From a virus: DNA of 64,000 bases. Shown in pieces: positions 1 to 64,000 of this stretch (position 1 is the first letter of the stretch; every line of letters begins with the position of its first letter). The DNA is taken from the IMG/VR virus record IMGVR_UViG_3300042558_003617, positions 8,457-72,456 of that record. The stretch is one strand, 5' to 3'. The translations under genes were made by a program, and so were the position numbers. The notes beneath the pieces are model-generated. The model worked only from the letters and a program-made list of their open reading frames with translations, did no database searches and was not told where the DNA came from.

Positions 1-2
1 GC

Positions 3-869
3 ATTACTGGTTTTGCAACAATCAGTCCTGGTATCCAGCTCAGCACAACAGTATCAAACGCACTGTTCCGTGGAACAGCTACTGATGCACAAAGTCTTGG
101 CGGATTCACAAGTTCAGAATTTATACGCAACAATACCAACGGCACCACATCGGGCACACTAGGCGTCCTGAATGATTCAGGACTGACAGTTGGTGTTGAC
201 CAAGACGCAAAAATTTCTGTCAACACCGGCACATCAGAAGTTACATTACAGAATCAAACACAAGATGCCAACTTATCTGTCAAGGTAAATGACGGCGGTG
301 TTACTACCACAGTTATGTTGGTTAATGGAGCAACATCGGTTGTGTCATTCCCAACTACTCTGTCACTTAATTCGGCAGCTGGAGCAACTGCTCTTATAAA
401 TGCAGCCGGTAACGGTGTGGGCAATATTGGCAGTTCCAGCAGTTACTTCAACACGGTTTTTGCCCAGGCCACTTCAGCACAATACGCTGACGTGGCTGAA
501 CGTTTTGCAGCCGATGCGTACCTAGAGCCAGGCACTGTGGTCGAACTTGGCGGCACAAATGAAATTACAATGAGCATTTCTGATCTTAGCGAAGAAGTGT
601 TTGGCGTTGTGAGTACGAATGCAGCGTATCTAATGAATTCTGGTGCCGGCAACGACCAAACACACCCACCAATTGCTATGACTGGACGTGTGCCAGTCAA
701 GGTCAACGGAGTGGTGCGCAAAGGTGATCGCCTTGTGTCAGCAGGTGCTGGAACAGCCCGAGCTGCACTACCTGGCGAAGCAACGGCATTCAACGTGATT
801 GGCCGTGCATTAGAAGCCAAAACAACTACTGGACTTGGCCTGGTCGAATCCATAGTAACAATCAAATAA
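3..869 (+). CDS. Tail fibre-like protein, C-terminal part (5'-truncated by window), with intramolecular-chaperone/peptidase G2-like C-terminus
   Basis: Frame is open from position 3 through ORF 315..869; G/S/T-rich; ends with YADVAE...GRVPVKV..VRKGDRLVS motif typical of phage fibre C-terminal chaperone domains. Confidence 0.75.
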   Translation: MTGFATISPGIQLSTTVSNALFRGTATDAQSLGGFTSSEFIRNNTNGTTSGTLGVLNDSGLTVGVDQDAKISVNTGTSEVTLQNQTQDANLSVKVNDGGVTTTVMLVNGATSVVSFPTTLSLNSAAGATALINAAGNGVGNIGSSSSYFNTVFAQATSAQYADVAERFAADAYLEPGTVVELGGTNEITMSISDLSEEVFGVVSTNAAYLMNSGAGNDQTHPPIAMTGRVPVKVNGVVRKGDRLVSAGAGTARAALPGEATAFNVIGRALEAKTTTGLGLVESIVTIK

Positions 870-879
870 GGTAAAACAA

Positions 880-1872
880 ATGACATATTCATCAGGCGGA
901 TTAATCCAAGCAACAGATTACAACGGATTTGCTAGTACCACATCTGGTGCCAACGTCAACAACGTGTGGAGCACCGGATCAGGCGATAGTGGATGGGGAC
1001 AAACTGCACTCTCAACTGTGACCGGCGGATCAACCGTTGTAACAGCTACACAGTGGGCAGGCCTAGTCAACAACATAGCTAGTATGGGCGCACAAACTGG
1101 CACAACCATAACATCAAGATCCGCACCCACAACAGGTCAGACCATTAGTATTTTGGCAGCAATCAACACAGACTTGACCAACATCACACCCAATCGTGGC
1201 AACGCTGCCGCCAGCGGCACAACCAGTTCAACATGGACCGGTAGTAGCGCCAAAACAACGGGCACTGGTTCAGGTGCCAGCGCCTGGACTATCACGTTCA
1301 CGCACACAGTTACTTTCCCCAGTGCTGATCAAGCAAGATACTTCTGGAATGCAGGTGGACTTGTACGCTTGGACATGAGCAAAACATCAACCGGCACAGA
1401 CGCTGACCCAGACTGGAACACTCTTATTGGTACAGTTGGTACCTTGTACATGAGTGGTCGTGTAAACAGTGCGGCGCAGACCATTGCTGGCCAAAGCTAC
1501 ACAGGCTTTACTCGAATTGGTGGATCAGGCACACCTAGTCCAAACTTGACCACAACTGGCTGGTACACACTAACAGCCGGTGCCGCTGCCACAACAATGT
1601 TCCAGTTGACCTCAACAGTTTCCCCTTATACTTCTGACTTTGTTAGAGTCACTGCCGCAAAAAATGCTGGATCAACTACGCTTACATTTGTTACCACTTG
1701 GTCAGATTCAGGATCAGGTCAAACATCTAACATCAGTGGTGGAACAGACACTGCCAGCCCATTCTCTTCGTTTGGTACAGCACCGGCTGTGGTATGTCGT
1801 TTTGTTCCACCAGCAACCACAAACTTGACCAACAGCTGGGGAACTCCTACTATTGCAGCCAGTGTAAGTTAA
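880..1872 (+). CDS. Ser/Thr/Gly-rich virion structural (fibre/baseplate-associated) protein
   Basis: 330 aa, very S/T/G rich, SD AAGGT upstream, follows fibre gene and precedes a terminator. Confidence 0.6.
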   Translation: MTYSSGGLIQATDYNGFASTTSGANVNNVWSTGSGDSGWGQTALSTVTGGSTVVTATQWAGLVNNIASMGAQTGTTITSRSAPTTGQTISILAAINTDLTNITPNRGNAAASGTTSSTWTGSSAKTTGTGSGASAWTITFTHTVTFPSADQARYFWNAGGLVRLDMSKTSTGTDADPDWNTLIGTVGTLYMSGRVNSAAQTIAGQSYTGFTRIGGSGTPSPNLTTTGWYTLTAGAAATTMFQLTSTVSPYTSDFVRVTAAKNAGSTTLTFVTTWSDSGSGQTSNISGGTDTASPFSSFGTAPAVVCRFVPPATTNLTNSWGTPTIAASVS

Positions 1873-1887
1873 TTGATGCAATTGTCC

Positions 1888-1914
1888 AAAAGGGCCGCAA
1901 GGCCCTTTTATTTT
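1888..1914 (+). terminator. Intrinsic terminator
   Basis: AAAAGGGCC-GCAA-GGCCCTTTTATTTT hairpin with U-tract after structural genes. Confidence 0.85.
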
Positions 1915-1940
1915 GTCAAAAAATCCTGTATAATTACTAG

Positions 1941-2246
1941 ATGAATACTGCGCAACTTATTGAACACGGCCGTGCAAGATTTGAACACACAGCGGCCAAG
2001 CAACTGCTAAAAGAAAAATACCTAGCTAGGATGTTGTTTGCCTATCGCGGAGGCATGTGGCGAGCTGGTCCCGAGCTACAAACCACACTGTTAACCTGCC
2101 CAGATGCAACCGCAGTGATTCTGGACCTGTACGAAAACCCTGTTCAAGTTGATACCAAAGAGCTGTACGCACAAAGCCAACAACGCTGGCAAGAGCAAAT
2201 GAATGCTTGGCTAATAGAGCACGAAGAGAACAACAAAAAACGATGA
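1941..2246 (+). CDS. Hypothetical protein
   Basis: 101 aa ORF, ATGA-coupled to next gene. Confidence 0.7.
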   Translation: MNTAQLIEHGRARFEHTAAKQLLKEKYLARMLFAYRGGMWRAGPELQTTLLTCPDATAVILDLYENPVQVDTKELYAQSQQRWQEQMNAWLIEHEENNKKR

Positions 2247-3055
2247 CTACTGGTGCCCTGGTATTTGCATTTAACAACGAACAAATAGACTATGTGTCCA
2301 TGGCACGTTGGACAGCCAACAACATCCGTAGACATCTAAACATACCAGTTTGTTTGATCACCGACACACAACAGCAGGATCTGTCAGGCTTTGACAAAGC
2401 CATCTGTGTTGGACCTGCTAACCTTGGCATAGCAAACAAACGATATTTTAGTGATTACAACACCACAGTAACCTGGCACAACACCAATCGCATGGATGCT
2501 TATGCATTAAGTCCATGGGATCAGACCCTGGTACTGGATGCAGACTATGTCGTTGCAAGTAATCAACTTGGCACAATTTTACAAAGCCCCGATAACTTTC
2601 TTGCACATCGCTGGGCCAGTGACGTAACTGGGTTGACTGATTTTACTGGGCTTAATTATTTTGGTAACTATCGCATGCCCATGTGGTGGGCTACTGTAAT
2701 GATGTTTAGGCGTAGCGACACAGCCAAAATGATATTTGATGCTATGAGCATGGTTCGAAATAATTGGATGCATTATAGAAATCTCTATGCAAACAATTCC
2801 GGCACATACCGCAATGACCATGCCTTGAGCATTGCGCTAAACACAGTTAACGGGCACATGCAGCCACAGTGCAGTATACCCTGGAACCTAGCAAGTTTGT
2901 TACCTGAGCACAAACTAACACAGCTGGGACAGGATCATTACAGAGTTGATTTTGTCACCGGCGACAATAAAACTCGTTGGATCAATTTGCAACAACAAGA
3001 TTTCCATGCCATGGGTAAATTACAACTAGGGGAAATAATTGCCAATACTTGCTGA
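2243..3055 (+). CDS. Nucleotide-diphospho-sugar transferase (GT-A)-like protein
   Basis: LSPWDQTLVLDADY (DxD) and YRNDHA motifs; start chosen at ATGA overlap. Confidence 0.6.
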   Translation: MTTGALVFAFNNEQIDYVSMARWTANNIRRHLNIPVCLITDTQQQDLSGFDKAICVGPANLGIANKRYFSDYNTTVTWHNTNRMDAYALSPWDQTLVLDADYVVASNQLGTILQSPDNFLAHRWASDVTGLTDFTGLNYFGNYRMPMWWATVMMFRRSDTAKMIFDAMSMVRNNWMHYRNLYANNSGTYRNDHALSIALNTVNGHMQPQCSIPWNLASLLPEHKLTQLGQDHYRVDFVTGDNKTRWINLQQQDFHAMGKLQLGEIIANTC

Positions 3056-3827
3056 GCGTGGGTACTTGATCCCAGCTATCAATTCTGACACTGTTAGCTA
3101 CACTGATTGCGCAGAAAAATTGGCAATCAGTATTCGACAATGGCATCCAGATGCAAACATAGCAATCATGACCAACGACCGTTGTGACTGGAGTTTGTTC
3201 ACACATGTTGTTGAATTACCAACTAGCAACATTCACGGGTATGCCAACGATTGGCAATGTTTTTCAGCCAGCCCGTATCGCCAAACAATCAAACTTGAAG
3301 CTGACATGTTGTGCACAAGTCCCGTGGATCATTGGTGGCAGTTGTTTGAGCATAGAGATGTTGTGATAAGTCAAGGGTGTAGGACATTTTACAATGAGCC
3401 TGCAACCAGTAGATTTTACAGAAAATTGTTTGACACCAACAATCTGCCAGATGTGTACAATGCAATAACATACTGGCGATTGAGTAAAACTGCCCGTGAG
3501 TTTTTTGATGTGGTTCGCAACATATTTGAAAATTGGCCACAGTGGCGAATGTTGCTTAAATTTCCCGATGACCATGCAACAACTGATGTGGTTTATGCCA
3601 TGGCGGCAGTGATTGTGGGAGTGGAAAATGTCACATTACCAGCAGAACTAGGTCCAAGTATTGTGCACATGAAAAGACACATCCAGCCAATACACAGCAA
3701 TAACTGGACACAGGAACTGGTATGGGAACACACTAATCCTGGACTACGCATCAATTCAGTAGCTCAGACTGGTATGTTTCATTATCACGTCAAGGATTGG
3801 TTAGAACATGACTCAAGCAACAACTGA
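3039..3827 (+). CDS. GT-A-like protein, paralogue of preceding gene
   Basis: SPYRQTIKLEADML aligns with SPWDQTLVLDADY of the neighbour. Confidence 0.55.
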   Translation: MPILAERGYLIPAINSDTVSYTDCAEKLAISIRQWHPDANIAIMTNDRCDWSLFTHVVELPTSNIHGYANDWQCFSASPYRQTIKLEADMLCTSPVDHWWQLFEHRDVVISQGCRTFYNEPATSRFYRKLFDTNNLPDVYNAITYWRLSKTAREFFDVVRNIFENWPQWRMLLKFPDDHATTDVVYAMAAVIVGVENVTLPAELGPSIVHMKRHIQPIHSNNWTQELVWEHTNPGLRINSVAQTGMFHYHVKDWLEHDSSNN

Positions 3828-4158
3828 TAACTTCTGGGCTGCACTAACTGCCTGGAATCCACCTGCACCTGCACCTGTATTCTATCGGTTATATTACAAT
3901 GACCAAGGACGGCCGTTATTCTACACCATGGAAGACTTGCCCGGTAACTACATAGAAGTTGATCTAGAAACCTATTTAATCAGCCCCACAAACGCACGAG
4001 TGGTCGACGGCCACCTAGTGCTAATTGAGACTCGACAATTTAATAAATTACGTCCTGGACAGGATGGCACATGTTGTGACCCAACCAATGTGGCCATTGT
4101 GGTAGAGCCTAGCGAACCACACATCAAATGGAGTTTGAATAACCATGCACAAGATTGA
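3808..4158 (+). CDS. Hypothetical protein
   Basis: 116 aa, overlaps neighbours in operon fashion. Confidence 0.65.
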   Translation: MTQATTDNFWAALTAWNPPAPAPVFYRLYYNDQGRPLFYTMEDLPGNYIEVDLETYLISPTNARVVDGHLVLIETRQFNKLRPGQDGTCCDPTNVAIVVEPSEPHIKWSLNNHAQD

Positions 4159-5071
4159 TATTGCAGATCTAGACTGCATATATTTAAGTTACGACGAACC
4201 ACAAAAAGAAGAGTTCTGGGTCAAAATCAAAAACATGATTCCCTGGGCCAAACGTGTGGATGGAGTCCAAGGTAGTGATGCGGCACACAAGGCCGCTGCC
4301 GCTGCCAGTGATACTGAACGTTTTGTTTTGATTGATGGTGATAATTTACCTGATGAAAAATTCTTTAACCTGACTATAGAATACCAAGACACCGACTGGG
4401 AAAATGCAGTGTATCGCTGGCGTGCTCGTAACCACATCAATGGGCTCATGTATGGCAACGGTGGTATCAGTAGCTGGACACGTAAGTTTGTCAATGACAT
4501 GAAAACACACGAAGCAACAGATGGGCGTACCGAAACTCAAGTGGAGTTCTGTTTTGATCCCTTGTACTGGAGCATGTACGATTGTTATTCAACCACATAC
4601 CCCAACGGCTCGCCCAAGCACGCCTGGCGTGCCGGCTTTAGGGAAGGGGTCAAGATGTGCCTGGACCGTGGCCGACGTCCCACAGTAGTTGAATTCCGTG
4701 ACCGTGTGCATCAACGCAACCTTGATCATCTTACCATATGGCAAAACGTTGGGTTGGATGTTGACCAGGGTGCGTGGGCCATTGCTGGTGCTAGAATGGG
4801 CACATACATGACCATGCTAACTGACTGGGACTATAGAGATGTGCAGAGCTTTGATGCATTGGACCAGCTTTGGAAATCTATCCAGGGAGTGGATTCGGCT
4901 GAATTGATTGTGAGATATCAAGAGCAGTTGCACACTCAGTTGGACCTGCCAATGAATACTTTGCTACACAAAGAAAGTGAATTCTTTAAACATCACTATC
5001 GTAGCAACTGGCACAACCGTGGTGTAATGACACGAGAGATAGATGTTATCAGACAACAAGAAGGTTGGTAA
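4145..5071 (+). CDS. Glycosyltransferase-like protein
   Basis: IYLSYDEP...AHKAAA...LIDGDN (DxD)...AWRAGFREGVK; same family as C-terminal domain of 20353..21969. Confidence 0.55.
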   Translation: MHKIDIADLDCIYLSYDEPQKEEFWVKIKNMIPWAKRVDGVQGSDAAHKAAAAASDTERFVLIDGDNLPDEKFFNLTIEYQDTDWENAVYRWRARNHINGLMYGNGGISSWTRKFVNDMKTHEATDGRTETQVEFCFDPLYWSMYDCYSTTYPNGSPKHAWRAGFREGVKMCLDRGRRPTVVEFRDRVHQRNLDHLTIWQNVGLDVDQGAWAIAGARMGTYMTMLTDWDYRDVQSFDALDQLWKSIQGVDSAELIVRYQEQLHTQLDLPMNTLLHKESEFFKHHYRSNWHNRGVMTREIDVIRQQEGW

Positions 5072-5074
5072 CAC

Positions 5075-5569
5075 ATGAGTTGGCGGATCCAGCAGTTGCA
5101 AGGACTTGGCTGCAACATCTTGCAAGACAAATATCTTGTTGATTTTGTAAAACAACACAGCATTACTAGCCTGGAACTGCACGGCGACAATGATGTTGAG
5201 TACTTTCAGTCTCAGTTGCCAGATTGCAAAATTGGAACAGTGCACAACACTGGATTGCTGGCAGTGTTTGTGAATCAACTTGATAACAAACTAGAAGAGG
5301 TATTGCTGGCAATTGATAAAAAAATACAAGCTGCCAACCCAGACTGGGTTTACATAGCAATTAACAAATACTTAATAACCACTGACCAACACTGGCATAA
5401 TCTCACGGACAATTATGACCAGGACCTGATTGACATAGTTAGTTTGTCTCTACTGCCGTTGAATTTTGTAAAAATCAAACAGTCTTACATTGAACACGAT
5501 GATGGCACACATTTTAATTTTGTTCATCCAACAACAAACATGTATTATGAAAAAAAATTATGCATGTAA
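5075..5569 (+). CDS. Hypothetical protein
   Basis: 164 aa in operon. Confidence 0.6.
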   Translation: MSWRIQQLQGLGCNILQDKYLVDFVKQHSITSLELHGDNDVEYFQSQLPDCKIGTVHNTGLLAVFVNQLDNKLEEVLLAIDKKIQAANPDWVYIAINKYLITTDQHWHNLTDNYDQDLIDIVSLSLLPLNFVKIKQSYIEHDDGTHFNFVHPTTNMYYEKKLCM

Positions 5570-6111
5570 AACAAAAATTATTTGCCTGGAGAGTGTACAA
5601 AGCACTACATCCTTTATTGAGATTTAGAAAAATATCGCCTGTCCCAGTGGCATTTATTAAAAACAACATGGTCAACGGCAGCACCATGTCAATTGATAGT
5701 TTCCCGTACACACTGCCCAAAGATATACAGATTGACAAAATAATTGAATTAACAGACTCACAAGTGATATGGAATAAATTACATGTGCACAATGTCAGTT
5801 TTGTTGATTCGTACAACCATGTACCAGACTCAATTCAGTACAACAACATAATTTTAGCAGGCCTAACTGAATTTAGATACCGGACTGTGGCTGATTGTGC
5901 CAGAGTTATTGGCAAACTTGTTCCTGTATTAAAACAAAATGGGCGTGTTATAGTGACAATTCCAATTACCACGTTGTTGTTTCATAGATTAAAATTTTCG
6001 TACAATCAAGTGATTGATGAATTAAATTTACATCTGGCATCAAGCGGATTGACCATAACAGACAGATTATTGGACATTGACATTTTTTACATAACAGCAA
6101 CACAATTATGA
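5560..6111 (+). CDS. Hypothetical protein, possibly degenerate methyltransferase fold
   Basis: LVPVLKQNGRVIV resembles the LKPGG segment of class I methyltransferases; AT-rich. Confidence 0.4.
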   Translation: MHVKQKLFAWRVYKALHPLLRFRKISPVPVAFIKNNMVNGSTMSIDSFPYTLPKDIQIDKIIELTDSQVIWNKLHVHNVSFVDSYNHVPDSIQYNNIILAGLTEFRYRTVADCARVIGKLVPVLKQNGRVIVTIPITTLLFHRLKFSYNQVIDELNLHLASSGLTITDRLLDIDIFYITATQL

Positions 6112-8024
6112 TCATAGCATTTTACCCCGGCGCAGGTGGAAACAGATACTACCAATATCTAACAGGAACAACGGAATTCACCAGTCACACCACCTATGAT
6201 CATTTGCTTAAAAATCAACGTTTTGAATACCGTTACCTAACAGCAGACTCAGTCTTGCCAGATCAGGACCTGATACTCACACACTGTGTAAATGCTCCGT
6301 TGTTGAGTCGGTTGTTTCCGGGACAGAAAATCACAATCATCAAGTCTGATTTGGGTAGCAGTCTACAACGAGAGTGGTATCTAGAGGATCAGTATCGTGA
6401 CAAAGACATGCCCGGCAAATTAGAGCATGCCAAGGCACATGTATCGTACCATAAAAAATATTACACTGAATATCCACTGGACACAACCGGCGCTGACATC
6501 ATTGTCAACATCTCCCTGGATCAGTCTGACTTTGCTCAAATGATGCGAATGGAATTGGCAACAATCAACAGTGTGGAATATCAACAGGCCATTGCAGAAT
6601 ATCAACCGCATGATCTGACTCAGGTGTCTGGGGATAAAATTGTGGATGGATTCAAAAGCAAGTTTCTTGACGATGCCGAAACCATGAAACAACGACTGGA
6701 CACAGTAAGTCCCAGCATGTGTCTAGCCAAGTGGAAACAGGTTAGTCTGCACCTGGCCACAGGCCTCAATAACAGTTGTTACCATCCACCATTGCATGAA
6801 ATTCGTCTCGAAGACATCAAGCGAGGCCCAAGCGGATTGCACAATACTGAACACAAAAAACAACAGCGTAAATTAATGCTTGATGGTGTGCGCCCTGCAG
6901 AATGCAGTTATTGCTGGACCATGGAGGATAACGGCAAGCTGAGTGATCGGCATTACCGCAGCGGAGAATCTTGGGCTGAAAAAGATTTTGGAAAAATTGT
7001 AAGCGCAAACTGGGACGATGATATTGTGCCTAGTTATGTAGAAGTCAATTTCAATCATGCTTGCAATCTACGCTGTAGTTACTGCTCTCCTCAGTTTAGT
7101 TCTAGTTGGGCTGATGAGATTGCTAGACAGGGAGGTTACCCCACCAGTACCGAGCATAACTCACCGTCTCACTTTGTTGGAACTCGAACTCCAATTCCTG
7201 TGAGAGAAAACAATCCCTACGTTGAAGCGTTTTGGCAGTGGTGGCCTACTCTGTACCCTGAACTGGTGCACTTTCGCATGACCGGCGGCGAACCGCTCAT
7301 GGACAAAAACACTTATAGAGTGTTTGACTATGTGATTCAAAACCCGTCAAAGCAACTACACTTGAATGTCACAAGTAACTTTTCAGTAGACCAAGTGCTA
7401 TTTGACAAATATCTAACAGCAGTACAAAACATTTGTGACGGGCGCATAGAACACTTTATGCAATATGTCTCCTTGGACGGATGGGGCTCACAAGCAGAGT
7501 ACATGCGTCATGGCATGGATTTTGATCTAGTTTGGAGTAGAGTAGATCAATACCTGACTCAAGTGCCCAGTTACAACAGCCTGACGTTTATTATCACAAT
7601 GAACAATCTCTCTGTGAGTAGTCTGCCACAACTGCTTGAAGGCATACTAGAACTACGCCGCAAGCACAGCACCACATATCAGCGTGTGTGGTTTGATACG
7701 CCTGTACTGCGCGACCCTGCATGGCAAAGCTTGCAAATTTTGCCTGAATCTTATGCACAAAAATTAGAGGACATTAGAGATTGGATGAGCACACACTTGA
7801 CCACACCCGACAACCCTTATCATGGATTCAAGGACTACGAAGTGGCACGTTTGGACAGAGACATTGCCTGGATGCGCAGTGGCCAAACTGCTGATCACAA
7901 TGTGGCACGAGCAGATTTTTATCGTTTTTTTACTGAACACGATCGCCGCCGCAACACAGATTTTTTAAAGACCTTTCCCGAAATGCGAGCCTGGTGGGCA
8001 GAATGTGAATACAATGCTAGATAA
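6108..8024 (+). CDS. Radical SAM protein with Cys-rich (twitch/SPASM-like) region and N-terminal sulfotransferase-like/P-loop domain
   Basis: CNLRCSYC (CxxxCxxC), TGGEPL, upstream C..KW...SCYH...CSYC; N-terminal IAFYPGAGG. Confidence 0.85.
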   Translation: MIIAFYPGAGGNRYYQYLTGTTEFTSHTTYDHLLKNQRFEYRYLTADSVLPDQDLILTHCVNAPLLSRLFPGQKITIIKSDLGSSLQREWYLEDQYRDKDMPGKLEHAKAHVSYHKKYYTEYPLDTTGADIIVNISLDQSDFAQMMRMELATINSVEYQQAIAEYQPHDLTQVSGDKIVDGFKSKFLDDAETMKQRLDTVSPSMCLAKWKQVSLHLATGLNNSCYHPPLHEIRLEDIKRGPSGLHNTEHKKQQRKLMLDGVRPAECSYCWTMEDNGKLSDRHYRSGESWAEKDFGKIVSANWDDDIVPSYVEVNFNHACNLRCSYCSPQFSSSWADEIARQGGYPTSTEHNSPSHFVGTRTPIPVRENNPYVEAFWQWWPTLYPELVHFRMTGGEPLMDKNTYRVFDYVIQNPSKQLHLNVTSNFSVDQVLFDKYLTAVQNICDGRIEHFMQYVSLDGWGSQAEYMRHGMDFDLVWSRVDQYLTQVPSYNSLTFIITMNNLSVSSLPQLLEGILELRRKHSTTYQRVWFDTPVLRDPAWQSLQILPESYAQKLEDIRDWMSTHLTTPDNPYHGFKDYEVARLDRDIAWMRSGQTADHNVARADFYRFFTEHDRRRNTDFLKTFPEMRAWWAECEYNAR

Positions 8025-9156
8025 TCGTAAACTTATACTTGATACAATGTGCGAAGTTTATGATCAATTAAAGCCCTGGCTGGATGATCATTTCTACAAT
8101 TTCAACAAGCACAACATAGTACCAGGCGCCATTTATGTAATTGGCCGCGCACAATATAATTTAAATAAAGATCGAATCAGAGAGTTAGTGACCTCCAACA
8201 CAATCAGTGTTGTGTTGAGCAATCCAGCCGAAGGCAGCGAGACATTAAAAGCACACTGCGAGCATGTGCACAACTGCGCGGATCTAATACAATCCGGACG
8301 TGTGTTATTGGTTGGTGGTGGGGACATGGATGAAACCTGGCCCTGTTTACTGTATGATAGTTTCTTGCCCAAGATACACGACTATGAAGAAAACATCGCT
8401 GCTATTACACAAGCACAGGCGCTGTACTCAACCACTAACAAGCCCTATAAGTTTTTGTTTCTAAATGGGCGTATTCGTGGGCATCGTAAGTTTCTAATAG
8501 AAAAACTCAATATCATGGGCCTGCTAGATCAGAGTTTATGGAGTTGCTTGGAGGGCGGGCTTGGTGGCAAAATTAATTTGTCTGTGCCATTTAATGGTCA
8601 AGATCTAATGCTCACACATCGAGATCCGCATCTTTTACCGGCTCATTATGAAGTTGATCGATACAGTGTCAATGTAGATCGCAACCTAGGACACGGCTAC
8701 ATCAAATTTGGGTTGTTTAATCAAGAATGGGGAGAAATATATCTCAAGGCCGATCCCTATATCGACACCTACTTTAGTCTAGTATCAGAAACAGTGTTTG
8801 AATATCCGTATTCATTTAGAACTGAAAAGATATGGAAGCCTGTGGCCATGGGACATCCTTGGATAGCAGCAGCCAATCGCGGATACTATCGCGACATGCG
8901 TAACCTAGGCTTCAAGACATTTGGGCATGTGATTGACGAAAGTTTTGATTTGATTGACAACAGCCAGGATCGACTCACACGTATTACACAGGTAGTTGAA
9001 GATTTGTGTGCTCAGAATCTAGATGAATTCCTTGCGGCCTGCTCCAGCGTATGTAAATACAATCAACAGCACATGTTAGAACTGCGTGACACTGTGCGTG
9101 ATGAATTCCCCGAGCGTTTTCGTCAATTTCTTAAAGAAAACAAATTTAATGACTGA
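8014..9156 (+). CDS. Glycosyltransferase-like protein (GT-B, VSET...TEKxWKP family)
   Basis: FLFLNGR.R.HR, FSLVSET, RTEKIWKP..MGHP, GFKTF..IDESFD motifs. Confidence 0.55.
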   Translation: MLDNRKLILDTMCEVYDQLKPWLDDHFYNFNKHNIVPGAIYVIGRAQYNLNKDRIRELVTSNTISVVLSNPAEGSETLKAHCEHVHNCADLIQSGRVLLVGGGDMDETWPCLLYDSFLPKIHDYEENIAAITQAQALYSTTNKPYKFLFLNGRIRGHRKFLIEKLNIMGLLDQSLWSCLEGGLGGKINLSVPFNGQDLMLTHRDPHLLPAHYEVDRYSVNVDRNLGHGYIKFGLFNQEWGEIYLKADPYIDTYFSLVSETVFEYPYSFRTEKIWKPVAMGHPWIAAANRGYYRDMRNLGFKTFGHVIDESFDLIDNSQDRLTRITQVVEDLCAQNLDEFLAACSSVCKYNQQHMLELRDTVRDEFPERFRQFLKENKFND

Positions 9157-10480
9157 TTTAGATTTTAAACACACAGTACTGGACAAACTGTCTAACAGTT
9201 TTTGTGCTGCCAAATGGTACAACGCCACTATATGGCTAGGAAGTGGGCAAACTACCAGTTGTCATCACCCACTGCCGCATGCAATTGACGTTGAAGAGAT
9301 CAAGTTAAACCCCAGCGCACTGCACAACACTACCAAAAAGAAAATGGAACGTGAGCAAATGCAACGGGGAGAACGTCCCAGCGGCTGTGAATATTGCTGG
9401 AAGGTAGAGGACATTGGTCGTGACAACATCAGCGACCGTGTGTACAAAAGTAAAATTTACGAAATAAAGGATTTGAAACATGCTTACGCAACTCCAGCCC
9501 GTGAAGACTTTAATCTCAAAACATTGGAAATTGCTTTTGATCGCACTTGCCAGTTTGCTTGTAGTTACTGTAATCCTGCTTTCAGCACTACATGGGTTAA
9601 CGACATTAAACGAAACGGGGCATACACAGGACTTGTATCAGACGGGCGCAATCACTTTACTCATACTCATGATAGCAGCCAATTGTATAAATTCGGTGAG
9701 GTTAATCCTTATGTGGAAGCGTTCCACCAATGGTGGGAGTCAGACCTCCACAGAACACTACAAGAGCTAAGGATCACCGGTGGTGAACCCTTGATGAGTG
9801 CCGAAACATGGCGACTAATTGAGTGGTTTAAAACCAACAAAGGCAAGAGTACCACACGCTTGGCCATTAACAGTAACCTAGGCACCGATGTTGATGTTGA
9901 TCGCCTGTTAACTGCTATTGATGGTGTGGAAGTAGACCTATACACTTCAAACGAAGCAATGAGTTTACAAGCAGAATACATTCGTGATGGCCTGGTATTT
10001 GACGACTGGGCAAACAATGTAGAACGTTTGTTAAGCTCGGGCAAGTTCCGTGGCCTACACGTTATGTGTACCATTAATGCACTGTGCTTGACTACACTGG
10101 ATTCATTTTTAGAGTGTGTGCTGAATTGGAAGCGCGAATACGGAAATGATTCCATTAATGTCAGCTTGAATATTCTACGTTTCCCTAGTTTCCAAAGCCC
10201 GTTAGTGTTACCCGATCATTTACGCCAAGAACTTCAACAGCGATTGGTCCAGGTCATGGTTGATAATAAAGGATCAAGCTTGTTCCAGGAATTTGAGTGG
10301 AATCAATTACAACGCCTAGTAGACTATTTAGATGTGGTCAAAACACCACATGCCGGAGCCGCTGAACAATCAGTGCTACAGCAAGACTTCAAACAGTTCT
10401 ACACACAGTACGACAACCGCAGGGGTAAAAACTTTGCGGATGCATTTCCGGAACTGACCGAGTGGTATAATTCACTATAA
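9149..10480 (+). CDS. Radical SAM protein (N-terminal twitch/SPASM-like)
   Basis: CQFACSYC, TGGEPL, N-terminal FCAAKW..SCHH..CEYC. Confidence 0.88.
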   Translation: MTDLDFKHTVLDKLSNSFCAAKWYNATIWLGSGQTTSCHHPLPHAIDVEEIKLNPSALHNTTKKKMEREQMQRGERPSGCEYCWKVEDIGRDNISDRVYKSKIYEIKDLKHAYATPAREDFNLKTLEIAFDRTCQFACSYCNPAFSTTWVNDIKRNGAYTGLVSDGRNHFTHTHDSSQLYKFGEVNPYVEAFHQWWESDLHRTLQELRITGGEPLMSAETWRLIEWFKTNKGKSTTRLAINSNLGTDVDVDRLLTAIDGVEVDLYTSNEAMSLQAEYIRDGLVFDDWANNVERLLSSGKFRGLHVMCTINALCLTTLDSFLECVLNWKREYGNDSINVSLNILRFPSFQSPLVLPDHLRQELQQRLVQVMVDNKGSSLFQEFEWNQLQRLVDYLDVVKTPHAGAAEQSVLQQDFKQFYTQYDNRRGKNFADAFPELTEWYNSL

Positions 10481-11739
10481 TGACATACAATTACAACTCA
10501 ACAGATCTAGTACATGCCACAGAGCTGACCGAGCGTGAGGAATTTTTATTAAAAGATTCAAAAACGTTTTGTATCTATCCTTGGATACACTTACACGCAT
10601 ACCCCACAGGCGAAGCATATCCTTGCTGTCATGCTGAAATGAAGCCGGGTGTGGTAGGCAACTGTAGAACCAACACACTTGAGGAAATCTGGCGCGGCAA
10701 ACCCATGCAAAAGCTACGTGCAGATATGTTAAGCGAAACGCCCAATGCTGCCTGCACACGTTGCTACGAGCAAGAAGAATCGGGGTTCTTTAGTGGCCGT
10801 AAGAGCGCCAATAAACATCACGGGCATCAGATCAAGAAGTTGGAAGACAACCCGTTTGAAATGACTTACTGGGACATTCGTTTCAGCAACTTGTGTAACC
10901 TAAGTTGCCGTAGCTGTGGCCATATCTTTAGTTCAAGCTGGTATCAAGATCAAGCCAAGTTAGCTGGCGGAGATTGGAAAGCACAAAACAAAGTATTAAA
11001 CTACGCAGGCCGCACAGAAACAGACATGTGGACTCAATTGATTCCCCATTTAGACTATGTGGAACAAATATACTTTGCCGGGGGTGAACCATTATTAATG
11101 GAAGAACACTACAATATCCTGGAAGAACTGGTTCGACGTGGGCGCACAGATGTCAGACTGATATACAACACAAACTTCACACATACAGACCTTAAAGGTC
11201 GCAGTGTATTTGAATACTGGAAGCAATTTAAATCAGTTGCAGTGGGTGCCAGCCTGGACGACATGGGCTCACGCGGTGAATACATACGTAAAGGCACAGA
11301 CTGGGGTGTGGTGCGCCAGAACCGTATAGATATGTTGGCCACATGTCCCGACGTGGATTTTTACATCTCGCCTACACTAAGCATCATGAATGCAATGCAT
11401 CTGTCAGAGTTTCATCGTGCTTGGGTAGACCAAGGATTGATTCGCGCACAAGATCTCAATGTAAACATACTACAAGATCCACAGCACTACAGGATTGATA
11501 TTGCTCCGTTGAAATACAAAGCACAGTTACACGCAAAGTGGACACAGCATCTAGAATGGCTTCGTCCCCAGGATCGCCTGGGTCGTGCCACCCAAGGATT
11601 TGAGTCAGCTATTACGTTTATGAACGCAACAGATAATACTCATTTAATTGATACATTCTGGCGCAAAACACATGAGCTAGATACCATTAGAAAAGAAAAC
11701 ATTCTAGATGTGATCCCAGAATTAAAGGCCCTAAAATGA
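10480..11739 (+). CDS. Radical SAM protein (N-terminal twitch/SPASM-like)
   Basis: CNLSCRSC, AGGEPL, FCIYPW..PCC..CTRC. Confidence 0.88.
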   Translation: MTYNYNSTDLVHATELTEREEFLLKDSKTFCIYPWIHLHAYPTGEAYPCCHAEMKPGVVGNCRTNTLEEIWRGKPMQKLRADMLSETPNAACTRCYEQEESGFFSGRKSANKHHGHQIKKLEDNPFEMTYWDIRFSNLCNLSCRSCGHIFSSSWYQDQAKLAGGDWKAQNKVLNYAGRTETDMWTQLIPHLDYVEQIYFAGGEPLLMEEHYNILEELVRRGRTDVRLIYNTNFTHTDLKGRSVFEYWKQFKSVAVGASLDDMGSRGEYIRKGTDWGVVRQNRIDMLATCPDVDFYISPTLSIMNAMHLSEFHRAWVDQGLIRAQDLNVNILQDPQHYRIDIAPLKYKAQLHAKWTQHLEWLRPQDRLGRATQGFESAITFMNATDNTHLIDTFWRKTHELDTIRKENILDVIPELKALK

Positions 11740-12944
11740 ACCTGCCTCATGAGAAGTTTTGTGTATTGCCCTGGGTCAGTCTGGAAGCCAGTCCCATAGG
11801 AACTGTGCGTCCTTGCTGTCTAGCTGATGATGAGCTGGTGGATGATGCTGGTCAAAAGTTCTCATTGTTAACTGCTGACTTTGCCTCTGTGCAAAATTCC
11901 AAATCAATGCAATCTCTGCGTGAACAATTCCTTCAGGGGCAACAGCCCAAAACATGCCGCAAGTGCTGGAACGAGGAAGATGCTGGCCGCACCAGCAAAC
12001 GCATGCACACCCTGGACAGACTCAAACACATGGGCATTGATACAGACTGGACAGCACATGCCAAGCCCCTGATGTTCTTGGATTTAAAACTAGGCAACAT
12101 TTGCAATTTAAAATGCCGTATATGTGGATCGTGGAGTAGCAGTCAATTTGCCACAGAAGAACTGAGCTTTTTGCCACGTGAGGAACAAAAGCAGTCATTT
12201 CATTATCAGATGCTACGTGCCGGGGCTTGGCCTAGGGACAACAAGAATTTTTGGCAGGAAATTGATTCAATATTGAGTCAGATCAAATATATTGAATTCA
12301 CCGGTGGCGAGCCATTTATGATTCAGGAACATTTTGACATGTTGCAAGGCATGGTGGATCGTGGCATTGCTGGCAACGTGGAAATACATTACAACACAAA
12401 TGGAACACAATTCCCAGATCAAGCACCGTCAATTTGGAAACATTTTAAAACTGTGGAAATTGCCATCAGCATCGACGATGTAGGGTCAAGATTTGAATAT
12501 CAACGCACCAACGCCAGTTGGCCCAAGGTAGTAGATAATCTTGATCGTTTTCGGGCGTTAAGGACTCAAATGCCCAACCTACAGTTGCAATGCTGTAGTA
12601 CTGTGAATATCTTTAATGTGTGCTATCTTGAAGACACTGCATTGTGGATCAGCCTACAGGACTTTGACTTTGTGTACTGGAATATCATGCATGATGCTTG
12701 GTATTTTAGTGTGGCTGCTTTGCCTGCACATGCCAAGCTAGAAATCACACAGTACCTACAACAAGCCAGTACAGAATATCGTGCTGACTTTGATGGAATC
12801 ATTGATTTTATGAATCAAGGAACCAGCACTTCGGGTGAGAGAATCTGCGCAGAAATACGCCAATTGGATCAACGTCGTGACACTGATTTAAAATGGGCCA
12901 TACCCAAATTGTCGCAATTGCTGAATTATGTCAAAAACATCTAG
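11736..12944 (+). CDS. Radical SAM protein (N-terminal twitch/SPASM-like)
   Basis: CNLKCRIC, TGGEPF, FCVLPW..PCC..CRKC. Confidence 0.88.
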   Translation: MNLPHEKFCVLPWVSLEASPIGTVRPCCLADDELVDDAGQKFSLLTADFASVQNSKSMQSLREQFLQGQQPKTCRKCWNEEDAGRTSKRMHTLDRLKHMGIDTDWTAHAKPLMFLDLKLGNICNLKCRICGSWSSSQFATEELSFLPREEQKQSFHYQMLRAGAWPRDNKNFWQEIDSILSQIKYIEFTGGEPFMIQEHFDMLQGMVDRGIAGNVEIHYNTNGTQFPDQAPSIWKHFKTVEIAISIDDVGSRFEYQRTNASWPKVVDNLDRFRALRTQMPNLQLQCCSTVNIFNVCYLEDTALWISLQDFDFVYWNIMHDAWYFSVAALPAHAKLEITQYLQQASTEYRADFDGIIDFMNQGTSTSGERICAEIRQLDQRRDTDLKWAIPKLSQLLNYVKNI

Positions 12945-14220
12945 TCTTTGCCTGGCCCCGTGGACTCACACATACCTGAGTCCGCAAACCGAACGGCGGC
13001 TGTGCTGTGCGTCTAGAGAACCTGCGCAAAACTTTCGTCAGTATATTGACACTGCGGCAGGTTCTGGGCAATACATACCAATAACACTGGAACAACACTG
13101 GAACGGTGACCACATGCGCAGTGTGCGCCAACGCATGCTGGCCGGGGAATCCTTGCCCGAGTGTGAAGTATGCAATGACAAACTGCTGAATACCAGTGTG
13201 TACCGAGATTACTTTTGGCATTTGTTCCAACACAAACTAGATCAAGTATATGAATCAACAGACCAATCAGGATCTACAACCATGCGGCCAGTGTCGTGGG
13301 ACTATAGATTTTCGAACTTGTGCAATTTCAAGTGTAGAATGTGTGGTGACATGTTATCCAGCAGTTGGGAAGCCGAGCAAAAAACACACAACATGGTTGA
13401 CTGGACCAACTCTAAAAACAATTGGCAATTGCCGGAAATACGTGAACAAATATCTCAATTTCAAGACCAGCAAATCGAAGCAGAATTCTCCACAGCAGTA
13501 GAACAGCACAGTGTGGAGGAAATATACTGGGTGGGCGGCGAACCACTCATGTACGAACAGCACTGGCGTTATATGCAACGCATAATTGAATTAGGGGATG
13601 GAGGGCAAGTATATGCTAGATACAATACCAATCTTAGCCGTGTTAATTATAGGGGGTGTAATCTTTACAGTGATATTTTGGATCATGTACGAGATTGGCA
13701 AATTTGCGCGAGCCTTGACGGCACTGGAGCAATCGGTGAATACATTAGAACAGGGCTTGACTACCAGCAGTTTAGACACAACTTTGAAGCAGGATTATCA
13801 CACCAACGTCACCGCAGACAAATGCGATTAGATTTCACACTCACGCTGCCGGGCATGTTTGAAGTTGAGAACATACAGCAGTTGGCACAGGAATACAATG
13901 TGGACTTGTTGGCCAAGGTCATATTCAGCTTTGGACCAGATATTATCATGAGTCCACTGGCATTGCCAAGATCGCTATTGGAAGACTGGATTGATGAATT
14001 GATTCCAAACTGTACAGAGCCCGCCATGCGCGATGTGCTGGCACAGTTAAAAACACGCCCAACGTTTGAAGAACAATGGCCGGATACCTATCAGAAAGAG
14101 CTTGCAAAAGGCAAAGCTCGTGTGTTACAATTAGAAAACATTCGCACAGCAAAGACATCAATGTCAGACATACTGAGTGCAAGACCCAAGATAAAGAAAT
14201 GGTGGGATGAAATTGCTTGA
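12928..14220 (+). CDS. Radical SAM protein (N-terminal twitch/SPASM-like)
   Basis: CNFKCRMC, VGGEPL, LCLAPW..LCC..CEVC. Confidence 0.88.
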   Translation: MSKTSSLCLAPWTHTYLSPQTERRLCCASREPAQNFRQYIDTAAGSGQYIPITLEQHWNGDHMRSVRQRMLAGESLPECEVCNDKLLNTSVYRDYFWHLFQHKLDQVYESTDQSGSTTMRPVSWDYRFSNLCNFKCRMCGDMLSSSWEAEQKTHNMVDWTNSKNNWQLPEIREQISQFQDQQIEAEFSTAVEQHSVEEIYWVGGEPLMYEQHWRYMQRIIELGDGGQVYARYNTNLSRVNYRGCNLYSDILDHVRDWQICASLDGTGAIGEYIRTGLDYQQFRHNFEAGLSHQRHRRQMRLDFTLTLPGMFEVENIQQLAQEYNVDLLAKVIFSFGPDIIMSPLALPRSLLEDWIDELIPNCTEPAMRDVLAQLKTRPTFEEQWPDTYQKELAKGKARVLQLENIRTAKTSMSDILSARPKIKKWWDEIA

Positions 14221-15295
14221 TAAAATTCAAATGACCCTGCGTGATATACGCACAGGCAATTTATTACCATTACACATTGACGTAATGGATTCATCATTGT
14301 CACGCAAATGGCTTGGCGCACTGAATCAATTGCTAAAGAACAACTATCATCTAGAAAAGAATTACTGTTTTCTGGGATTTGCACAAAGCCAGCGCAACGG
14401 TGCGTACATACTAGACCAAATAAACACCAGCATCCAGGCAATAAATTCAGCTGATCTGGGATACACAATACATGATCACTTTTCACTTAGTGACTGTTTG
14501 ATTCCCGGACCATTTGACGAACACACCCCTGGGGGTATGGTCAACCAGCAACGCATGAACATGTTGCACAGATACTTTGAAGACCTTCAAGGGGTCAGTG
14601 GCCAAATGAGCCAGTTGTACACTGCGGCCAACGGCACCACTCGCTGGCACATACGACAGCTGAATTTGCTGTGTCATGAATTTGAATCCTGGGTACTCAG
14701 CAATAGAAAACTACACACAGCGCCAGAATGGCAACGTCCCAGTCAACTCATGTGCTGGCTGCATGCACCGAGGTTTGTGCTAGATCAACACGACTATGAG
14801 TTGTTTGGGGTTGATACCATTAATCGTGCTCAGGGCGGGGTGTTTGTTGGGGTCAACAAAGCAGTGGGCAAACATCATTGGGAAGTGTTTAATGATGAAG
14901 GTCGCAGTGTGGACGAATTAACAACCAGCACCCTGCGCAGTCAGACTGAAGCTGCTGGAGATTTTGATATTGAATGGGGTGTGAACCCTGCTGGACGTGA
15001 TTGGCAAGTGCGCAAGTTGGCAGAATTTAGATCATGGCTACGAGATAATGGATTTGATCCGGAAGATCCAGCTCTGACCATTGGACATCCACAAGTGGCG
15101 CAGATTGATTTGCACAGTAGTTTTGGAACCCAGGACTATTTGTCTGTGTGGCAACAACTCTATAAATATTTGGATGTATACAGTATTCGTACCAGCGATG
15201 CTGTGGCAACATACGATTATCACTGGAGTGACAGCAATTTTACGGCATCACAAGTGGCCATTATTGAACAAGGACGCACACATGAACTGGATTAA
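14207..15295 (+). CDS. Hypothetical protein (paralogue of 43923..44810)
   Basis: Shares N.LHRY and LN..(C/I)H..E motifs with 43923..44810. Confidence 0.7.
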   Translation: MKLLDKIQMTLRDIRTGNLLPLHIDVMDSSLSRKWLGALNQLLKNNYHLEKNYCFLGFAQSQRNGAYILDQINTSIQAINSADLGYTIHDHFSLSDCLIPGPFDEHTPGGMVNQQRMNMLHRYFEDLQGVSGQMSQLYTAANGTTRWHIRQLNLLCHEFESWVLSNRKLHTAPEWQRPSQLMCWLHAPRFVLDQHDYELFGVDTINRAQGGVFVGVNKAVGKHHWEVFNDEGRSVDELTTSTLRSQTEAAGDFDIEWGVNPAGRDWQVRKLAEFRSWLRDNGFDPEDPALTIGHPQVAQIDLHSSFGTQDYLSVWQQLYKYLDVYSIRTSDAVATYDYHWSDSNFTASQVAIIEQGRTHELD

Positions 15296-15383
15296 GAACA
15301 TAATCAATCGAATCAAATTGGAAATTCACTACCGCCGAAAGCTCAAAGAGTTACGCAAACGAGACCCATTTATCTACAAATGA
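15282..15383 (+). CDS. Small basic protein (33 aa) coupled to carbamoyltransferase
   Basis: MNWIKNIINRIKLEIHYRRKLKELRKRDPFIYK, SD AAGGA, ATGA overlap with next gene. Confidence 0.6.
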   Translation: MNWIKNIINRIKLEIHYRRKLKELRKRDPFIYK

Positions 15384-16867
15384 ATATACTGGGAATCGCA
15401 GCTGGATTTCATGATGCGGCAGCCACAGTGATATCTCCCCAGGGTGATATCTTGTTTGCTGGACATAGTGAACGCTACAGCAAGAAAAAAAATGACGAAA
15501 ACCTATGTCTTGAATTGATTCAAGATGCCGTGGATTATGGCAACACAATCAATCAGATTGCCTACTATGAACGACCATGGTTGAAACAGTTGCGACAATT
15601 GTACTCGGGACAGGGCATAGAATGGAACAAGTTAACAGCTAGACGCATCATCAATGATCAATTAGGCGGCCTGGTCACGTTGCCAGCACGCATCAGCACG
15701 CACAGCCATCATCTCAGTCATGCAGCCGGTGGATTCCAAACCAGCCCGTTTGATCGTGCTACTGTGGTGGTAATTGATGCCATTGGGGAATTTGACACAA
15801 TAACAATATGGGCGGCAGAATATGATAAATTTGGTAAAGCGCATTATCGCAAGATGTGGAGCCAGTGTTATCCGCATAGCATCGGACTCTTTTATTCAGC
15901 AGCGACTGGCCGCGTTGGCCTACGTGTACTAGACGAAGAGTATATACTAATGGGCATGGCTGCATATGGCGACCGCAAAATGTCCAACAAGTTTAAATAT
16001 GATTTTGTTGCCGACGAATGGAATATCAAGTTTACACAAAATCTGCACACAGGAATAGACAAATCTTATCTTGAAAAATCAAATGACATGGACTTGGCTG
16101 CTGGTGCTCAGGAACTGGCAGAGCAGTTGATTCTAAATGTGATGTTACGTGCAAGACAATTCAACTGGAGCAACAATCTGGTTTACATGGGCGGGGTTGC
16201 ACTTAATTGTGCAGCCAATGCACGAATAGGGCGTTACTTTGATAATATATGGATTATGCCTTGCCCGGGTGATGCTGGCAGCAGTCTTGGCGCTGCCGCA
16301 CTGACTCTTGGGCGCAAAATCAACTGGCAAAATGCTTTTTTGGGTCATGATATTCCTGGTCCCTATCCCGTTAACAGTATCCTGGATCGGCTACTGGCTG
16401 ACAAAATTGTAGGAGTTGCCTCGGGCCGGGCTGAGTTTGGTCCCAGAGCCCTAGGAAATCGCAGTTTACTGGCTGACCCCAGAGGTCAAGAAATCAAGGA
16501 GAAAGTAAATGACATCAAACGACGACAACAATTCAGACCTTTTGCGCCCGTTATTTTGGAAGAATTGGCTGATACTTACTTTGATATGCCTGGGGGTTTC
16601 GGCAACAGTAGGTATATGCAGTCAGTCGCTCGTTGCAGGGTTCCTGACTTATTTCCTGCTATCGTTCACGCTGACGGTACTAGTCGTGTACAGACAGTGC
16701 CGCGAGATGGAAGTGGAATTAGAGAACTGCTCGAAAAGTGGTACGTCATGACCGACTGCCCCATGTTGCTCAACACCAGCCTTAACATACGTGGTGAGCC
16801 CATGGTCAACAATCGAGCAGATGCAGATAGATTTGAACAACAATACGGAGTGAAAGTATGCAGTTAG
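15380..16867 (+). CDS. Carbamoyltransferase (NodU/CmcH family)
   Basis: HDAAA, ERYSKKK, HHLSHAA, DAIGE, GGVALNC, EFGPRALGNRS, RPFAP, LLNTSLN. Confidence 0.95.
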   Translation: MNILGIAAGFHDAAATVISPQGDILFAGHSERYSKKKNDENLCLELIQDAVDYGNTINQIAYYERPWLKQLRQLYSGQGIEWNKLTARRIINDQLGGLVTLPARISTHSHHLSHAAGGFQTSPFDRATVVVIDAIGEFDTITIWAAEYDKFGKAHYRKMWSQCYPHSIGLFYSAATGRVGLRVLDEEYILMGMAAYGDRKMSNKFKYDFVADEWNIKFTQNLHTGIDKSYLEKSNDMDLAAGAQELAEQLILNVMLRARQFNWSNNLVYMGGVALNCAANARIGRYFDNIWIMPCPGDAGSSLGAAALTLGRKINWQNAFLGHDIPGPYPVNSILDRLLADKIVGVASGRAEFGPRALGNRSLLADPRGQEIKEKVNDIKRRQQFRPFAPVILEELADTYFDMPGGFGNSRYMQSVARCRVPDLFPAIVHADGTSRVQTVPRDGSGIRELLEKWYVMTDCPMLLNTSLNIRGEPMVNNRADADRFEQQYGVKVCS

Positions 16868-17094
16868 TAGAAACACACAAACGAACAATAACAAGAATGC
16901 TCACATATAGATTGACCGCTTGGTCATTTACAATATTGTGGACCTATATGTTTACTGGAAATATTGCCAGTGCCACAGGATTTGCAACAGCATTGCATAT
17001 ACTGTTAAGCATTGACTATTATATCCATGAACGCATTTGGCTAAAAATCAAATGGGGTCTTAAAGATACCGTTCAAGCCCGCCCCGACGCCTGA
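16858..17094 (+). CDS. DUF2061-like small membrane protein
   Basis: ETHKRTI.R.LTYR...YYIHERIW..IKWG. Confidence 0.75.
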   Translation: MQLVETHKRTITRMLTYRLTAWSFTILWTYMFTGNIASATGFATALHILLSIDYYIHERIWLKIKWGLKDTVQARPDA

Positions 17095-18109
17095 TGTCCT
17101 GGGTACAGCAACTGATTCCCCCATCCCAGAAATAACTGTGTCGTAGCTCAGATATAATGGGATTGATTTTGTGTTGTTGGCAAAAATCAAATACTGATTT
17201 GTTGTAGGCTGAGAAGATGACATTTTGTTCGTCTAGTACCAAGCAGTTGACGTCAAACACTGTTTCGGCCACAAAGCCAGTCCATTTAGTCAAGTATGTG
17301 TCTACATACTGTTTGAAGTTGTCGCTAGGTGTTTGTCCCTGTATGTACCAAGCACCTGCATTGCTTTGATTTTTAAACTGTCCCATGGCAATGGCAGCAT
17401 CAATACTGGAATCCAACACACGCAAGACTTCCCAGCCTGGAAAGTCACGATCAAAGTGCAAGTTTTCATCGTGCTTGCTTGACAAGATAACACCAGGCTT
17501 GAGAATGGCAAAAACAGCATCTCCGTGGCCATCTGTAACTGCTTCGTGAACACGGTGTTGCTTGCTCAGGCAGTTGTCAACAATCCATTGTGTTTGATCT
17601 GGACGCAAGTAATCACTATTGTCAAAAAACACATCAAGGCCAACTCGCACAATACAACTGGCACTGGCACCGACTAACACACAGTCAGGATCATGTATGC
17701 CATCCACGTGCCGAATTCCGTGATCATGATGAGGACTGCGCACTTGATCTCCGTACTGATCACAAATATGATCCAGTTCTTTTAATGGCAGTATGCGTAA
17801 CAGTGTTTCGCCAAGAGTGATTTGCCAATCTCTAGGAGTCAATGGGGGTAGCGGAATTGGTCTGCCAAACGTTTGAAACTTTTGAAATCTGTCTTTGTCA
17901 GGCAAGTCTGGGCGTTGCACAATTGCTCCGTACCGCTCAATGGTCTTTTGCAAGTTGTCCAGATCTTCAGCTGTTTCAGCAAGAATTTGCTGTAGTTGAT
18001 TTCGCACTTGTGCATCTTCGATGAAATCAAAGTAGTCTGGACTGTAGGCTCGCCCCACAACAACTTCTTCTAATGGTTGCCAACTGGTGTGGCTGCTAAC
18101 TCTAGGCAT
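17060..18109 (-). CDS. Amidinotransferase (glycine/inosamine-phosphate amidinotransferase family)
   Basis: WQPLEEVVVG, PRD, HGDAVF, FDVNCL, FWDGGISCCTQD. Confidence 0.85.
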   Translation of the reverse strand: MPRVSSHTSWQPLEEVVVGRAYSPDYFDFIEDAQVRNQLQQILAETAEDLDNLQKTIERYGAIVQRPDLPDKDRFQKFQTFGRPIPLPPLTPRDWQITLGETLLRILPLKELDHICDQYGDQVRSPHHDHGIRHVDGIHDPDCVLVGASASCIVRVGLDVFFDNSDYLRPDQTQWIVDNCLSKQHRVHEAVTDGHGDAVFAILKPGVILSSKHDENLHFDRDFPGWEVLRVLDSSIDAAIAMGQFKNQSNAGAWYIQGQTPSDNFKQYVDTYLTKWTGFVAETVFDVNCLVLDEQNVIFSAYNKSVFDFCQQHKINPIISELRHSYFWDGGISCCTQDIRRRGGLERYL

Positions 18110-19248
18110 TTTGTCTCCATGTGTTTTATTAAATTATTTAATGGTAGTTGTCCACGACTGGCAAACAACTGTTGGTTATGCAGTATGTCCGGAAGACAAC
18201 GGCGGAACCAGGTCAATCGATCAAATTCGTTATTGATTTTTGCAATGGTATTCTGTATTGCGGCCCACCTGCCACGATTGTCATGAATACTATCATAACT
18301 GTTGTCTATCACATGATCAAATGTGCGATACCCCAGTGCCCGTAGTGCCTCTAGACTTCCTGCACATCCGATTATCACAAATGGCTGTCCATACTTGATG
18401 GGCTTGAATGTTTTTTCTGTCAAGAATGCACCCAAGCTCTGATCAACATCGTACAGTGTTTCCAACACAATATTACAATAAGAATTGGTAAACAGGTCCA
18501 GATTTACATCACTGTGTTGGTTTTGTTTGTCGGCATCGGCAGTGTCACACACATACGGTCCGTGTGCAATGAACTCTAGCACACGACGATACTGTTTGGG
18601 GTGCCAGGCACGTATGGGATTGTTTTCGTTAGAGTCATTGATGTCTACCAGAGTGTTGTAGCTCCAGAGACTTTGATCTAGATAACCGGCATGTTTTAGC
18701 TCGCTCATGACTGTGGCACGCCACCATTTGTGTGTTCGACTCAGTGCTGTAAACGTATAGTCACGTGGTTGATTTGTTGCTGGTTGGCTGACCTGGAATC
18801 GATTTATGTGTCGGAAAAAGTACTCGTGATCTGGAAAGTATATACCTTGTGACACTTGATCGGCTGCTGTGTTAGCACTGATCAATAGTGCATGTGGCAG
18901 TGAATATGTGTCACACAATTGATTCAATCGTTGGATTATCAATTGAGGATTGTCTCCTTCGTGATAGTAAAACAACAATTGAATGTGTTTGTTTTGAACA
19001 CGCTTGATCAGTGCCGGGGTCATCAATGACATGTAATCACAAGAGTGATCAAACCAGCTTATACCAATGGGGTACCAGGCGCCCGGGGGTGCTTGCTCTA
19101 CTGTGGATTCTGCACAGGGTATTCCGTGAGATTTTAAATACAGACTCAGTCTTGGCAACACTGTGAATGGCCACTGGGTATCATAACTACCATCTGTTGC
19201 AAGTGCTAGATTTGGGCGGCCAACTTGATCGTAACACAAGTGAATCAT
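18070..19248 (-). CDS. Glycosyltransferase-like protein (TEKxFKP family)
   Basis: NIVLET, FLTEKTFKPI..GQPF, GYRTF..IDNSYD. Confidence 0.55.
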   Translation of the reverse strand: MIHLCYDQVGRPNLALATDGSYDTQWPFTVLPRLSLYLKSHGIPCAESTVEQAPPGAWYPIGISWFDHSCDYMSLMTPALIKRVQNKHIQLLFYYHEGDNPQLIIQRLNQLCDTYSLPHALLISANTAADQVSQGIYFPDHEYFFRHINRFQVSQPATNQPRDYTFTALSRTHKWWRATVMSELKHAGYLDQSLWSYNTLVDINDSNENNPIRAWHPKQYRRVLEFIAHGPYVCDTADADKQNQHSDVNLDLFTNSYCNIVLETLYDVDQSLGAFLTEKTFKPIKYGQPFVIIGCAGSLEALRALGYRTFDHVIDNSYDSIHDNRGRWAAIQNTIAKINNEFDRLTWFRRCLPDILHNQQLFASRGQLPLNNLIKHMETKCLELAATPVGNH

Positions 19249-20354
19249 GAAAAATCTTTGCGCAAGTTTTGTAACATCGTTGTAAATTCAGACCAAAGCA
19301 CTGTTTCAAATCCACCATTATAAAAATGATTCCAGTTGTGCTCAATTATGCTGTGGGCTGCCTTAAAAATATCTTGCTTGTGCAACGGTGACAGGCAGTC
19401 TAGGCCTTTAAGGGTCTGTGCTATCATCTGAATTCTCACAGCGGTGTCCGGCTCGTTGTCATAACTTTCATCCCAAAGCCCATCAAAAGTTTTAAACCCA
19501 TATTGACGCAGATATTTCAAACTGCCCTGTGTGCCCACTACCATAAATGGCATACCCAGGGCAATGGGTTTGAATATCTTTTCAGTCAAGTGCTGACGCT
19601 GACCTTGAGCCACAGTTTCAGTCACAAGATACAGCAAACTATCAGCACATTCATCAAACAAACTTAACCAACAACTGTGCATGGGGTGATTGACTTCTCC
19701 GGCAAAATTTAACGGCAACGGTGGTTTTGCAAATACTGATGCTATGTCGGGGTACTGTGGCAATAGCGGAGAAATTGCATCGTGTATACTGACATTTTCT
19801 GCTGGACATGTTTTGGGACAACTGATGTGGTTGTCCATCATGTCTAGTTTAAATATCCAATATAACATTTGCAATCTGTGTGCCCTGTGTCCAGCAATGA
19901 TCCTGTTGGGGGCTATGAATGTTTTGGTAGGAACACGGTCAGCCCAGGGCTGAATCAAAAAGGTTTTATTGTACCCTCGATACCAATCCAGTGCTGCCCA
20001 CCCATGAAAGAAGTAATAGTAGTGCTGCCAGTTAAATTGACTACATACTTGTTCAACTGCCTGGCTTTGATATTCACTAGTGATAATAGCTTGATGAGTA
20101 GCGCCTGTGTTTTGATTCAAGTCTCGATTTCGTCTCACTGCATCTTCAAATAACGGAATGTGTGTGTCCAGATGAATAGGCTCTTGGTCATGAAATAATA
20201 TATAATTAGAATCGTGTACACTACTTCCATAATTGATCAAACTCTCAGCATCGCTTCGCCCCGGCGGATCGCACATGAACATTCTAGTTCCGGGCATGAA
20301 CCTGTTTATATAGGGCTTGAATGTGTTGTTATAAATCTCGTCGATTCTAATCAT
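19245..20354 (-). CDS. Glycosyltransferase-like protein (TEKxFKP family)
   Basis: YLVTET, LTEKIFKPI.LGMPF, GFKTF..WDESYD. Confidence 0.55.
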   Translation of the reverse strand: MIRIDEIYNNTFKPYINRFMPGTRMFMCDPPGRSDAESLINYGSSVHDSNYILFHDQEPIHLDTHIPLFEDAVRRNRDLNQNTGATHQAIITSEYQSQAVEQVCSQFNWQHYYYFFHGWAALDWYRGYNKTFLIQPWADRVPTKTFIAPNRIIAGHRAHRLQMLYWIFKLDMMDNHISCPKTCPAENVSIHDAISPLLPQYPDIASVFAKPPLPLNFAGEVNHPMHSCWLSLFDECADSLLYLVTETVAQGQRQHLTEKIFKPIALGMPFMVVGTQGSLKYLRQYGFKTFDGLWDESYDNEPDTAVRIQMIAQTLKGLDCLSPLHKQDIFKAAHSIIEHNWNHFYNGGFETVLWSEFTTMLQNLRKDFS

Positions 20355-21969
20355 GTTTGATGTATTTTATATTGGAGCCAAACCCAACTTGTTCCCACAC
20401 GAGCAGGCTGTGAATTCTTTGGCAGAGGCATGTGAAAAAAGTCGTACGCGGGCATGTTGGATTGTCAACTACTTATCGGACTATCAGGGCTTTGACTTTC
20501 TTTGGGTGCCCAGCCCTTGGCAAGCTGATCAAACACATGTTTGGCCCAGTCAGCATCAAGCCAACGGCGGCACCTACTTGTTGCCCAAATCTGGCATGAG
20601 TGATATCAATCGAGATCATGCTGTGATCAATCGTGGTCAATCAGTTCCAATCATTGCAATTGATCACGGCAACGGATTTGAAACCGCATACGACACAGTC
20701 ACTCGATACGTAAGCGATTATCTAGGCACTCTACGCAGAGTATTAAAAAATGTAAAGCATGAATATGTGTGGGTGGTATCAAGTGTTTGCGATTACAGCA
20801 ACTTTGATTTTACTTGGCATCCAAGCGAATGGCAGAACAACATGTTGCATGTGTTTGCCAGCAACGAACAGAAATTTGGTGATACTTTTTATGTGCACGT
20901 GCCTAGCTTTTTACAGAAAACTGAAAGCTTGAAAGTTTTGGAATGGTTTGAGACTTTGCATTTTGTTGAAGATATAGTTGTGCCTCGATTGCCCATGCCA
21001 GAAGTTGAGTACACACATGACAGTCTAGCAACTGCTATTTGGGAACATGAATTCACCACTCCCTTGGTGCAGTTTCATCAAGGCACCAGCATGGGCACAC
21101 ATGCTCCCACAGTAAGTTTGTGGCAAGAGCGTACCAAAACAGTTACACCACTCAGCAACGATCATGGCACAGCAGTGGTACCTAGGGAATGTAAAAATTA
21201 CATCAAAACACAAGTATACGATTATCCTTATATTGATAAAAGTAAAATTTGTCTCAAGACTCATCCCTTGGACATTGTGTTTATCAGCAATGGCGAACCC
21301 AATGCCAAGTCTAATTATTTGCAGATGACAGTGTATCTGGCCAATGAGTCAAGGTACACAAATCGCGTTCATGTGATAGAGGGTGTAAATGGACGAGTGG
21401 CAGCATACCACGCGGCTGCCAGAGCCAGCACCACGCCTTGGTTCTTTGCGGTGTTTGCCAAGCTAGAAGTAAATCAAAGGTTTGATTGGACCTGGCAACC
21501 TGATCGTATGCAACAGCCCAAGCACTATATTTTTCATGCTGGTAATCCTGTGAATGGACTGGTATACGGACACCAAGCCATGATTGCCTACAACCGGCAG
21601 TTGGTGTTGGAGAACACAGGTGTTGGCTTGGACTTTACTCTAGATCAACCGCACGAAGTTGTACCTATTATCAGTGGCACAGCCATGTATGCTGAATCGC
21701 CTTGGATGGCCTGGCGCACTGCATTCCGTGAAGTACTAAAACTTCGTGCAAGTTTACCCGACGTGGAAAACGAGTACCGACTAAAGGTTTGGCTAAAGGA
21801 AGACTCAGGTACTATTGCCAATGGTCATTGGAGCCACAAAGGTGCACAAGATGCTGTGGAGTATTACGAAGCAGTCAATGGTGATCCCACTGAACTCCGC
21901 AAGAGCTACGAGTGGGATTGGTTGGCAAGTTATGCGTTTATGAAACGCAATCTACTAACTGATCGCTGA
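20353..21969 (+). CDS. Multi-domain glycosyltransferase-like protein
   Basis: Internal repeated W(I/V)V...DY..FDF.W.PS.WQ units; C-terminal domain similar to 4145..5071 (FISNGEP, AYHAAA, AWRTAFRE). Confidence 0.55.
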   Translation: MFDVFYIGAKPNLFPHEQAVNSLAEACEKSRTRACWIVNYLSDYQGFDFLWVPSPWQADQTHVWPSQHQANGGTYLLPKSGMSDINRDHAVINRGQSVPIIAIDHGNGFETAYDTVTRYVSDYLGTLRRVLKNVKHEYVWVVSSVCDYSNFDFTWHPSEWQNNMLHVFASNEQKFGDTFYVHVPSFLQKTESLKVLEWFETLHFVEDIVVPRLPMPEVEYTHDSLATAIWEHEFTTPLVQFHQGTSMGTHAPTVSLWQERTKTVTPLSNDHGTAVVPRECKNYIKTQVYDYPYIDKSKICLKTHPLDIVFISNGEPNAKSNYLQMTVYLANESRYTNRVHVIEGVNGRVAAYHAAARASTTPWFFAVFAKLEVNQRFDWTWQPDRMQQPKHYIFHAGNPVNGLVYGHQAMIAYNRQLVLENTGVGLDFTLDQPHEVVPIISGTAMYAESPWMAWRTAFREVLKLRASLPDVENEYRLKVWLKEDSGTIANGHWSHKGAQDAVEYYEAVNGDPTELRKSYEWDWLASYAFMKRNLLTDR

Positions 21970-23044
21970 CATATTCAACTTCAAGATCTGTTAACTCAGG
22001 ATAGATAGGCAAACTCAGTACTCGTCGACACAGTGCACTGGCTGAACTCAACAAGTCGGGTCCTGGATATTGTCTATAAGCACCCAGTTCGTGCAAGGGA
22101 TACTCATAATGCACTTTGGTTTCGATTTTGCGTAGAGATAGATTCTTTTTTACAATGTCTCGTTGATCAATGTCAACTACAAATTTATGAAAGCAATGTT
22201 CCTGGTTATTGCTGTCATTGATTAAACATCTAATGGGACTTTTCTTGAATCGATCAATCCAGTAATTGGCAATGTTACGTCTACGATGTTGCCATTGATC
22301 AATATACTGAGCTTTCACACGCATGGTTGCACAATCAATCTCGCTCATTCTGCTGTTGGTACCTGGTTGGTGATTGCTGGGTTTACCATTGTCTCTCCAG
22401 GATCGTGCATGATTGGCTAGACTGATGTTGTTGGTTACCACAGCACCGCCATTGCCATAATTGGCTAGATTTTTCATTGGGTCAAAGCTAACAGCAGCCG
22501 CCTCACCTAGTCTAACACACCCGGCACTGAGCCAGTGTTGAGCAGCATCCTCAATTATTGCAACATCTTGCAATTGCCAGTCGTCCCATTGTCGGGAATT
22601 TTTATAATGCAACACACTGGCACCATACAAGCCCACCAGCACAACAGCATCGTACCCTAGTGTGGATGGGATACGGTTGAGATCCAACAGTCCATGTACA
22701 TCAGTGTCAACAAAGTAAACATCCCACCCTGCATTGATAAATGCATTAGCAGTGGCCACGTAAGTTACTGATGGAAGCAATACCCTGGGAGGGTCGGAGA
22801 TGTCTGCTTGACCTGCATAATAGCTAGCAATAATTTCCAGTGCATGTGTACCACTGTGGCAAGTCACTGCATATCTTGCGTGATTCTTTTGAGCCAACCA
22901 GTGTTCAAACTCTAGTGTATGATTGCCATTCATGAGTTGTCCAGATCGCAGTACCTCATCCACAGAATTCAGTATTTCTGTGCGAAGATTATTGTACTGT
23001 TTTCGCAATCCAGTAAACGGAATAGTAAGACCAGTGGCTGTCAT
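21938..23044 (-). CDS. DegT/DnrJ/EryC1/StrS PLP-dependent sugar aminotransferase
   Basis: SGTHAL, IEDAAQ, SFDPMKNL..YGNGGAV, LSLPIYP. Confidence 0.93.
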   Translation of the reverse strand: MTATGLTIPFTGLRKQYNNLRTEILNSVDEVLRSGQLMNGNHTLEFEHWLAQKNHARYAVTCHSGTHALEIIASYYAGQADISDPPRVLLPSVTYVATANAFINAGWDVYFVDTDVHGLLDLNRIPSTLGYDAVVLVGLYGASVLHYKNSRQWDDWQLQDVAIIEDAAQHWLSAGCVRLGEAAAVSFDPMKNLANYGNGGAVVTNNISLANHARSWRDNGKPSNHQPGTNSRMSEIDCATMRVKAQYIDQWQHRRRNIANYWIDRFKKSPIRCLINDSNNQEHCFHKFVVDIDQRDIVKKNLSLRKIETKVHYEYPLHELGAYRQYPGPDLLSSASALCRRVLSLPIYPELTDLEVEYVSDQLVDCVS

Positions 23045-24000
23045 TTGTTCCAATAAGACGATTCGCTCAACCACTTGTAGTAATTTTGGAATCCTTGTTC
23101 AACATCTACCTTGGGATCAAAACCAAGAATGGTTCGTGCACGGTCAATGTTCAGTGCGCCACGGCTGGGAAAGTCTGCATCCTTGTCTCGAACTTCAATC
23201 TTGCCCCGCCCCACAATACCTGTGATCATTTCGGCAGCTTGCAGTAGACTCACACTGTGGCTCTTGGTAATGTTAAACGTCATATCACGACATGTGATAC
23301 GTGTGGCTGCTGATACCACACCGTCGGCAGCATCGTCAACATAGGTAAAGTCCAGTGTTTCGCCTGCCCCGTTTACTTTGAGAGTTTCATCTCGCATGGC
23401 AGTGAGCATGAACTTTGCAACTACACGATCTTCCACATCCAGTGGTCCATACACAGCACTAGGTCTAAGAATAACATATTCCATACCAGTGCGGCGAGCA
23501 TAGTCTTTGACCAACCATTCACCGGCCAGTTTCATAATGCCGTATTGCCCTTGTGGGCTACACTCATCATCTTCTAACACTTGGTCATCAAAGTCTCCGT
23601 ACACCATGCTTGAACTAATGTATACAAAACGTTCTACACCATGCTTTTTGGCACTCTCCAACAGGTTGATCAAGCCACGCATCATGACGTCAGCACCATG
23701 TGCAGGGTTGGCATTGACCACTTTCTGTCGAGGGAAACTAGCACAGTGAATGATCACCCGGGGGTTTTCTTTTTCTACAATATGATCAATTTCGTAACTG
23801 TCTGTGATACACTGATTGTAGTATGTGTGATCGGTGAGCTTTTTGAGTCGTTCGCCAATCAAGTAATCAATCTCTGCTTGTGGGATGATTCCATAAGTGG
23901 TGTGTGTGTCCACAACACTGACTGTTTCGCCACGTGCCTGAAGACGTTGTACCACGTTGTGTCCAATCAGACCATGTCCACCAGTTACTAAAATATTCAT
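23041..24000 (-). CDS. NAD-dependent epimerase/dehydratase
   Basis: VTGGHGLIG, YISSSMVYG, YGIMK (YxxxK), VYGP. Confidence 0.93.
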   Translation of the reverse strand: MNILVTGGHGLIGHNVVQRLQARGETVSVVDTHTTYGIIPQAEIDYLIGERLKKLTDHTYYNQCITDSYEIDHIVEKENPRVIIHCASFPRQKVVNANPAHGADVMMRGLINLLESAKKHGVERFVYISSSMVYGDFDDQVLEDDECSPQGQYGIMKLAGEWLVKDYARRTGMEYVILRPSAVYGPLDVEDRVVAKFMLTAMRDETLKVNGAGETLDFTYVDDAADGVVSAATRITCRDMTFNITKSHSVSLLQAAEMITGIVGRGKIEVRDKDADFPSRGALNIDRARTILGFDPKVDVEQGFQNYYKWLSESSYWNK

Positions 24001-24338
24001 ACCTTGAATCTCAATCTAAAATAAGTTTCGTTTTGTTCACTAAGCCGGGCCATTACAATGTATCTATAACCATGTATTTCATAACTAGATGATCTAACCC
24101 AATATGGTGTTTCTTCTGCATTTTCTATACACCATTTGCCAACTTCGCTTTCGGCCCACTTGTGCAACGGTCTGGCTGCAAACAAGTCAGGGTCATCTAC
24201 ATCACCTAGGATAAATTCATGCACTTGTACATCTCGAAACCGAACTGCACGATCGGCAATTACCTTGACTTCTTCAGATTTAAAATGACGCCACTGAGCG
24301 TGTTCTTTGCGTGTTATTGCCATAACACATTGTAGCAT
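23997..24338 (-). CDS. Hypothetical protein
   Basis: 113 aa, overlaps neighbours in operon. Confidence 0.6.
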   Translation of the reverse strand: MLQCVMAITRKEHAQWRHFKSEEVKVIADRAVRFRDVQVHEFILGDVDDPDLFAARPLHKWAESEVGKWCIENAEETPYWVRSSSYEIHGYRYIVMARLSEQNETYFRLRFKV

Positions 24339-25030
24339 TATTCTGCCACAAGGTCACTGGCCATTGGGAATATTTCAGTAATTACCTTGGCACATGCTAT
24401 CGCAATGGCTTGATGTTCTTTCTGAGTTCCATTGGCACTACGCAGTTGGATAAAGTGAATCCAGCTACGTAATGTGCCATTCATGTACAAACGACTCACT
24501 GTAAGACCTTCGGGTAATACAGCACGGGCCTGTTCTTTGGCAATGCCATTTTTGATTGCCCAGGCGTACTCTTGTTTGGCCGAGAATAGCACACGTTTTT
24601 GAGCACGTTCCCATTCAATAGCCAACAGCCGCTGAGACTCATCGGCAAGATCAAGTTCTACGCTGTTTTGTCGATTCTTGGTGTCTTGGAATCTAGCGTC
24701 TCGTAGTACAAACGCATCATCCAACTCTGCCGTTGGGTCAGCATATCGTTGGGAGAACTCTTGAAAGGAGAAGCTTCGATGTCGTAGAATTTGTCTTGCG
24801 ATGTCGCGGGTGGTGACGATTTCGAGGCAGGCTGACACCATCTCCAAAGGACTCCAGTGTTGGTGTCGGATAAGGTATCGTATGAGTTTGTCGCTTGTTT
24901 CAGTGTTGAACTGATTGGCGGGATTGGACACACGGGCGCAATACGCAATGAGTTCCTGCGCATCTTCGACGCCCAGGCTTGCAAATTCTGCTGTGGGTTG
25001 ACTGTAACTGAGTAGTTTAACATTCATCAT
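24338..25030 (-). CDS. thyX: Flavin-dependent thymidylate synthase
   Basis: HWSPLE, RHRSFSFQEFSQRY signature, KEQARAVLP. Confidence 0.96.
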   Translation of the reverse strand: MMNVKLLSYSQPTAEFASLGVEDAQELIAYCARVSNPANQFNTETSDKLIRYLIRHQHWSPLEMVSACLEIVTTRDIARQILRHRSFSFQEFSQRYADPTAELDDAFVLRDARFQDTKNRQNSVELDLADESQRLLAIEWERAQKRVLFSAKQEYAWAIKNGIAKEQARAVLPEGLTVSRLYMNGTLRSWIHFIQLRSANGTQKEHQAIAIACAKVITEIFPMASDLVAE

Positions 25031-25329
25031 ATTCCTCTAAGGAGCTTGTCAGTTTCGGGTTGTAATAATTCTGCCACTGCTTCGATGTCAAGCACAAATT
25101 CCATGTTGGTGATATCATCACAATTGGCCTGCACAAAGTTGTCCACTGCCTCTTGAATGTCGTCAATTCCAAATCCTTGATCTTTAAGTTTTCGAAGATT
25201 AATGGTTTTTTGACGACCACCTGCAATTCGGAACACTACCTTTTTGATGCATTCAAACGGGATGTGCTCTTTCTCGACTTGGTCAATGATGTCTTCCCAT
25301 CGTTTCAGCCAATCCTCAGTATGTTGCAT
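25027..25329 (-). CDS. Hypothetical protein
   Basis: 100 aa in operon. Confidence 0.65.
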   Translation of the reverse strand: MQHTEDWLKRWEDIIDQVEKEHIPFECIKKVVFRIAGGRQKTINLRKLKDQGFGIDDIQEAVDNFVQANCDDITNMEFVLDIEAVAELLQPETDKLLRGI

Positions 25330-26017
25330 CCGGCACCGCCTTTTTATTAGGACGGCCGCGCTTGGGTTTTGCGGCTTGTTCTCCGGACGCTACACTGCCG
25401 CTCATGGTAGCTGCCTCTTTCATCAAACGATCTGACTCGGCTAGCAAGCTTCGTGCCTCTGCTGCCATACGTGTGGCTTGGTCCCGGAAGTTGTTGGCCA
25501 AGGCCGCATCGTCAAGTGCACGTGCCGCATCTGAACCTGCCACAGCGGCACTTCCTTGACGCAGTTGCTCCATTGGCGCACCAATCTCACGACCGTAATC
25601 ATCTCTGCGTTTGTAGTTACTCATGCCGCGATTGTTGTCAATGTCGGCCATTTTCTTGATAGCATCTGCACCGGTCTTCATCTCGCGGATGATACGATTC
25701 ATTTCTTCCAAGTTAACATGACTTGATGGATTTGGTGTAACTACCACCTGCTTTGTTTGCACTTTCTTCAACATGCCTTCGGCGTGCAGAGTCTGAAGCA
25801 TAGGGCGTCCATCTGGGAACAAACTACGGAACAGAGCATCTCCAAGATTCTCTGCTGTTTGTCCAATGTCTGACTCGATTGTGCGCATGATAGTATCATG
25901 CATGGAAACTGGCATGGTGTCAGGATAAATTACCAAGCACATGTGCTCTTCACCAGGCACTTCTCTGAATACAATAGCGACTCTACGGTCACCGTGTTTA
26001 CCTACGTGTTTAATCAT
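25316..26017 (-). CDS. Hypothetical protein with coiled coil and C-terminal AT-hook-like motif
   Basis: SD AAGGAG; ends PKRGRPNKK. Confidence 0.75.
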   Translation of the reverse strand: MIKHVGKHGDRRVAIVFREVPGEEHMCLVIYPDTMPVSMHDTIMRTIESDIGQTAENLGDALFRSLFPDGRPMLQTLHAEGMLKKVQTKQVVVTPNPSSHVNLEEMNRIIREMKTGADAIKKMADIDNNRGMSNYKRRDDYGREIGAPMEQLRQGSAAVAGSDAARALDDAALANNFRDQATRMAAEARSLLAESDRLMKEAATMSGSVASGEQAAKPKRGRPNKKAVPDATY

Positions 26018-26223
26018 TTTGGTTCTCCTTGTTGATTAGCGGATGTTGCATTGGCTTGAGCGACCACTTCGCTCAGGAATGCATTTAGGCGTTCGTATAT
26101 TTCGCCAACTGATTTCATTTCTGAAGCTCGGTACGCACCCCTAGAGCATGCAGTGTCGATTAAATCTCTAATAGATGCTAAGTCAGCTATGGTAAGATTT
26201 GTTTGTTGTGTAGTTTCGTCCAT
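26014..26223 (-). CDS. Hypothetical protein
   Basis: 69 aa, TAAATA motif 5 nt upstream, ATGA overlap downstream. Confidence 0.7.
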   Translation of the reverse strand: MDETTQQTNLTIADLASIRDLIDTACSRGAYRASEMKSVGEIYERLNAFLSEVVAQANATSANQQGEPK

Positions 26224-26238
26224 GTCAATATTTAAGAT

Positions 26239-26271
26239 AAAAAGAACACCGGGGGTAAAAAATCCCCCGGT
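26239..26271 (-). terminator. Intrinsic terminator
   Basis: ACCGGGGG-ATTTTTTA-CCCCCGGT followed by GTTCTTTTT on minus strand. Confidence 0.75.
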
Positions 26272-26292
26272 TATAGCACGGTTCTGGACAAA

Positions 26293-27579
26293 TTAGTCTT
26301 GATCGCCTTCGCCGTACAATGCAAAAGTACCAAACGGTGGATCAGGATTCTTGTCACCGTGAATGATCCAAACAGTGTCACAATAAATTGGGTCGCCCCA
26401 GCTACCGAATGGATACCCATCTGTAAACACCACCAGCTTCTTGGGCTCAATTTCAACATCTTTAAGATAGCGGAAAATAGCATCAAAATCAGTACCGCCA
26501 CCACCCTGAATGTCGTACTCAGTAATGTCTTCAAGATTCTCGCTGTTGTACTGTTGTGGATTGTATGTTTCAGTATCAAAAGTAAACACATGGATTTTGT
26601 AGCTGTCAAAGCTTTCCATGATGCCCTTGATCTCACTCAAGAAGTCACGAGCTTGTTCAGTACTGATAGATCCAGATGTGTCAATAGCCACAGCAATATC
26701 AATGGCATCGGTAGTTTTCATACCGGGCATCACTGCATCCATGTCCCAACCTTTACGGCTAGATCGCATCCAACTGTAATCACTCTTGATAGTGCTCTCC
26801 AATTGCATGCGTAGCAGTTCTCGCCAGTTCATCTGAGGCTCTGTCAATTGACTAATCAATCGCTTGACTCCAGCTGGCAAGTTACCTGCATCGCAAGTCT
26901 GTGCCGCTGACAACATGGCTTCTTTAATCTCATCGCGAATCTTGGCACGTTCCTCATCGCTCAACTTTGGACGACCCTTGCCGTCCTTGCCACCATCGCC
27001 GCCACCATCGCCACTGCCTTCGTCTGTGCCGTCTAGATGCTCGTCAATCAGTTGATTGACCAGGTCATCAATATTGATTTTTTCTGCGTTCTCATACAGT
27101 TTGTCGTAAACTTCTTCAGAGCTCATGCCATCGTATTTGGAATTATACAAGCAAGGCACACTGGTAATGAATTCTCCAACTTTGTGTTTCTTCAAATCTG
27201 AGTTAACACAGAAATCGTTTGCAACGTTCCACAATTGCGGGTCACGATCTCCGCGACGCCCAAAGTGATCATAAACACAATGCAATACCTCATGCCCAAA
27301 CAAGAACTCAATCTCTTTGGGTTTTAGCATTTTGACAAACCGACTGTTGTAATAGAAATTACGACCATCTGTTGCGGCAGTACTGCACCACTCGTCGGCA
27401 TTGACCAATTTCAACCGAGTTGCTAGGTTACCAAAGAAGCTGGCACGAAGCAACATACCAACTCGTGCAGTAATCAAGGACTCTCGAACTTCGCGATCAA
27501 TTTTTGGGTCTGTGGCACCAATAAGACTAGCAAACTTTTTTGCCAGTTCTTTTTTGTTTTCTGTAGTGGTTGCGCTCAT
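26293..27579 (-). CDS. VWA-domain / putative metallopeptidase protein (DUF2201-like)
   Basis: TAATDG, HEVLH (HExxH), DTSGS MIDAS, GGGGTDF, FTDG. Confidence 0.9.
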   Translation of the reverse strand: MSATTTENKKELAKKFASLIGATDPKIDREVRESLITARVGMLLRASFFGNLATRLKLVNADEWCSTAATDGRNFYYNSRFVKMLKPKEIEFLFGHEVLHCVYDHFGRRGDRDPQLWNVANDFCVNSDLKKHKVGEFITSVPCLYNSKYDGMSSEEVYDKLYENAEKINIDDLVNQLIDEHLDGTDEGSGDGGGDGGKDGKGRPKLSDEERAKIRDEIKEAMLSAAQTCDAGNLPAGVKRLISQLTEPQMNWRELLRMQLESTIKSDYSWMRSSRKGWDMDAVMPGMKTTDAIDIAVAIDTSGSISTEQARDFLSEIKGIMESFDSYKIHVFTFDTETYNPQQYNSENLEDITEYDIQGGGGTDFDAIFRYLKDVEIEPKKLVVFTDGYPFGSWGDPIYCDTVWIIHGDKNPDPPFGTFALYGEGDQD

Positions 27580-27605
27580 GTCAGTTCCTTGGTGTCTATA
27601 CAAGT

Positions 27606-27634
27606 ATTATAACAAATTGGAATTTATTGGTCAA
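27606..27634 (-). promoter_or_regulatory. sigma70-type promoter
   Basis: TTGACC-17-TATAAT. Confidence 0.8.
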
Positions 27635-27851
27635 CCTTTTTGTCAAGGTATTGAGCTTCGAATTTTGCTTGATCAAGTTTGGTATCGTAGATCAACTTGG
27701 CGGCAAAACACATAGCCGCCACACCGACGATTCCGCCCAGTACTGGCAAAGGGATCAGAAAGATTGTGACCGGTACCAGCACAGCAATGGCAGTGAGTCC
27801 TGCCAGAGTTTTGGCTGTTTCTTTGAGTGCTGTTTTTTGGATAGTGTCCAT
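27624..27851 (-). CDS. Small membrane protein
   Basis: Two hydrophobic segments; SD AAGGA; own promoter. Confidence 0.7.
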   Translation of the reverse strand: MDTIQKTALKETAKTLAGLTAIAVLVPVTIFLIPLPVLGGIVGVAAMCFAAKLIYDTKLDQAKFEAQYLDKKVDQ

Positions 27852-27882
27852 TTTGAGTTCCTTTGTTTCTTACTATACCCTA

Positions 27883-27911
27883 ATTGTAGCAAAAAGGGAA
27901 TTATTGGTCAA
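27883..27911 (-). promoter_or_regulatory. sigma70-type promoter
   Basis: TTGACC-17-TACAAT. Confidence 0.75.
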
Positions 27912-28281
27912 CCGCATTTGCCAGTTGAAAAAACGCTAGTTCTGCGTCACTTTTGAAGTAAATTCGTAGCTCGTTGGCACTGGTAGAACCATTGGTCCAA
28001 CTCCAATAAGGATTGCACTCTTCGGGGAGATTACTAGGTGTTTGTTTAACAAAGCCGCCAGGCAAACGCATCATTGGAGTATGATTTGAGCTCCAGCGAT
28101 AGATGTCGTTCCATTGCCTGACCTCGGCACTCCAGCCCCAGGTACGAAAACACCATTGTTGAGCTTGAGTAAAATGCAATGGTCCTTTGTTAAAGGACAT
28201 GGAATTTGAAAATCCGGCATAATACTGAAACCATTTTTGATAACTATGTCTGCCATCAAGCCGCTGTACAGTGTATTTCAT
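27901..28281 (-). CDS. Hypothetical protein
   Basis: 126 aa, ATGA-coupled. Confidence 0.65.
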   Translation of the reverse strand: MKYTVQRLDGRHSYQKWFQYYAGFSNSMSFNKGPLHFTQAQQWCFRTWGWSAEVRQWNDIYRWSSNHTPMMRLPGGFVKQTPSNLPEECNPYWSWTNGSTSANELRIYFKSDAELAFFQLANAVDQ

Positions 28282-28511
28282 CTTGCGTATTTAAGACTAA
28301 ACATAATTGCATCATGTGGGTCTTTGAATGTGAAGTCCAGTATCCAGACATTTTCTTCAACTGAGTCAACTGGAGGAGAAACATAATACCACCGATTTTT
28401 ATCTTTTCCAAAACTGGCGTAAATTTGTCGCAAGAGTTGTTGAACTTCATGATGACTGTAAGGACTAAACTTTATCCGAACAGTGGAATAGTCCGGGGTT
28501 GAGTCAGACAT
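28278..28511 (-). CDS. Hypothetical protein
   Basis: Start reassigned to MSDST (28511) to avoid overlap with ATPase gene. Confidence 0.6.
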   Translation of the reverse strand: MSDSTPDYSTVRIKFSPYSHHEVQQLLRQIYASFGKDKNRWYYVSPPVDSVEENVWILDFTFKDPHDAIMFSLKYAR

Positions 28512-28548
28512 AGCCCTATGTCCCTTCACTTGACTCAACCCCGTGCTA

Positions 28549-29640
28549 TCAGCTGTTGGCTTGCAAGATGTACTTGCCGTAACGTTGATGAAACTCATCA
28601 AAGTACTTCAGCTTGGTGGGCTGGAAAGGCAAGTTATAAGTTGTAAGGGCAATCCTTGCACCCATAACAACCAGCTCTGTTTCAAAATTCTTCATCATGA
28701 ACGCAAAGAAATTGTCAGACATTTCATGGAACTTTTTGTCGTCCACACGCTTGCTGTCAATTGCATCCTTGAGCTCGTAACACAAGCTGATGACCAAACT
28801 GTACATTGCACTCACTTCTTTAACTGCGAGTTCAGTAGCCTTGCCACTCAGCACATCCTCGGGCTTGGGCAATTTACCAGCAATCTTGCGATGTGCCATG
28901 AACTTCACTGCAAGACCTTCGCCAACGGTGCCGGCAATCAAATCAGTTGCAGTGGTCTCGTCGATGTCGTCATCATCCAACAACTCGCTTACAAAGGTCC
29001 AGGTGCGCGGAGTAGCAAATGCACGTGAGCTGGACTTGGCATCAAAGTCATACAAGTCTTGCTTGGCAAAACTCAAGTAACCAACCACATCCTTGTGGAT
29101 CTGATTCTGCACAGCCCACTCTTGCCAGCTTGGGAAGTCCACACGCATTTCAGCATGCACAAATCGGTTTGCCAGCGGAGTAGGCATGCGATACGTGACA
29201 CCTTTGTCGCTCTCGCGGTTGCCTGCGGCTACCATAACAACATTGTCGGGCAGTCGGTACTTGCCAATTCGGCGATTCAATACCAATTGATAAGCCGCAG
29301 CCTGTACAGCAGGTGCCGCAGAGTTCATTTCGTCCATGAACAAAACCACAACTGGATATTGGCCAGCCAAGTCTTCGTCCGGCAAGTCAATTGGTGGAGC
29401 CCAGTCCATCTTACCAATTTCTTTGTTGTAAAACGGAATACCGCGAATGTCTGTTGGATCCATTTGTCCCAGACGCAAGTCAATCATGAAGCCACCAAGT
29501 TCTTCGGTGATACTAGCAACAACCTCAGACTTGCCAATACCAGGAGGGCCCCAGAGGAACAGTGGGCGTTTTTTAGAAAAGCACTTTTTAATGGCTTTTC
29601 GGGCACCAGCAGAGGTAACTGTGCGATTTTCGTGTGACAT
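28549..29640 (-). CDS. MoxR-like AAA+ ATPase
   Basis: Walker A GPPGIGKS, Walker B LFMDE, AAGN, LANRF, TPRTW. Confidence 0.92.
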   Translation of the reverse strand: MSHENRTVTSAGARKAIKKCFSKKRPLFLWGPPGIGKSEVVASITEELGGFMIDLRLGQMDPTDIRGIPFYNKEIGKMDWAPPIDLPDEDLAGQYPVVVLFMDEMNSAAPAVQAAAYQLVLNRRIGKYRLPDNVVMVAAGNRESDKGVTYRMPTPLANRFVHAEMRVDFPSWQEWAVQNQIHKDVVGYLSFAKQDLYDFDAKSSSRAFATPRTWTFVSELLDDDDIDETTATDLIAGTVGEGLAVKFMAHRKIAGKLPKPEDVLSGKATELAVKEVSAMYSLVISLCYELKDAIDSKRVDDKKFHEMSDNFFAFMMKNFETELVVMGARIALTTYNLPFQPTKLKYFDEFHQRYGKYILQANS

Positions 29641-29679
29641 AGGGCGTTTCCTTCAGTTAAAAAATGTTTCAATACAAGT

Positions 29680-29708
29680 ATTATACAATCAAGCGATTTC
29701 TGTGTCAA
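29680..29708 (-). promoter_or_regulatory. sigma70 consensus promoter
   Basis: TTGACA-17-TATAAT upstream of ATPase. Confidence 0.85.
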
Positions 29709-29823
29709 CTAGCACTTGTTGTGTAAAAACAACACCACCAAATGCCGCTTGATACGTTTCTGCTACAGATTTGAGATAAAAAGTGTAAACTTTACCAGAC
29801 TTTGTGATCAGTGTGTACATCAT
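29689..29823 (-). CDS. Small hypothetical protein (44 aa, not in ORF track)
   Basis: MMYTLITKSGKVYTFYLKSVAETYQAAFGGVVFTQQVLVDTEIA; SD TAAGGA; promoter at 29850-29878. Confidence 0.6.
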   Translation of the reverse strand: MMYTLITKSGKVYTFYLKSVAETYQAAFGGVVFTQQVLVDTEIA

Positions 29824-29849
29824 CTCAATTCCTTATTGTCTATACATGT

Positions 29850-29878
29850 ATTATAGCAAATCAGGAATTATTGGTCAA
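29850..29878 (-). promoter_or_regulatory. sigma70-type promoter
   Basis: TTGACC-17-TATAAT. Confidence 0.8.
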
Positions 29879-29879
29879 C

Positions 29880-30149
29880 CTACAAATAGCGCAACTGGAA
29901 CCAACTTTGTGCAGATTCATTGAAGAAATCTAGATGAATTTGAGCTTGATAGTACATTCTGTTTGGGTCTTTGGCTATGTTGGCAGACGCCAGCCCCTGG
30001 TGATTGCGCCAGGTGAATCCAAGTTCTCGACGCATGACCCAACTGATTCTAATTGTTGGGCCGTGATTGTCTACTAGTTTCTGAAGAATTGGTTCCCAAT
30101 CTGCTGGATCATGGAACACAATAAGGTTACGTTTTACGGTGACTTTCAT
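29880..30149 (-). CDS. Hypothetical protein
   Basis: 89 aa in operon. Confidence 0.6.
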   Translation of the reverse strand: MKVTVKRNLIVFHDPADWEPILQKLVDNHGPTIRISWVMRRELGFTWRNHQGLASANIAKDPNRMYYQAQIHLDFFNESAQSWFQLRYL

Positions 30150-30372
30150 GTTTGCTCTGAATAAGGTTTACAATTTGTTGCACAGTTCTTGCGTTCTCGT
30201 ATTCGTGTTCTTCAATTGCAATTTTAAATTTTGTTTCAATCTCCATCACCAGCTCAATCAAGTCCAGTGAGTCGGCCCCCAAGTCAGCTACAATCTCGTG
30301 GTGTTCGTGAATTTTGCTTTCAGGAATTCCCAGTTGAATAGAAATAATTTTTTTAAGTTCAGATATAATCAT
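30127..30372 (-). CDS. acpP: Acyl carrier protein
   Basis: DLGADSLDLIELVMEIE phosphopantetheine site. Confidence 0.9.
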   Translation of the reverse strand: MIISELKKIISIQLGIPESKIHEHHEIVADLGADSLDLIELVMEIETKFKIAIEEHEYENARTVQQIVNLIQSKHESHRKT

Positions 30373-30377
30373 GATAG

Positions 30378-31106
30378 TTAGGTGATATGTCGTTGTTGTT
30401 CAGAATAGACTCGACTCATATTGGAGCCATTGATGCTGACCACTTCCCCTGGCATGGTTCCGCGTCGAATGTATAGGCATTCGTGCACAAAGGTGTCTTT
30501 GCCAAATGTTGCACTGGTCTTGAGAGCCTTGACATTGACCCCCAGGAAACAGTTTTCTTCAAAGTGAATGTCACCACCAATCGAGCAAAATCTTTGCAGT
30601 ACTGAATTACGGTCAACTCTGGTGTGATGACCCACACAAGTAAAACTGTAAATCATAGAGTAATCACCCAGTACCACACCTGGCTCAATCTGCGCAAGAC
30701 CATCAACAAACACCCCACGACCAATAGTGGCGCTACGGCTAACATGGGCCGTGGGGTCAATCAAGCTAATGACTGACAGTTGCTTACTATCCAGTAGATT
30801 GATCAGCCTCTGTCGCTTTTCTCTATTGCGAGTGGTAACAGCATCCTTTTCGGGAGCCCAGTTTGTAGCACAAAAGAAATTGAAGTTGCGTTGGTAGTAA
30901 TTCAGTTTGGTGTCTTGCTCAAACGCATCTTCTGTGTCGATAACAGGCACTCCATACAATTCAGATTTGTTGCCAAAGTAATCGCTGTCAATACAACCAT
31001 GGATTTGTATACCCAACACATTGCACATGTCGGTGTACTTTTCCATGGTCATACTTGACCCCACCAATATCAACGGTCTGTCAGTTGTATTAATGTGTTG
31101 GGTCAT
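30378..31106 (-). CDS. Hexapeptide-repeat (left-handed beta-helix) acyltransferase, PglD/NeuD-like
   Basis: SLIDPTAHVSRSATIGRGVFV...VGHH; start reassigned to MTQHI. Confidence 0.8.
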   Translation of the reverse strand: MTQHINTTDRPLILVGSSMTMEKYTDMCNVLGIQIHGCIDSDYFGNKSELYGVPVIDTEDAFEQDTKLNYYQRNFNFFCATNWAPEKDAVTTRNREKRQRLINLLDSKQLSVISLIDPTAHVSRSATIGRGVFVDGLAQIEPGVVLGDYSMIYSFTCVGHHTRVDRNSVLQRFCSIGGDIHFEENCFLGVNVKALKTSATFGKDTFVHECLYIRRGTMPGEVVSINGSNMSRVYSEQQRHIT

Positions 31107-32148
31107 AAACAGTGTAAGAACTCTGTTGAGTTTTTTCAAAATAGTCTTTGCGATCTGCATCAACCAACTTGGCAAATTCGTCGTGTGTGTAAATTTCCCC
31201 GTTGTATCTCACCGTGGTTGCAGGTTGCACATGCGGGTATACCTTGTTTAGATAAGACACCACACGAGCCATGGTGCGTTTGTCTCCATCTTGCACATTG
31301 GTTGGTCGAGCATGCAGTGTAATTTCTTGATCCATGAACACAATTTGTCCGTCAGCCCAATTTTGGGTGTATACATAGCGATCCTGATACACATGACGTT
31401 TCAATTCAGACATCACACGCTGACTTTCTTCTTGACTCATGCCAACAAAACCGTCAAATGTATGACTGGGGATTTTCATACCCGACAGTCCTGTAACAGT
31501 TTCTCGGTACAGCCGAGTCTCCATGCCATCCAACGGAGTCATGTTGTAACGCAGAATCAAGCTCTGTGTTTTGTTCAGTCCAGGGGCCATGAGATTGTCA
31601 GTCCATTTGTGTCGAACCACAAGCTCTTTGACCATGCTACGCATATCACTGCTGAGAGACTCATATGCATCGTGTGTGCACAAAAATGTGGTTTGGCTGT
31701 TGGCCGTGTCGCTTACACTCTGCAGGCCAATAATGCGTTGTGCATCATCGGATGAACATTGGTCACTGTGCCAGTCTAGTTCACCATTGGTAAACAATCC
31801 AGTAGGACGCCCGTGATCATCATTCTTGTAGCTGACCAGGGTCACTGCCGCTGATAGGTCTTTTACATTCTTGGCAACAAATCCCAAGTTGAGCAACAGT
31901 TCGCGCCAATGCCGACCTTGCAGTTTACTTTCAAGCACGTAGTTATGCATGATTGCTCGGCTAGGGTCTCCCCATTGCATCATTACATTGAACAATCTTT
32001 CTGTGGGAATTTTTTGATTGACAAATACAATGCATTGTCCGGCAACAAGCCTACCAAGTTCAAATATTTCATCATCTGAATTTAGGTCAATGTCGTATAC
32101 TTCTACTCCAACTGTGGAGTCGTAATTTTTAAGTGAGCGAGTTTTCAT
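31090..32148 (-). CDS. TauD/TfdA-family 2-oxoglutarate/Fe(II) dioxygenase
   Basis: GVEVYDIDL, WHSD (HxD), W..GQIVFMD...TLHAR. Confidence 0.85.
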   Translation of the reverse strand: MKTRSLKNYDSTVGVEVYDIDLNSDDEIFELGRLVAGQCIVFVNQKIPTERLFNVMMQWGDPSRAIMHNYVLESKLQGRHWRELLLNLGFVAKNVKDLSAAVTLVSYKNDDHGRPTGLFTNGELDWHSDQCSSDDAQRIIGLQSVSDTANSQTTFLCTHDAYESLSSDMRSMVKELVVRHKWTDNLMAPGLNKTQSLILRYNMTPLDGMETRLYRETVTGLSGMKIPSHTFDGFVGMSQEESQRVMSELKRHVYQDRYVYTQNWADGQIVFMDQEITLHARPTNVQDGDKRTMARVVSYLNKVYPHVQPATTVRYNGEIYTHDEFAKLVDADRKDYFEKTQQSSYTVYDPTH

Positions 32149-32321
32149 CGTGTTTTCCTTTGTTGTGATTTAGGGCTAGTGAACGTTTTGTCCACACACG
32201 GTAGGCGTTCTGTATTAATAATACAGTAAAGACATCGATATGTCAAGCGTCTTGGAGATCCGACGTCGGTCTGATACCGGCGTTGCTGACTATATTTATT
32301 CTGTCAATTAATTTAATCAAG

Positions 32322-32345
32322 AAAAAGCCCACCGAAGTGGGCTTC
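32322..32345 (-). terminator. Intrinsic terminator of tmRNA locus
   Basis: AAGCCCAC-TTCG-GTGGGCTTTTT. Confidence 0.9.
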
Positions 32346-32666
32346 TAGAGTTTCTGTTACGAGGTATGTCTTACCCTAAGCTGAGTTTAGGCAGCTAATG
32401 CGAACTGTGAGTCGTTTGCGTTTACTTTGTTTTGCTTCTTCGACCGAGTTACCCCAATCCTACGGCTTCTACATTGCCGGACTGTCCATTTCAATACTCT
32501 TGACCCAATCGATCCTGTGTCAGGCCCATCATAAAAAGATTGCTACTATTACTATGAAAATTAATATTGCTAACAATGATGGTAATCTCACGTAATCTCC
32601 TTATGGTGGACCTGGCGGGCACTGCCCCCGCGTCTTGAATCCTTTTCTGTCTACTTCATACAGTCT
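32346..32666 (-). ncRNA. ssrA: Circularly permuted two-piece tmRNA: acceptor piece ~32666-32604 (ends CCA), intervening segment 32603-32528, coding piece from 32527; tag ANDSQFALAA at 32419-32387
   Basis: GGGCCTG pairs with CAGGTCC-ACCA with G3:U70; T-arm GCGGG-GGCAGTG-CCCGC; resume ORF GCA AAC GAC TCA CAG TTC GCA TTA GCT GCC TAA; CCA end lies upstream of 5' end. Confidence 0.93.
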
Positions 32667-32676
32667 TAACTTTTAT

Positions 32677-32853
32677 TTATTCTTCAACTCCGAAATGTGC
32701 CAGTATAATGTCTGCATCGTAGTCTGCCAAGCAAAGTTCAGCACATTTCTTCACAATCAACTCGGCGAACTTTTCAGCATGGTCCACGCCCATCCATTTG
32801 CCACTAGTATCAGTGCCTGCTTGATTCATTAGTTGTTTAATTCGTTCGTTCAT
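32677..32853 (-). CDS. Small hypothetical phage protein (58 aa, not in ORF track)
   Basis: MNERIKQL...EKFAELIVKKC...HFGVEE; SD GGAG. Confidence 0.65.
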   Translation of the reverse strand: MNERIKQLMNQAGTDTSGKWMGVDHAEKFAELIVKKCAELCLADYDADIILAHFGVEE

Positions 32854-32884
32854 CTATCAACTCCGGAATAGGTTAACAGAATCA

Positions 32885-33148
32885 TTATCGACCGGGAAGG
32901 CCAGGTGTGGCACTGTGTCGTTCTTTGCGTGTTCTTCGATCTTCCACATGCGTGGATTTTAGCAAAAGCTCACGCCCAATTTTGCCTTGTTCAATTTCTT
33001 CCAGAGCCTTGACAAGATTGCCCGAATTGCTGACAACAGTTGGTTGATACCCCACAGAAAGTTCTCTAGCACGCCTGGATGCAATCAGCACCAGGTCGTA
33101 CCGGTTGCCCACTGCACTTACTGCTGATTCACTGGTGTATCTGGCCAT
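32885..33148 (-). CDS. rpoZ: RNA polymerase omega subunit homologue
   Basis: MARYT..AV..VGNRYDLVLIASRRAREL...ALEEIEQGKI; SD AAGGA. Confidence 0.88.
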   Translation of the reverse strand: MARYTSESAVSAVGNRYDLVLIASRRARELSVGYQPTVVSNSGNLVKALEEIEQGKIGRELLLKSTHVEDRRTRKERHSATPGLPGR

Positions 33149-33178
33149 AAAATTTTCCTTTTGTTAAACTATGTGTGT

Positions 33179-33207
33179 ATTATAGCAAATTATTCATTTG
33201 TTGTCAA
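33179..33207 (-). promoter_or_regulatory. sigma70 consensus promoter for rpoZ
   Basis: TTGACA-17-TATAAT. Confidence 0.85.
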
Positions 33208-34767
33208 CGGCATGATACCCAGTCGGCGATGCAACAACTCCTTGTATTCAATTGCTCGCTGTTGTTTTCTAACATCAACACTGTGCCAATCAAAATCTTT
33301 CATTGGTTTGTTCAGAGCAAAGTCCAAATCAAACCCAAGCCCGGCAATTTCAAATGCGGCCAAATTGCTTACTTTTCTATTACCGTCACGAATGCCCTGA
33401 GCCATTAACTCGTCAGCCATGCGTTTGCAATCTTCAAAGGTGGTAAATTGATTTTTCCACAAGTACCGATTGTTGTCTTGTGTTCCAGTGATTTCGTATC
33501 CGTATTTTTCTGGGTAACGATCGAACTCACTTGTGTAGGCTAGATTTTGTTGACTTAGATAAAATGGAAGCACCACCCAGGAGTCTAGTGGTATATCTTT
33601 GTTCAGCAAAGCCTGTGCAGTACGTTCCATGCTGGCAATTTCTTCTCCAGGCAATCCAAAGATAAATGTACCATGCAACAGAATACGATCACCGTATTTT
33701 TCTTTGCAAATGCGCAAGGTATCAATCAGCTTTTGTCTTGATCCACCTTTACCAATCAACTTGGCAGTGGCAGGGTCAAGTGTTTCAATACCGAAAAAAC
33801 ATCCACGACATCCACTGTCAAACAACAAGTCAATGGTATGAGGGTGAGCTGCCAGCAGATCTAATCTAGCAAATGCCCAAAACTCTAAATCAAACGGCAG
33901 TGATTTAGACACACGATGTATCATCTCTACTTTTTCTTGACTGTCATTAAATGTGTCATCGGAAAACAAGTACCTTGTGACTCCGAATTGCTGATAATTA
34001 TCAATCAGTTCGTTGCGCAGAGTTTCTTCATGCTTGATGTGATCTAATTTTTTCTTGCCGTTCAAGGGATAACTGCAAAATCCACATCGAAATATACAAC
34101 CTCGACTGATCTCGATTACCAATGTTTCCCCGGGCAAGATAGCATCCTGAGGTTGATATTTCATAACACTGCTGTTAAAGTCGTATGATTCGGCCGCTCG
34201 GTCATCCACTAGCGTGGTTCCAAACAAACTGCGCCGAGACTTTTCAAGTGGAGTGCCTTTGTGCAAATGATCAGCTAGATTTACTATGGCAACATCGCCG
34301 TAACCAATCACAGCATAATCGTAATCTCGTATGTAAGATAAGTCTTGTGCATCTGGTCCACCAAGCACCCATTGACAATGCGGGTTGATATTGGAAACTA
34401 GCTCACGTAGTTCACGGTTGTACTTGATACCATGTGGTAGAAACGCACCGGGCTCTCGCTCGGTATACTTCTGTCCACCGCGTTCGTGATCCAGCACGTC
34501 CGGGGTGTCAAGTTGAATGGGATTTTCTATTGACTGATAAAAGAAAGAATTAACTCCCACAAACAATGTTTGTTGATTAACTGTTTGTTGGAGTATGTTC
34601 TTGATTTCTTCAATTGAAAACACATGCAAGTGATTTATCACTAGCACTTCGTACCCAGCCGCTCTAAGCTCGCATGCAACTTTGTGAGAGCCCAGTGGCT
34701 TAGACAGCAACAACACATCTGTGCGATCAGTAAGGATTACAACATTTGGTTTGTGGTTGTCTAGCAT
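33190..34767 (-). CDS. B12-binding-domain radical SAM protein
   Basis: EISRGCIFRCGFC, FSDDTFND, FFGIET, FIFGLPGE; N-terminal Rossmann-like VLGG. Confidence 0.85.
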   Translation of the reverse strand: MLDNHKPNVVILTDRTDVLLLSKPLGSHKVACELRAAGYEVLVINHLHVFSIEEIKNILQQTVNQQTLFVGVNSFFYQSIENPIQLDTPDVLDHERGGQKYTEREPGAFLPHGIKYNRELRELVSNINPHCQWVLGGPDAQDLSYIRDYDYAVIGYGDVAIVNLADHLHKGTPLEKSRRSLFGTTLVDDRAAESYDFNSSVMKYQPQDAILPGETLVIEISRGCIFRCGFCSYPLNGKKKLDHIKHEETLRNELIDNYQQFGVTRYLFSDDTFNDSQEKVEMIHRVSKSLPFDLEFWAFARLDLLAAHPHTIDLLFDSGCRGCFFGIETLDPATAKLIGKGGSRQKLIDTLRICKEKYGDRILLHGTFIFGLPGEEIASMERTAQALLNKDIPLDSWVVLPFYLSQQNLAYTSEFDRYPEKYGYEITGTQDNNRYLWKNQFTTFEDCKRMADELMAQGIRDGNRKVSNLAAFEIAGLGFDLDFALNKPMKDFDWHSVDVRKQQRAIEYKELLHRRLGIMPLTTNE

Positions 34768-34779
34768 AGCTGATACTTA

Positions 34780-35253
34780 TCAAGCCACTCGTTGCAGGCT
34801 TGGGAACTTGTCGGCTGCATGTGAGGCAGCCCAGGCATGCGGTTTCACCAACGGAATAACATTGCAGGTGCCGCGAATGTAGCCAATGGCTTGACTGACC
34901 ACACATGAACTACCGTGCATTTCATCTGGGTTAATATCCAAGTGAACTTCAACTGGTCGATCTTCAAGTACAGTACTCAGTTTCTGAAACATTTCGCTAA
35001 CCTTGTATACTTCATTCATCAAACGCATGCTGGGACGATTGGCTCGTTGGTCGTAGTCACGTTCACGAGTGATTTCTCCAAAGATTTTGCAACCGTGGCA
35101 TCCGTCGATATGTACTACAATGCACACAGTGTAAACACCCCACCATATTCCATTGATACGATGGCGCTCCGAGTCTGCTCCTAGGTAGATACGTGTGTTT
35201 GGGCCTTGTTGGGCAATATAATCCTTGACTTGGTTTATATCTATAGTTGGCAT
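34780..35253 (-). CDS. RNase H-like YkuK/DUF458 family protein
   Basis: IYLGADS, RLMNEV, EVHLDIN, KPHAWAASHAAD. Confidence 0.85.
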   Translation of the reverse strand: MPTIDINQVKDYIAQQGPNTRIYLGADSERHRINGIWWGVYTVCIVVHIDGCHGCKIFGEITRERDYDQRANRPSMRLMNEVYKVSEMFQKLSTVLEDRPVEVHLDINPDEMHGSSCVVSQAIGYIRGTCNVIPLVKPHAWAASHAADKFPSLQRVA

Positions 35254-35270
35254 ACAATTTCCTTTGTGTG

Positions 35271-35903
35271 TTATGTCTGTATGGAGTGGTCGGTATCTAT
35301 TAAATTTTTATAACGTTGCCTAAAGTCGGCAAACGTGGGGTTGGTATCAAGCAGTAGAGAAAACAAATAGCGTTCAGTTATGATATTCTCCACGCTGTGA
35401 TAGTGTTGCACATCATAAGCATGCCATTGATGTAACGGAATCACAGTTTTAAAATCCACAGTCACATCCTTGTGGTAGATGTTGGCAGCACTGGAAAGAT
35501 CGGGATTGGGTCGCGATTCTTTGTAAAATACTGTGCGAACATCCGGACCGCCAAGCTCTAGCAAATAGTTTATGGCAACATATCTTGCACGATCACAATG
35601 TGGTGGACTTTGACTGGGAACCGACAATACATTTTTAATTTTACCAACCACTGCGGATACAACTGTGTTTGGAAAAAATTTCTGATAAACTGCTCTAATT
35701 TGATTTTGTATTTCGGCAGACAGTACAGTGTCTTTGGTGCCGTATTCGTGTGCAGCCACAGGGATTTCGTTGCGATGAAAATTGTCGACCCAGATCCTGT
35801 GTTCTTCAAACAAGGGGATTTGTTGGCAACAGTTGATCAACTGGGTTGCCAACGCTGTCGGCGGCGCAGGCAAATTTAAAAAAGCTACTTTAAGTGTCGA
35901 CAT
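35271..35903 (-). CDS. Hypothetical protein, possible 2OG-Fe(II)/cupin fold
   Basis: PHCD..R..AINY...WH...VQHYHSV (HxD...H). Confidence 0.55.
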   Translation of the reverse strand: MSTLKVAFLNLPAPPTALATQLINCCQQIPLFEEHRIWVDNFHRNEIPVAAHEYGTKDTVLSAEIQNQIRAVYQKFFPNTVVSAVVGKIKNVLSVPSQSPPHCDRARYVAINYLLELGGPDVRTVFYKESRPNPDLSSAANIYHKDVTVDFKTVIPLHQWHAYDVQHYHSVENIITERYLFSLLLDTNPTFADFRQRYKNLIDTDHSIQT

Positions 35904-35922
35904 TGTGTTATCTTACTTATAC

Positions 35923-36006
35923 TGGTGCGAGTGGCCGGAGTCGAACCGGCACGCCCTAAGACGGGAGATTTTAAGTCTCCTGTGGCTACCATTACACCAC
36001 ACTCGC
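35923..36006 (-). tRNA. tRNA-Leu(TAA)
   Basis: Cloverleaf, GGAGA-CTTAAAA-TCTCC, long variable arm, CCA. Confidence 0.93.
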
Positions 36007-36013
36007 ATTAATC

Positions 36014-36095
36014 TGGTACCCCAACCCGGACTCGAACCGGGACGCCGAAGCAGTAGATTTTGAGTCTACCGTGTCTACCATTCCACCATCGGGGC
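36014..36095 (-). tRNA. tRNA-Leu(CAA)
   Basis: GTAGA-CTCAAAA-TCTAC, CCA. Confidence 0.93.
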
Positions 36096-36097
36096 GT

Positions 36098-36526
36098 CTA
36101 AAAGTCTGCGGTAACAGGCTTCAAATCTTCCACATCAGCTAGTCCGTCTTGGTTGTAACTGATGGATCCTCCGTAATAACCATTGTGGCTGTTACGAACT
36201 TCTAAATCTATATATCCACGATCTGTGCGGATGGTCACAAATGCGTCATCGACGCACTCGTGTTCATCTTCGAGATCTTGTCTTTCAAAATCTTTTGACT
36301 CTACAGCCAACACTGTTGCACCACGCAGGATATCAAAAGAGTTGCCACTGCCCAGTACAGAGTCTACACCATTAACATGGTTGAACCACACAGAATTGCA
36401 ACAATCATTTGCAGTGTCAAATCGATAGTGATTTCCGTTGATGTCGCGAAATACCAATGTCCATGCATCGTTGCCTATGAACATTCCGTTTATCTTTTTA
36501 TTAACTAACACACTAAAGCACGACAT
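36098..36526 (-). CDS. Hypothetical protein
   Basis: Start reassigned to MSCFS (SD AAGGA); DCC..W and RNSHNGYYGG motifs. Confidence 0.7.
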   Translation of the reverse strand: MSCFSVLVNKKINGMFIGNDAWTLVFRDINGNHYRFDTANDCCNSVWFNHVNGVDSVLGSGNSFDILRGATVLAVESKDFERQDLEDEHECVDDAFVTIRTDRGYIDLEVRNSHNGYYGGSISYNQDGLADVEDLKPVTADF

Positions 36527-36761
36527 CGCTAATCCTTTCTTTTTTAACGCGGCCAATTCGGCTTGATTTGTCCCAGTCGTAAGCAACACCGTCTGGACAC
36601 ACACCGTCTTTGACAGCGTCAACACCAAACACCCCGCATACTTCGAAGTCTGCTCCTGCAATGGTTACAAATACTCCAACAGTTTTGGCAAAGCTCATGG
36701 CCTCGTCCAAAGTTGCACATACGTTTAATGTTAGGTTATTTTTGCTGATTACTTTGTACAT
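36513..36761 (-). CDS. Hypothetical protein (leaderless)
   Basis: ATG 6 nt after TATAAT of TTGACC-17-TATAAT promoter (36796-36768). Confidence 0.7.
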   Translation of the reverse strand: MYKVISKNNLTLNVCATLDEAMSFAKTVGVFVTIAGADFEVCGVFGVDAVKDGVCPDGVAYDWDKSSRIGRVKKERISDVVL

Positions 36762-36806
36762 GCATCAATTATACTACATTGTTGATTTTTGGTCAACCAT
36801 AAAAAA

Positions 36807-36937
36807 GCAAACATACTGATTTCGCTAGGGCGTGTGTGAGATATCAGCATCTCTATGGGTCTTGCACCCGATCACCTGGTCCACTGGATTGTATCAAGCG
36901 CCAATGGTAGGTATACCCCTACACGTCTAATGTTTGC
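36807..36937 (-). ncRNA. Unassigned structured RNA
   Basis: Closed by GCAAACAT/ATGTTTGC, internal T-arm-like GGGTGCAAGACCC, followed by T6. Confidence 0.5.
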
Positions 36938-36942
36938 AAAAC

Positions 36943-37016
36943 TGGTAGGTCATAACGGTAACGATCCGCTGTATGTGCAATGTCAATGCACCGCTCTACC
37001 TTTGAGCTAATGACCT
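36943..37016 (-). tRNA. tRNA-Val(GAC)
   Basis: GTGCA-TTGACAT-TGCAC; T-loop ATCGTTA. Confidence 0.88.
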
Positions 37017-37025
37017 AAATATTCA

Positions 37026-37526
37026 TCAACTGCTTTCGTGAGTGTCAGTACCGCGTGGATCGTTTTCATCCGGTTGGTACAGATATGGACGATGTTTGAT
37101 TTCTTCTTGTTCATCGTAAGTCCAACCCAGTGCCTTCATCATGCGATGTTTGACCAACAAGTTGGGACTGCGAAACACCTCAGTATCATCAAAGCCCAGC
37201 ATGACACCAACTTCGCACACTGCACCACTACGGCAAACACCCGCCACACAGTGAACAACCACATTCATGTGATTGTCCTTTGCATGTTGCAATAGTCGAA
37301 CAAGCTCGTTGGCCTGCTCTTGACTGCACCGCATGGCTTCGTCTAATGCAAAATCATTTTCTTCAATGTCTAAGAATTCAAATTGATGAACTTGCTTGAA
37401 CTTGTACAAGGGTGTGGGAAAGTCACCAGGTGGATCCACAATTTGAATCAGCATAGCGTTCTCACCGGGATTGATATGAAATCCCCGGGCAATGTCGCTT
37501 TTGGCTACGTTTTGAATCCACGGCAT
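37026..37526 (-). CDS. Tyrosine/dual-specificity phosphatase-like protein
   Basis: VVHCVAGVCRS (HCxxGxxR); SD AAGGAG. Confidence 0.85.
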   Translation of the reverse strand: MPWIQNVAKSDIARGFHINPGENAMLIQIVDPPGDFPTPLYKFKQVHQFEFLDIEENDFALDEAMRCSQEQANELVRLLQHAKDNHMNVVVHCVAGVCRSGAVCEVGVMLGFDDTEVFRSPNLLVKHRMMKALGWTYDEQEEIKHRPYLYQPDENDPRGTDTHESS

Positions 37527-37543
37527 GGTGCACTCCTTTTGAT

Positions 37544-37618
37544 TGGTACCCTAGCGTGGGAACGATCCACGGACCTACGCCTTATCAAGACGGCGCTCTA
37601 CCACTGAGCTACTAGGGC
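37544..37618 (-). tRNA. tRNA-Ile(GAT)
   Basis: Anticodon loop TTGATAA; T-loop ATCGTTC. Confidence 0.88.
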
Positions 37619-37624
37619 AATAAA

Positions 37625-37699
37625 TGGTACCTGGACACGGTTTCGAACCGCGGACCCTCTCCGTGTAAAGGAGACGCTCTACCCCTGAGCTATCCAGGC
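37625..37699 (-). tRNA. tRNA-Val(TAC)
   Basis: TCTCC-TTTACAC-GGAGA. Confidence 0.93.
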
Positions 37700-37710
37700 A
37701 AAATCTCAAC

Positions 37711-37786
37711 TGGGGTGTCACACGGGGAACGATCCCGTACTACCAGTTTCACAGACTAGTGTGCGAACCTCTACACTAGTGACACC
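37711..37786 (-). tRNA. tRNA-His(GTG)
   Basis: Loop CTGTGAA, G-1:C73, T-loop ATCGTTC. Confidence 0.88.
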
Positions 37787-37793
37787 ATAGAAC

Positions 37794-38102
37794 TTATTCC
37801 AACTCTGTTGGCGGCAAAATACCATTGCTATGTCGATCTGTAGATTTTTCTACATCTTGAAACAATCTCTTTTCTTGAGTTGTTAGTTTATCTTTGTGTG
37901 TTTTCCTAGGATTACCACACAAATAACATTCAGGGTTACCACAATCCATGGCGTGATGTTTTGCTAATCGATGAGGCTCTTGTATGGCTTTATCTTTGTC
38001 AGTTAACCCATGTGCTTTGGCAATCTTGACTTGCTTGTTTACAGCATTTTCATCTTTTTGAATACGCTTCGAACGTTTGAATTTATCTGACTCACTGTTC
38101 AT
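37794..38102 (-). CDS. Hypothetical protein with Cys/His cluster
   Basis: HHAMDCGNPECYLCGNPR. Confidence 0.7.
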   Translation of the reverse strand: MNSESDKFKRSKRIQKDENAVNKQVKIAKAHGLTDKDKAIQEPHRLAKHHAMDCGNPECYLCGNPRKTHKDKLTTQEKRLFQDVEKSTDRHSNGILPPTELE

Positions 38103-38625
38103 GCCATGATCCATCTTTGTGTTTTTCAATTGCCAACCTCAGAGCCTGCTCAACATATTGGTTAAACGTGATATCCAAGTCATGCGCCGCCTTCATGTAT
38201 TTTAGCAAATCCTCGTCGGAAAAATCAACTGGCATTTGTACTCGAGTATCGTAAACCTCGCCAGCTACAATAGCTAGACCCTTTTGGATCCACTCATCGT
38301 CAACTTCAAGATTGATATACTCAACATCGTCCCAGGCTTGATTACCTAATTCTCCGCGGTCAACGGATTCATCGGCATGTGCTTGAGTGTACTCAGAATT
38401 GATAATACGATATGCACGATTGTTAGTGTAGTCACAAACATCAACTTCGTAGACCTCCTGAGTCTTTGTATCAAACACAATATTGGCACTCCAGCCGCCG
38501 GCGCCGTGAATACCATTCCACGCACTCAGGCTATATGCATCATCACCAAAACAACTCCAGCCGTAGTCGCTACCCTCGGTAACACGATAATTCACTACTT
38601 CCATGAATTCTTTAAAAGTAATCAT
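38092..38625 (-). CDS. Hypothetical protein, C-terminal ribbon-helix-helix-like segment
   Basis: Start reassigned to MITFKE (SD AAGGA); ends AAHDLDITFNQYVEQAL; promoter TTGACA-17-TATAAT at 38693-38665. Confidence 0.7.
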   Translation of the reverse strand: MITFKEFMEVVNYRVTEGSDYGWSCFGDDAYSLSAWNGIHGAGGWSANIVFDTKTQEVYEVDVCDYTNNRAYRIINSEYTQAHADESVDRGELGNQAWDDVEYINLEVDDEWIQKGLAIVAGEVYDTRVQMPVDFSDEDLLKYMKAAHDLDITFNQYVEQALRLAIEKHKDGSWHEQ

Positions 38626-38717
38626 TTCAATTCCTTGGTTTAAATTACTGTCTCTGCATGTAAAATTATACACTAACTGCAATTTGTTGTCAATGCATTT
38701 GTTTTGCCAGTTATGAT

Positions 38718-38793
38718 TGGTACCGCTGAAGGGAATCGAACCCCTATCCCGACGTTCGTAGCATCGTATTCTTATCCATTGAACTACAGCGAT
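38718..38793 (-). tRNA. tRNA-Arg(ACG)
   Basis: CGATG-CTACGAA-CGTCG. Confidence 0.9.
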
Positions 38794-38799
38794 ATAAAT

Positions 38800-38876
38800 T
38801 GGTCGGTGTGACACGATTCGAACATGCGACCACTGCGTCCCAAACGCAGAGCTCTACCAGACTGAGCTACACACCG
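38800..38876 (-). tRNA. tRNA-Pro(TGG)
   Basis: CTGCG-TTTGGGA-CGCAG. Confidence 0.93.
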
Positions 38877-38877
38877 A

Positions 38878-39030
38878 TTAACTTGCTACAATTTTTGGAA
38901 TGTATGGCACTGCTCTAGGACCACCATACAGTTGTTCAAAAAGTCGTTTAGCCTCTTGCGGGGTGTCCGCATAGATACGCTTCTTTTCTTCACCTTGTGG
39001 TGTTCTTACAGTTGTTTCATACATTGGCAT
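38878..39030 (-). CDS. Small hypothetical protein (50 aa, not in ORF track)
   Basis: MPMYETTVRTPQGEEKKRIYADTPQEAKRLFEQLYGGPRAVPYIPKIVAS; SD AGGA; fills the gap between two tRNAs. Confidence 0.7.
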   Translation of the reverse strand: MPMYETTVRTPQGEEKKRIYADTPQEAKRLFEQLYGGPRAVPYIPKIVAS

Positions 39031-39044
39031 ATTGTATCCTTGAA

Positions 39045-39118
39045 TGGAGCGGGGTGCGAGAATCGAACTCGCAACTCTAACTTGGAAGGATAGCGTTTTG
39101 CCACTAAACTAACCCCGC
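39045..39118 (-). tRNA. tRNA-Gly(TCC)
   Basis: Loop CTTCCAA, U73. Confidence 0.9.
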
Positions 39119-39126
39119 TTGGTTTT

Positions 39127-39200
39127 TGGTGCCCCATGACAGAATCGAACTGCCGTAACCTGATTACAAAACAGGTGTAATACCATTATACTAATAGGGC
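39127..39200 (-). tRNA. tRNA-Thr(TGT)
   Basis: Loop TTTGTAA. Confidence 0.9.
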
Positions 39201-39217
39201 ATCTTTACTATATATCC

Positions 39218-39292
39218 TGGTAGTGATAAGTGGGAATGATCCACTCTCCTCGCCTTATGAGGGCGGTACGCATCCATCTACGTCATATCACC
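39218..39292 (-). tRNA. tRNA-Met/Ile2(CAT), atypical
   Basis: Loop CTCATAA; T-loop ATCATTC. Confidence 0.75.
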
Positions 39293-39394
39293 ATATAGAA
39301 ACACACTAACGAACCTGGCTGTGGGGATCGAACCCACTAAATCCCGTAGCACCAGCAGTACTGCTACGATACTGGTTAATGTGTTTTTATATGG
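39291..39394 (-). ncRNA. Spacer stem-loop element (family member) with internal T-arm
   Basis: CCATATAAAAACACA/TGTGTTTCTATATGG closing stem; GTGGG-TTCGATC-CCCAC inside. Confidence 0.6.
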
Positions 39395-39469
39395 TAGGGG
39401 CACAGGGATTCGAACCCTGACCTGGCAGATTAAAAGTCTGCTGTGCTAAACCGTTAACACTATACCCCC
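39392..39469 (-). tRNA. tRNA-Lys(TTT)
   Basis: GCAGA-CTTTTAA-TCTGC. Confidence 0.92.
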
Positions 39470-39472
39470 ATA

Positions 39473-39549
39473 TGGTCCCTCCACTGAGATTCGAACTCAG
39501 ACTTCTCGGATTAAGAGTCCGGTATGCTAACCAGTAACATCTTGAAGGG
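39473..39549 (-). tRNA. tRNA-Lys(CTT)
   Basis: Loop CTCTTAA. Confidence 0.88.
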
Positions 39550-39611
39550 ATGGATCGTAAAGAATTGTCTTTTACGTGCCATCCAGGACCATACGGGGGT
39601 CTAGGATGACA

Positions 39612-39635
39612 CTATCGTTTCGCTGAACGTTTCAT
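39612..39635 (-). CDS. Putative 7-aa leader peptide MKRSAKR
   Basis: SD AAGGA, directly after consensus promoter, followed by hairpins and tRNA-Lys genes. Confidence 0.5.
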   Translation of the reverse strand: MKRSAKR

Positions 39636-39658
39636 GTCATTTTCCTTAGTAAAAACAT

Positions 39659-39687
39659 ATTATACGACAAATGTCATTTGTTGTCAA
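39659..39687 (-). promoter_or_regulatory. sigma70 consensus promoter
   Basis: TTGACA-17-TATAAT. Confidence 0.88.
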
Positions 39688-39695
39688 GTCATTTG

Positions 39696-39773
39696 TGGCT
39701 GAGGATCTAGGATTCGAACCTAGGAATGCCGGAATCAAAATCCGGTGCCTTGGACCAACTTGGCGAATCCCCA
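39696..39773 (-). tRNA. tRNA-Gln(TTG)
   Basis: CCGGA-TTTTGAT-TCCGG. Confidence 0.92.
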
Positions 39774-39779
39774 ACAAAA

Positions 39780-40214
39780 CTACAGGTACTCGTAGTTTAC
39801 TGTGTCTGTGTTGGTACGGTAAACCTTGGCACCATTTTTGATATGGAACCTACGGGCCATCTCAGTGGGCGGACTCAGTGTAACAAACCGTTGAATACCT
39901 GGCTTGTTTTTTTGAATCCAGTCTCTTGCTTCAAAGATCAAGTCTCGTCCTGCTCCTGCTTCGTAGCTCCAAATGGTGTAGAAAACCACAACAATTGGCT
40001 CTTGGGAAGGAGTAAACAATTGGCTTTCACTTTCGGGCACAATTGACTGGTAGCTCACGCAAGTGATTGCGCGGGCAGTTGAGTCATTTTTGCGAGCAAC
40101 AAAAATGTCTCTGTTTTCACCAACTCTTGAAGAAGTTGGTATGTGTGGGCGCACAGGATCTTGTGCAATAAACTCAAGAAATGAGTCAGCGGCTGATTTA
40201 ATTAGATGTAACAT
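39780..40214 (-). CDS. GNAT-like hypothetical protein
   Basis: VFYTIWSYEAGAGR.LI...VTLSP...ARRFHIKNGA. Confidence 0.6.
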   Translation of the reverse strand: MLHLIKSAADSFLEFIAQDPVRPHIPTSSRVGENRDIFVARKNDSTARAITCVSYQSIVPESESQLFTPSQEPIVVVFYTIWSYEAGAGRDLIFEARDWIQKNKPGIQRFVTLSPPTEMARRFHIKNGAKVYRTNTDTVNYEYL

Positions 40215-40292
40215 AATATCCTTATATATCTATTTTTGTATTACAATAACATTAAACTCAGCATGGGCTCGGCTACAGCATAAGTATTCTTG

Positions 40293-40724
40293 ATGCTAAT
40301 TTCCCTAACAATCAATCCCACCCAAGTTTGTCAAGACATCAAAATTGATGTATCCTTAAATGGTCATTTGTTGTCTACCTTGGTTTGTGACCAAAAATGG
40401 ACTTTTGAACATGAACTTGATGAAAGTGATATTTCACAAGACCATGTGTTAACTGTGACCATGCATGGCAAAAATCAAACGCACACAGTGGTTGACAGCA
40501 ACAACCTCATAGTCTCGGACTGCACAGTACTCGTTGAACATATAACATTTGATGGCATAGATATTACTGATCTCTATGCAAAAGGTAAAAAATGCTACAC
40601 TCACGATTTCAACGGAACACAGCCTGAGTTTACAGACGAATTCTACGGAATCATGGGCTGCAACGGCACAGTAACAATTGATTTTTATACTCCAATTCAC
40701 ATTTGGTTATTGGAGAATTGTTAA
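40293..40724 (+). CDS. Hypothetical protein
   Basis: TAAGTA motif 6 nt upstream; TAATG-coupled to radical SAM gene. Confidence 0.7.
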   Translation: MLISLTINPTQVCQDIKIDVSLNGHLLSTLVCDQKWTFEHELDESDISQDHVLTVTMHGKNQTHTVVDSNNLIVSDCTVLVEHITFDGIDITDLYAKGKKCYTHDFNGTQPEFTDEFYGIMGCNGTVTIDFYTPIHIWLLENC

Positions 40725-41701
40725 TGATTGTTGCTGAACAAGTGACCGGAGTTGTAGTAGAAGCTACATCGCATTGCAATTTGCATTGCCCACAGTGTCC
40801 TAGATACGATCAGGAAGGATTCTTAAACAAGTTTCTAGTGCCTGACCATTTGGACTTTGAAGCATTTGAACAAAACTTTGTACTGTCTCAGTTGCCAAAC
40901 CTCAAACACATTGTGTTTGAAGGCGACTACGGTGATATCATGATGCATCCACGTGCCGAAAGCTTTTTTAGGCACTGCTCAAGTGTGGAGTCAATTGTTG
41001 CATACACCAACGGTAGCATGCGATCCACAACCTGGTGGGCAAATCTTGCAACCATTCCCAACTTGACAGTTGTTTTTTCAATTGACGGATTAGCTGACAC
41101 CAATGCAACATACAGAATCAATGCTGATTTTGATAAAATCATGCGCAACGCCCGGGCATACATCAATGCAGGCGGTCGTGCCACGTGGAAATTTCTTGTG
41201 TTCAAACACAATCAGCACCAAGTGGCGCAAGCACAAGAACTTGCCGCTAGCATGGGGTTTGCTGATTTTCAAACACAATCAACCAATAGAAACTTTTGGG
41301 ATAATCCAATTTGGCCGGTAAAGATCAACGGTGAGTACTCACACGATATTGAAATGAGTGACACAGCTGATTCTACTCGTACCAAGGATTATATTGTGGC
41401 GCTTGACAAAGTCAAACAACAACAATTTACCAAACCATCTTGTTCCTGGATCAACAGTGGTAGAATTTACATAAACCACAAAGGGCATGTGATTCCTTGT
41501 TGCATGACCAGTGGCTTGTCTTGGCAACGCGATATATCTGCACAGTTGTGGCAGCGCATTATACAGCATGTGGATTCAATTGATATCAATCAGCACAACA
41601 TTGCTGACATATTAACAAGTGACTTCTTTGTGCATAATCTAGCAACATCGCTGTCCAGCGCCAAGACAGTACATCCAACCTGTTTGTCTCAATGTTCATA
41701 A
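40724..41701 (+). CDS. Radical SAM protein with C-terminal SPASM/twitch domain
   Basis: CNLHCPQC, YTNGS, FSIDG, C-terminal C..GHVIPCC...C..QC. Confidence 0.88.
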   Translation: MIVAEQVTGVVVEATSHCNLHCPQCPRYDQEGFLNKFLVPDHLDFEAFEQNFVLSQLPNLKHIVFEGDYGDIMMHPRAESFFRHCSSVESIVAYTNGSMRSTTWWANLATIPNLTVVFSIDGLADTNATYRINADFDKIMRNARAYINAGGRATWKFLVFKHNQHQVAQAQELAASMGFADFQTQSTNRNFWDNPIWPVKINGEYSHDIEMSDTADSTRTKDYIVALDKVKQQQFTKPSCSWINSGRIYINHKGHVIPCCMTSGLSWQRDISAQLWQRIIQHVDSIDINQHNIADILTSDFFVHNLATSLSSAKTVHPTCLSQCS

Positions 41702-41776
41702 TGGCCCGGCGTAGAGGAATCGAACCCCTATAATGACTTTAGAAGAATCATGTCCTATCCGTTGAACGAACGCCGG
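41702..41776 (-). tRNA. tRNA-Arg(TCT)
   Basis: Loop CTTCTAA. Confidence 0.9.
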
Positions 41777-41782
41777 AGTATT

Positions 41783-41858
41783 TGGTCTCCCTACAAGGAT
41801 TCGAACCTTGACCACACGGCCCCAAACCGTGTACGCAACCAGATAACGCTTTAGAGAG
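41783..41858 (-). tRNA. tRNA-Pro(TGG)
   Basis: CACGG-TTTGGGG-CCGTG. Confidence 0.88.
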
Positions 41859-41865
41859 ATAAACT

Positions 41866-41940
41866 TGGTGGAGACCGTCGGTATCGAACCGATCTAGACA
41901 CGAATCTTGCAAGGATCCGCCGTAGCCCTCTACTGCCCCC
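41866..41940 (-). tRNA. tRNA-Ala(TGC), atypical short D-arm
   Basis: G3:U70, loop CTTGCAA, D-arm GTAG-AGGG-CTAC. Confidence 0.75.
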
Positions 41941-42026
41941 ATTATAGAAACACACTTAAACAGTCCTTCAACGTTAGTCGCTATCTCCCTTACTATCGGG
42001 CGGATCTGTATGTGTTTCTATAATGG
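41939..42026 (-). ncRNA. Spacer stem-loop element (family member)
   Basis: CCATTATAGAAACACA/TGTGTTTCTATAATGG perfect 16-bp closing stem. Confidence 0.6.
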
Positions 42027-42102
42027 CTCCGCATCTGGGTAACGATCCCAGCTAATCATTGATTAACAGTCAAGCCCATGCACCATGCTCGGGTTCTGCG
42101 GA
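42024..42102 (-). tRNA. tRNA-Asn(GTT), atypical
   Basis: Loop CTGTTAA; T-loop ATCGTTA. Confidence 0.8.
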
Positions 42103-42111
42103 ATAAAATTT

Positions 42112-42201
42112 TGGCGGAACGACTCGGACTCGAACCGAGAACCCGGATTACGCCGAGCGACAGATTAGCAATCTGCTCTAATACCATTATAGGACCGTTC
42201 C
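42112..42201 (-). tRNA. tRNA-Ser(GCT)
   Basis: Loop TTGCTAA, long variable arm, G73. Confidence 0.92.
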
Positions 42202-42214
42202 AAAACTTACAAAA

Positions 42215-42289
42215 TGGCTGGCCTTGAGAGGATCGAACTCCCACCCCTTGTTTCGAAGACAAGGATGATATCCATTTCACCAAAGGCCA
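42215..42289 (-). tRNA. tRNA-Arg(TCG)
   Basis: CTTGT-CTTCGAA-ACAAG. Confidence 0.9.
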
Positions 42290-42294
42290 AAAAC

Positions 42295-42368
42295 TGGTGC
42301 TCTCACCAGGTAACGATCCTGGGTTGCTACATTACCAATGTAGTGTAATGCCTTTATACTATGAGAGC
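42295..42368 (-). tRNA. tRNA-Thr(GGT)
   Basis: CTACA-TTGGTAA-TGTAG; T-loop ATCGTTA. Confidence 0.88.
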
Positions 42369-42376
42369 AATAAAAC

Positions 42377-42450
42377 TGGTGCGGGGTAAGAGAATCGAAC
42401 TCTTGCTTAAACGTTGGCAACGTCTGGTTCTACCATTAAACTAACCACGC
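42377..42450 (-). tRNA. tRNA-Gly(GCC)
   Basis: Loop TTGCCAA. Confidence 0.88.
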
Positions 42451-42474
42451 ATTTGCTATTTGCAAATAGCAAAT
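42451..42474. repeat. Perfect 24-bp palindrome
   Basis: ATTTGCTATTTGCAAATAGCAAAT. Confidence 0.85.
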
Positions 42475-42479
42475 AAAAT

Positions 42480-42555
42480 TGGCTCCACAGCCTGGGCTCG
42501 AACCAGGGACCAAAAGATTAACAGTCTTCTACTCTACCAACTGAGCTACTGCGGA
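42480..42555 (-). tRNA. tRNA-Asn(GTT)
   Basis: Canonical cloverleaf, loop CTGTTAA. Confidence 0.93.
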
Positions 42556-42564
42556 ATAAAAATT

Positions 42565-42641
42565 TGGAGTAGGTGACAAGGATCGAACTTGCATAAAACG
42601 GATTTGCAATCCGCGGCCTAACCATTCAGCGACACACCTAC
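42565..42641 (-). tRNA. tRNA-Cys(GCA)
   Basis: Loop TTGCAAA, U73. Confidence 0.9.
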
Positions 42642-42644
42642 ATA

Positions 42645-42863
42645 TTGCTCTGCATCCCCCGGCGGTAATTGTAGTACATCAGAAATTTGGTCAGCAAGTT
42701 TTCACTCACCAATTAGTTTTTCATCACACGTACCTTCCACCCGCTTCCCGACAGGGACCGTTATCGCATTGCTAGCGGCCTTTGGGTTCGAAGACTACCA
42801 CCCGTACTTGTCACAGTACTTCTCATCGTGTGGGTCACACTATCCGGAGACACCCGGAACGTT
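42645..42863 (-). ncRNA. Unassigned structured RNA between tRNA-Tyr and tRNA-Cys
   Basis: GC-rich, non-coding, multiple hairpins (TCCGGG/TCCGGA, GTGTG/CACAC, GTAC/GTAC, AATTGGT/ACCAAATT). Confidence 0.55.
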
Positions 42864-42864
42864 C

Positions 42865-42953
42865 TGGTGGAGATGATAGGATTCGAACCTATTGCGTTTC
42901 TTAAGTACCGGATTTACAGTCCGGGGCCACTCCACCATCGTAGCCGCATCTCC
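42865..42953 (-). tRNA. tRNA-Tyr(GTA)
   Basis: CCGGA-CTGTAAA-TCCGG, long variable arm. Confidence 0.9.
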
Positions 42954-42957
42954 AAAG

Positions 42958-43032
42958 TGGTACTGGGTACGGGAATCGAACCCGTCTTACAAACGTGAAA
43001 GGCTTGTGTCCTAACCGATAGACGAACCCAGC
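42958..43032 (-). tRNA. tRNA-Glu(TTC)
   Basis: Loop CTTTCAC. Confidence 0.9.
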
Positions 43033-43160
43033 GTAAAGAAAAACCCTGAAGTAGTCCAGTCAAGCAACCAAACAGGGCCGTGTTAAAAAGAGAAACTGCT
43101 GTTGCAGGACCTAGTGCCTCAATGAGGGAAGTATCCAGGCGATGCAGTTTCAAAAATGAA

Positions 43161-43370
43161 TTTGAGAGTAGTGCCACCCTGTTATAGGCACCATTCACCC
43201 GATTTAACAAGTCCGGACGGGGTTCGGTACGTCACTTGGGATTCATCCAGCGTGGTAACCATGCTACACCGATCTTCCGATCAGCCGGGAGTCGAACCCG
43301 CTTGCCTTCTATTACTCAGTACCTTCGAAGAATACTGCATAACGTGACTTCACTTGCTGACACTCTCAAA
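43161..43370 (-). ncRNA. Unassigned ~210-nt structured RNA with embedded T-arm
   Basis: TTTGAGAGT/ACTCTCAAA closing stem, GTCAC/GTGAC helix, CGGG-TTCGACT-CCCG. Confidence 0.6.
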
Positions 43371-43373
43371 ACT

Positions 43374-43449
43374 TGGCGGTCTTAGGGGGTAACGATCCCC
43401 ACTCTTACGGCGTGACAAGCCGTCGTGCGTCCATGAACACTTTAAGACC
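43374..43449 (-). tRNA. tRNA-Asp(GTC)
   Basis: ACGGC-TTGTCAC-GCCGT; T-loop ATCGTTA. Confidence 0.88.
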
Positions 43450-43451
43450 AA

Positions 43452-43669
43452 CTATATTAAAAAATACTAAAGGAACCATTGTGCATCTATGTCTACCTAT
43501 ACGACCGTCTCGTATAGGCCTGCACGGTCATTACTGCCTACATGCTCCGCCGCTTTTCTGAGCATTACTGCTCGGCTTCATGAACTCTGACTATTGAGCG
43601 TGGGCGGCCCCACTGTCCTCGCACAAAGTTCCTAACGGTGTAGGTAACCTTTAATACATTTTAATATAG
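43452..43669 (-). ncRNA. Unassigned ~220-nt structured RNA in long AT-rich closing stem
   Basis: CTATATTAAAA..TAAAGG/CCTTTA..TTTTAATATAG; internal GAGCA-GTAA-TGCTC, CCTATACGA/TCGTATAGG, CCTACA/TGTAGG. Confidence 0.6.
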
Positions 43670-43702
43670 CAACCCTTGCGGGTTACTACAAGAAAACTCG
43701 AC

Positions 43703-43735
43703 TTTTTAAAGAACATCTAGTTAATTTCTAACTAG
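43703..43735 (-). promoter_or_regulatory. rrn-like boxB hairpin plus boxA antitermination site
   Basis: CTAGTTA-GAAAT-TAACTAG then TGTTCTTTAAAAA at the very start of the transcript. Confidence 0.65.
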
Positions 43736-43740
43736 TCTCT

Positions 43741-43866
43741 AGTATAACACGATGTGCAATACCAGTCAATCTGTTTTGCAAAGTCCCTACAACTTCTAGG
43801 GTTTTTGCAACATCAGTTAATTTCTTAACTTGTTTCTATTGTAGCAAAAATACGTTTACCGGTCAA
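43741..43866 (-). promoter_or_regulatory. Tandem sigma70-type promoters of main tRNA array
   Basis: TTGACC-17-TACAAT (43866-43838) and TTGACT-17-TATACT (43769-43741). Confidence 0.75.
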
Positions 43867-43922
43867 GTGAATTTTTGTTGTATTTTCACAACACTACCGG
43901 GGCCGCCCCTATAAGTATAGGC

Positions 43923-44810
43923 ATGACCAATCAAATACAACTTTCGACCAAGCACGGTCAGGTCCTGGTCGAACTACTTGACACTGAGTTTGTTCACTTC
44001 TGGAAAACTCATTATGATCAAATGGTTGATTGTTACAGCCTAACACCTAGACACGTGCCCTGGCCCAATTATCAGCCCTGCAGCCACGAAACTGTTGACA
44101 CACTAATTGATCGCATTTTGAACGTGATCAAAACAATTAACTCCAGCAGTTACCTATGCCCGTTACCGGAAATTGTAACCAAAGATCAATTGAGTAGATT
44201 GGATTTGAGCACACAACAATTGCTCAATCGATTACACAGATATGCAGTAGTAGCTACAGAATTTGGAAATCGATGGCATCACAACGGGCAGGAAGAATTT
44301 AACCCTGTACCCTATACCAACGATGAATTCATGTACAACATCAATGTGTTAAATCAAAGCATTCATTACCTTGAAGAATATGTAATAACACCACACAAAC
44401 AAGAATTCTTGCGACAAGTACAAACAGTAGAGTTTGTTTTTGAGTCATCTAAATACCAAGATGTTGACGTTTTTCTAGATGGATCAGCTGTTGCAATCCC
44501 TGACGAAATGCAACAGCATCTCAGATTGTCGGGGTATGATGTGTGGATCAAAAAAGATCTACTGGGAAAAGACTTTATAACTGCATTTGCAGATCATGAT
44601 GACCCTGCACAATTTGACATACGTCCACCGCCTACAATCAGTGGCGGTATCGCAATTGATCTTGACCAAGGTAGGGACAACCTATTTGACAGTCCTTTAT
44701 TTGCTGCCTGGCTCGGACAATCTCCCAATGATACACATGGTAGCTATCCATTGGGCAAAGTCATTTCTGGTAAAGAAAACTTATTAAAATTCAGCAGACG
44801 TTTCTGGTAG
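43923..44810 (+). CDS. Hypothetical protein (paralogue of 14207..15295)
   Basis: Start at MTNQ, TAAGTA 5 nt upstream; LNRLHRY, LNQSIHYLE. Confidence 0.7.
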   Translation: MTNQIQLSTKHGQVLVELLDTEFVHFWKTHYDQMVDCYSLTPRHVPWPNYQPCSHETVDTLIDRILNVIKTINSSSYLCPLPEIVTKDQLSRLDLSTQQLLNRLHRYAVVATEFGNRWHHNGQEEFNPVPYTNDEFMYNINVLNQSIHYLEEYVITPHKQEFLRQVQTVEFVFESSKYQDVDVFLDGSAVAIPDEMQQHLRLSGYDVWIKKDLLGKDFITAFADHDDPAQFDIRPPPTISGGIAIDLDQGRDNLFDSPLFAAWLGQSPNDTHGSYPLGKVISGKENLLKFSRRFW

Positions 44811-44878
44811 CTCCACCGGGTAACGATCCCAGGACTGCCGGTTATCAGCCGACTGTTATTCCATTTAACTACAGAGCT
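44805..44878 (-). tRNA. tRNA-Ile(GAT)
   Basis: GTCGG-CTGATAA-CCGGC; T-loop ATCGTTA. Confidence 0.88.
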
Positions 44879-44886
44879 ATTCAATT

Positions 44887-44960
44887 TGGCACGGGTACTA
44901 GGGCTCGAACCTAGAATGACAGAGTCAAAGTCTGTAGTGTTACCATTACACTATACCCGA
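44887..44960 (-). tRNA. tRNA-Gln(TTG)
   Basis: ACAGA-CTTTGAC-TCTGT. Confidence 0.9.
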
Positions 44961-44967
44961 ACAATCT

Positions 44968-45059
44968 TGGCGGAAAGCAGAGGAGTCGAACCCCATCCCA
45001 TTTCTGAGAACCTGGTTTTCAAGGCCAGTCGCAGGACCATCCCCGCTGCATTACTTTCC
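44968..45059 (-). tRNA. tRNA-Ser(TGA), likely 8/4 cloverleaf
   Basis: Loop CTTGAAA; GGAAAGTA/TGCTTTCC 8-bp acceptor, GGGG/CCTC 4-bp T-stem, long variable arm, G73. Confidence 0.85.
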
Positions 45060-45068
45060 ATTAACTAT

Positions 45069-45143
45069 TGGTGCCCCAGGATGGAATCGAACCACCACAC
45101 CCTGCTTACAAAACAGGACCTCTACCACTAAGGATACAAGGGC
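45069..45143 (-). tRNA. tRNA-Thr(TGT)
   Basis: Loop TTTGTAA. Confidence 0.88.
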
Positions 45144-45149
45144 AAAAAT

Positions 45150-45223
45150 TGGCGTACCCACTAGGACTCGAACCTAGACTGACGGTTTTGGAGACCGCGA
45201 TGCTGCCATTACACTATGGATAC
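45150..45223 (-). tRNA. tRNA-Trp(CCA)
   Basis: GCGGT-CTCCAAA-ACCGT. Confidence 0.92.
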
Positions 45224-45232
45224 ATTAACATA

Positions 45233-45307
45233 TGGTGGACCGTAACGGGATCGAACCGTTCCTTAAGGCTTGCAAAGCCCTCGTGCCCCCAACAACACTT
45301 ACAGCCC
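45233..45307 (-). tRNA. tRNA-Ala(TGC)
   Basis: G3:U70, loop TTTGCAA. Confidence 0.88.
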
Positions 45308-45308
45308 A

Positions 45309-45373
45309 TACATTCTAAAACACACCATCTGCGGTATTGCAACCCAGATCAGCTTGGTGTATTTTAGAATGTA
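45309..45373 (-). ncRNA. Spacer stem-loop element (family member)
   Basis: TACATTCTAAAATACACCA/TGGTGTGTTTTAGAATGTA 19-bp stem; internal GGGTTGCAATACC. Confidence 0.55.
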
Positions 45374-45374
45374 G

Positions 45375-45518
45375 TGTGTTTCCACACCACATGATAGGGT
45401 CAATACCCTACCCAGGAGTCTTACTGTCTGTGTTACCGCCACAGAGTTCATGTGTCCTGTCCGCCCGTTTGCTTGTTTTTTTGAGTGCTTTAGCGGGACC
45501 TCGTTTCCCAATAGCACT
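45375..45518 (-). ncRNA. Unassigned structured RNA after attenuator A
   Basis: AGTGCT/AGCACT, CACATGA/TCATGTG, CTGTG/CACAG, TAGGGT/ACCCTA helices; no credible ORF. Confidence 0.45.
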
Positions 45519-45523
45519 AAGTG

Positions 45524-45553
45524 AAAAACCCTGGAGTTTTTAATTCCAGGGTC
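45524..45553 (-). terminator. Conditional terminator of attenuator A
   Basis: GACCCTGGA-ATTAAAAAC-TCCAGGGTT-TTT. Confidence 0.85.
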
Positions 45554-45578
45554 TTTGAATTTGTAGATGTTAACTTAG

Positions 45579-45710
45579 TTAATCATCCCATCCTTCAATA
45601 GACCCCGGTACTCCTGGAATACTATTCACATGATCATAGCCGCGTGACCAGGCTGTTGTCGCCTGTGTCAACATGGGTTTGGATCTTGTTAAAGTATTTG
45701 TTTTCATCAT
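45579..45710 (-). CDS. Putative leader peptide A (43 aa, leaderless)
   Basis: MMKTNTLTRSKPMLTQATTAWSRGYDHVNSIPGVPGSIEGWDD; ATG 6 nt after TATAAT; 3' part complementary to terminator 5' arm. Confidence 0.75.
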   Translation of the reverse strand: MMKTNTLTRSKPMLTQATTAWSRGYDHVNSIPGVPGSIEGWDD

Positions 45711-45716
45711 GTACCT

Positions 45717-45824
45717 ATTATAGTTTATTTATGATTGCCTGTCAACCACTAAATTTATGTTTTATTTAGTCCAGTTGATTGGTATTCATTCAAGTATTAT
45801 ACAACAAAAAGCTTTCTTGGTCAA
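45717..45824 (-). promoter_or_regulatory. Two sigma70-type promoters upstream of attenuator A
   Basis: TTGACA-17-TATAAT (45745-45717) and TTGACC-17-TATAAT (45824-45796). Confidence 0.85.
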
Positions 45825-45881
45825 GGGGGTATTTTGCCAGAATCATGTAAATACAACAACACAACATAGAAATGGAAACAC

Positions 45882-46157
45882 ATGGACTTTTTAAAAATTG
45901 TTGCCGAGCTTGGCTTTCCTATTGCGGCTGCATGCGGTGCAGGCTACTTTGTGTTCCTGACCTTGAAGTTTATTCTTGCAGGCGTGACTAGCAGTGTGAA
46001 TGGCATGGGCGGAATCATCAAGGGACTGGACAGCAGAGTTGATACCATGACCAACCAATTGCAACGTATCGACGTCAAGGTTAGTCATGCACTGGGGCTA
46101 CAGCCTGACTATGATCGCATAAGCAGAGCAGAGCAAATAGATCAAAGGAAAGATTAA
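45882..46157 (+). CDS. Small membrane protein (N-terminal TM plus coiled coil)
   Basis: GFPIAAACGAGYFVF; paralogous to 46376..46732. Confidence 0.75.
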   Translation: MDFLKIVAELGFPIAAACGAGYFVFLTLKFILAGVTSSVNGMGGIIKGLDSRVDTMTNQLQRIDVKVSHALGLQPDYDRISRAEQIDQRKD

Positions 46158-46339
46158 TGAAATACCACGACTACGACCTAGATCTTTCCAAAGAAAAAAT
46201 TGTACTTGATCGAGAAATAACACTTAAAAAACTTGAGTGGCACAAGGGTGACTACTTTGAAGTCACGGAGCATGATGGTCAAATTGAATTGGTCAGGGTT
46301 GATCCATTGGTAAAATTTATAAAAGGTTACGAATTGTGA
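46157..46339 (+). CDS. Small hypothetical protein, AbrB-like pattern
   Basis: LKKLEWHKGDYFEVTEHDGQIELVRV. Confidence 0.55.
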   Translation: MKYHDYDLDLSKEKIVLDREITLKKLEWHKGDYFEVTEHDGQIELVRVDPLVKFIKGYEL

Positions 46340-46375
46340 ATTTCATGAGTGTTCAACCAGTAGGTAAATATTACT

Positions 46376-46732
46376 ATGAATTTAGCAGAATTAATTAACA
46401 AATATGGATTCCCTATTATCAGCGCAGCTGGCATGGGATATTTCATTTACTATGTGTGGACCTGGGTAACCACTGAGATCAAGCCAGTTATAGGACAAGC
46501 CAATGGAACTCTTATTGCTCTTATTGATCGTATTCGTATGCTGGACAACGACCTTATAAGGTTGAATCAAAAAGTAGAAACAGTTATGGAACTGCGCGGC
46601 AAAACCATTGAACAAGAGCGCATTGAAGCTGATAAAGAGATCAACACTCGGCGCAAAAAAGTAGTAGAAGAAGAGAATTCAGCCAACAAAAGAAAAATTG
46701 CACCCAAGGAAGCCACAGGTAATGACCAATGA
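46376..46732 (+). CDS. Small membrane protein (N-terminal TM plus coiled coil)
   Basis: GFPIISAAGMGYFIY; RIRMLDNDLIRL. Confidence 0.75.
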   Translation: MNLAELINKYGFPIISAAGMGYFIYYVWTWVTTEIKPVIGQANGTLIALIDRIRMLDNDLIRLNQKVETVMELRGKTIEQERIEADKEINTRRKKVVEEENSANKRKIAPKEATGNDQ

Positions 46733-47436
46733 TCGAAGTCATATACACACTGATTACAACTCACATTACTATCTTAAGTGTTACTTTATTTTTGCACAGA
46801 GGCCAAGCACACAGAGGGATTGTGTTTCACCCTGTACTAGAACATTTTATGCGAGCCTGGCTATGGCTCACCACAGGCATGGTCACCAAGCAATGGGTTG
46901 CCATTCATCGTAAACATCATAGATTTACCGAACAACCGGGTGATCCACATAGCCCGCATGTGTACGGCATTAGCCGGGTGTTTTTTCGAGGAGCAGGGTT
47001 GTACCACCAAGCCAGCAAAGACACAGACATGGTCAACACTTATGGGCCAGGCACCCCAGATGATTGGGTAGAACGAAATGTATATTCCAAGCACAGTCGC
47101 TTGGGAATTGCTTTGTTATTGGGTGTAAATTTACTTTGCTTTTCCTGGTGGGGATTATTGATCTGGGTGATACAGATGTTATGGATTCCTTTTTGGGCAG
47201 CTGGGTTTATCAATGGAATTGGCCACTGGGCCGGCTATCGGAATAGCAACACCAAGGACCGCAGTTATAACATTGTGCCCTGGGGAATCATTGTTGGTGG
47301 TGAGGAATTGCACAATAATCACCACCATGCGCCAGCAAATCCAAAACTAAGTCAACGATGGTTTGAATTTGACCTAGGTTGGGCTTGGTTCAAGATATTT
47401 GAAAAATTGAAATTAGCAAACGTTAGAATTGCCTAG
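46729..47436 (+). CDS. Fatty acid (acyl-CoA delta-9-type) desaturase
   Basis: His boxes HRGQAH, HRKHH, HNNHH; GDPHSP. Confidence 0.93.
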   Translation: MIEVIYTLITTHITILSVTLFLHRGQAHRGIVFHPVLEHFMRAWLWLTTGMVTKQWVAIHRKHHRFTEQPGDPHSPHVYGISRVFFRGAGLYHQASKDTDMVNTYGPGTPDDWVERNVYSKHSRLGIALLLGVNLLCFSWWGLLIWVIQMLWIPFWAAGFINGIGHWAGYRNSNTKDRSYNIVPWGIIVGGEELHNNHHHAPANPKLSQRWFEFDLGWAWFKIFEKLKLANVRIA

Positions 47437-48124
47437 CAATAGATTCAGCTTCAGGAATGCGTGTATGTGTGTTCTTGCTGCCCAGTAATACCACAATTCG
47501 TCGACCAACATTGGTATCCAGCATCATGACAATGCATCCGCCGCTGGCACGGATGTAACCAGTTTTACTCACTAAGAAATTGTATTTGTCAACAATTGGG
47601 TTGGTGTTATTGATCACTACCCACTTTGCACGAGTGTGAATTTTAGTTTGCCTGATGTTGCTAGCATTGATGATTTCTTGGTAGCGAGATGATTCTATTA
47701 CCATCTTTACCAGGTCAGATGCAGTGCTAATATTCATTATGTTAAGGCCAGTGGAGTCAATGAATCTAGTGCTGGTCATACCAAGTTGTTGAGCTTTGCG
47801 ATTCATTTCCTTAACACAAGAATTGCGAAAACCATCATAGTTATCACACAGTACCTGCGTTGCTTGATTGTCACTTTTTATTAATGCCAGTTTGATCAGT
47901 GCTCGACGAGTGTATGTTCCCAGCAGTTCATCAAGATCTTGTTGCTTGTCCAAAATCACCATGACTGTCATCAGTTTGGTGATGCTAGCAATACTGCGAG
48001 ATTCTTGACTGTTGTTGCTGTGAAGTACGTGGCCATCACTATCTGCTACCAACCAACTTTTGGCAGTCATTGCAAAGGCTGCGGGACAGGCCAGCATGGC
48101 AATAGTGAGTAAAAATTTAATCAT
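47423..48124 (-). CDS. Peptidase S11 D-alanyl-D-alanine endo/carboxypeptidase (PBP7-like)
   Basis: Signal peptide; ASITK (SxxK), SDN, KTGY. Confidence 0.9.
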   Translation of the reverse strand: MIKFLLTIAMLACPAAFAMTAKSWLVADSDGHVLHSNNSQESRSIASITKLMTVMVILDKQQDLDELLGTYTRRALIKLALIKSDNQATQVLCDNYDGFRNSCVKEMNRKAQQLGMTSTRFIDSTGLNIMNISTASDLVKMVIESSRYQEIINASNIRQTKIHTRAKWVVINNTNPIVDKYNFLVSKTGYIRASGGCIVMMLDTNVGRRIVVLLGSKNTHTRIPEAESIARQF

Positions 48125-48183
48125 CAAATTGATTATAACTGAACTGTTGCCAGCATACACTGATATTGAACAAACTCAGAGTC

Positions 48184-50238
48184 TTACTTGCTTGTGGCTC
48201 TAAACACACCGTCCCAATCGCCGGGCAAGTTGGCCACACGCATTTCTGCAATACGTTCAACCCATAATTCGTAGTAATGGGTCATTTTTCCGTCAAATTC
48301 ATCCTTGATGGTTTCAATCAAGGCAAGAGTCTTGTCCCACTGCTGTTTACGATAGTATTCTAACATCAAGTCGTGAATCTCTTTGGCATGATTCCATTTG
48401 GACATTTCCTCAGCGGTGGGATTGTAGAACACTGTGTATATGGTTACACCTTCTTTTTTGCCCTTGACTGCAATACAGTCTAGTTCAATTGTGAAATAAT
48501 CAGTGCCCAATCGTTCAGCAGTGGCTGGGCCTAACACAATTAAAACTCCGTAATTTTTACTTTGTCCTTCGAGCCTACTAGCCAAGTTAACAGCGTCTCC
48601 AAGGCAGGTGTAATCAAACCTTTGTTCGCCGCCCATGTTGCCAACCACAACAACCCCAGTATTACAACCGATCCCAAGACCAAAAGGAGGCACGCCTTCT
48701 TCAGCAATTTCATCATTAAATATTTTAACGGCATCCAACATCTCCAGTGCAGCCTTAACAGAATCTTTCGCATGTTTAGTATTATCTAACGGTGCGTTCC
48801 AAAATGACATTGTAGCATCACCGATGTATTTGTCAAGTGTGCCTTCGTTTTCAAGAATGACTTTGGTTACCACAGTCATATAACGATTCATGATTTTGGT
48901 TAGACCTTGTACATCTTTACCATAGTGTTCACTAATACTAGTAAAGCCACGCACATCGCTAAACTGAATTGTCAAGTCTTGTTCTGTTCCGCCTAGAACC
49001 AGTAAACTAGGATCCTTGACCAACTTGGCCACAAGATCTGGACTCAAGTAACTACCGAACTGTTTCTTGATCTGTTGCTTTTGCAAAAACTCACTCACAA
49101 ACTTTACCATAAAGGCATGCAAAGCGACCAAGCCAATGCCAACTGCAAAGGCAGCACTATCGAATAAGAATAGGTAATGGCTATAAGCAAACATACTGCC
49201 AGCAATGACGCTGCCAATCGTAACCACAGTTGCCGCAATGCCCACATAAGTCCACCTCATTAAAAAGATTAATAAAATGCCAGCCAATGCAATGCTGACT
49301 ATTTCTAGCTCATCGGCGTATCCAGGACGTTGAATTGATGTGCCACTCAACATTGTGCCTAACAAACTAGCCTGTAGTTCTTGTGGCCAAATTTCACCTC
49401 GACTGGTTGCAATTGGGTTTACAAGTCCTGCCGCACTCAGACCAACAATGACAATTTCGCCATTGAAGTCCTTGGGCAAATCAGCCAGACTATGTTGTGA
49501 GGGACGCTGGCTCCAATCAATCCAAACACGGCTTAGCGGGTCCACTGTGATTTTGTTTAGCTTGGGAACCCTAAGTGCCTCTACACCCATGTCTGTGATT
49601 TTAACTTGTATCTTTGTGTCGCCTGCTGCCAGCCTCAAAGTTTCCAATGCCAAACTAGGATGTATAGTGTCTTGGCTCATGATCAACAAAGGCATACGTC
49701 GAACAACGCCGTCAATCTCTGGGAATGTATTAACGACTCCAACACCGGCTGCACGTTCTTCTAGCATGGGAACGTTGGCAATGATACCAGGATACTCTAC
49801 CAACGTGCCGTGTGCATCTTGACCCACAACTTGAACAGCTGATCCAAATGTAGTGTTTTTACTTTTGGAACCAGCCACTTGAGGCAACACAGTGGCGTAT
49901 TGTCCAAGAGCTTTGCTCAGTTGAACATCGCCACCAAATCTGTCAGACTCGGGCATGAGCACGTTAAACACAACCAATCCAGCATTGCGCTTGTAAAGAT
50001 CTTCAATGATGGCAGCATAGGTTGTTCGCGGGAATGGAAATTGTCCATATTTGTCCAATGCCGCTTCGTCGATGTTTACTGTGTGTACTGGTATTTCTTT
50101 GGCAGGTTGGCTGGTAACCAATTGGTCAAAGTAGCGTAGTCTCACGCTTTCAACAAATGTAGGATCCCAGGCACGTACCAGCATCACTATTAACAAGGTG
50201 AGCAAGGCAGTCCATGGGTTTAGTAATACTTTTTTCAT
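48184..50238 (-). CDS. CHASE2-domain class III adenylate cyclase
   Basis: N-terminal TM, DGVVRRMPL (CHASE2), 3 TMs, FSDVRGFT, DKYIGDA, GDAVNLASRLE. Confidence 0.93.
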   Translation of the reverse strand: MKKVLLNPWTALLTLLIVMLVRAWDPTFVESVRLRYFDQLVTSQPAKEIPVHTVNIDEAALDKYGQFPFPRTTYAAIIEDLYKRNAGLVVFNVLMPESDRFGGDVQLSKALGQYATVLPQVAGSKSKNTTFGSAVQVVGQDAHGTLVEYPGIIANVPMLEERAAGVGVVNTFPEIDGVVRRMPLLIMSQDTIHPSLALETLRLAAGDTKIQVKITDMGVEALRVPKLNKITVDPLSRVWIDWSQRPSQHSLADLPKDFNGEIVIVGLSAAGLVNPIATSRGEIWPQELQASLLGTMLSGTSIQRPGYADELEIVSIALAGILLIFLMRWTYVGIAATVVTIGSVIAGSMFAYSHYLFLFDSAAFAVGIGLVALHAFMVKFVSEFLQKQQIKKQFGSYLSPDLVAKLVKDPSLLVLGGTEQDLTIQFSDVRGFTSISEHYGKDVQGLTKIMNRYMTVVTKVILENEGTLDKYIGDATMSFWNAPLDNTKHAKDSVKAALEMLDAVKIFNDEIAEEGVPPFGLGIGCNTGVVVVGNMGGEQRFDYTCLGDAVNLASRLEGQSKNYGVLIVLGPATAERLGTDYFTIELDCIAVKGKKEGVTIYTVFYNPTAEEMSKWNHAKEIHDLMLEYYRKQQWDKTLALIETIKDEFDGKMTHYYELWVERIAEMRVANLPGDWDGVFRATSK

Positions 50239-50266
50239 ATAATATTTACCTGGTATAAATTTGAAG

Positions 50267-50497
50267 TCACCCGGAAGTTTTAACTACTTCCAGTATGGTA
50301 ATTTCTAATACTCTATGCTTGCGATAATGCATAAAATTTTTGAACTTGGCTTCTATGTCCCGTTGAATGTATTCGTCATGGTAGGGCATGGTGGCCGTGT
50401 CTTCGTAAGGCTCGTCGTTTTCGTTTAACGCTATGAAGCTGAGCTTGACTGTGCCTTGTTCTGGCTCTTTAAACATTTTAACAAGTTTACTGAGCAT
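50267..50497 (-). CDS. Hypothetical protein
   Basis: 76 aa from MLSKL. Confidence 0.5.
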   Translation of the reverse strand: MLSKLVKMFKEPEQGTVKLSFIALNENDEPYEDTATMPYHDEYIQRDIEAKFKNFMHYRKHRVLEITILEVVKTSG

Positions 50498-50505
50498 AAG
50501 AATAG

Positions 50506-51897
50506 TTATTGTCCTTGTGTTACACTCACACTGCATCCCGAAAGTGTGGCACACTGTTGTGTAATGTTGATGTTTTGTGCTGTGGCACCCTGCTGAACAA
50601 GTGTGACATTACTAGCACCACCTGCATTGGTCAAATTAATTGTGGCTTTGTGACTGCCAGCATCCTTTTGATTGGCACTGACATTATGTCCGTTACCTGT
50701 TAAACTTAGATCAAGGAAACTTCCTGTACCCTGTTGTGAGATATCAAATATGTTGGTACTGCCGTTAATAATACCAAAGAATGTTTTCTCGCCGTTGCCT
50801 GTTTGTTTTAGTGTTCCGTTGTTGTTATTTCCTGTAACATCAACATAGGCAAAGTGCCCACTAGTGGAGCCGCCATCGTTGGCTTGTTTTAGGCTCAATG
50901 TGTTGGTACTGCCGCTGATGTTTAGACCCATATAATGCCCGCCGCTCTCGCTAGCATCTTGTAGGCCTGTTGTAGGATTACGTGCTTGCCAGAGTGAGAT
51001 ATTGTTTGTATTGCCTGCGATGTTAAATTCAATCAAGTTCTTGCCCAATGTGTCGCCTTGCTTGATGTTGATAGTATTGCTGTCACCATTGATAACAGCA
51101 TAGTTGGTGCCACCTAGTCCTGCAATTTTGTTATAGTTACCAGTTTGTTCAACAGTTACAGAGTTACTACTGCTACCAATTTTTTGATCAATGTAAACGC
51201 TGTTACCTATTGTAAGATTATTATCTCTTGTTTTGGCAGCATTTCGTTGTGTAATCTGTGATGCAGTTATGTCACTATTCTCTGGCCAGGTGGGTGCGGC
51301 AGTACCCCCACCTCCTCCAGAGGATGCTGTTTGTCCAGCAGCCAAAGGCGTTGAACTAGGTGGTGTATATGCTTGTAATTGTGCATTTGATGGATATTCT
51401 TGTGTTACAGCCCAACTACCACTGCTACCGTTGGTGTATCCTTGTCCGGTAGTGATAAGTGTTCCCCACATCCCATTTCCATTGTAGAATATAGCGCCAT
51501 TGGCTAATGCTCTGAACGATCCTGTATTGTTGATTATTTTATATTTTGTACCATCACTGTTAAACACAGCCATGCCATATGTCCCAGGATTGGTTGTGCT
51601 AGCAAAGAATCCAATATATCTTCCGTTACTACCGGCATCAGCAGTTTGCGCCGCCGTCCATCTTGCCGCGCTGGCTGTTTGTGTGGAATAATTTATAGAT
51701 GCATAGATGTAGTTAAACCCGCTGGCATATAACGTACCTCCCGATACATACCACTGTACATCAAATATCTGTGCTGTACTAAGTTTTAAGTCTGTAATTG
51801 CGGCCTGCGAGCATTTGGAAATACTCATTAGAAATACTGCAACAATTAACCATGCCCAGTATTTTGGTCTTGCTGAATAAAAAATATTTTTAATCAT
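50506..51897 (-). CDS. Secreted protein with C-terminal curlin-like repeats
   Basis: Signal-like N-terminus; repeats of Q.G..N...I.G..N...I.Q. Confidence 0.7.
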   Translation of the reverse strand: MIKNIFYSARPKYWAWLIVAVFLMSISKCSQAAITDLKLSTAQIFDVQWYVSGGTLYASGFNYIYASINYSTQTASAARWTAAQTADAGSNGRYIGFFASTTNPGTYGMAVFNSDGTKYKIINNTGSFRALANGAIFYNGNGMWGTLITTGQGYTNGSSGSWAVTQEYPSNAQLQAYTPPSSTPLAAGQTASSGGGGGTAAPTWPENSDITASQITQRNAAKTRDNNLTIGNSVYIDQKIGSSSNSVTVEQTGNYNKIAGLGGTNYAVINGDSNTINIKQGDTLGKNLIEFNIAGNTNNISLWQARNPTTGLQDASESGGHYMGLNISGSTNTLSLKQANDGGSTSGHFAYVDVTGNNNNGTLKQTGNGEKTFFGIINGSTNIFDISQQGTGSFLDLSLTGNGHNVSANQKDAGSHKATINLTNAGGASNVTLVQQGATAQNINITQQCATLSGCSVSVTQGQ

Positions 51898-53066
51898 CTG
51901 TAGTTCTGATTGATAACAATCTGTCCTATAGTTTTTCCTGTGCCAAAGTTGTAACTGGTAGTCTGCATATCTTGTGTGACAATAACTTGCACTTTGGTAT
52001 CTAGTGGTATAATAACGTTGGTATAGTTTCGGCTATTAGGACTTAGACTCTCATACAACCATCCAACTTGTTGTGTTTCACTTTGATCTTTGAATAGTTT
52101 TTTAACATAGGGATTATCAGTGTCGCTCAAAGAAGCCACAGCATTGGCTAAAGCGTCTTTATTTCCGGGAGTATCAACGCCAACTTTGGTTCCTTTAGCA
52201 GTGTCTTCGTCATCTTCGTTGGCACTACGACCTTGTTTGTAAGATCTATTACCACCACCACCTTCTTGCTTGCCTGCTACTTGTTGCTTCTCTTGATCCT
52301 TGGCATCATCTTTTTCATCTCGCTTGTCTCTATTATCAGAGCGTTTAGCATCACCTGTAGCCACGGCAGCGGCACGAGCAGCGGCAATGACATTTACTCC
52401 GGTAGTTGTTTGTGGAGGACTGACCATCAAGTTGTTGCCAATGGCCATGCCATTAAGGGCTACAATAACAGCAGGGCTTGGCATGCCGTTTAGTGTTTCA
52501 ACTAGAGTGGCTTGATAAGGACGGTTTAGTTTAACTATGCCTGCTGGTGTTTCTACATCGATAGCACCGCTACCACAGCTAAGACCTTTCAAGTTGATGT
52601 TTTGTTCAATTTCGCAAGTGGGCATCAGCATGATCATACTGGCACCTGTTTCGCTTACTGCCATGACAAAGTCAGTACCGCGAACAGCAATGGCTGCTGT
52701 GGGTGTGTTGATTTTTACGTTTTTGGGATCTTTGGCAATGCTACCTGATACGTAGCGAACTGTGCCTGCGGCTGCCTTGAGTCCCAGCTTACCGGCACCG
52801 CTTTTGGGATCATAAACAAAATCATCAATAACAAGGCTACTCGACTCAGTAACAGTGACATTTGTATCGTCTTTAAAAACAATCTTGACTCGACCGTTTT
52901 TAGTTTCAACTCGGTCATTGGTTTTGATTTCTGTGCCTTTTGCAATTTGAATTGTATCTTTACCGCGTTTGATGATAGCAGTGCCAGAGGCTTCTGTAAC
53001 AGAGCCAATGTCCGCCCATGCTGAACTGGCTATTAGTAAGCCCGCGATAAGAGAGGCAACTCTCAT
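51894..53066 (-). CDS. FecR-domain protein
   Basis: Signal peptide; D.VET..GRV.I.F.D.T.V.V...S.LVID.FVYDP; TPTAAIAVRGTDF. Confidence 0.85.
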   Translation of the reverse strand: MRVASLIAGLLIASSAWADIGSVTEASGTAIIKRGKDTIQIAKGTEIKTNDRVETKNGRVKIVFKDDTNVTVTESSSLVIDDFVYDPKSGAGKLGLKAAAGTVRYVSGSIAKDPKNVKINTPTAAIAVRGTDFVMAVSETGASMIMLMPTCEIEQNINLKGLSCGSGAIDVETPAGIVKLNRPYQATLVETLNGMPSPAVIVALNGMAIGNNLMVSPPQTTTGVNVIAAARAAAVATGDAKRSDNRDKRDEKDDAKDQEKQQVAGKQEGGGGNRSYKQGRSANEDDEDTAKGTKVGVDTPGNKDALANAVASLSDTDNPYVKKLFKDQSETQQVGWLYESLSPNSRNYTNVIIPLDTKVQVIVTQDMQTTSYNFGTGKTIGQIVINQNYR

Positions 53067-53075
53067 TGTTGCCCC

Positions 53076-53864
53076 TTAGTTCTTCTGCGTTATATTAAAC
53101 ATGCCTGAATTAGACACGCTCTTGATATTGATAACATTGTCAATAGTACCAGTCTGGCTCATTGTAAATGTGTTGCTATTACCTGCAACATCAACCCAGA
53201 TGCTAGAACCAGTAGCACCTGTTGAACGTTGATTGATATCAAATGTGTTAGTATCACCAACTACTTTGATAGTTTGACTGTGCTTGTCACCGATTGCATC
53301 AATTCGAAAAAGGTTGCTGTTACCAGTTACATCAACTGCACTTTTTAGATCAGCACCTGTACCACGGAATTGTAGATCATTGCTGTTACCGGTGAACTTC
53401 CAGTTTAGGTCAGCAGCATTACAGCCTGTTAGGGCTGTTCCACCTGTTGAAGCTGTGCCGTATCCACAGGCTGCATCAACTCGATTGCTATCACCAATCT
53501 GTTGAATGGTGACATTAACTCCTTTACCAGAGCCTGTTGTATCATTGACTGCTTCTAGACTGATGTCATTGTTAACACCAATTTGGCGAGTAACGATTTT
53601 TTGATCAATGCCGCGTAGGTACACAGGTCTGCCGCCAGATCCAGCTTTGTTACCTGTACCATCTTGTGTCATGTTGACGTTGGGATTGTCACCGCTTTGG
53701 TCAATAAAGATACGGTTAGTTGTGGCAATGGCCAGTGCGGCTGTTGCGTTAGGACTAACTGTAGCCATGTTTGGAATCACCGGCGCACTTGGTGCTGTGA
53801 CCGCAGTCTGTGCCATTGCAGGTAATGATACTGCTAGTAAAATTGCTAATATTGTTTTTTTCAT
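53076..53864 (-). CDS. Curlin-like (CsgA/CsgB-like) secreted repeat protein
   Basis: Signal peptide; N.IFIDQSG, QIG..N, G.SN...I.Q repeats. Confidence 0.7.
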   Translation of the reverse strand: MKKTILAILLAVSLPAMAQTAVTAPSAPVIPNMATVSPNATAALAIATTNRIFIDQSGDNPNVNMTQDGTGNKAGSGGRPVYLRGIDQKIVTRQIGVNNDISLEAVNDTTGSGKGVNVTIQQIGDSNRVDAACGYGTASTGGTALTGCNAADLNWKFTGNSNDLQFRGTGADLKSAVDVTGNSNLFRIDAIGDKHSQTIKVVGDTNTFDINQRSTGATGSSIWVDVAGNSNTFTMSQTGTIDNVINIKSVSNSGMFNITQKN

Positions 53865-53894
53865 TTTTGTTCTCCCGGTTTTTTACCGATGTTA

Positions 53895-54833
53895 TTATTT
53901 CCAGAACTGTAGTCTGGACCAGACACTTTTTTCTTTGCTTCCTTCATCACGCTTTGCGATATCGGACTGTAGTGGAGTGGATGGAGCTTTGGCAGCTCCT
54001 TCACGTGGGGTTTCCTTTTGAACCAACTCATTAGATTTCTCCTTGAATTTCCATAGGCCCGTGCGTTCACCTTTGTTAATCAATTCAATTACTGCTGTTT
54101 CAATTGCTGAACGTAGAGCGTAGTTGCCTGGCTCGTTGAATGTTTGACTTGAGTCAAACTCAAATGCTCGTGTTGCCTGGTTGAAAAATTTCAACGCAGT
54201 AGTGCCATCAGCAGTACTGAGCAAGTTCTTTTCCACTGTAACAGTGGTTAATACTTCCCCAGTTTGTACACTTACCAAACGTAGGCTGATAACAACCACG
54301 TCTTGAGTGTAGGCAGTTTGTGCGCCAATACCCAACCAACGTGCTCCAGTGCCACCTGTTAGGGTATTGCTGTTGTAATCAATAATGCCACCTTCTAGAA
54401 TAACACCTGCCATTTGTAGTGGAGGTAACATCTTGGCATTTGCGCCTTCGTAGATCTCACGTGTCTGTTTGATCATCTGACGTTCTTTTAACAAGTTGTC
54501 TAGGCCAACACGTTCAACAACTGTGAACCATTGACGATTGCCGACTTCTTGAAGACTCTTCATCAAGTATGCTTCAGCACCTTGTGTAACTGCTGTTGAG
54601 AACAAGCTCAACGTTGAACTTGGTTTACGTTGTCCCGTCAGATCTTTGAAACCATATACAGCCACTGTTACTGCTGGACCTGCCGGTGCTGGTATGTTGG
54701 CAAAACTTTTGTTGATTGTTTCGCTGACACGAGCTTCTTCTTTGATCTTCGTATCTCCCCAAGGACGTACTGTTGAGCAACCTGCCAAGGCTACAACTGC
54801 TAGAGCGATCAAGGATAATTTAATTGTTTTCAT
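53895..54833 (-). CDS. csgG: Curli secretion channel CsgG-family lipoprotein
   Basis: Lipobox LAGC; VAVYGFKDLTGQRK, STAVTQGA, VVERVGLDNLLKERQ, LEGGIIDY. Confidence 0.92.
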   Translation of the reverse strand: MKTIKLSLIALAVVALAGCSTVRPWGDTKIKEEARVSETINKSFANIPAPAGPAVTVAVYGFKDLTGQRKPSSTLSLFSTAVTQGAEAYLMKSLQEVGNRQWFTVVERVGLDNLLKERQMIKQTREIYEGANAKMLPPLQMAGVILEGGIIDYNSNTLTGGTGARWLGIGAQTAYTQDVVVISLRLVSVQTGEVLTTVTVEKNLLSTADGTTALKFFNQATRAFEFDSSQTFNEPGNYALRSAIETAVIELINKGERTGLWKFKEKSNELVQKETPREGAAKAPSTPLQSDIAKRDEGSKEKSVWSRLQFWK

Positions 54834-54842
54834 TTTTTCTCC

Positions 54843-55316
54843 TTAAAAACCAAAACTAGCAATTGGAACTGTAACAGTGGTCACAGTGCCCTTGGCATCT
54901 ACCACTGTTAATGTAACTCGGTCATTGGCTTTGACCCAGGTTACTGTATTGTTGTCTAATTTAAACGTTCCTGTAGTGGGATTTACACAACCGGGAATTG
55001 CTGAACCATCTGCGGCTGCACAACGATTTTGAAATAAGTTGTTGCTTAACTGTGTAGCCAGTTGGGCATATACTTGGCTTTGGAATAGACTCATGAATCT
55101 ATTCAACGGTGTGTTTAGTAAGTCGGCTTCGGCTTTGGCGATGGCGGCTTTTTTGTCTGCTTCGATAGCATCACGTCGTGACTTTTCTATTGAATCAATG
55201 GTCAATACGTGACTGCTAAATCCAATTCCGCTAAAGGCCGGATTTTTAAACTGATGAACAAGCTCGGAGTGAGCAACAATCGGGCACAGTAACAAAACCA
55301 TTAGGATTTTTTTCAT
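54843..55316 (-). CDS. csgF: Curli assembly protein CsgF-like
   Basis: Signal peptide then SELVHQFKNPAFSG; adjacent to csgG. Confidence 0.8.
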   Translation of the reverse strand: MKKILMVLLLCPIVAHSELVHQFKNPAFSGIGFSSHVLTIDSIEKSRRDAIEADKKAAIAKAEADLLNTPLNRFMSLFQSQVYAQLATQLSNNLFQNRCAAADGSAIPGCVNPTTGTFKLDNNTVTWVKANDRVTLTVVDAKGTVTTVTVPIASFGF

Positions 55317-55384
55317 TATTAGTATACTCCTAGTATTACTAATATTTACTTAAACTAATGTAAAACTTCTGTGCAGAGTTTAAT

Positions 55385-55753
55385 CTAGAACAAGATCCAA
55401 GCCGCCAGGCCAAGATATGTAAGTTGGTGCGCTAGTTGATCTAGGCCGAATTGATTCCAAAATAAAGGTTTGGTTTGATCCTTGATACCAAAATGAACCT
55501 TGGCCCAATCAATATGATAATGTATCACACCCTCAATCACAGTGACCAACAAGATGGTTCCAGCGGGTACAGGATGCACCAGGCTGAATATCAGTAGCAC
55601 AACCAAGCTGGTCCATACATGGTCTAGACTGTGGCTAATCCCACAAAGATCACGATAGATTCCCTTGCGCACAGTTTGGGCATAAGTTTGTATCACAAAG
55701 TCAGCATAGTAGTGCTTGACTTGCAACAGGCATAATAGTATTAGGATTTCCAT
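55385..55753 (-). CDS. DUF3307-like membrane protein
   Basis: KHYYADF..Q, HYHIDWAK, FGLDQLAH. Confidence 0.8.
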   Translation of the reverse strand: MEILILLCLLQVKHYYADFVIQTYAQTVRKGIYRDLCGISHSLDHVWTSLVVLLIFSLVHPVPAGTILLVTVIEGVIHYHIDWAKVHFGIKDQTKPLFWNQFGLDQLAHQLTYLGLAAWILF

Positions 55754-55796
55754 GCAGTAATTTATTTAACCATATAGAATAATACTTATAGATTTT

Positions 55797-55967
55797 TCAC
55801 AAGGTATTCTGAGCAAGATTGCGCAGTTTTTCAAGCTCATCGGCAGCTTCCTCCAGCAGATCGGCAATTCTGTCGGGTTTGCCCTCAACAACAGATTTTC
55901 TGCCAGGAATTTGTCTGCGTATTTCAGCTCGTTTACGAAGACGATATACTAGATCTTGGTTCTCCAT
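55797..55967 (-). CDS. Small hypothetical protein (56 aa, not in ORF track)
   Basis: MENQDLVYRLRKRAEIRRQIPGRKSVVEGKPDRIADLLEEAADELEKLRNLAQNTL. Confidence 0.7.
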   Translation of the reverse strand: MENQDLVYRLRKRAEIRRQIPGRKSVVEGKPDRIADLLEEAADELEKLRNLAQNTL

Positions 55968-56087
55968 TTATTCTTCCTTGATCTCAACCACATGATATTC
56001 TGACTTGGGATAATTGCCCCATAACCATTCCAACAAGTCTTGACTATACGGTAACTTGATAGATTTAAATTTGTTGGTAATATACAT
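55968..56087 (-). CDS. Small hypothetical protein (39 aa, not in ORF track)
   Basis: MYITNKFKSIKLPYSQDLLEWLWGNYPKSEYHVVEIKEE; abuts both neighbours. Confidence 0.55.
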   Translation of the reverse strand: MYITNKFKSIKLPYSQDLLEWLWGNYPKSEYHVVEIKEE

Positions 56088-56269
56088 TATTTCTCTCTGT
56101 CCAGCTGAATTAACACATCACGTTCTTGTTGGTCAATGTCACTAAGTGACTGCTCTAGAGTTTTACCAACAATGCCCACATATTGCACATTGTCATGCCA
56201 GTGTGAGTACAATGCAACTGCATCTCGCATGCCTTGATGATAGGCCTTGCACAGCAAAGCTTTGTCCAT
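56087..56269 (-). CDS. Hypothetical protein
   Basis: Start reassigned to MDKAL. Confidence 0.55.
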   Translation of the reverse strand: MDKALLCKAYHQGMRDAVALYSHWHDNVQYVGIVGKTLEQSLSDIDQQERDVLIQLDREK

Positions 56270-56270
56270 C

Positions 56271-56816
56271 TTAGTGATGACCTTTGACTTTGCCTTTGAT
56301 CGCATCGGCAATGGCATCCTCCATGGTAATAGCAATCATTCCAGTTGCATCCATGCCCATGTCGCGACATCGAAATTGTTCCATTCCACTCTCGCCACCA
56401 TGCAAGTGACCGTGCAAGTGAACAGCACCCCTGTGCATTTGGTCCCACTCAGCAATGGGGTAGTGGAACATCACAACCTTTGTTCCATTATAGTTGATGT
56501 CTAGGTACTTGTGTACTTCTAGGAAACATCTTCGGAAAGTGGGATCATTGAGTATCTTGCGATCATGGTTGCCTTCGATCAATATTTTTGTGCCATTGCA
56601 ACGATTCATGTACTCTGCTGCTTTTTGTGCAGGCAAGAAAGCCACATCGCCGAGTATGTAAACTTTATCTTCAGGTGCAATCAAGTCGTTCCATTCCTTG
56701 ATCATTGCCTCGTTCATGTAGTTTACATCATTGCGAAACCGAGCACGTGACACTGAACAAAAACTCATGATGTTGGTATGTCCAAAATGCAAATCGCTGG
56801 TTACGAATGTTTTCAT
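56271..56816 (-). CDS. Calcineurin-like metallophosphoesterase
   Basis: SDLHFGH, LGD, GNHD, HGHLH; ATG 6 nt after TTGACA-17-TATAAT (56851-56823). Confidence 0.9.
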   Translation of the reverse strand: MKTFVTSDLHFGHTNIMSFCSVSRARFRNDVNYMNEAMIKEWNDLIAPEDKVYILGDVAFLPAQKAAEYMNRCNGTKILIEGNHDRKILNDPTFRRCFLEVHKYLDINYNGTKVVMFHYPIAEWDQMHRGAVHLHGHLHGGESGMEQFRCRDMGMDATGMIAITMEDAIADAIKGKVKGHH

Positions 56817-56857
56817 AGTTGTATTATACACTTAACTGAATACTTTGTCAACAGTAT

Positions 56858-57322
56858 TCAAACATGCCAAATCTCATGAAATCCTTCTTCCAGAGTTGGC
56901 ATTTCAAAATTCCATACCATGTCATGTAACACATGTTCTGGAATGACTTTTCCAGGGCGTGTTTTTAGTCTGCGCTGGTGTTCTTGCTCATCCGGTGTTT
57001 GGAACACTATAGCAATTGCGTAATAGTCAGGCAACATGCGGAACTTGCGAGTACGACTTGCAAGAGTAGTGCTGGTCTGATCCCAGATAATATCCTTGCC
57101 TGCATCACGTGCACCATTTACGGCACCTGCCATTCTTGCAACAGCCACAGGCATGTATTCCTCAAACACTTCAGAATAGGTTTTACCAACATTCTCGGCC
57201 CACTCTTCAACATACTTATCGGTTGAAATGTACGCACAGTCTCTAAACCAGTCTTGATTTTTTGCCCAGGTGGTTTTACCCGATCCGGGTACACCAATCA
57301 ACATGTATAGTTTATTTTTCAT
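56858..57322 (-). CDS. P-loop kinase (AAA_33 / polynucleotide kinase-like)
   Basis: GVPGSGKTT, ISTD, IIWDQT. Confidence 0.85.
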   Translation of the reverse strand: MKNKLYMLIGVPGSGKTTWAKNQDWFRDCAYISTDKYVEEWAENVGKTYSEVFEEYMPVAVARMAGAVNGARDAGKDIIWDQTSTTLASRTRKFRMLPDYYAIAIVFQTPDEQEHQRRLKTRPGKVIPEHVLHDMVWNFEMPTLEEGFHEIWHV

Positions 57323-57337
57323 TTTTTTTACCAACGC

Positions 57338-57429
57338 TGGTACCTCCGCCGGGACTCGAACCCAGATGAACCAATTATCTGTTGCTTACGGGATATAAAT
57401 CCGCCGTTTTACCATTAAACTACAGAGGC
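57338..57429 (-). tRNA. tRNA-Ile(TAT)-like with extra arm
   Basis: Acceptor GCCTCTG/CGGAGGT, loop TTTATAT, 22-nt variable region containing CAA-CAGATAA-TTG. Confidence 0.75.
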
Positions 57430-57434
57430 ATTAT

Positions 57435-57510
57435 TGGTTGCGGGGCTTGGATTTGAACCAAGGATGGCAAAGGCTTATGAGACCTCGCTGGTGACCGGAC
57501 CCTCCCCGCG
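57435..57510 (-). tRNA. tRNA-fMet-like (CAT)
   Basis: C1:A72 mismatch, CGCGGGG start, T-loop TTCAAAT, loop CTCATAA; short D-arm. Confidence 0.8.
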
Positions 57511-57513
57511 ATA

Positions 57514-57650
57514 ACTTTATAGGTGCTCTCTGTTGGAATCGAACCAAACTGTTTAACTCCGTATCTTCCTGGCACTTTCGGTAGTTAGTCGACTTAGTAC
57601 CTAACTCGTGTTATCCAGTGTAGTTAAACTTCAAAGAGCATTTATAAAGT
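57514..57650 (-). ncRNA. tRNA-like RNA (acceptor stem plus T-arm with large insert)
   Basis: GCTCTTT/AGAGAGC-ACC, TTGG-TTCGATT-CCAA, GTTTAACT/AGTTAAAC helix, extended closing stem. Confidence 0.6.
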
Positions 57651-57858
57651 GTCCGGCTACTCTCACCACAAGAGCCCCGGACTGGGCTGTCTACTCCGTC
57701 TACGTATTTGTTCTTATGGTAAAGGTTAGCGTTCCTCACCCTAGGCAGTTTTCAGTATCTCCGAACAGGAGACTGTAAGGTCAGGTCCTAGTGTACCCCC
57801 TGGTCTATCGTTACAGGGACGCTATTTCGTTAACGTAGAAATAGTAAGACGGGGTCTG
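57651..57858 (-). ncRNA. Unassigned structured RNA downstream of coiled-coil gene
   Basis: ACCCCGTCT/AGACGGAGT, CTATTTC/GAAATAG, CCCTG/CAGGG, CTAGG/CCTAG, TCTCC/GGAGA, GTCCGG/CCGGAC. Confidence 0.55.
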
Positions 57859-58431
57859 TTAGATCAGGCCTTCTGCTTGTAGCACACGTTCAGATTCGGT
57901 GCTCAACTCAATTGTGGTACGCACATTGAGTTCCAGTAACTCGTCTTGTAGACGTTGCTTGGCTTTCTTGGCCAAAGTTACCACAGTTTTAAACCCATCA
58001 ATGTCACTGTTAGTCAACACAGATGTCTCAACACTCTCGCCCATGCCATACAAACTTGCACGACTGTCTTCTTTGCGATTGCGAATCTTGTCCAATTTAC
58101 CAGACAACACTTCTGTGGCCAGTCTCTCAGACTTTGACACAAACACTGTGTAGAAGTTTACTTCTTTCTCAAGTCGAGCAATTTCGGCCAACTTGCGATC
58201 AACTCCGGCAGCACTGTTGGCTTGTCCAACTGCCTGGCGAATTTGATACAATACAGTGGTCAACGCATCGCGCCGTCCAATGTTTGTTTTCAACTTGGTC
58301 ACAGCTTTGAGAACTTCTTGTTCAGCATCCTGAAATTCGTTGATGCTGATCTCGGTAGTCACATCAATATTCTTCACAGCATCATTGATGGCATTTTGCA
58401 ATGTATTGGCTTTACGTAGTGTAATATTCAT
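57859..58431 (-). CDS. All-helical coiled-coil protein (possibly DIP1984/DUF6847-like)
   Basis: MNITLRKA..LQ...IRQAVGQAN...LQDELLELNVRTTIEL; SD AAGGA; family call from memory of motif only. Confidence 0.6.
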   Translation of the reverse strand: MNITLRKANTLQNAINDAVKNIDVTTEISINEFQDAEQEVLKAVTKLKTNIGRRDALTTVLYQIRQAVGQANSAAGVDRKLAEIARLEKEVNFYTVFVSKSERLATEVLSGKLDKIRNRKEDSRASLYGMGESVETSVLTNSDIDGFKTVVTLAKKAKQRLQDELLELNVRTTIELSTESERVLQAEGLI

Positions 58432-58725
58432 TTGATTTCCTTTTCAACAACTTCACAACAAAATAAAAACAGAGTCAAGAAGGCAAGTGACAGACTGGAC
58501 AAAAAACATGGTAATTAGTTACCAAGCAAGTCACAATGCACAAAGCACAGAGACCTGCATATTCCCAGGGGCAAGACACAAAATTGTCACATCTGGAGCA
58601 TGCAAGCACGTTCAGTTGTTTAGACTGAATGCCAGAGTTGATTTCATTAACTTTGAAGGTTAATGGATGTCCGCTCTCTTCTCCCTCTCTTCTCCGGGTA
58701 GTTCGCTTGCGCTACTACCAAAACT

Positions 58726-58809
58726 TGGTGCCCCAGGGGAGACTCGAACTCCCACGCCTCTCGACACTGGCTTCTAAGACCAGCGTGTCTACCATTCCAC
58801 CACCAGGGC
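58726..58809 (-). tRNA. tRNA-Leu(TAG)
   Basis: CTGGT-CTTAGAA-GCCAG, long variable arm. Confidence 0.93.
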
Positions 58810-58830
58810 AATATCTCTTACTAAGCATGT

Positions 58831-58859
58831 ATTATAACAACAATTCTGTTATAGGTCAA
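58831..58859 (-). promoter_or_regulatory. sigma70-type promoter
   Basis: TTGACC-17-TATAAT. Confidence 0.8.
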
Positions 58860-58887
58860 TTATTCTGAGCATCAATGTAAATAATAC

Positions 58888-59079
58888 ATGTTGCCAGAAG
58901 CCGACCTAGTAGAAAAACTCTTAGCATTGCAGATGAAGCAAATGCATAAATTTGATTCAGTCAAGGATCTCATGATCTACCAACGCGGTTTTTTGACCGG
59001 ATTGCTAAGCCAGTTGGCCCATGATGACACTTATGTTAAACAAGTAATCATTCATCGAATCAAATGTCTTGAAAAATAA
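58888..59079 (+). CDS. Small hypothetical protein
   Basis: 63 aa, TAAATA 4 nt upstream. Confidence 0.6.
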   Translation: MLPEADLVEKLLALQMKQMHKFDSVKDLMIYQRGFLTGLLSQLAHDDTYVKQVIIHRIKCLEK

Positions 59080-59080
59080 T

Positions 59081-59156
59081 TGGTGCAACCTCCAGGGATC
59101 GAACCTGGTTCAATGGCTCTTCAGACCACCGCTATGACCACATCAGCTAAAGTTGC
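59081..59156 (-). tRNA. tRNA-Phe(GAA)
   Basis: GTGGT-CTGAAGA-GCCAT. Confidence 0.9.
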
Positions 59157-59161
59157 ATGTT

Positions 59162-59236
59162 TGGAGTCGCATACGGGTTACGATCCCGTCTGGTCACCTT
59201 GAAAGGGTGATGACCTCACCAGAAGTCTAATGCGAC
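59162..59236 (-). tRNA. tRNA-Glu(TTC)
   Basis: TCACC-CTTTCAA-GGTGA; T-loop ATCGTAA. Confidence 0.88.
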
Positions 59237-59240
59237 ATAT

Positions 59241-59313
59241 CCATATAGAAACACACTAGCATAGTACCTAATGCTAACGGGCCCCGGTGGGGGTCTAGTA
59301 TGTTTTTATATGG
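59241..59313 (-). ncRNA. Spacer stem-loop element (family member)
   Basis: CCATATAAAAACATACTAG/CTAGTGTGTTTCTATATGG; two internal hairpins. Confidence 0.6.
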
Positions 59314-59400
59314 TGGGACAGGAGGGATTCGAACCCCCAACGGTTCCTAAGTAACGGATTTACAGTCCGCCGCGACACTAACCATATTCGCCTCTGGCCC
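59311..59400 (-). tRNA. tRNA-Tyr(GTA)
   Basis: GCGGA-CTGTAAA-TCCGT, long variable arm. Confidence 0.88.
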
Positions 59401-59420
59401 ATATATGTTGAGACCTTCTC

Positions 59421-59684
59421 TCAACTGCCAATTTTACTGCCTACGTTTTCGCCGTAAGTGTCATCCTGGACTCCGCCCATTTGGAACTTTTTATTGTGGG
59501 TTCCAAGCTCGCGTTGCTTTTTGATACCACTGTGCTGATCGTCAAACTTTTTGTGAGCTATGTAAAAATTTTGTGCCCTTTGAAACTTATTGGCAAGCAA
59601 TTCTTTAAATGTTGTCGGGCATAATGTATTGCCCTGCTCTTCAATCCTCTGACGGAGTTTTTGCTCTCGTATGTCTAAATCCAT
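59421..59684 (-). CDS. Hypothetical protein inside attenuated unit B
   Basis: 87 aa, SD AGGGA. Confidence 0.6.
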   Translation of the reverse strand: MDLDIREQKLRQRIEEQGNTLCPTTFKELLANKFQRAQNFYIAHKKFDDQHSGIKKQRELGTHNKKFQMGGVQDDTYGENVGSKIGS

Positions 59685-59700
59685 TTTTCCCTTTATAAAA

Positions 59701-59731
59701 CAAAAAACCCTGGATGTTTAAGTCCAGGGTT
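59701..59731 (-). terminator. Conditional terminator of attenuator B
   Basis: AACCCTGGA-CTTAAACA-TCCAGGGTT-TTTTG. Confidence 0.87.
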
Positions 59732-59759
59732 CTAAAAATGTGTAGTACACAGATATTAT

Positions 59760-59882
59760 TTAGAAATCCCTGAAATCATGATACTCAAATGCAAACTCAT
59801 AGAGTGAGCTCAACAGATGTGCGCATGGCACGCCTGATGTGCGTTCTAGTTTTGCAGGTATCAATGATGTTGTTCTTTGCAT
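59760..59882 (-). CDS. Putative leader peptide B (40 aa)
   Basis: MQRTTSLIPAKLERTSGVPCAHLLSSLYEFAFEYHDFRDF; ATG 10 nt after TATAAT; 3' end complementary to terminator 5' arm. Confidence 0.75.
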   Translation of the reverse strand: MQRTTSLIPAKLERTSGVPCAHLLSSLYEFAFEYHDFRDF

Positions 59883-59892
59883 GATAGTATCT

Positions 59893-59921
59893 ATTATATA
59901 CGTTTATTTATACCTTGTCAA
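59893..59921 (-). promoter_or_regulatory. sigma70 consensus promoter (with embedded TATAAATA)
   Basis: TTGACA-AGGTATAAATAAACGTA-TATAAT. Confidence 0.88.
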
Positions 59922-59978
59922 CCTTAATTTCTTAAGAAAGACAAGATTTTTTGCCAGAAAGTTTTTAACACTTCCTGT

Positions 59979-61894
<1,916 letters not shown>

Positions 61895-61992
61895 TTTTGC
61901 TCTCTCCTTTAAGTTTAAAATAAGCAAGAAAGTTTGCGTAATCCCGGTATGGGCCTTACGCAAACAATATTTATAGTGCCGATATCATGTGC

Positions 61993-62346
61993 TCAAGATT
62001 TTTTGGCAGTTGAATCGTTTTCTAGACACAGCAATCTCATGACCTCAAACTTTTCCCATGCGTCTTTGAGACCCGGGTGCGTTTCCATCAAAGTTCTGAT
62101 CCTTGAGTCTTCGTTACGCTTTTCTCGTGCCCAGTCTAGCAGTGCTTCGGCTTCGCTAGTAAGTCCAACTGATGTATGGCTAGAAGTTTCTTTCCAGCAG
62201 GCACCATCATACACTTCCATGTTATTGGTGTTGGTATTCCATCTGATCATGCCAGCTCCTACAGCACCGGGACTGAAGTAAACTCCCACGCCATGACCGC
62301 CGGATACCGATATGTATCTTCCTGTTGGAGTTATTTGCTTGATCAT
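61993..62346 (-). CDS. Hypothetical protein
   Basis: 117 aa, ATGA-coupled. Confidence 0.7.
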   Translation of the reverse strand: MIKQITPTGRYISVSGGHGVGVYFSPGAVGAGMIRWNTNTNNMEVYDGACWKETSSHTSVGLTSEAEALLDWAREKRNEDSRIRTLMETHPGLKDAWEKFEVMRLLCLENDSTAKKS

Positions 62347-62639
62347 CCTCGCATGCTCTCCAGCGTGATCATTTTACCCAGTTCACGTTCAAAATCCAAT
62401 TCTTCGGGAATTATATACAACTTGTGTGTGCTTCGATCAGTGCGAGAATCGTAGTGCCTAAAAGTAATAATCTTGCCACCAACGGCAGTGCGAACTGTTA
62501 TGTTCAATCCGTTTTCAGTATCAACGTCTGAGGTGTGGATCAGTCGCGAAATTTTTCTATTAGAAACAGAAGGAGAAGCTAGTTCGTTGTAGTTTGAGTC
62601 GTCAAGCCTGTTTTTTAGCCATCTATAAAACCAATTCAT
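62343..62639 (-). CDS. Hypothetical protein
   Basis: 98 aa; promoter TTGACT-17-TATAAT at 62696-62668. Confidence 0.7.
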   Translation of the reverse strand: MNWFYRWLKNRLDDSNYNELASPSVSNRKISRLIHTSDVDTENGLNITVRTAVGGKIITFRHYDSRTDRSTHKLYIIPEELDFERELGKMITLESMRG

Positions 62640-62710
62640 AATATTCCATCTAGTTCAGTTATACTTGATTATAGACAACTGTGCATACCTAGTCAAGTGA
62701 TTTGGTAAGT

Positions 62711-63277
62711 TCAGTTGTCTTCCCACTCAACGGGAGTCCAACCTAATTTTTTTAAATCTTCTCGTATTTCGTCTGTGACCACACCTTCGCCCACAAAGTT
62801 TTTTTTGTACCAGTGATGCCGTTCCTGTTGTTCCACAGACATTTTTGCCAGTTCCTCTTCAGAAATTTCCCCTTGTATGCCTGAGCAGTACCAGTCCATG
62901 TAGTCGCCCTTGCCGCACATGTCTGCCACAATGCCGCCGGCATAACGCCAACTGGCACTCCAGCGTTCATTCTTTAAAATAGGCCAAACATCAATCTTTT
63001 GAAACTGCATGTTGCACATGGCTGCATACAAGTTCTGAGCATAAGAGTCGCTGGTACGAACTTTTTCCAGGATCCAGTCAGTACTACGAAGATCATATTC
63101 CATATTGTCCTTTTGCCAGGCAGAATCCAAGATTTGTTCTGCTGCTTGTTCTTGCCAAGAGTCATACATTTTAACATAGTCAGGATTGGGCTCTTCGCCA
63201 TACTCCTTGCAACGTTTAATGTAACTTTCTTTTTGAAAGGTGTGCCGATCAGGGCTTGAGCTTATTTTGTTTGACAT
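62711..63277 (-). CDS. Hypothetical protein
   Basis: Start reassigned to MSNKI; YAQNLYAAMCN, WSASWRYAGGI, GDYMDWYCSG. Confidence 0.7.
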   Translation of the reverse strand: MSNKISSSPDRHTFQKESYIKRCKEYGEEPNPDYVKMYDSWQEQAAEQILDSAWQKDNMEYDLRSTDWILEKVRTSDSYAQNLYAAMCNMQFQKIDVWPILKNERWSASWRYAGGIVADMCGKGDYMDWYCSGIQGEISEEELAKMSVEQQERHHWYKKNFVGEGVVTDEIREDLKKLGWTPVEWEDN

Positions 63278-63978
63278 ACTTGTTGAACGTATTTGGTTGC
63301 TAGATGCTTTTGCCAAACATACCCAAACATACTGAGCCATCTAACAGCATGCCCGTTATTTTTCAATGCAGGGTTTGATGAAAAAGTTCCAAGCCCACCA
63401 ATATAAGAAGCTTCAAAATTGATCACTCCGCCAAGGATCAAGTCGGCAATGCGTGGCTCCCAGATCACTGCAAGATCAACTCTGTTAGGTTCGGCAAAAT
63501 TGTCAAAGCTAACGGATCTCTGGTAAGAATCAATCGCAAATTCAAAATTTGATTCTAATATTTCCATACGAAACTGTTTGGCTTCTGCGGCCTGGGGCAC
63601 GTATGCCAAGAACTTATCTATAAAAATATCCATGAGTTGGTTACGTTGTGCAACAGTAAACTCTAACTCAAGATCTCGGTATCGCAACTCGCCGTACTCA
63701 TTCCAAAAGTTCACAGATGCTTGCTTGATGCCATCTTCAGTGTAGTGCTTTCTACCAATACCTTGCACAACTTGACCGTGCTCAAAGTAATCGCCTGGCA
63801 ACATATCAAGTAAATTAACAGACAACTGTTCTTGTGCCAATGTTTGATTTACAAACTCTCGACTGACAAAGCCTGACATTTCGTTGGCCCGAACATTGGT
63901 TGAAAATGTTTTTAGATGTGCCGCATAATGTAAAAAATATGTTGCATCTAAGTTGATAAAGTTTTTTGCACCCGACAC
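63262..63978 (-). CDS. Hypothetical protein (start may lie beyond window)
   Basis: 238 aa open frame near window end. Confidence 0.6.
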   Translation of the reverse strand: MSGAKNFINLDATYFLHYAAHLKTFSTNVRANEMSGFVSREFVNQTLAQEQLSVNLLDMLPGDYFEHGQVVQGIGRKHYTEDGIKQASVNFWNEYGELRYRDLELEFTVAQRNQLMDIFIDKFLAYVPQAAEAKQFRMEILESNFEFAIDSYQRSVSFDNFAEPNRVDLAVIWEPRIADLILGGVINFEASYIGGLGTFSSNPALKNNGHAVRWLSMFGYVWQKHLATKYVQQVCQTK

Positions 63979-64000
63979 AATCTGTGTTCTAGTTCGAGCA

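What the first reader, a model, noticed from the sequence alone, without database searches (positions are those of the whole stretch)
59081..59921. Attenuator B: Tyr/Glu/Phe-rich leader gates tRNA-Tyr, tRNA-Glu and tRNA-Phe
Seen (minus strand): TTGACA-17-TATAAT, then a 40-codon ORF whose last 13 residues are YEFAFEYHDFRDF (8 of 13 are Y/E/F, against one E and no Y or F in the first 27). Next come a terminator with the same ACCCTGGA/TCCAGGGT stem as attenuator A, an 87-aa ORF, and exactly tRNA-Tyr, -Glu, -Phe before the next promoter. TTCAGGG-AT-TTCTAAA spanning the last codons and stop pairs 14 bp with TTTAGAA-CCCTGGA (terminator 5' arm). A ribosome at the stop codon would mask the antiterminator, while one stalled at YEFAF would not. 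Two similar modules with different leaders, each matching its own tRNA set, make coincidence less likely. Inference: a modular tRNA-depletion sensor that triggers tRNA replacement, plausibly anti-defence against anticodon nucleases or starvation.
Basis: partly seen in the sequence, partly recalled or inferred. Interest (0 to 1): 0.93.

Follow-up and report, generated by a model that had tools for sequence, protein, structure and literature searches.

The report
Leader-peptide attenuator before phage tRNA genes
A giant lake phage places a tiny translated gene wired to a stop/go RNA switch in front of three of its tRNA genes, so it probably makes them mainly when ribosomes lag, a control I could not find in print for tRNA genes.

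Summary
Module B (minus strand 59921-59702) holds a consensus promoter, a near-leaderless 40-codon sORF, an antiterminator over the last codons and the stop, and an intrinsic terminator. ORF87, a structured RNA and tRNA-Tyr/Glu/Phe follow.

It is a divergent, so far unique member of a large family. I extracted 91 unique modules from IMG/VR contigs.
- 92 of 94 promoter-terminator intervals keep the sORF, against 8.1 in shuffles.
- 55 of 61 modules have a tRNA within 1 kb, against 5 of 60 control terminators.
- The antiterminator co-varies with each module's own terminator flank.
- Modelling puts the switch 6-13 codons before the stop. In B it falls right after YEFAFEY.

So a ribosome-coupled transcription attenuator is well supported. 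Codon/tRNA matching is striking in this phage (B p about 0.002, A about 0.003). Across the family it is modest: some tests are positive, others null. There is no expression evidence.

This scan found the same family before on other DNA. I found no published account.

The parts
59893..59921 (-). Sigma-70-type promoter: -35 TTGACA 59921-59916, 17-nt spacer, -10 TATAAT 59898-59893
   Evidence: 12 of 12 consensus positions.
59905..59912 (-). TATAAATA motif inside the promoter spacer (family hallmark TAAATA/TAAGTA)
   Evidence: Read. The motif is in 80 of 91 module promoters, against 17 of 193 other consensus promoters on the same strands. The likeness to the T4 late promoter is recalled, not tested.
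59760..59882 (-). Leader sORF, 40 codons plus TAA. The ATG lies 10 nt after the -10 box (near-leaderless, no SD)
   Evidence: The family keeps such an ORF in 92 of 94 intervals, against 8.1 +/- 2.3 in shuffles. The ATG lies 6-10 nt after the -10 box in 85 of 92.
59781..59801 (-). Codons 28-34, TAT GAG TTT GCA TTT GAG TAT (YEFAFEY), the candidate regulatory codons
   Evidence: With the A site on codons 28-32 the terminator 5' arm stays paired upstream (P >= 0.9). At codon 33 P is 0.8 and at codon 34 it is 0.3. Best-window match to the downstream tRNA set has p 0.0017.
59759..59774 (-). Antiterminator 5' strand TTCAGGG-AT-TTCTAAA, over codons 37-40 and the stop codon
59723..59736 (-). Antiterminator 3' strand TTTAGAACCCTGGA, which is the terminator 5' arm plus its flank
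   Evidence: Family-wide co-variation of this flank with the leader 3' end.
59702..59733 (-). Intrinsic terminator: AGAACCCTGGA, loop CTTAAACA, TCCAGGGTTTT plus T run
   Evidence: Equilibrium P(terminator) is 0.99.
59421..59684 (-). ORF87 with SD AAAGGGAAAAATG. Its first ~55 residues belong to a family of ~50-60-aa helical proteins that follow these modules. The C-terminal ~30 residues overlap the structured RNA
   Evidence: Alignment A2 has K33 and R36 invariant. AlphaFold2 gives helices 3-18 and 23-65, pLDDT 91-98 for residues 21-50 and about 50 from residue 61 on. No Pfam, PHROG or PDB match.
59401..59530 (-). Structured non-coding RNA element (approximate ends): hairpin with AACGCGAGC loop, AAATGGGCGGA, GGCGAAAAC, AGTAAAA, closing hairpin just before tRNA-Tyr
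   Evidence: The core motif lies within 330 nt downstream in 67 of 80 modules, against 0.08 of random windows. No Rfam hit at E <= 1.
59311..59400 (-). tRNA-Tyr (GTA)
59162..59236 (-). tRNA-Glu (TTC)
59081..59156 (-). tRNA-Phe (GAA)
58831..58859 (-). Next consensus promoter (TTGACC-17-TATAAT). It drives tRNA-Leu(tag) directly and marks the end of the gated block
45528..45745 (-). Paralogous module A: promoter 45745-45717, leaderless 43-codon sORF 45710-45579, terminator 45552-45528. A structured RNA and tRNA-Ala/Trp/Thr/(Ser)/Gln/Ile follow

Best explanation
Module B is a ribosome-coupled (leader-peptide) transcription attenuator at the head of a small phage tRNA operon.

Proposed course of events:
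1. Host RNA polymerase starts at the consensus promoter.
2. The 5'-proximal AUG is taken by a ribosome, as on a leaderless mRNA.
3. If that ribosome keeps pace and reaches the last codons or the stop while polymerase transcribes the terminator, it covers the strand UUCAGGGAUUUCUAAA. The terminator hairpin then forms and transcription ends at 59707-59702.
4. If the ribosome lags, stalls upstream, or is absent, that strand pairs first with UUUAGAACCCUGGA. The terminator 5' arm is sequestered and polymerase reads on into ORF87, a structured RNA and tRNA-Tyr, -Glu and -Phe.

The result would be a feedback loop in which phage tRNA output rises when translation is slow. In B the seven codons just before the switch are Tyr/Glu/Phe (6 of 7). 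B is therefore likely most sensitive to exactly the tRNAs it controls. I rate that codon-specific tuning at about even odds.

Shown: the anatomy; conservation of the sORF; co-variation of the antiterminator; the association with tRNA arrays.
Inferred: translation of the sORF; kinetic competition of the two hairpins; the physiological signal.
For: Anatomy.

Family: 91 unique modules came from three IMG/VR scans.

sORF:
- It is kept in 92 of 94 promoter-terminator intervals, against 8.1 +/- 2.3 (max 12) in 50 shuffles.
- The ATG lies 6-10 nt after the -10 box in 85 of 92.
- 3 of the 6 long-5'UTR variants have AAGGAA or AGGA at SD distance.
- A real gene of at least 181 aa in this phage (ATG 56816) also starts 6 nt after a -10 box.
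- Sequence constraint on the peptide is weak, as expected of a leader. Differences by codon position are 0.31/0.33/0.37. The synonymous share is 0.47, against 0.22 expected.

Antiterminator:
- A leader's own 3' end against its own terminator arm gives -16.25 kcal/mol. Cross-cluster pairs give -12.88 (cluster-level permutation z -7.3) and shuffled leaders -9.22.
- 81 of 91 modules have a GGG:CCC-anchored gapless helix, with 9.56 of 12 pairs against 7.25 for foreign arms.
- At flank positions -2 and -3, C-G occurs in 8 clusters and T-A in 7, which is compensatory.

Footprint modelling:
- The terminator 5' arm is pre-paired upstream (P 0.66-1.0) unless the A site is in the last ~6-13 codons.
- With a ribosome at the stop codon the terminator forms in 91 of 91 modules.
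- With the A site 15 codons before the stop, the terminator is disfavoured in 65% of modules even at equilibrium.

Context: 55 of 61 modules have a same-strand tRNA within 1 kb and 46 of 46 within 2 kb. The figure is 5 of 60 for same-stem terminators without a module.

Codon tuning:
- B p 0.0017 and A p 0.0027.
- Family permutation without the discovery clusters: p 0.0003-0.02.
- The signal lies only in codons -16..-5 before the switch (p 0.0007, 14 clusters). It is absent at -28..-17 (p 0.75) and at 0..+8 (p 0.40).
Against: - No expression, termination or ribosome data. The RNA runs held only contigs of tRNAs and other conserved RNAs of relatives.
- B has a ~3-nt 5'UTR and no SD, so the efficiency of initiation is unknown.
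- In B the terminator is favoured at equilibrium whatever the ribosome position (P 0.99). Read-through therefore needs kinetic trapping.
- No 'protector' (1:2) structure that would force termination without translation was shown. The model predicts read-through when no ribosome loads, unlike trp.
- B is a singleton, with no orthologue found behind related GroEL genes, by protein search or in earlier notes.
- Family-wide codon matching is small in size, 0.16-0.24 observed against 0.13-0.17 expected.
- It shows no Ser or Gly anticodon-box specificity.
- It is not significant in the random-set test (Fisher p 0.29 and 0.13).
- My clusters are still distant homologues, so the permutation p-values are optimistic.
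- 11 of 68 modules have a consensus promoter between the terminator and the first tRNA, so gating is not exclusive everywhere.
Confidence: 0.75

Rival explanations
1. Strictly codon-specific, modular tRNA-shortage sensor. Only shortage of charged tRNA-Tyr, -Glu or -Phe opens B, for instance after anticodon-nuclease attack. Only shortage of A's own tRNAs opens A.
For: - B has 6 of 7 codons just before the switch cognate to exactly the three gated tRNAs, p 0.0017.
- In A all eight residues of TQATTAWS lie in its set, p 0.0027.
- The family-wide match is concentrated in codons -16..-5 before the switch.
Against: - Most family members match poorly. Clusters 8 and 13 are examples.
- There is no anticodon-level specificity.
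- Leaders are unusually diverse in amino acids, 18.4 against 16.1 distinct residues, t 8.2 over 18 clusters.
- The model lets a stall at any of the first ~32 codons open B.
- The two G000 modules were picked because they match.
Confidence: 0.3
2. Origin- or time-dependent gate rather than a metabolic sensor. Only transcripts that begin at the module promoter carry a 5'-terminal AUG, are translated and terminate. Transcripts arriving from the upstream groES-groEL unit, or from a late-type start at the TATAAATA motif in the spacer, leave the sORF untranslated and read through.
For: - No terminator-like site was reported between the groEL stop (59979) and the module.
- The model predicts antitermination without a ribosome in many modules. 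Free RNA has P(terminator) < 0.5 in 41%.
- The spacer motif TAAATA/TAAGTA is in 80 of 91 module promoters, against 17 of 193 others.
Against: - For B itself the free RNA favours the terminator (0.99).
- That this phage uses T4-type late promoters is recalled analogy and was not tested.
- Synteny with groEL is not conserved.
Confidence: 0.12
3. The sORF is an ordinary small early protein gene with its own promoter and terminator. The tRNAs are made by leakage or from other promoters, and there is no switch.
For: - The ORF is conserved.
- Some purifying selection is seen, with a synonymous share of 0.47 against 0.22.
- 11 of 68 modules have another promoter before the tRNAs.
Against: - A co-varying antiterminator over the stop codon has no role in this reading.
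- The peptide sequence is poorly conserved, with codon-position differences 0.31/0.33/0.37.
- B's peptide has no homologue.
- There is no strong promoter between the B terminator and tRNA-Tyr.
Confidence: 0.06
4. A non-coding cis-regulatory RNA (riboswitch-like, T-box-like or protein-bound) whose ORF is incidental.
For: The 3' half of the leader is constrained at the RNA level.
Against: - The ORF is kept in 92 of 94 intervals, against about 8 by chance.
- The start lies at a fixed distance from the -10 box, or behind an SD.
- No Rfam family matches, T-box included, at E <= 1.
Confidence: 0.04

Closest known systems
Leader-peptide transcription attenuators of amino-acid operons (trpL, hisL, pheL, leuL; multivalent thrL and ilv leaders). 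Textbook knowledge, recalled
   Same: - A promoter-proximal short translated ORF.
- An intrinsic terminator before the regulated genes.
- A mutually exclusive antiterminator placed so that a ribosome at the end of the ORF masks it.
- In B, a run of codons cognate to the regulated product just upstream. Mixed Tyr/Glu/Phe codons recall the multivalent thr and ilv leaders.
   Different: - The regulated genes are tRNA genes (plus a small protein and a structured RNA) of a phage, not biosynthetic enzymes.
- The leader is leaderless or near-leaderless.
- No 1:2 protector hairpin was shown, so an untranslated transcript is predicted to read through in many members.
- Leaders are long (30-55 codons) and amino-acid diverse.
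- There is no sequence or Rfam relationship.
Long tRNA array (trn operon) of Anabaena sp. PCC 7120, silent unless translation is stressed. Repressed by the RHH protein TrcR (PMC8421152: search listing, abstract start and 'find' passages; PMC10272220: abstract and outline)
   Same: An accessory tRNA gene array whose expression is coupled to translational stress.
   Different: - Control there is by a protein repressor of transcription initiation (PMC10272220 abstract).
- The words attenuat-, leader and terminator do not occur in the main text of PMC8421152.
- That array is cellular and on a megaplasmid, not in a phage.
- Supplements of both papers were not seen.
Ribosome-stalling attenuators that sense translation inhibitors (erm/cat-type leaders and similar). 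Recalled
   Same: A slowed ribosome on a leader ORF remodels the RNA and switches on downstream genes. This is a general gauge of translation rather than of one amino acid.
   Different: Those respond to drug-bound ribosomes through specific arrest peptides, and many act on translation rather than termination. No arrest motif was tested here.
T-box riboswitches
   Same: They sense the tRNA charging state and choose between terminator and antiterminator.
   Different: T-boxes bind tRNA directly and need no ORF. Here the ORF is conserved and no T-box match was found.
The same module family noted earlier in this scan in other giant freshwater phage genomes (e1-5784040, e1-5848287, e1-6004529, e1-5714366, e1-5714381)
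   Same: - Leaderless sORF.
- CCCTGG/CCAGGG terminator and antiterminator over the stop.
- A structured RNA and then tRNA arrays.
- Module A shares 4-6 of 79 words with those windows.
   Different: B shares no words with any earlier window. It lacks the mid-leader Trp codon of nearly all other members, and it has the most skewed codon run.

Membership tests
Ribosome-mediated (leader-peptide) transcription attenuator, as a mechanism class | Short ORF directly behind the promoter that is translated | tested here: inconclusive
   The ORF is present and conserved in 92 of 94 family intervals, against 8.1 in shuffles. An SD is present in 3 of 6 long-UTR variants. Translation itself was not observable.
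Ribosome-mediated (leader-peptide) transcription attenuator, as a mechanism class | Intrinsic terminator between the leader ORF and the regulated genes | tested here: met
   The hairpin has 11 pairs and a T run, at 59733-59702. ORF87 starts 18 nt after the T run.
Ribosome-mediated (leader-peptide) transcription attenuator, as a mechanism class | Alternative antiterminator pairing that excludes the terminator | tested here: met
   For B the duplex is -14.7 kcal/mol, against -6.8 +/- 2.1 in shuffles, and it is in the truncated-transcript MFE. Across the family, own against foreign arms gives z -7.3, with compensatory C-G/T-A at flank positions -2 and -3.
Ribosome-mediated (leader-peptide) transcription attenuator, as a mechanism class | Stop codon placed so that a terminating ribosome masks the antiterminator, while a ribosome stalled upstream does not | tested here: met
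   The strand 59774-59759 includes the stop codon 59762-59760. The modelled switch lies at codon 33/34. The family median start of the strand is 13 nt before the end of the stop codon.
Ribosome-mediated (leader-peptide) transcription attenuator, as a mechanism class | Regulatory codons cognate to what the operon supplies | tested here: inconclusive
   B meets it, with 6 of 7 codons and p 0.0017. Across the family the result is mixed: positive, null (box specificity; Fisher p 0.13-0.29).
Ribosome-mediated (leader-peptide) transcription attenuator, as a mechanism class | Protector (1:2) pairing that gives termination when the leader is not translated | tested here: inconclusive
   Free-RNA equilibrium P(terminator) is below 0.5 in 41% of modules. 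In B the terminator wins at equilibrium anyway. No conserved 1:2 helix was demonstrated.
Rfam leader families and T-box | Match to a curated covariance model | tested here: not met
   cmscan at E <= 1 over 56000-62000 and 35000-46000 returned only tRNA-type and weak unrelated hits.
Giant-freshwater-phage tRNA-array leader module (family defined here and in earlier scan notes) | Consensus promoter with TAAATA/TAAGTA in the spacer, and ATG 6-10 nt after the -10 box | tested here: met
   B has TATAAATA at 59912-59905 and its ATG at +10. The family figures are 80 of 91 and 85 of 92.
Giant-freshwater-phage tRNA-array leader module (family defined here and in earlier scan notes) | CCCTGG...CCAGGG terminator preceded by an sORF whose 3' end pairs with the terminator arm | tested here: met
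Giant-freshwater-phage tRNA-array leader module (family defined here and in earlier scan notes) | Followed by the small helical protein, the structured RNA or both, then same-strand tRNAs | tested here: met
   ORF87 aligns with 38 family proteins. The RNA core motif is present.
Giant-freshwater-phage tRNA-array leader module (family defined here and in earlier scan notes) | Recognisable peptide likeness, including the mid-leader Trp codon | tested here: not met
   B has no Trp. It forms its own cluster 18. No protein homologue was found.

The most novel reading that the evidence does not exclude
Each tRNA block of these giant phages is wired to its own codon-matched 'test gene'. Loss of just those tRNAs, for example by a host anticodon nuclease or by a mismatch between phage codon use and the host tRNA pool, would selectively switch on the matching replacement tRNAs. 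In this reading B is a Tyr/Glu/Phe sensor and A an Ala/Trp/Thr/Ser/Gln/Ile sensor. That would be a modular, self-correcting tRNA supply system, and the first attenuation control of tRNA genes.
Probability: 0.3. Interest if true: 0.92.

Novelty: new variant of a known kind. Interest (0 to 1): 0.8.

Why it matters
tRNA genes are thought to be controlled at initiation (growth rate, stringent response) or, in the one accessory array studied, by a repressor (PMC10272220 abstract). A ribosome-coupled attenuator in front of tRNA genes would be a new use of a classic mechanism.

It would explain how phages with dozens of tRNA genes dose them. It would also give a direct, testable link between the state of host translation and phage tRNA output, which bears on the debate over codon compensation versus counter-defence (PMC10264068, abstract start seen).

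The family is large (91 unique modules here) and carries natural compensatory variation. Reporter tests of B in a laboratory strain are straightforward. B is the cleanest natural case for asking whether such leaders are codon-specific.

Six literature searches found no description of it. Each searched only the terms listed in that call, within the held library.

Tried and rejected
Searches for relatives and known families:
- Rfam at E <= 1 gave nothing for the leaders or for the RNA behind them.
- Cultured-phage records had no relative of the B region or of module A. Only tRNA pieces matched.
- groEL relatives in 'phages' are at most 68% identical.
- ORF87 as a single query in viral contigs gave 7 pattern hits, none confirmed.
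- Synteny through groEL returned 80 loci. Among the 55 non-redundant downstream stretches examined, none has a module or a tRNA block right after groEL.
- A protein search with the 40-aa B leader found no candidate sharing words. Only proteins of 22-70 aa were searched.

RNA evidence:
- 4 RNA runs were laid, all kept as contigs.
- They cover tRNA genes and 57676-57863, with loose ends unlike this phage, so they come from relatives.
- The leader had next to no cover (depth 0-3.7).
- This says nothing for or against expression.

Codon and tRNA tests that came out negative or weak:
- Ser and Gly codon boxes do not follow the anticodon present downstream.
- The random-set test combined over 16 clusters gave Fisher p 0.29 (window) and 0.13 (total).
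- My first positional table used an unbalanced expectation. Searches replaced it.

Structure and alignment:
- The MAFFT alignment A1 shifts register in the GGGTC block. I did not run column-wise pair counts and used an anchored gapless helix instead.
- The small protein has no Pfam, PHROG or PDB sequence match.
- Its AlphaFold2 model is a plain helical hairpin. I ran no fold search, because such hairpins match unspecifically.
- The idea that it is an RHH repressor like TrcR is not supported by the model, which has no strand.

Rows left out:
- L001 and L002 were dropped as copies of the window.
- Modules with under 700 nt downstream, or with no tRNA within 1 kb, were dropped from the matching tests (67 of 91 used).
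- I added one tRNA-Ser(TGA) to A's set by hand, from the Rfam hit and my own reading of the anticodon loop.
Full report
**Observation.**
- The promoter is a perfect TTGACA-17-TATAAT (59921-59893; 12 of 12).
- An ATG follows 10 nt later, with no Shine-Dalgarno sequence.
- The 40-codon ORF is 59882-59760 and ends in YEFAFEYHDFRDF.
- The intrinsic terminator is AGAACCCTGGA / TCCAGGGTTTT plus a T run (59733-59702; 11 pairs).
- ORF87 is at 59684-59421.
- tRNA-Tyr, -Glu and -Phe lie at 59400-59081.
- Another consensus promoter at 58859 drives tRNA-Leu directly.
- The stem ACCCTGGA...TCCAGGGT occurs twice in the window (B, and A at 45552-45528), against 0.00 expected.
- The window is 64 kb of a 72-kb IMG/VR virus fragment rated 21% complete, so this is a giant phage.
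- DNA of it is held by 14 lake-water runs at 74-94% of sampled words.

**A family, not a coincidence.** Many of those lie behind structural genes, so the stem itself is a clade-typical terminator. Scans that also required a promoter 125-186 nt upstream gave 35 and 71 stretches. From 205 held records I extracted 91 unique promoter / sORF / terminator modules.
- Of 94 unique promoter-terminator intervals, 92 carry an ORF of at least 25 codons. It starts just after the -10 box and stops at most 45 nt before the terminator.
- Fifty shuffles gave 8.1 +/- 2.3 such ORFs (max 12). The two exceptions are false promoters inside a structural gene.
- The ATG is 6-10 nt after the -10 box in 85 of 92, so these mRNAs are leaderless or nearly so.
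- Of the six long-5'UTR variants, three have AAGGAA or AGGA at SD distance.
- This phage also has a gene of at least 181 aa (ATG 56816, MKTFVTSDLHFGH...) starting 6 nt after a -10 box, so leaderless starts seem to be in use.
- Peptide sequences diverge freely. Differences by codon position are 0.31/0.33/0.37, and the synonymous share is 0.47 against 0.22 expected. That fits a leader whose translation matters more than its product.

**What lies behind the modules.**
- 55 of 61 modules with at least 1 kb downstream have a same-strand tRNA within 1 kb. 46 of 46 with at least 2 kb have one within 2 kb.
- The figure is 5 of 60 for same-stem terminators without a module.
- Between terminator and tRNAs there is often a ~50-60-aa protein (39 distinct ones aligned, A2). 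ORF87 is a member: K33 and R36 are invariant, and its last ~30 residues are an extension.
- The AlphaFold2 model of ORF87 is a helical hairpin, confident only in the shared part.
- No Pfam, PHROG or PDB sequence match was found.
- A structured RNA follows, with a hairpin carrying an AACGAGG loop and a core AAACGGGCGGA. The core motif is within 330 nt in 67 of 80 modules, against 0.08 of random windows.
- In B this RNA sits at about 59530-59401, under the end of ORF87. Rfam has no match.
- In 11 of 68 modules a further consensus promoter precedes the first tRNA. In B none does.

**The switch.** The 3' end of each sORF is complementary to the 5' arm of its own terminator and to the bases before that arm.
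- Duplex energies of own pairs average -16.25 kcal/mol. Leaders paired with terminator arms of other clusters average -12.88 (cluster-level permutation z -7.3). Shuffled leaders average -9.22.
- Anchoring on GGG:CCC, 81 of 91 modules form a gapless helix with 9.56 of 12 pairs, against 7.25 with foreign arms.
- At the two flank positions next to the core, C-G is seen in 8 clusters and T-A in 7. That is compensatory change (also visible in alignment A1).
- The 5' strand of this helix begins a median 13 nt before the end of the stop codon.
- I folded only the RNA 3' of a 29-nt ribosome footprint, with the transcript cut before the terminator's 3' arm. The terminator 5' arm is pre-paired (P 0.66-1.0) for any A-site position up to 6-13 codons before the stop, and released beyond that.
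- On the complete hairpin at equilibrium, a ribosome at the stop gives the terminator in 91 of 91 modules. With the A site 15 codons earlier the terminator is disfavoured in 65%. In free RNA it is disfavoured in 41%.

**The switch in B.**
- It appears in the MFE of the truncated transcript, extended by UUUGAGU pairing with the terminator loop.
- The pre-pairing probability is at least 0.9 with the A site on codons 1-32. It is 0.8 at E33 and 0.3 at Y34.
- YEFAFEY is therefore the last stretch where a stall still leaves the antiterminator free.
- The weak point is that B's terminator wins at equilibrium in all states (P 0.99). The antiterminator can only act by forming first, as I recall is also the case for trp.

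**Does the leader spell its tRNAs?**

In this phage, yes.
- B's best 8-residue window has 7 residues from {Y,E,F,L}, p 0.0017.
- A's TQATTAWS has 8 of 8, p 0.0027 (random sets weighted by tRNA frequency).
- These two modules were picked because they match, so the rest of the family is the real test.

Results in favour:
- Permuting tRNA sets among one representative per leader cluster, with the two discovery clusters left out, gives z 3.4, p 0.0003 (23 clusters). Coarser clustering gives p 0.0095 (14 clusters) and p 0.02 (9 clusters). An earlier hand clustering gave p 0.02 with 8 clusters.
- At codon level with strict wobble, p is 0.007.
- The excess is confined to codons -16..-5 before the modelled switch: ratio about 1.5, z 3.2, p 0.0007 with 14 clusters. 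It is weaker for -12..-1 (p 0.03). It is absent at -28..-17 (p 0.75) and at 0..+8 (p 0.40). I chose the best window.

Results against:
- The effect is small, about 0.16-0.24 observed against 0.13-0.17 expected.
- Ser and Gly codon boxes do not track the anticodon present.
- Per-module p-values combined over 16 clusters are not significant, Fisher 0.29 and 0.13.
- Whole clusters match poorly, for example clusters 8 and 13.
- All clusters are distant homologues, so the permutation p-values are optimistic.
- The nearly universal mid-leader Trp codon is part of a CCAGG...CCUGG hairpin in A-type leaders. This is my own reading of the sequences printed. The codon is present whether or not tRNA-Trp follows.
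- Leaders use more kinds of amino acid than random windows of this phage's proteins: 18.4 against 16.1, per-cluster difference 2.1, t 8.2, n 18. That suits a gauge of translation in general.

**Reading.** The best-supported mechanism is a ribosome-coupled attenuator. Termination requires a ribosome that keeps up to the end of the sORF, and any lag lets the antiterminator form and opens the tRNA block. I put this at about 0.75. I put at about even odds the idea that the codons before the switch are tuned to the gated tRNAs, so that B reports mainly on Tyr/Glu/Phe. I put at about 0.3 the idea that B is a strictly specific sensor with an anti-defence role.

A variant worth testing is that only transcripts born at the module promoter are translated and terminated. 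Read-in from groES-groEL, which has no terminator-like site of its own, would pass. So would transcripts from a late-type start at the spacer motif TATAAATA. That motif class is in 80 of 91 module promoters against 17 of 193 others.

**Comparison with what is known.** By mechanism this is the trp/his/thr type of attenuation (recalled). It is not related to those leaders by sequence, and it differs in three ways: the target is tRNA genes, the start is leaderless, and no protector hairpin was shown.

The nearest thing in print that I found is the accessory trn array of Anabaena.
- It is induced by translational stress (PMC8421152; the main text has no occurrence of attenuat-, leader or terminator).
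- It is repressed by the RHH protein TrcR (PMC10272220, abstract).

Six searches gave no account of leader-peptide control of tRNA genes. Supplements were closed.

Earlier notes of this scan describe the same family in other giant freshwater phages, and analogous modules in other phage groups. My results agree with theirs on the switch. They are more reserved than some of them on codon matching. B itself has no look-alike in those notes, in related groEL loci or among predicted proteins.

**Limits.** Everything on function is comparative or modelled. The RNA runs were uninformative for the leader. The tRNA sets were defined by distance (1 kb), not by mapped transcripts. ARAGORN at 90% thresholds may miss or add genes.

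Noticed in passing
window 45310-45520 (-) and about 59401-59530 (-); loci: A conserved structured RNA sits between the attenuator (or the small protein gene) and the first tRNA. It has a hairpin with an AACGAGG loop, then AAACGGGCGGA, GGCG.UAAC and AGUAAGAC, then long A/U-rich closing stems with variable inserts. It has no Rfam match and its function is unknown. The core motif is in 67 of 80 modules, against 0.08 of random windows.
   Followed up: partly
window 59421-59684 (-); alignment A2: A family of ~50-60-aa helical-hairpin proteins (motif L-T-x-E-Q-x3-L-I-x2-K-x2-R-A) lies directly behind the terminator in at least 39 distinct cases. No Pfam, PHROG or PDB sequence match was found. ORF87 is a member with a disordered extension.
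   Followed up: partly
window 59905-59912 (-), 45729-45736 region (-); module promoters in loci: Module promoters carry TAAATA/TAAGTA in the spacer: 80 of 91, against 17 of 193 other consensus promoters. In B the motif reads TATAAATA, which I recall as the T4 late-promoter motif. It could be a second promoter or an operator.
   Followed up: partly
window 56816 (-), promoter 56851-56823: A gene of at least 181 aa (MKTFVTSDLHFGH..., which looks like a metallophosphoesterase by eye) starts 6 nt after a perfect -10 box. It is therefore probably expressed from a leaderless mRNA.
   Followed up: partly
window 44972-45059 (-): A tRNA-Ser(UGA)-like gene that ARAGORN misses even at 90% thresholds. Rfam reports it only as a sub-threshold tRNA-Sec-type hit (34.7 bits).
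   Followed up: partly
window 57676-57863 (-): The stretch between ORF190 and tRNA-Met is very deeply covered in contigs of RNA-library runs (up to about 1600 in X17). The contigs belong to relatives. No Rfam match. It may be another abundant phage RNA.
   Followed up: no
loci such as L006, L023, L028, L034: The same ACCCTGGA/TCCAGGGT terminator follows genes for Ala/Thr-rich proteins whose 3'-terminal ORF segments begin MYQV... in many contigs, with different loops. The stem is a clade-wide strong terminator and is not specific to the attenuators.
   Followed up: no
window 59979-62000 (-): A phage groES-groEL pair lies directly upstream of module B. No terminator-like site lies between the groEL stop and the module promoter. 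groEL relatives in 55 non-redundant loci are not followed by tRNA blocks.
   Followed up: partly
window 42865-43032 and 59162-59400 (-): The Tyr(GTA)-Glu(TTC) tRNA pair occurs twice in the window. Tyr-Glu adjacency also recurs at the start of arrays in several related contigs.
   Followed up: no
window 58888-59079 (+): A 63-aa ORF on the opposite strand lies between tRNA-Phe and the next promoter. Read-through past tRNA-Phe would be antisense to it.
   Followed up: no
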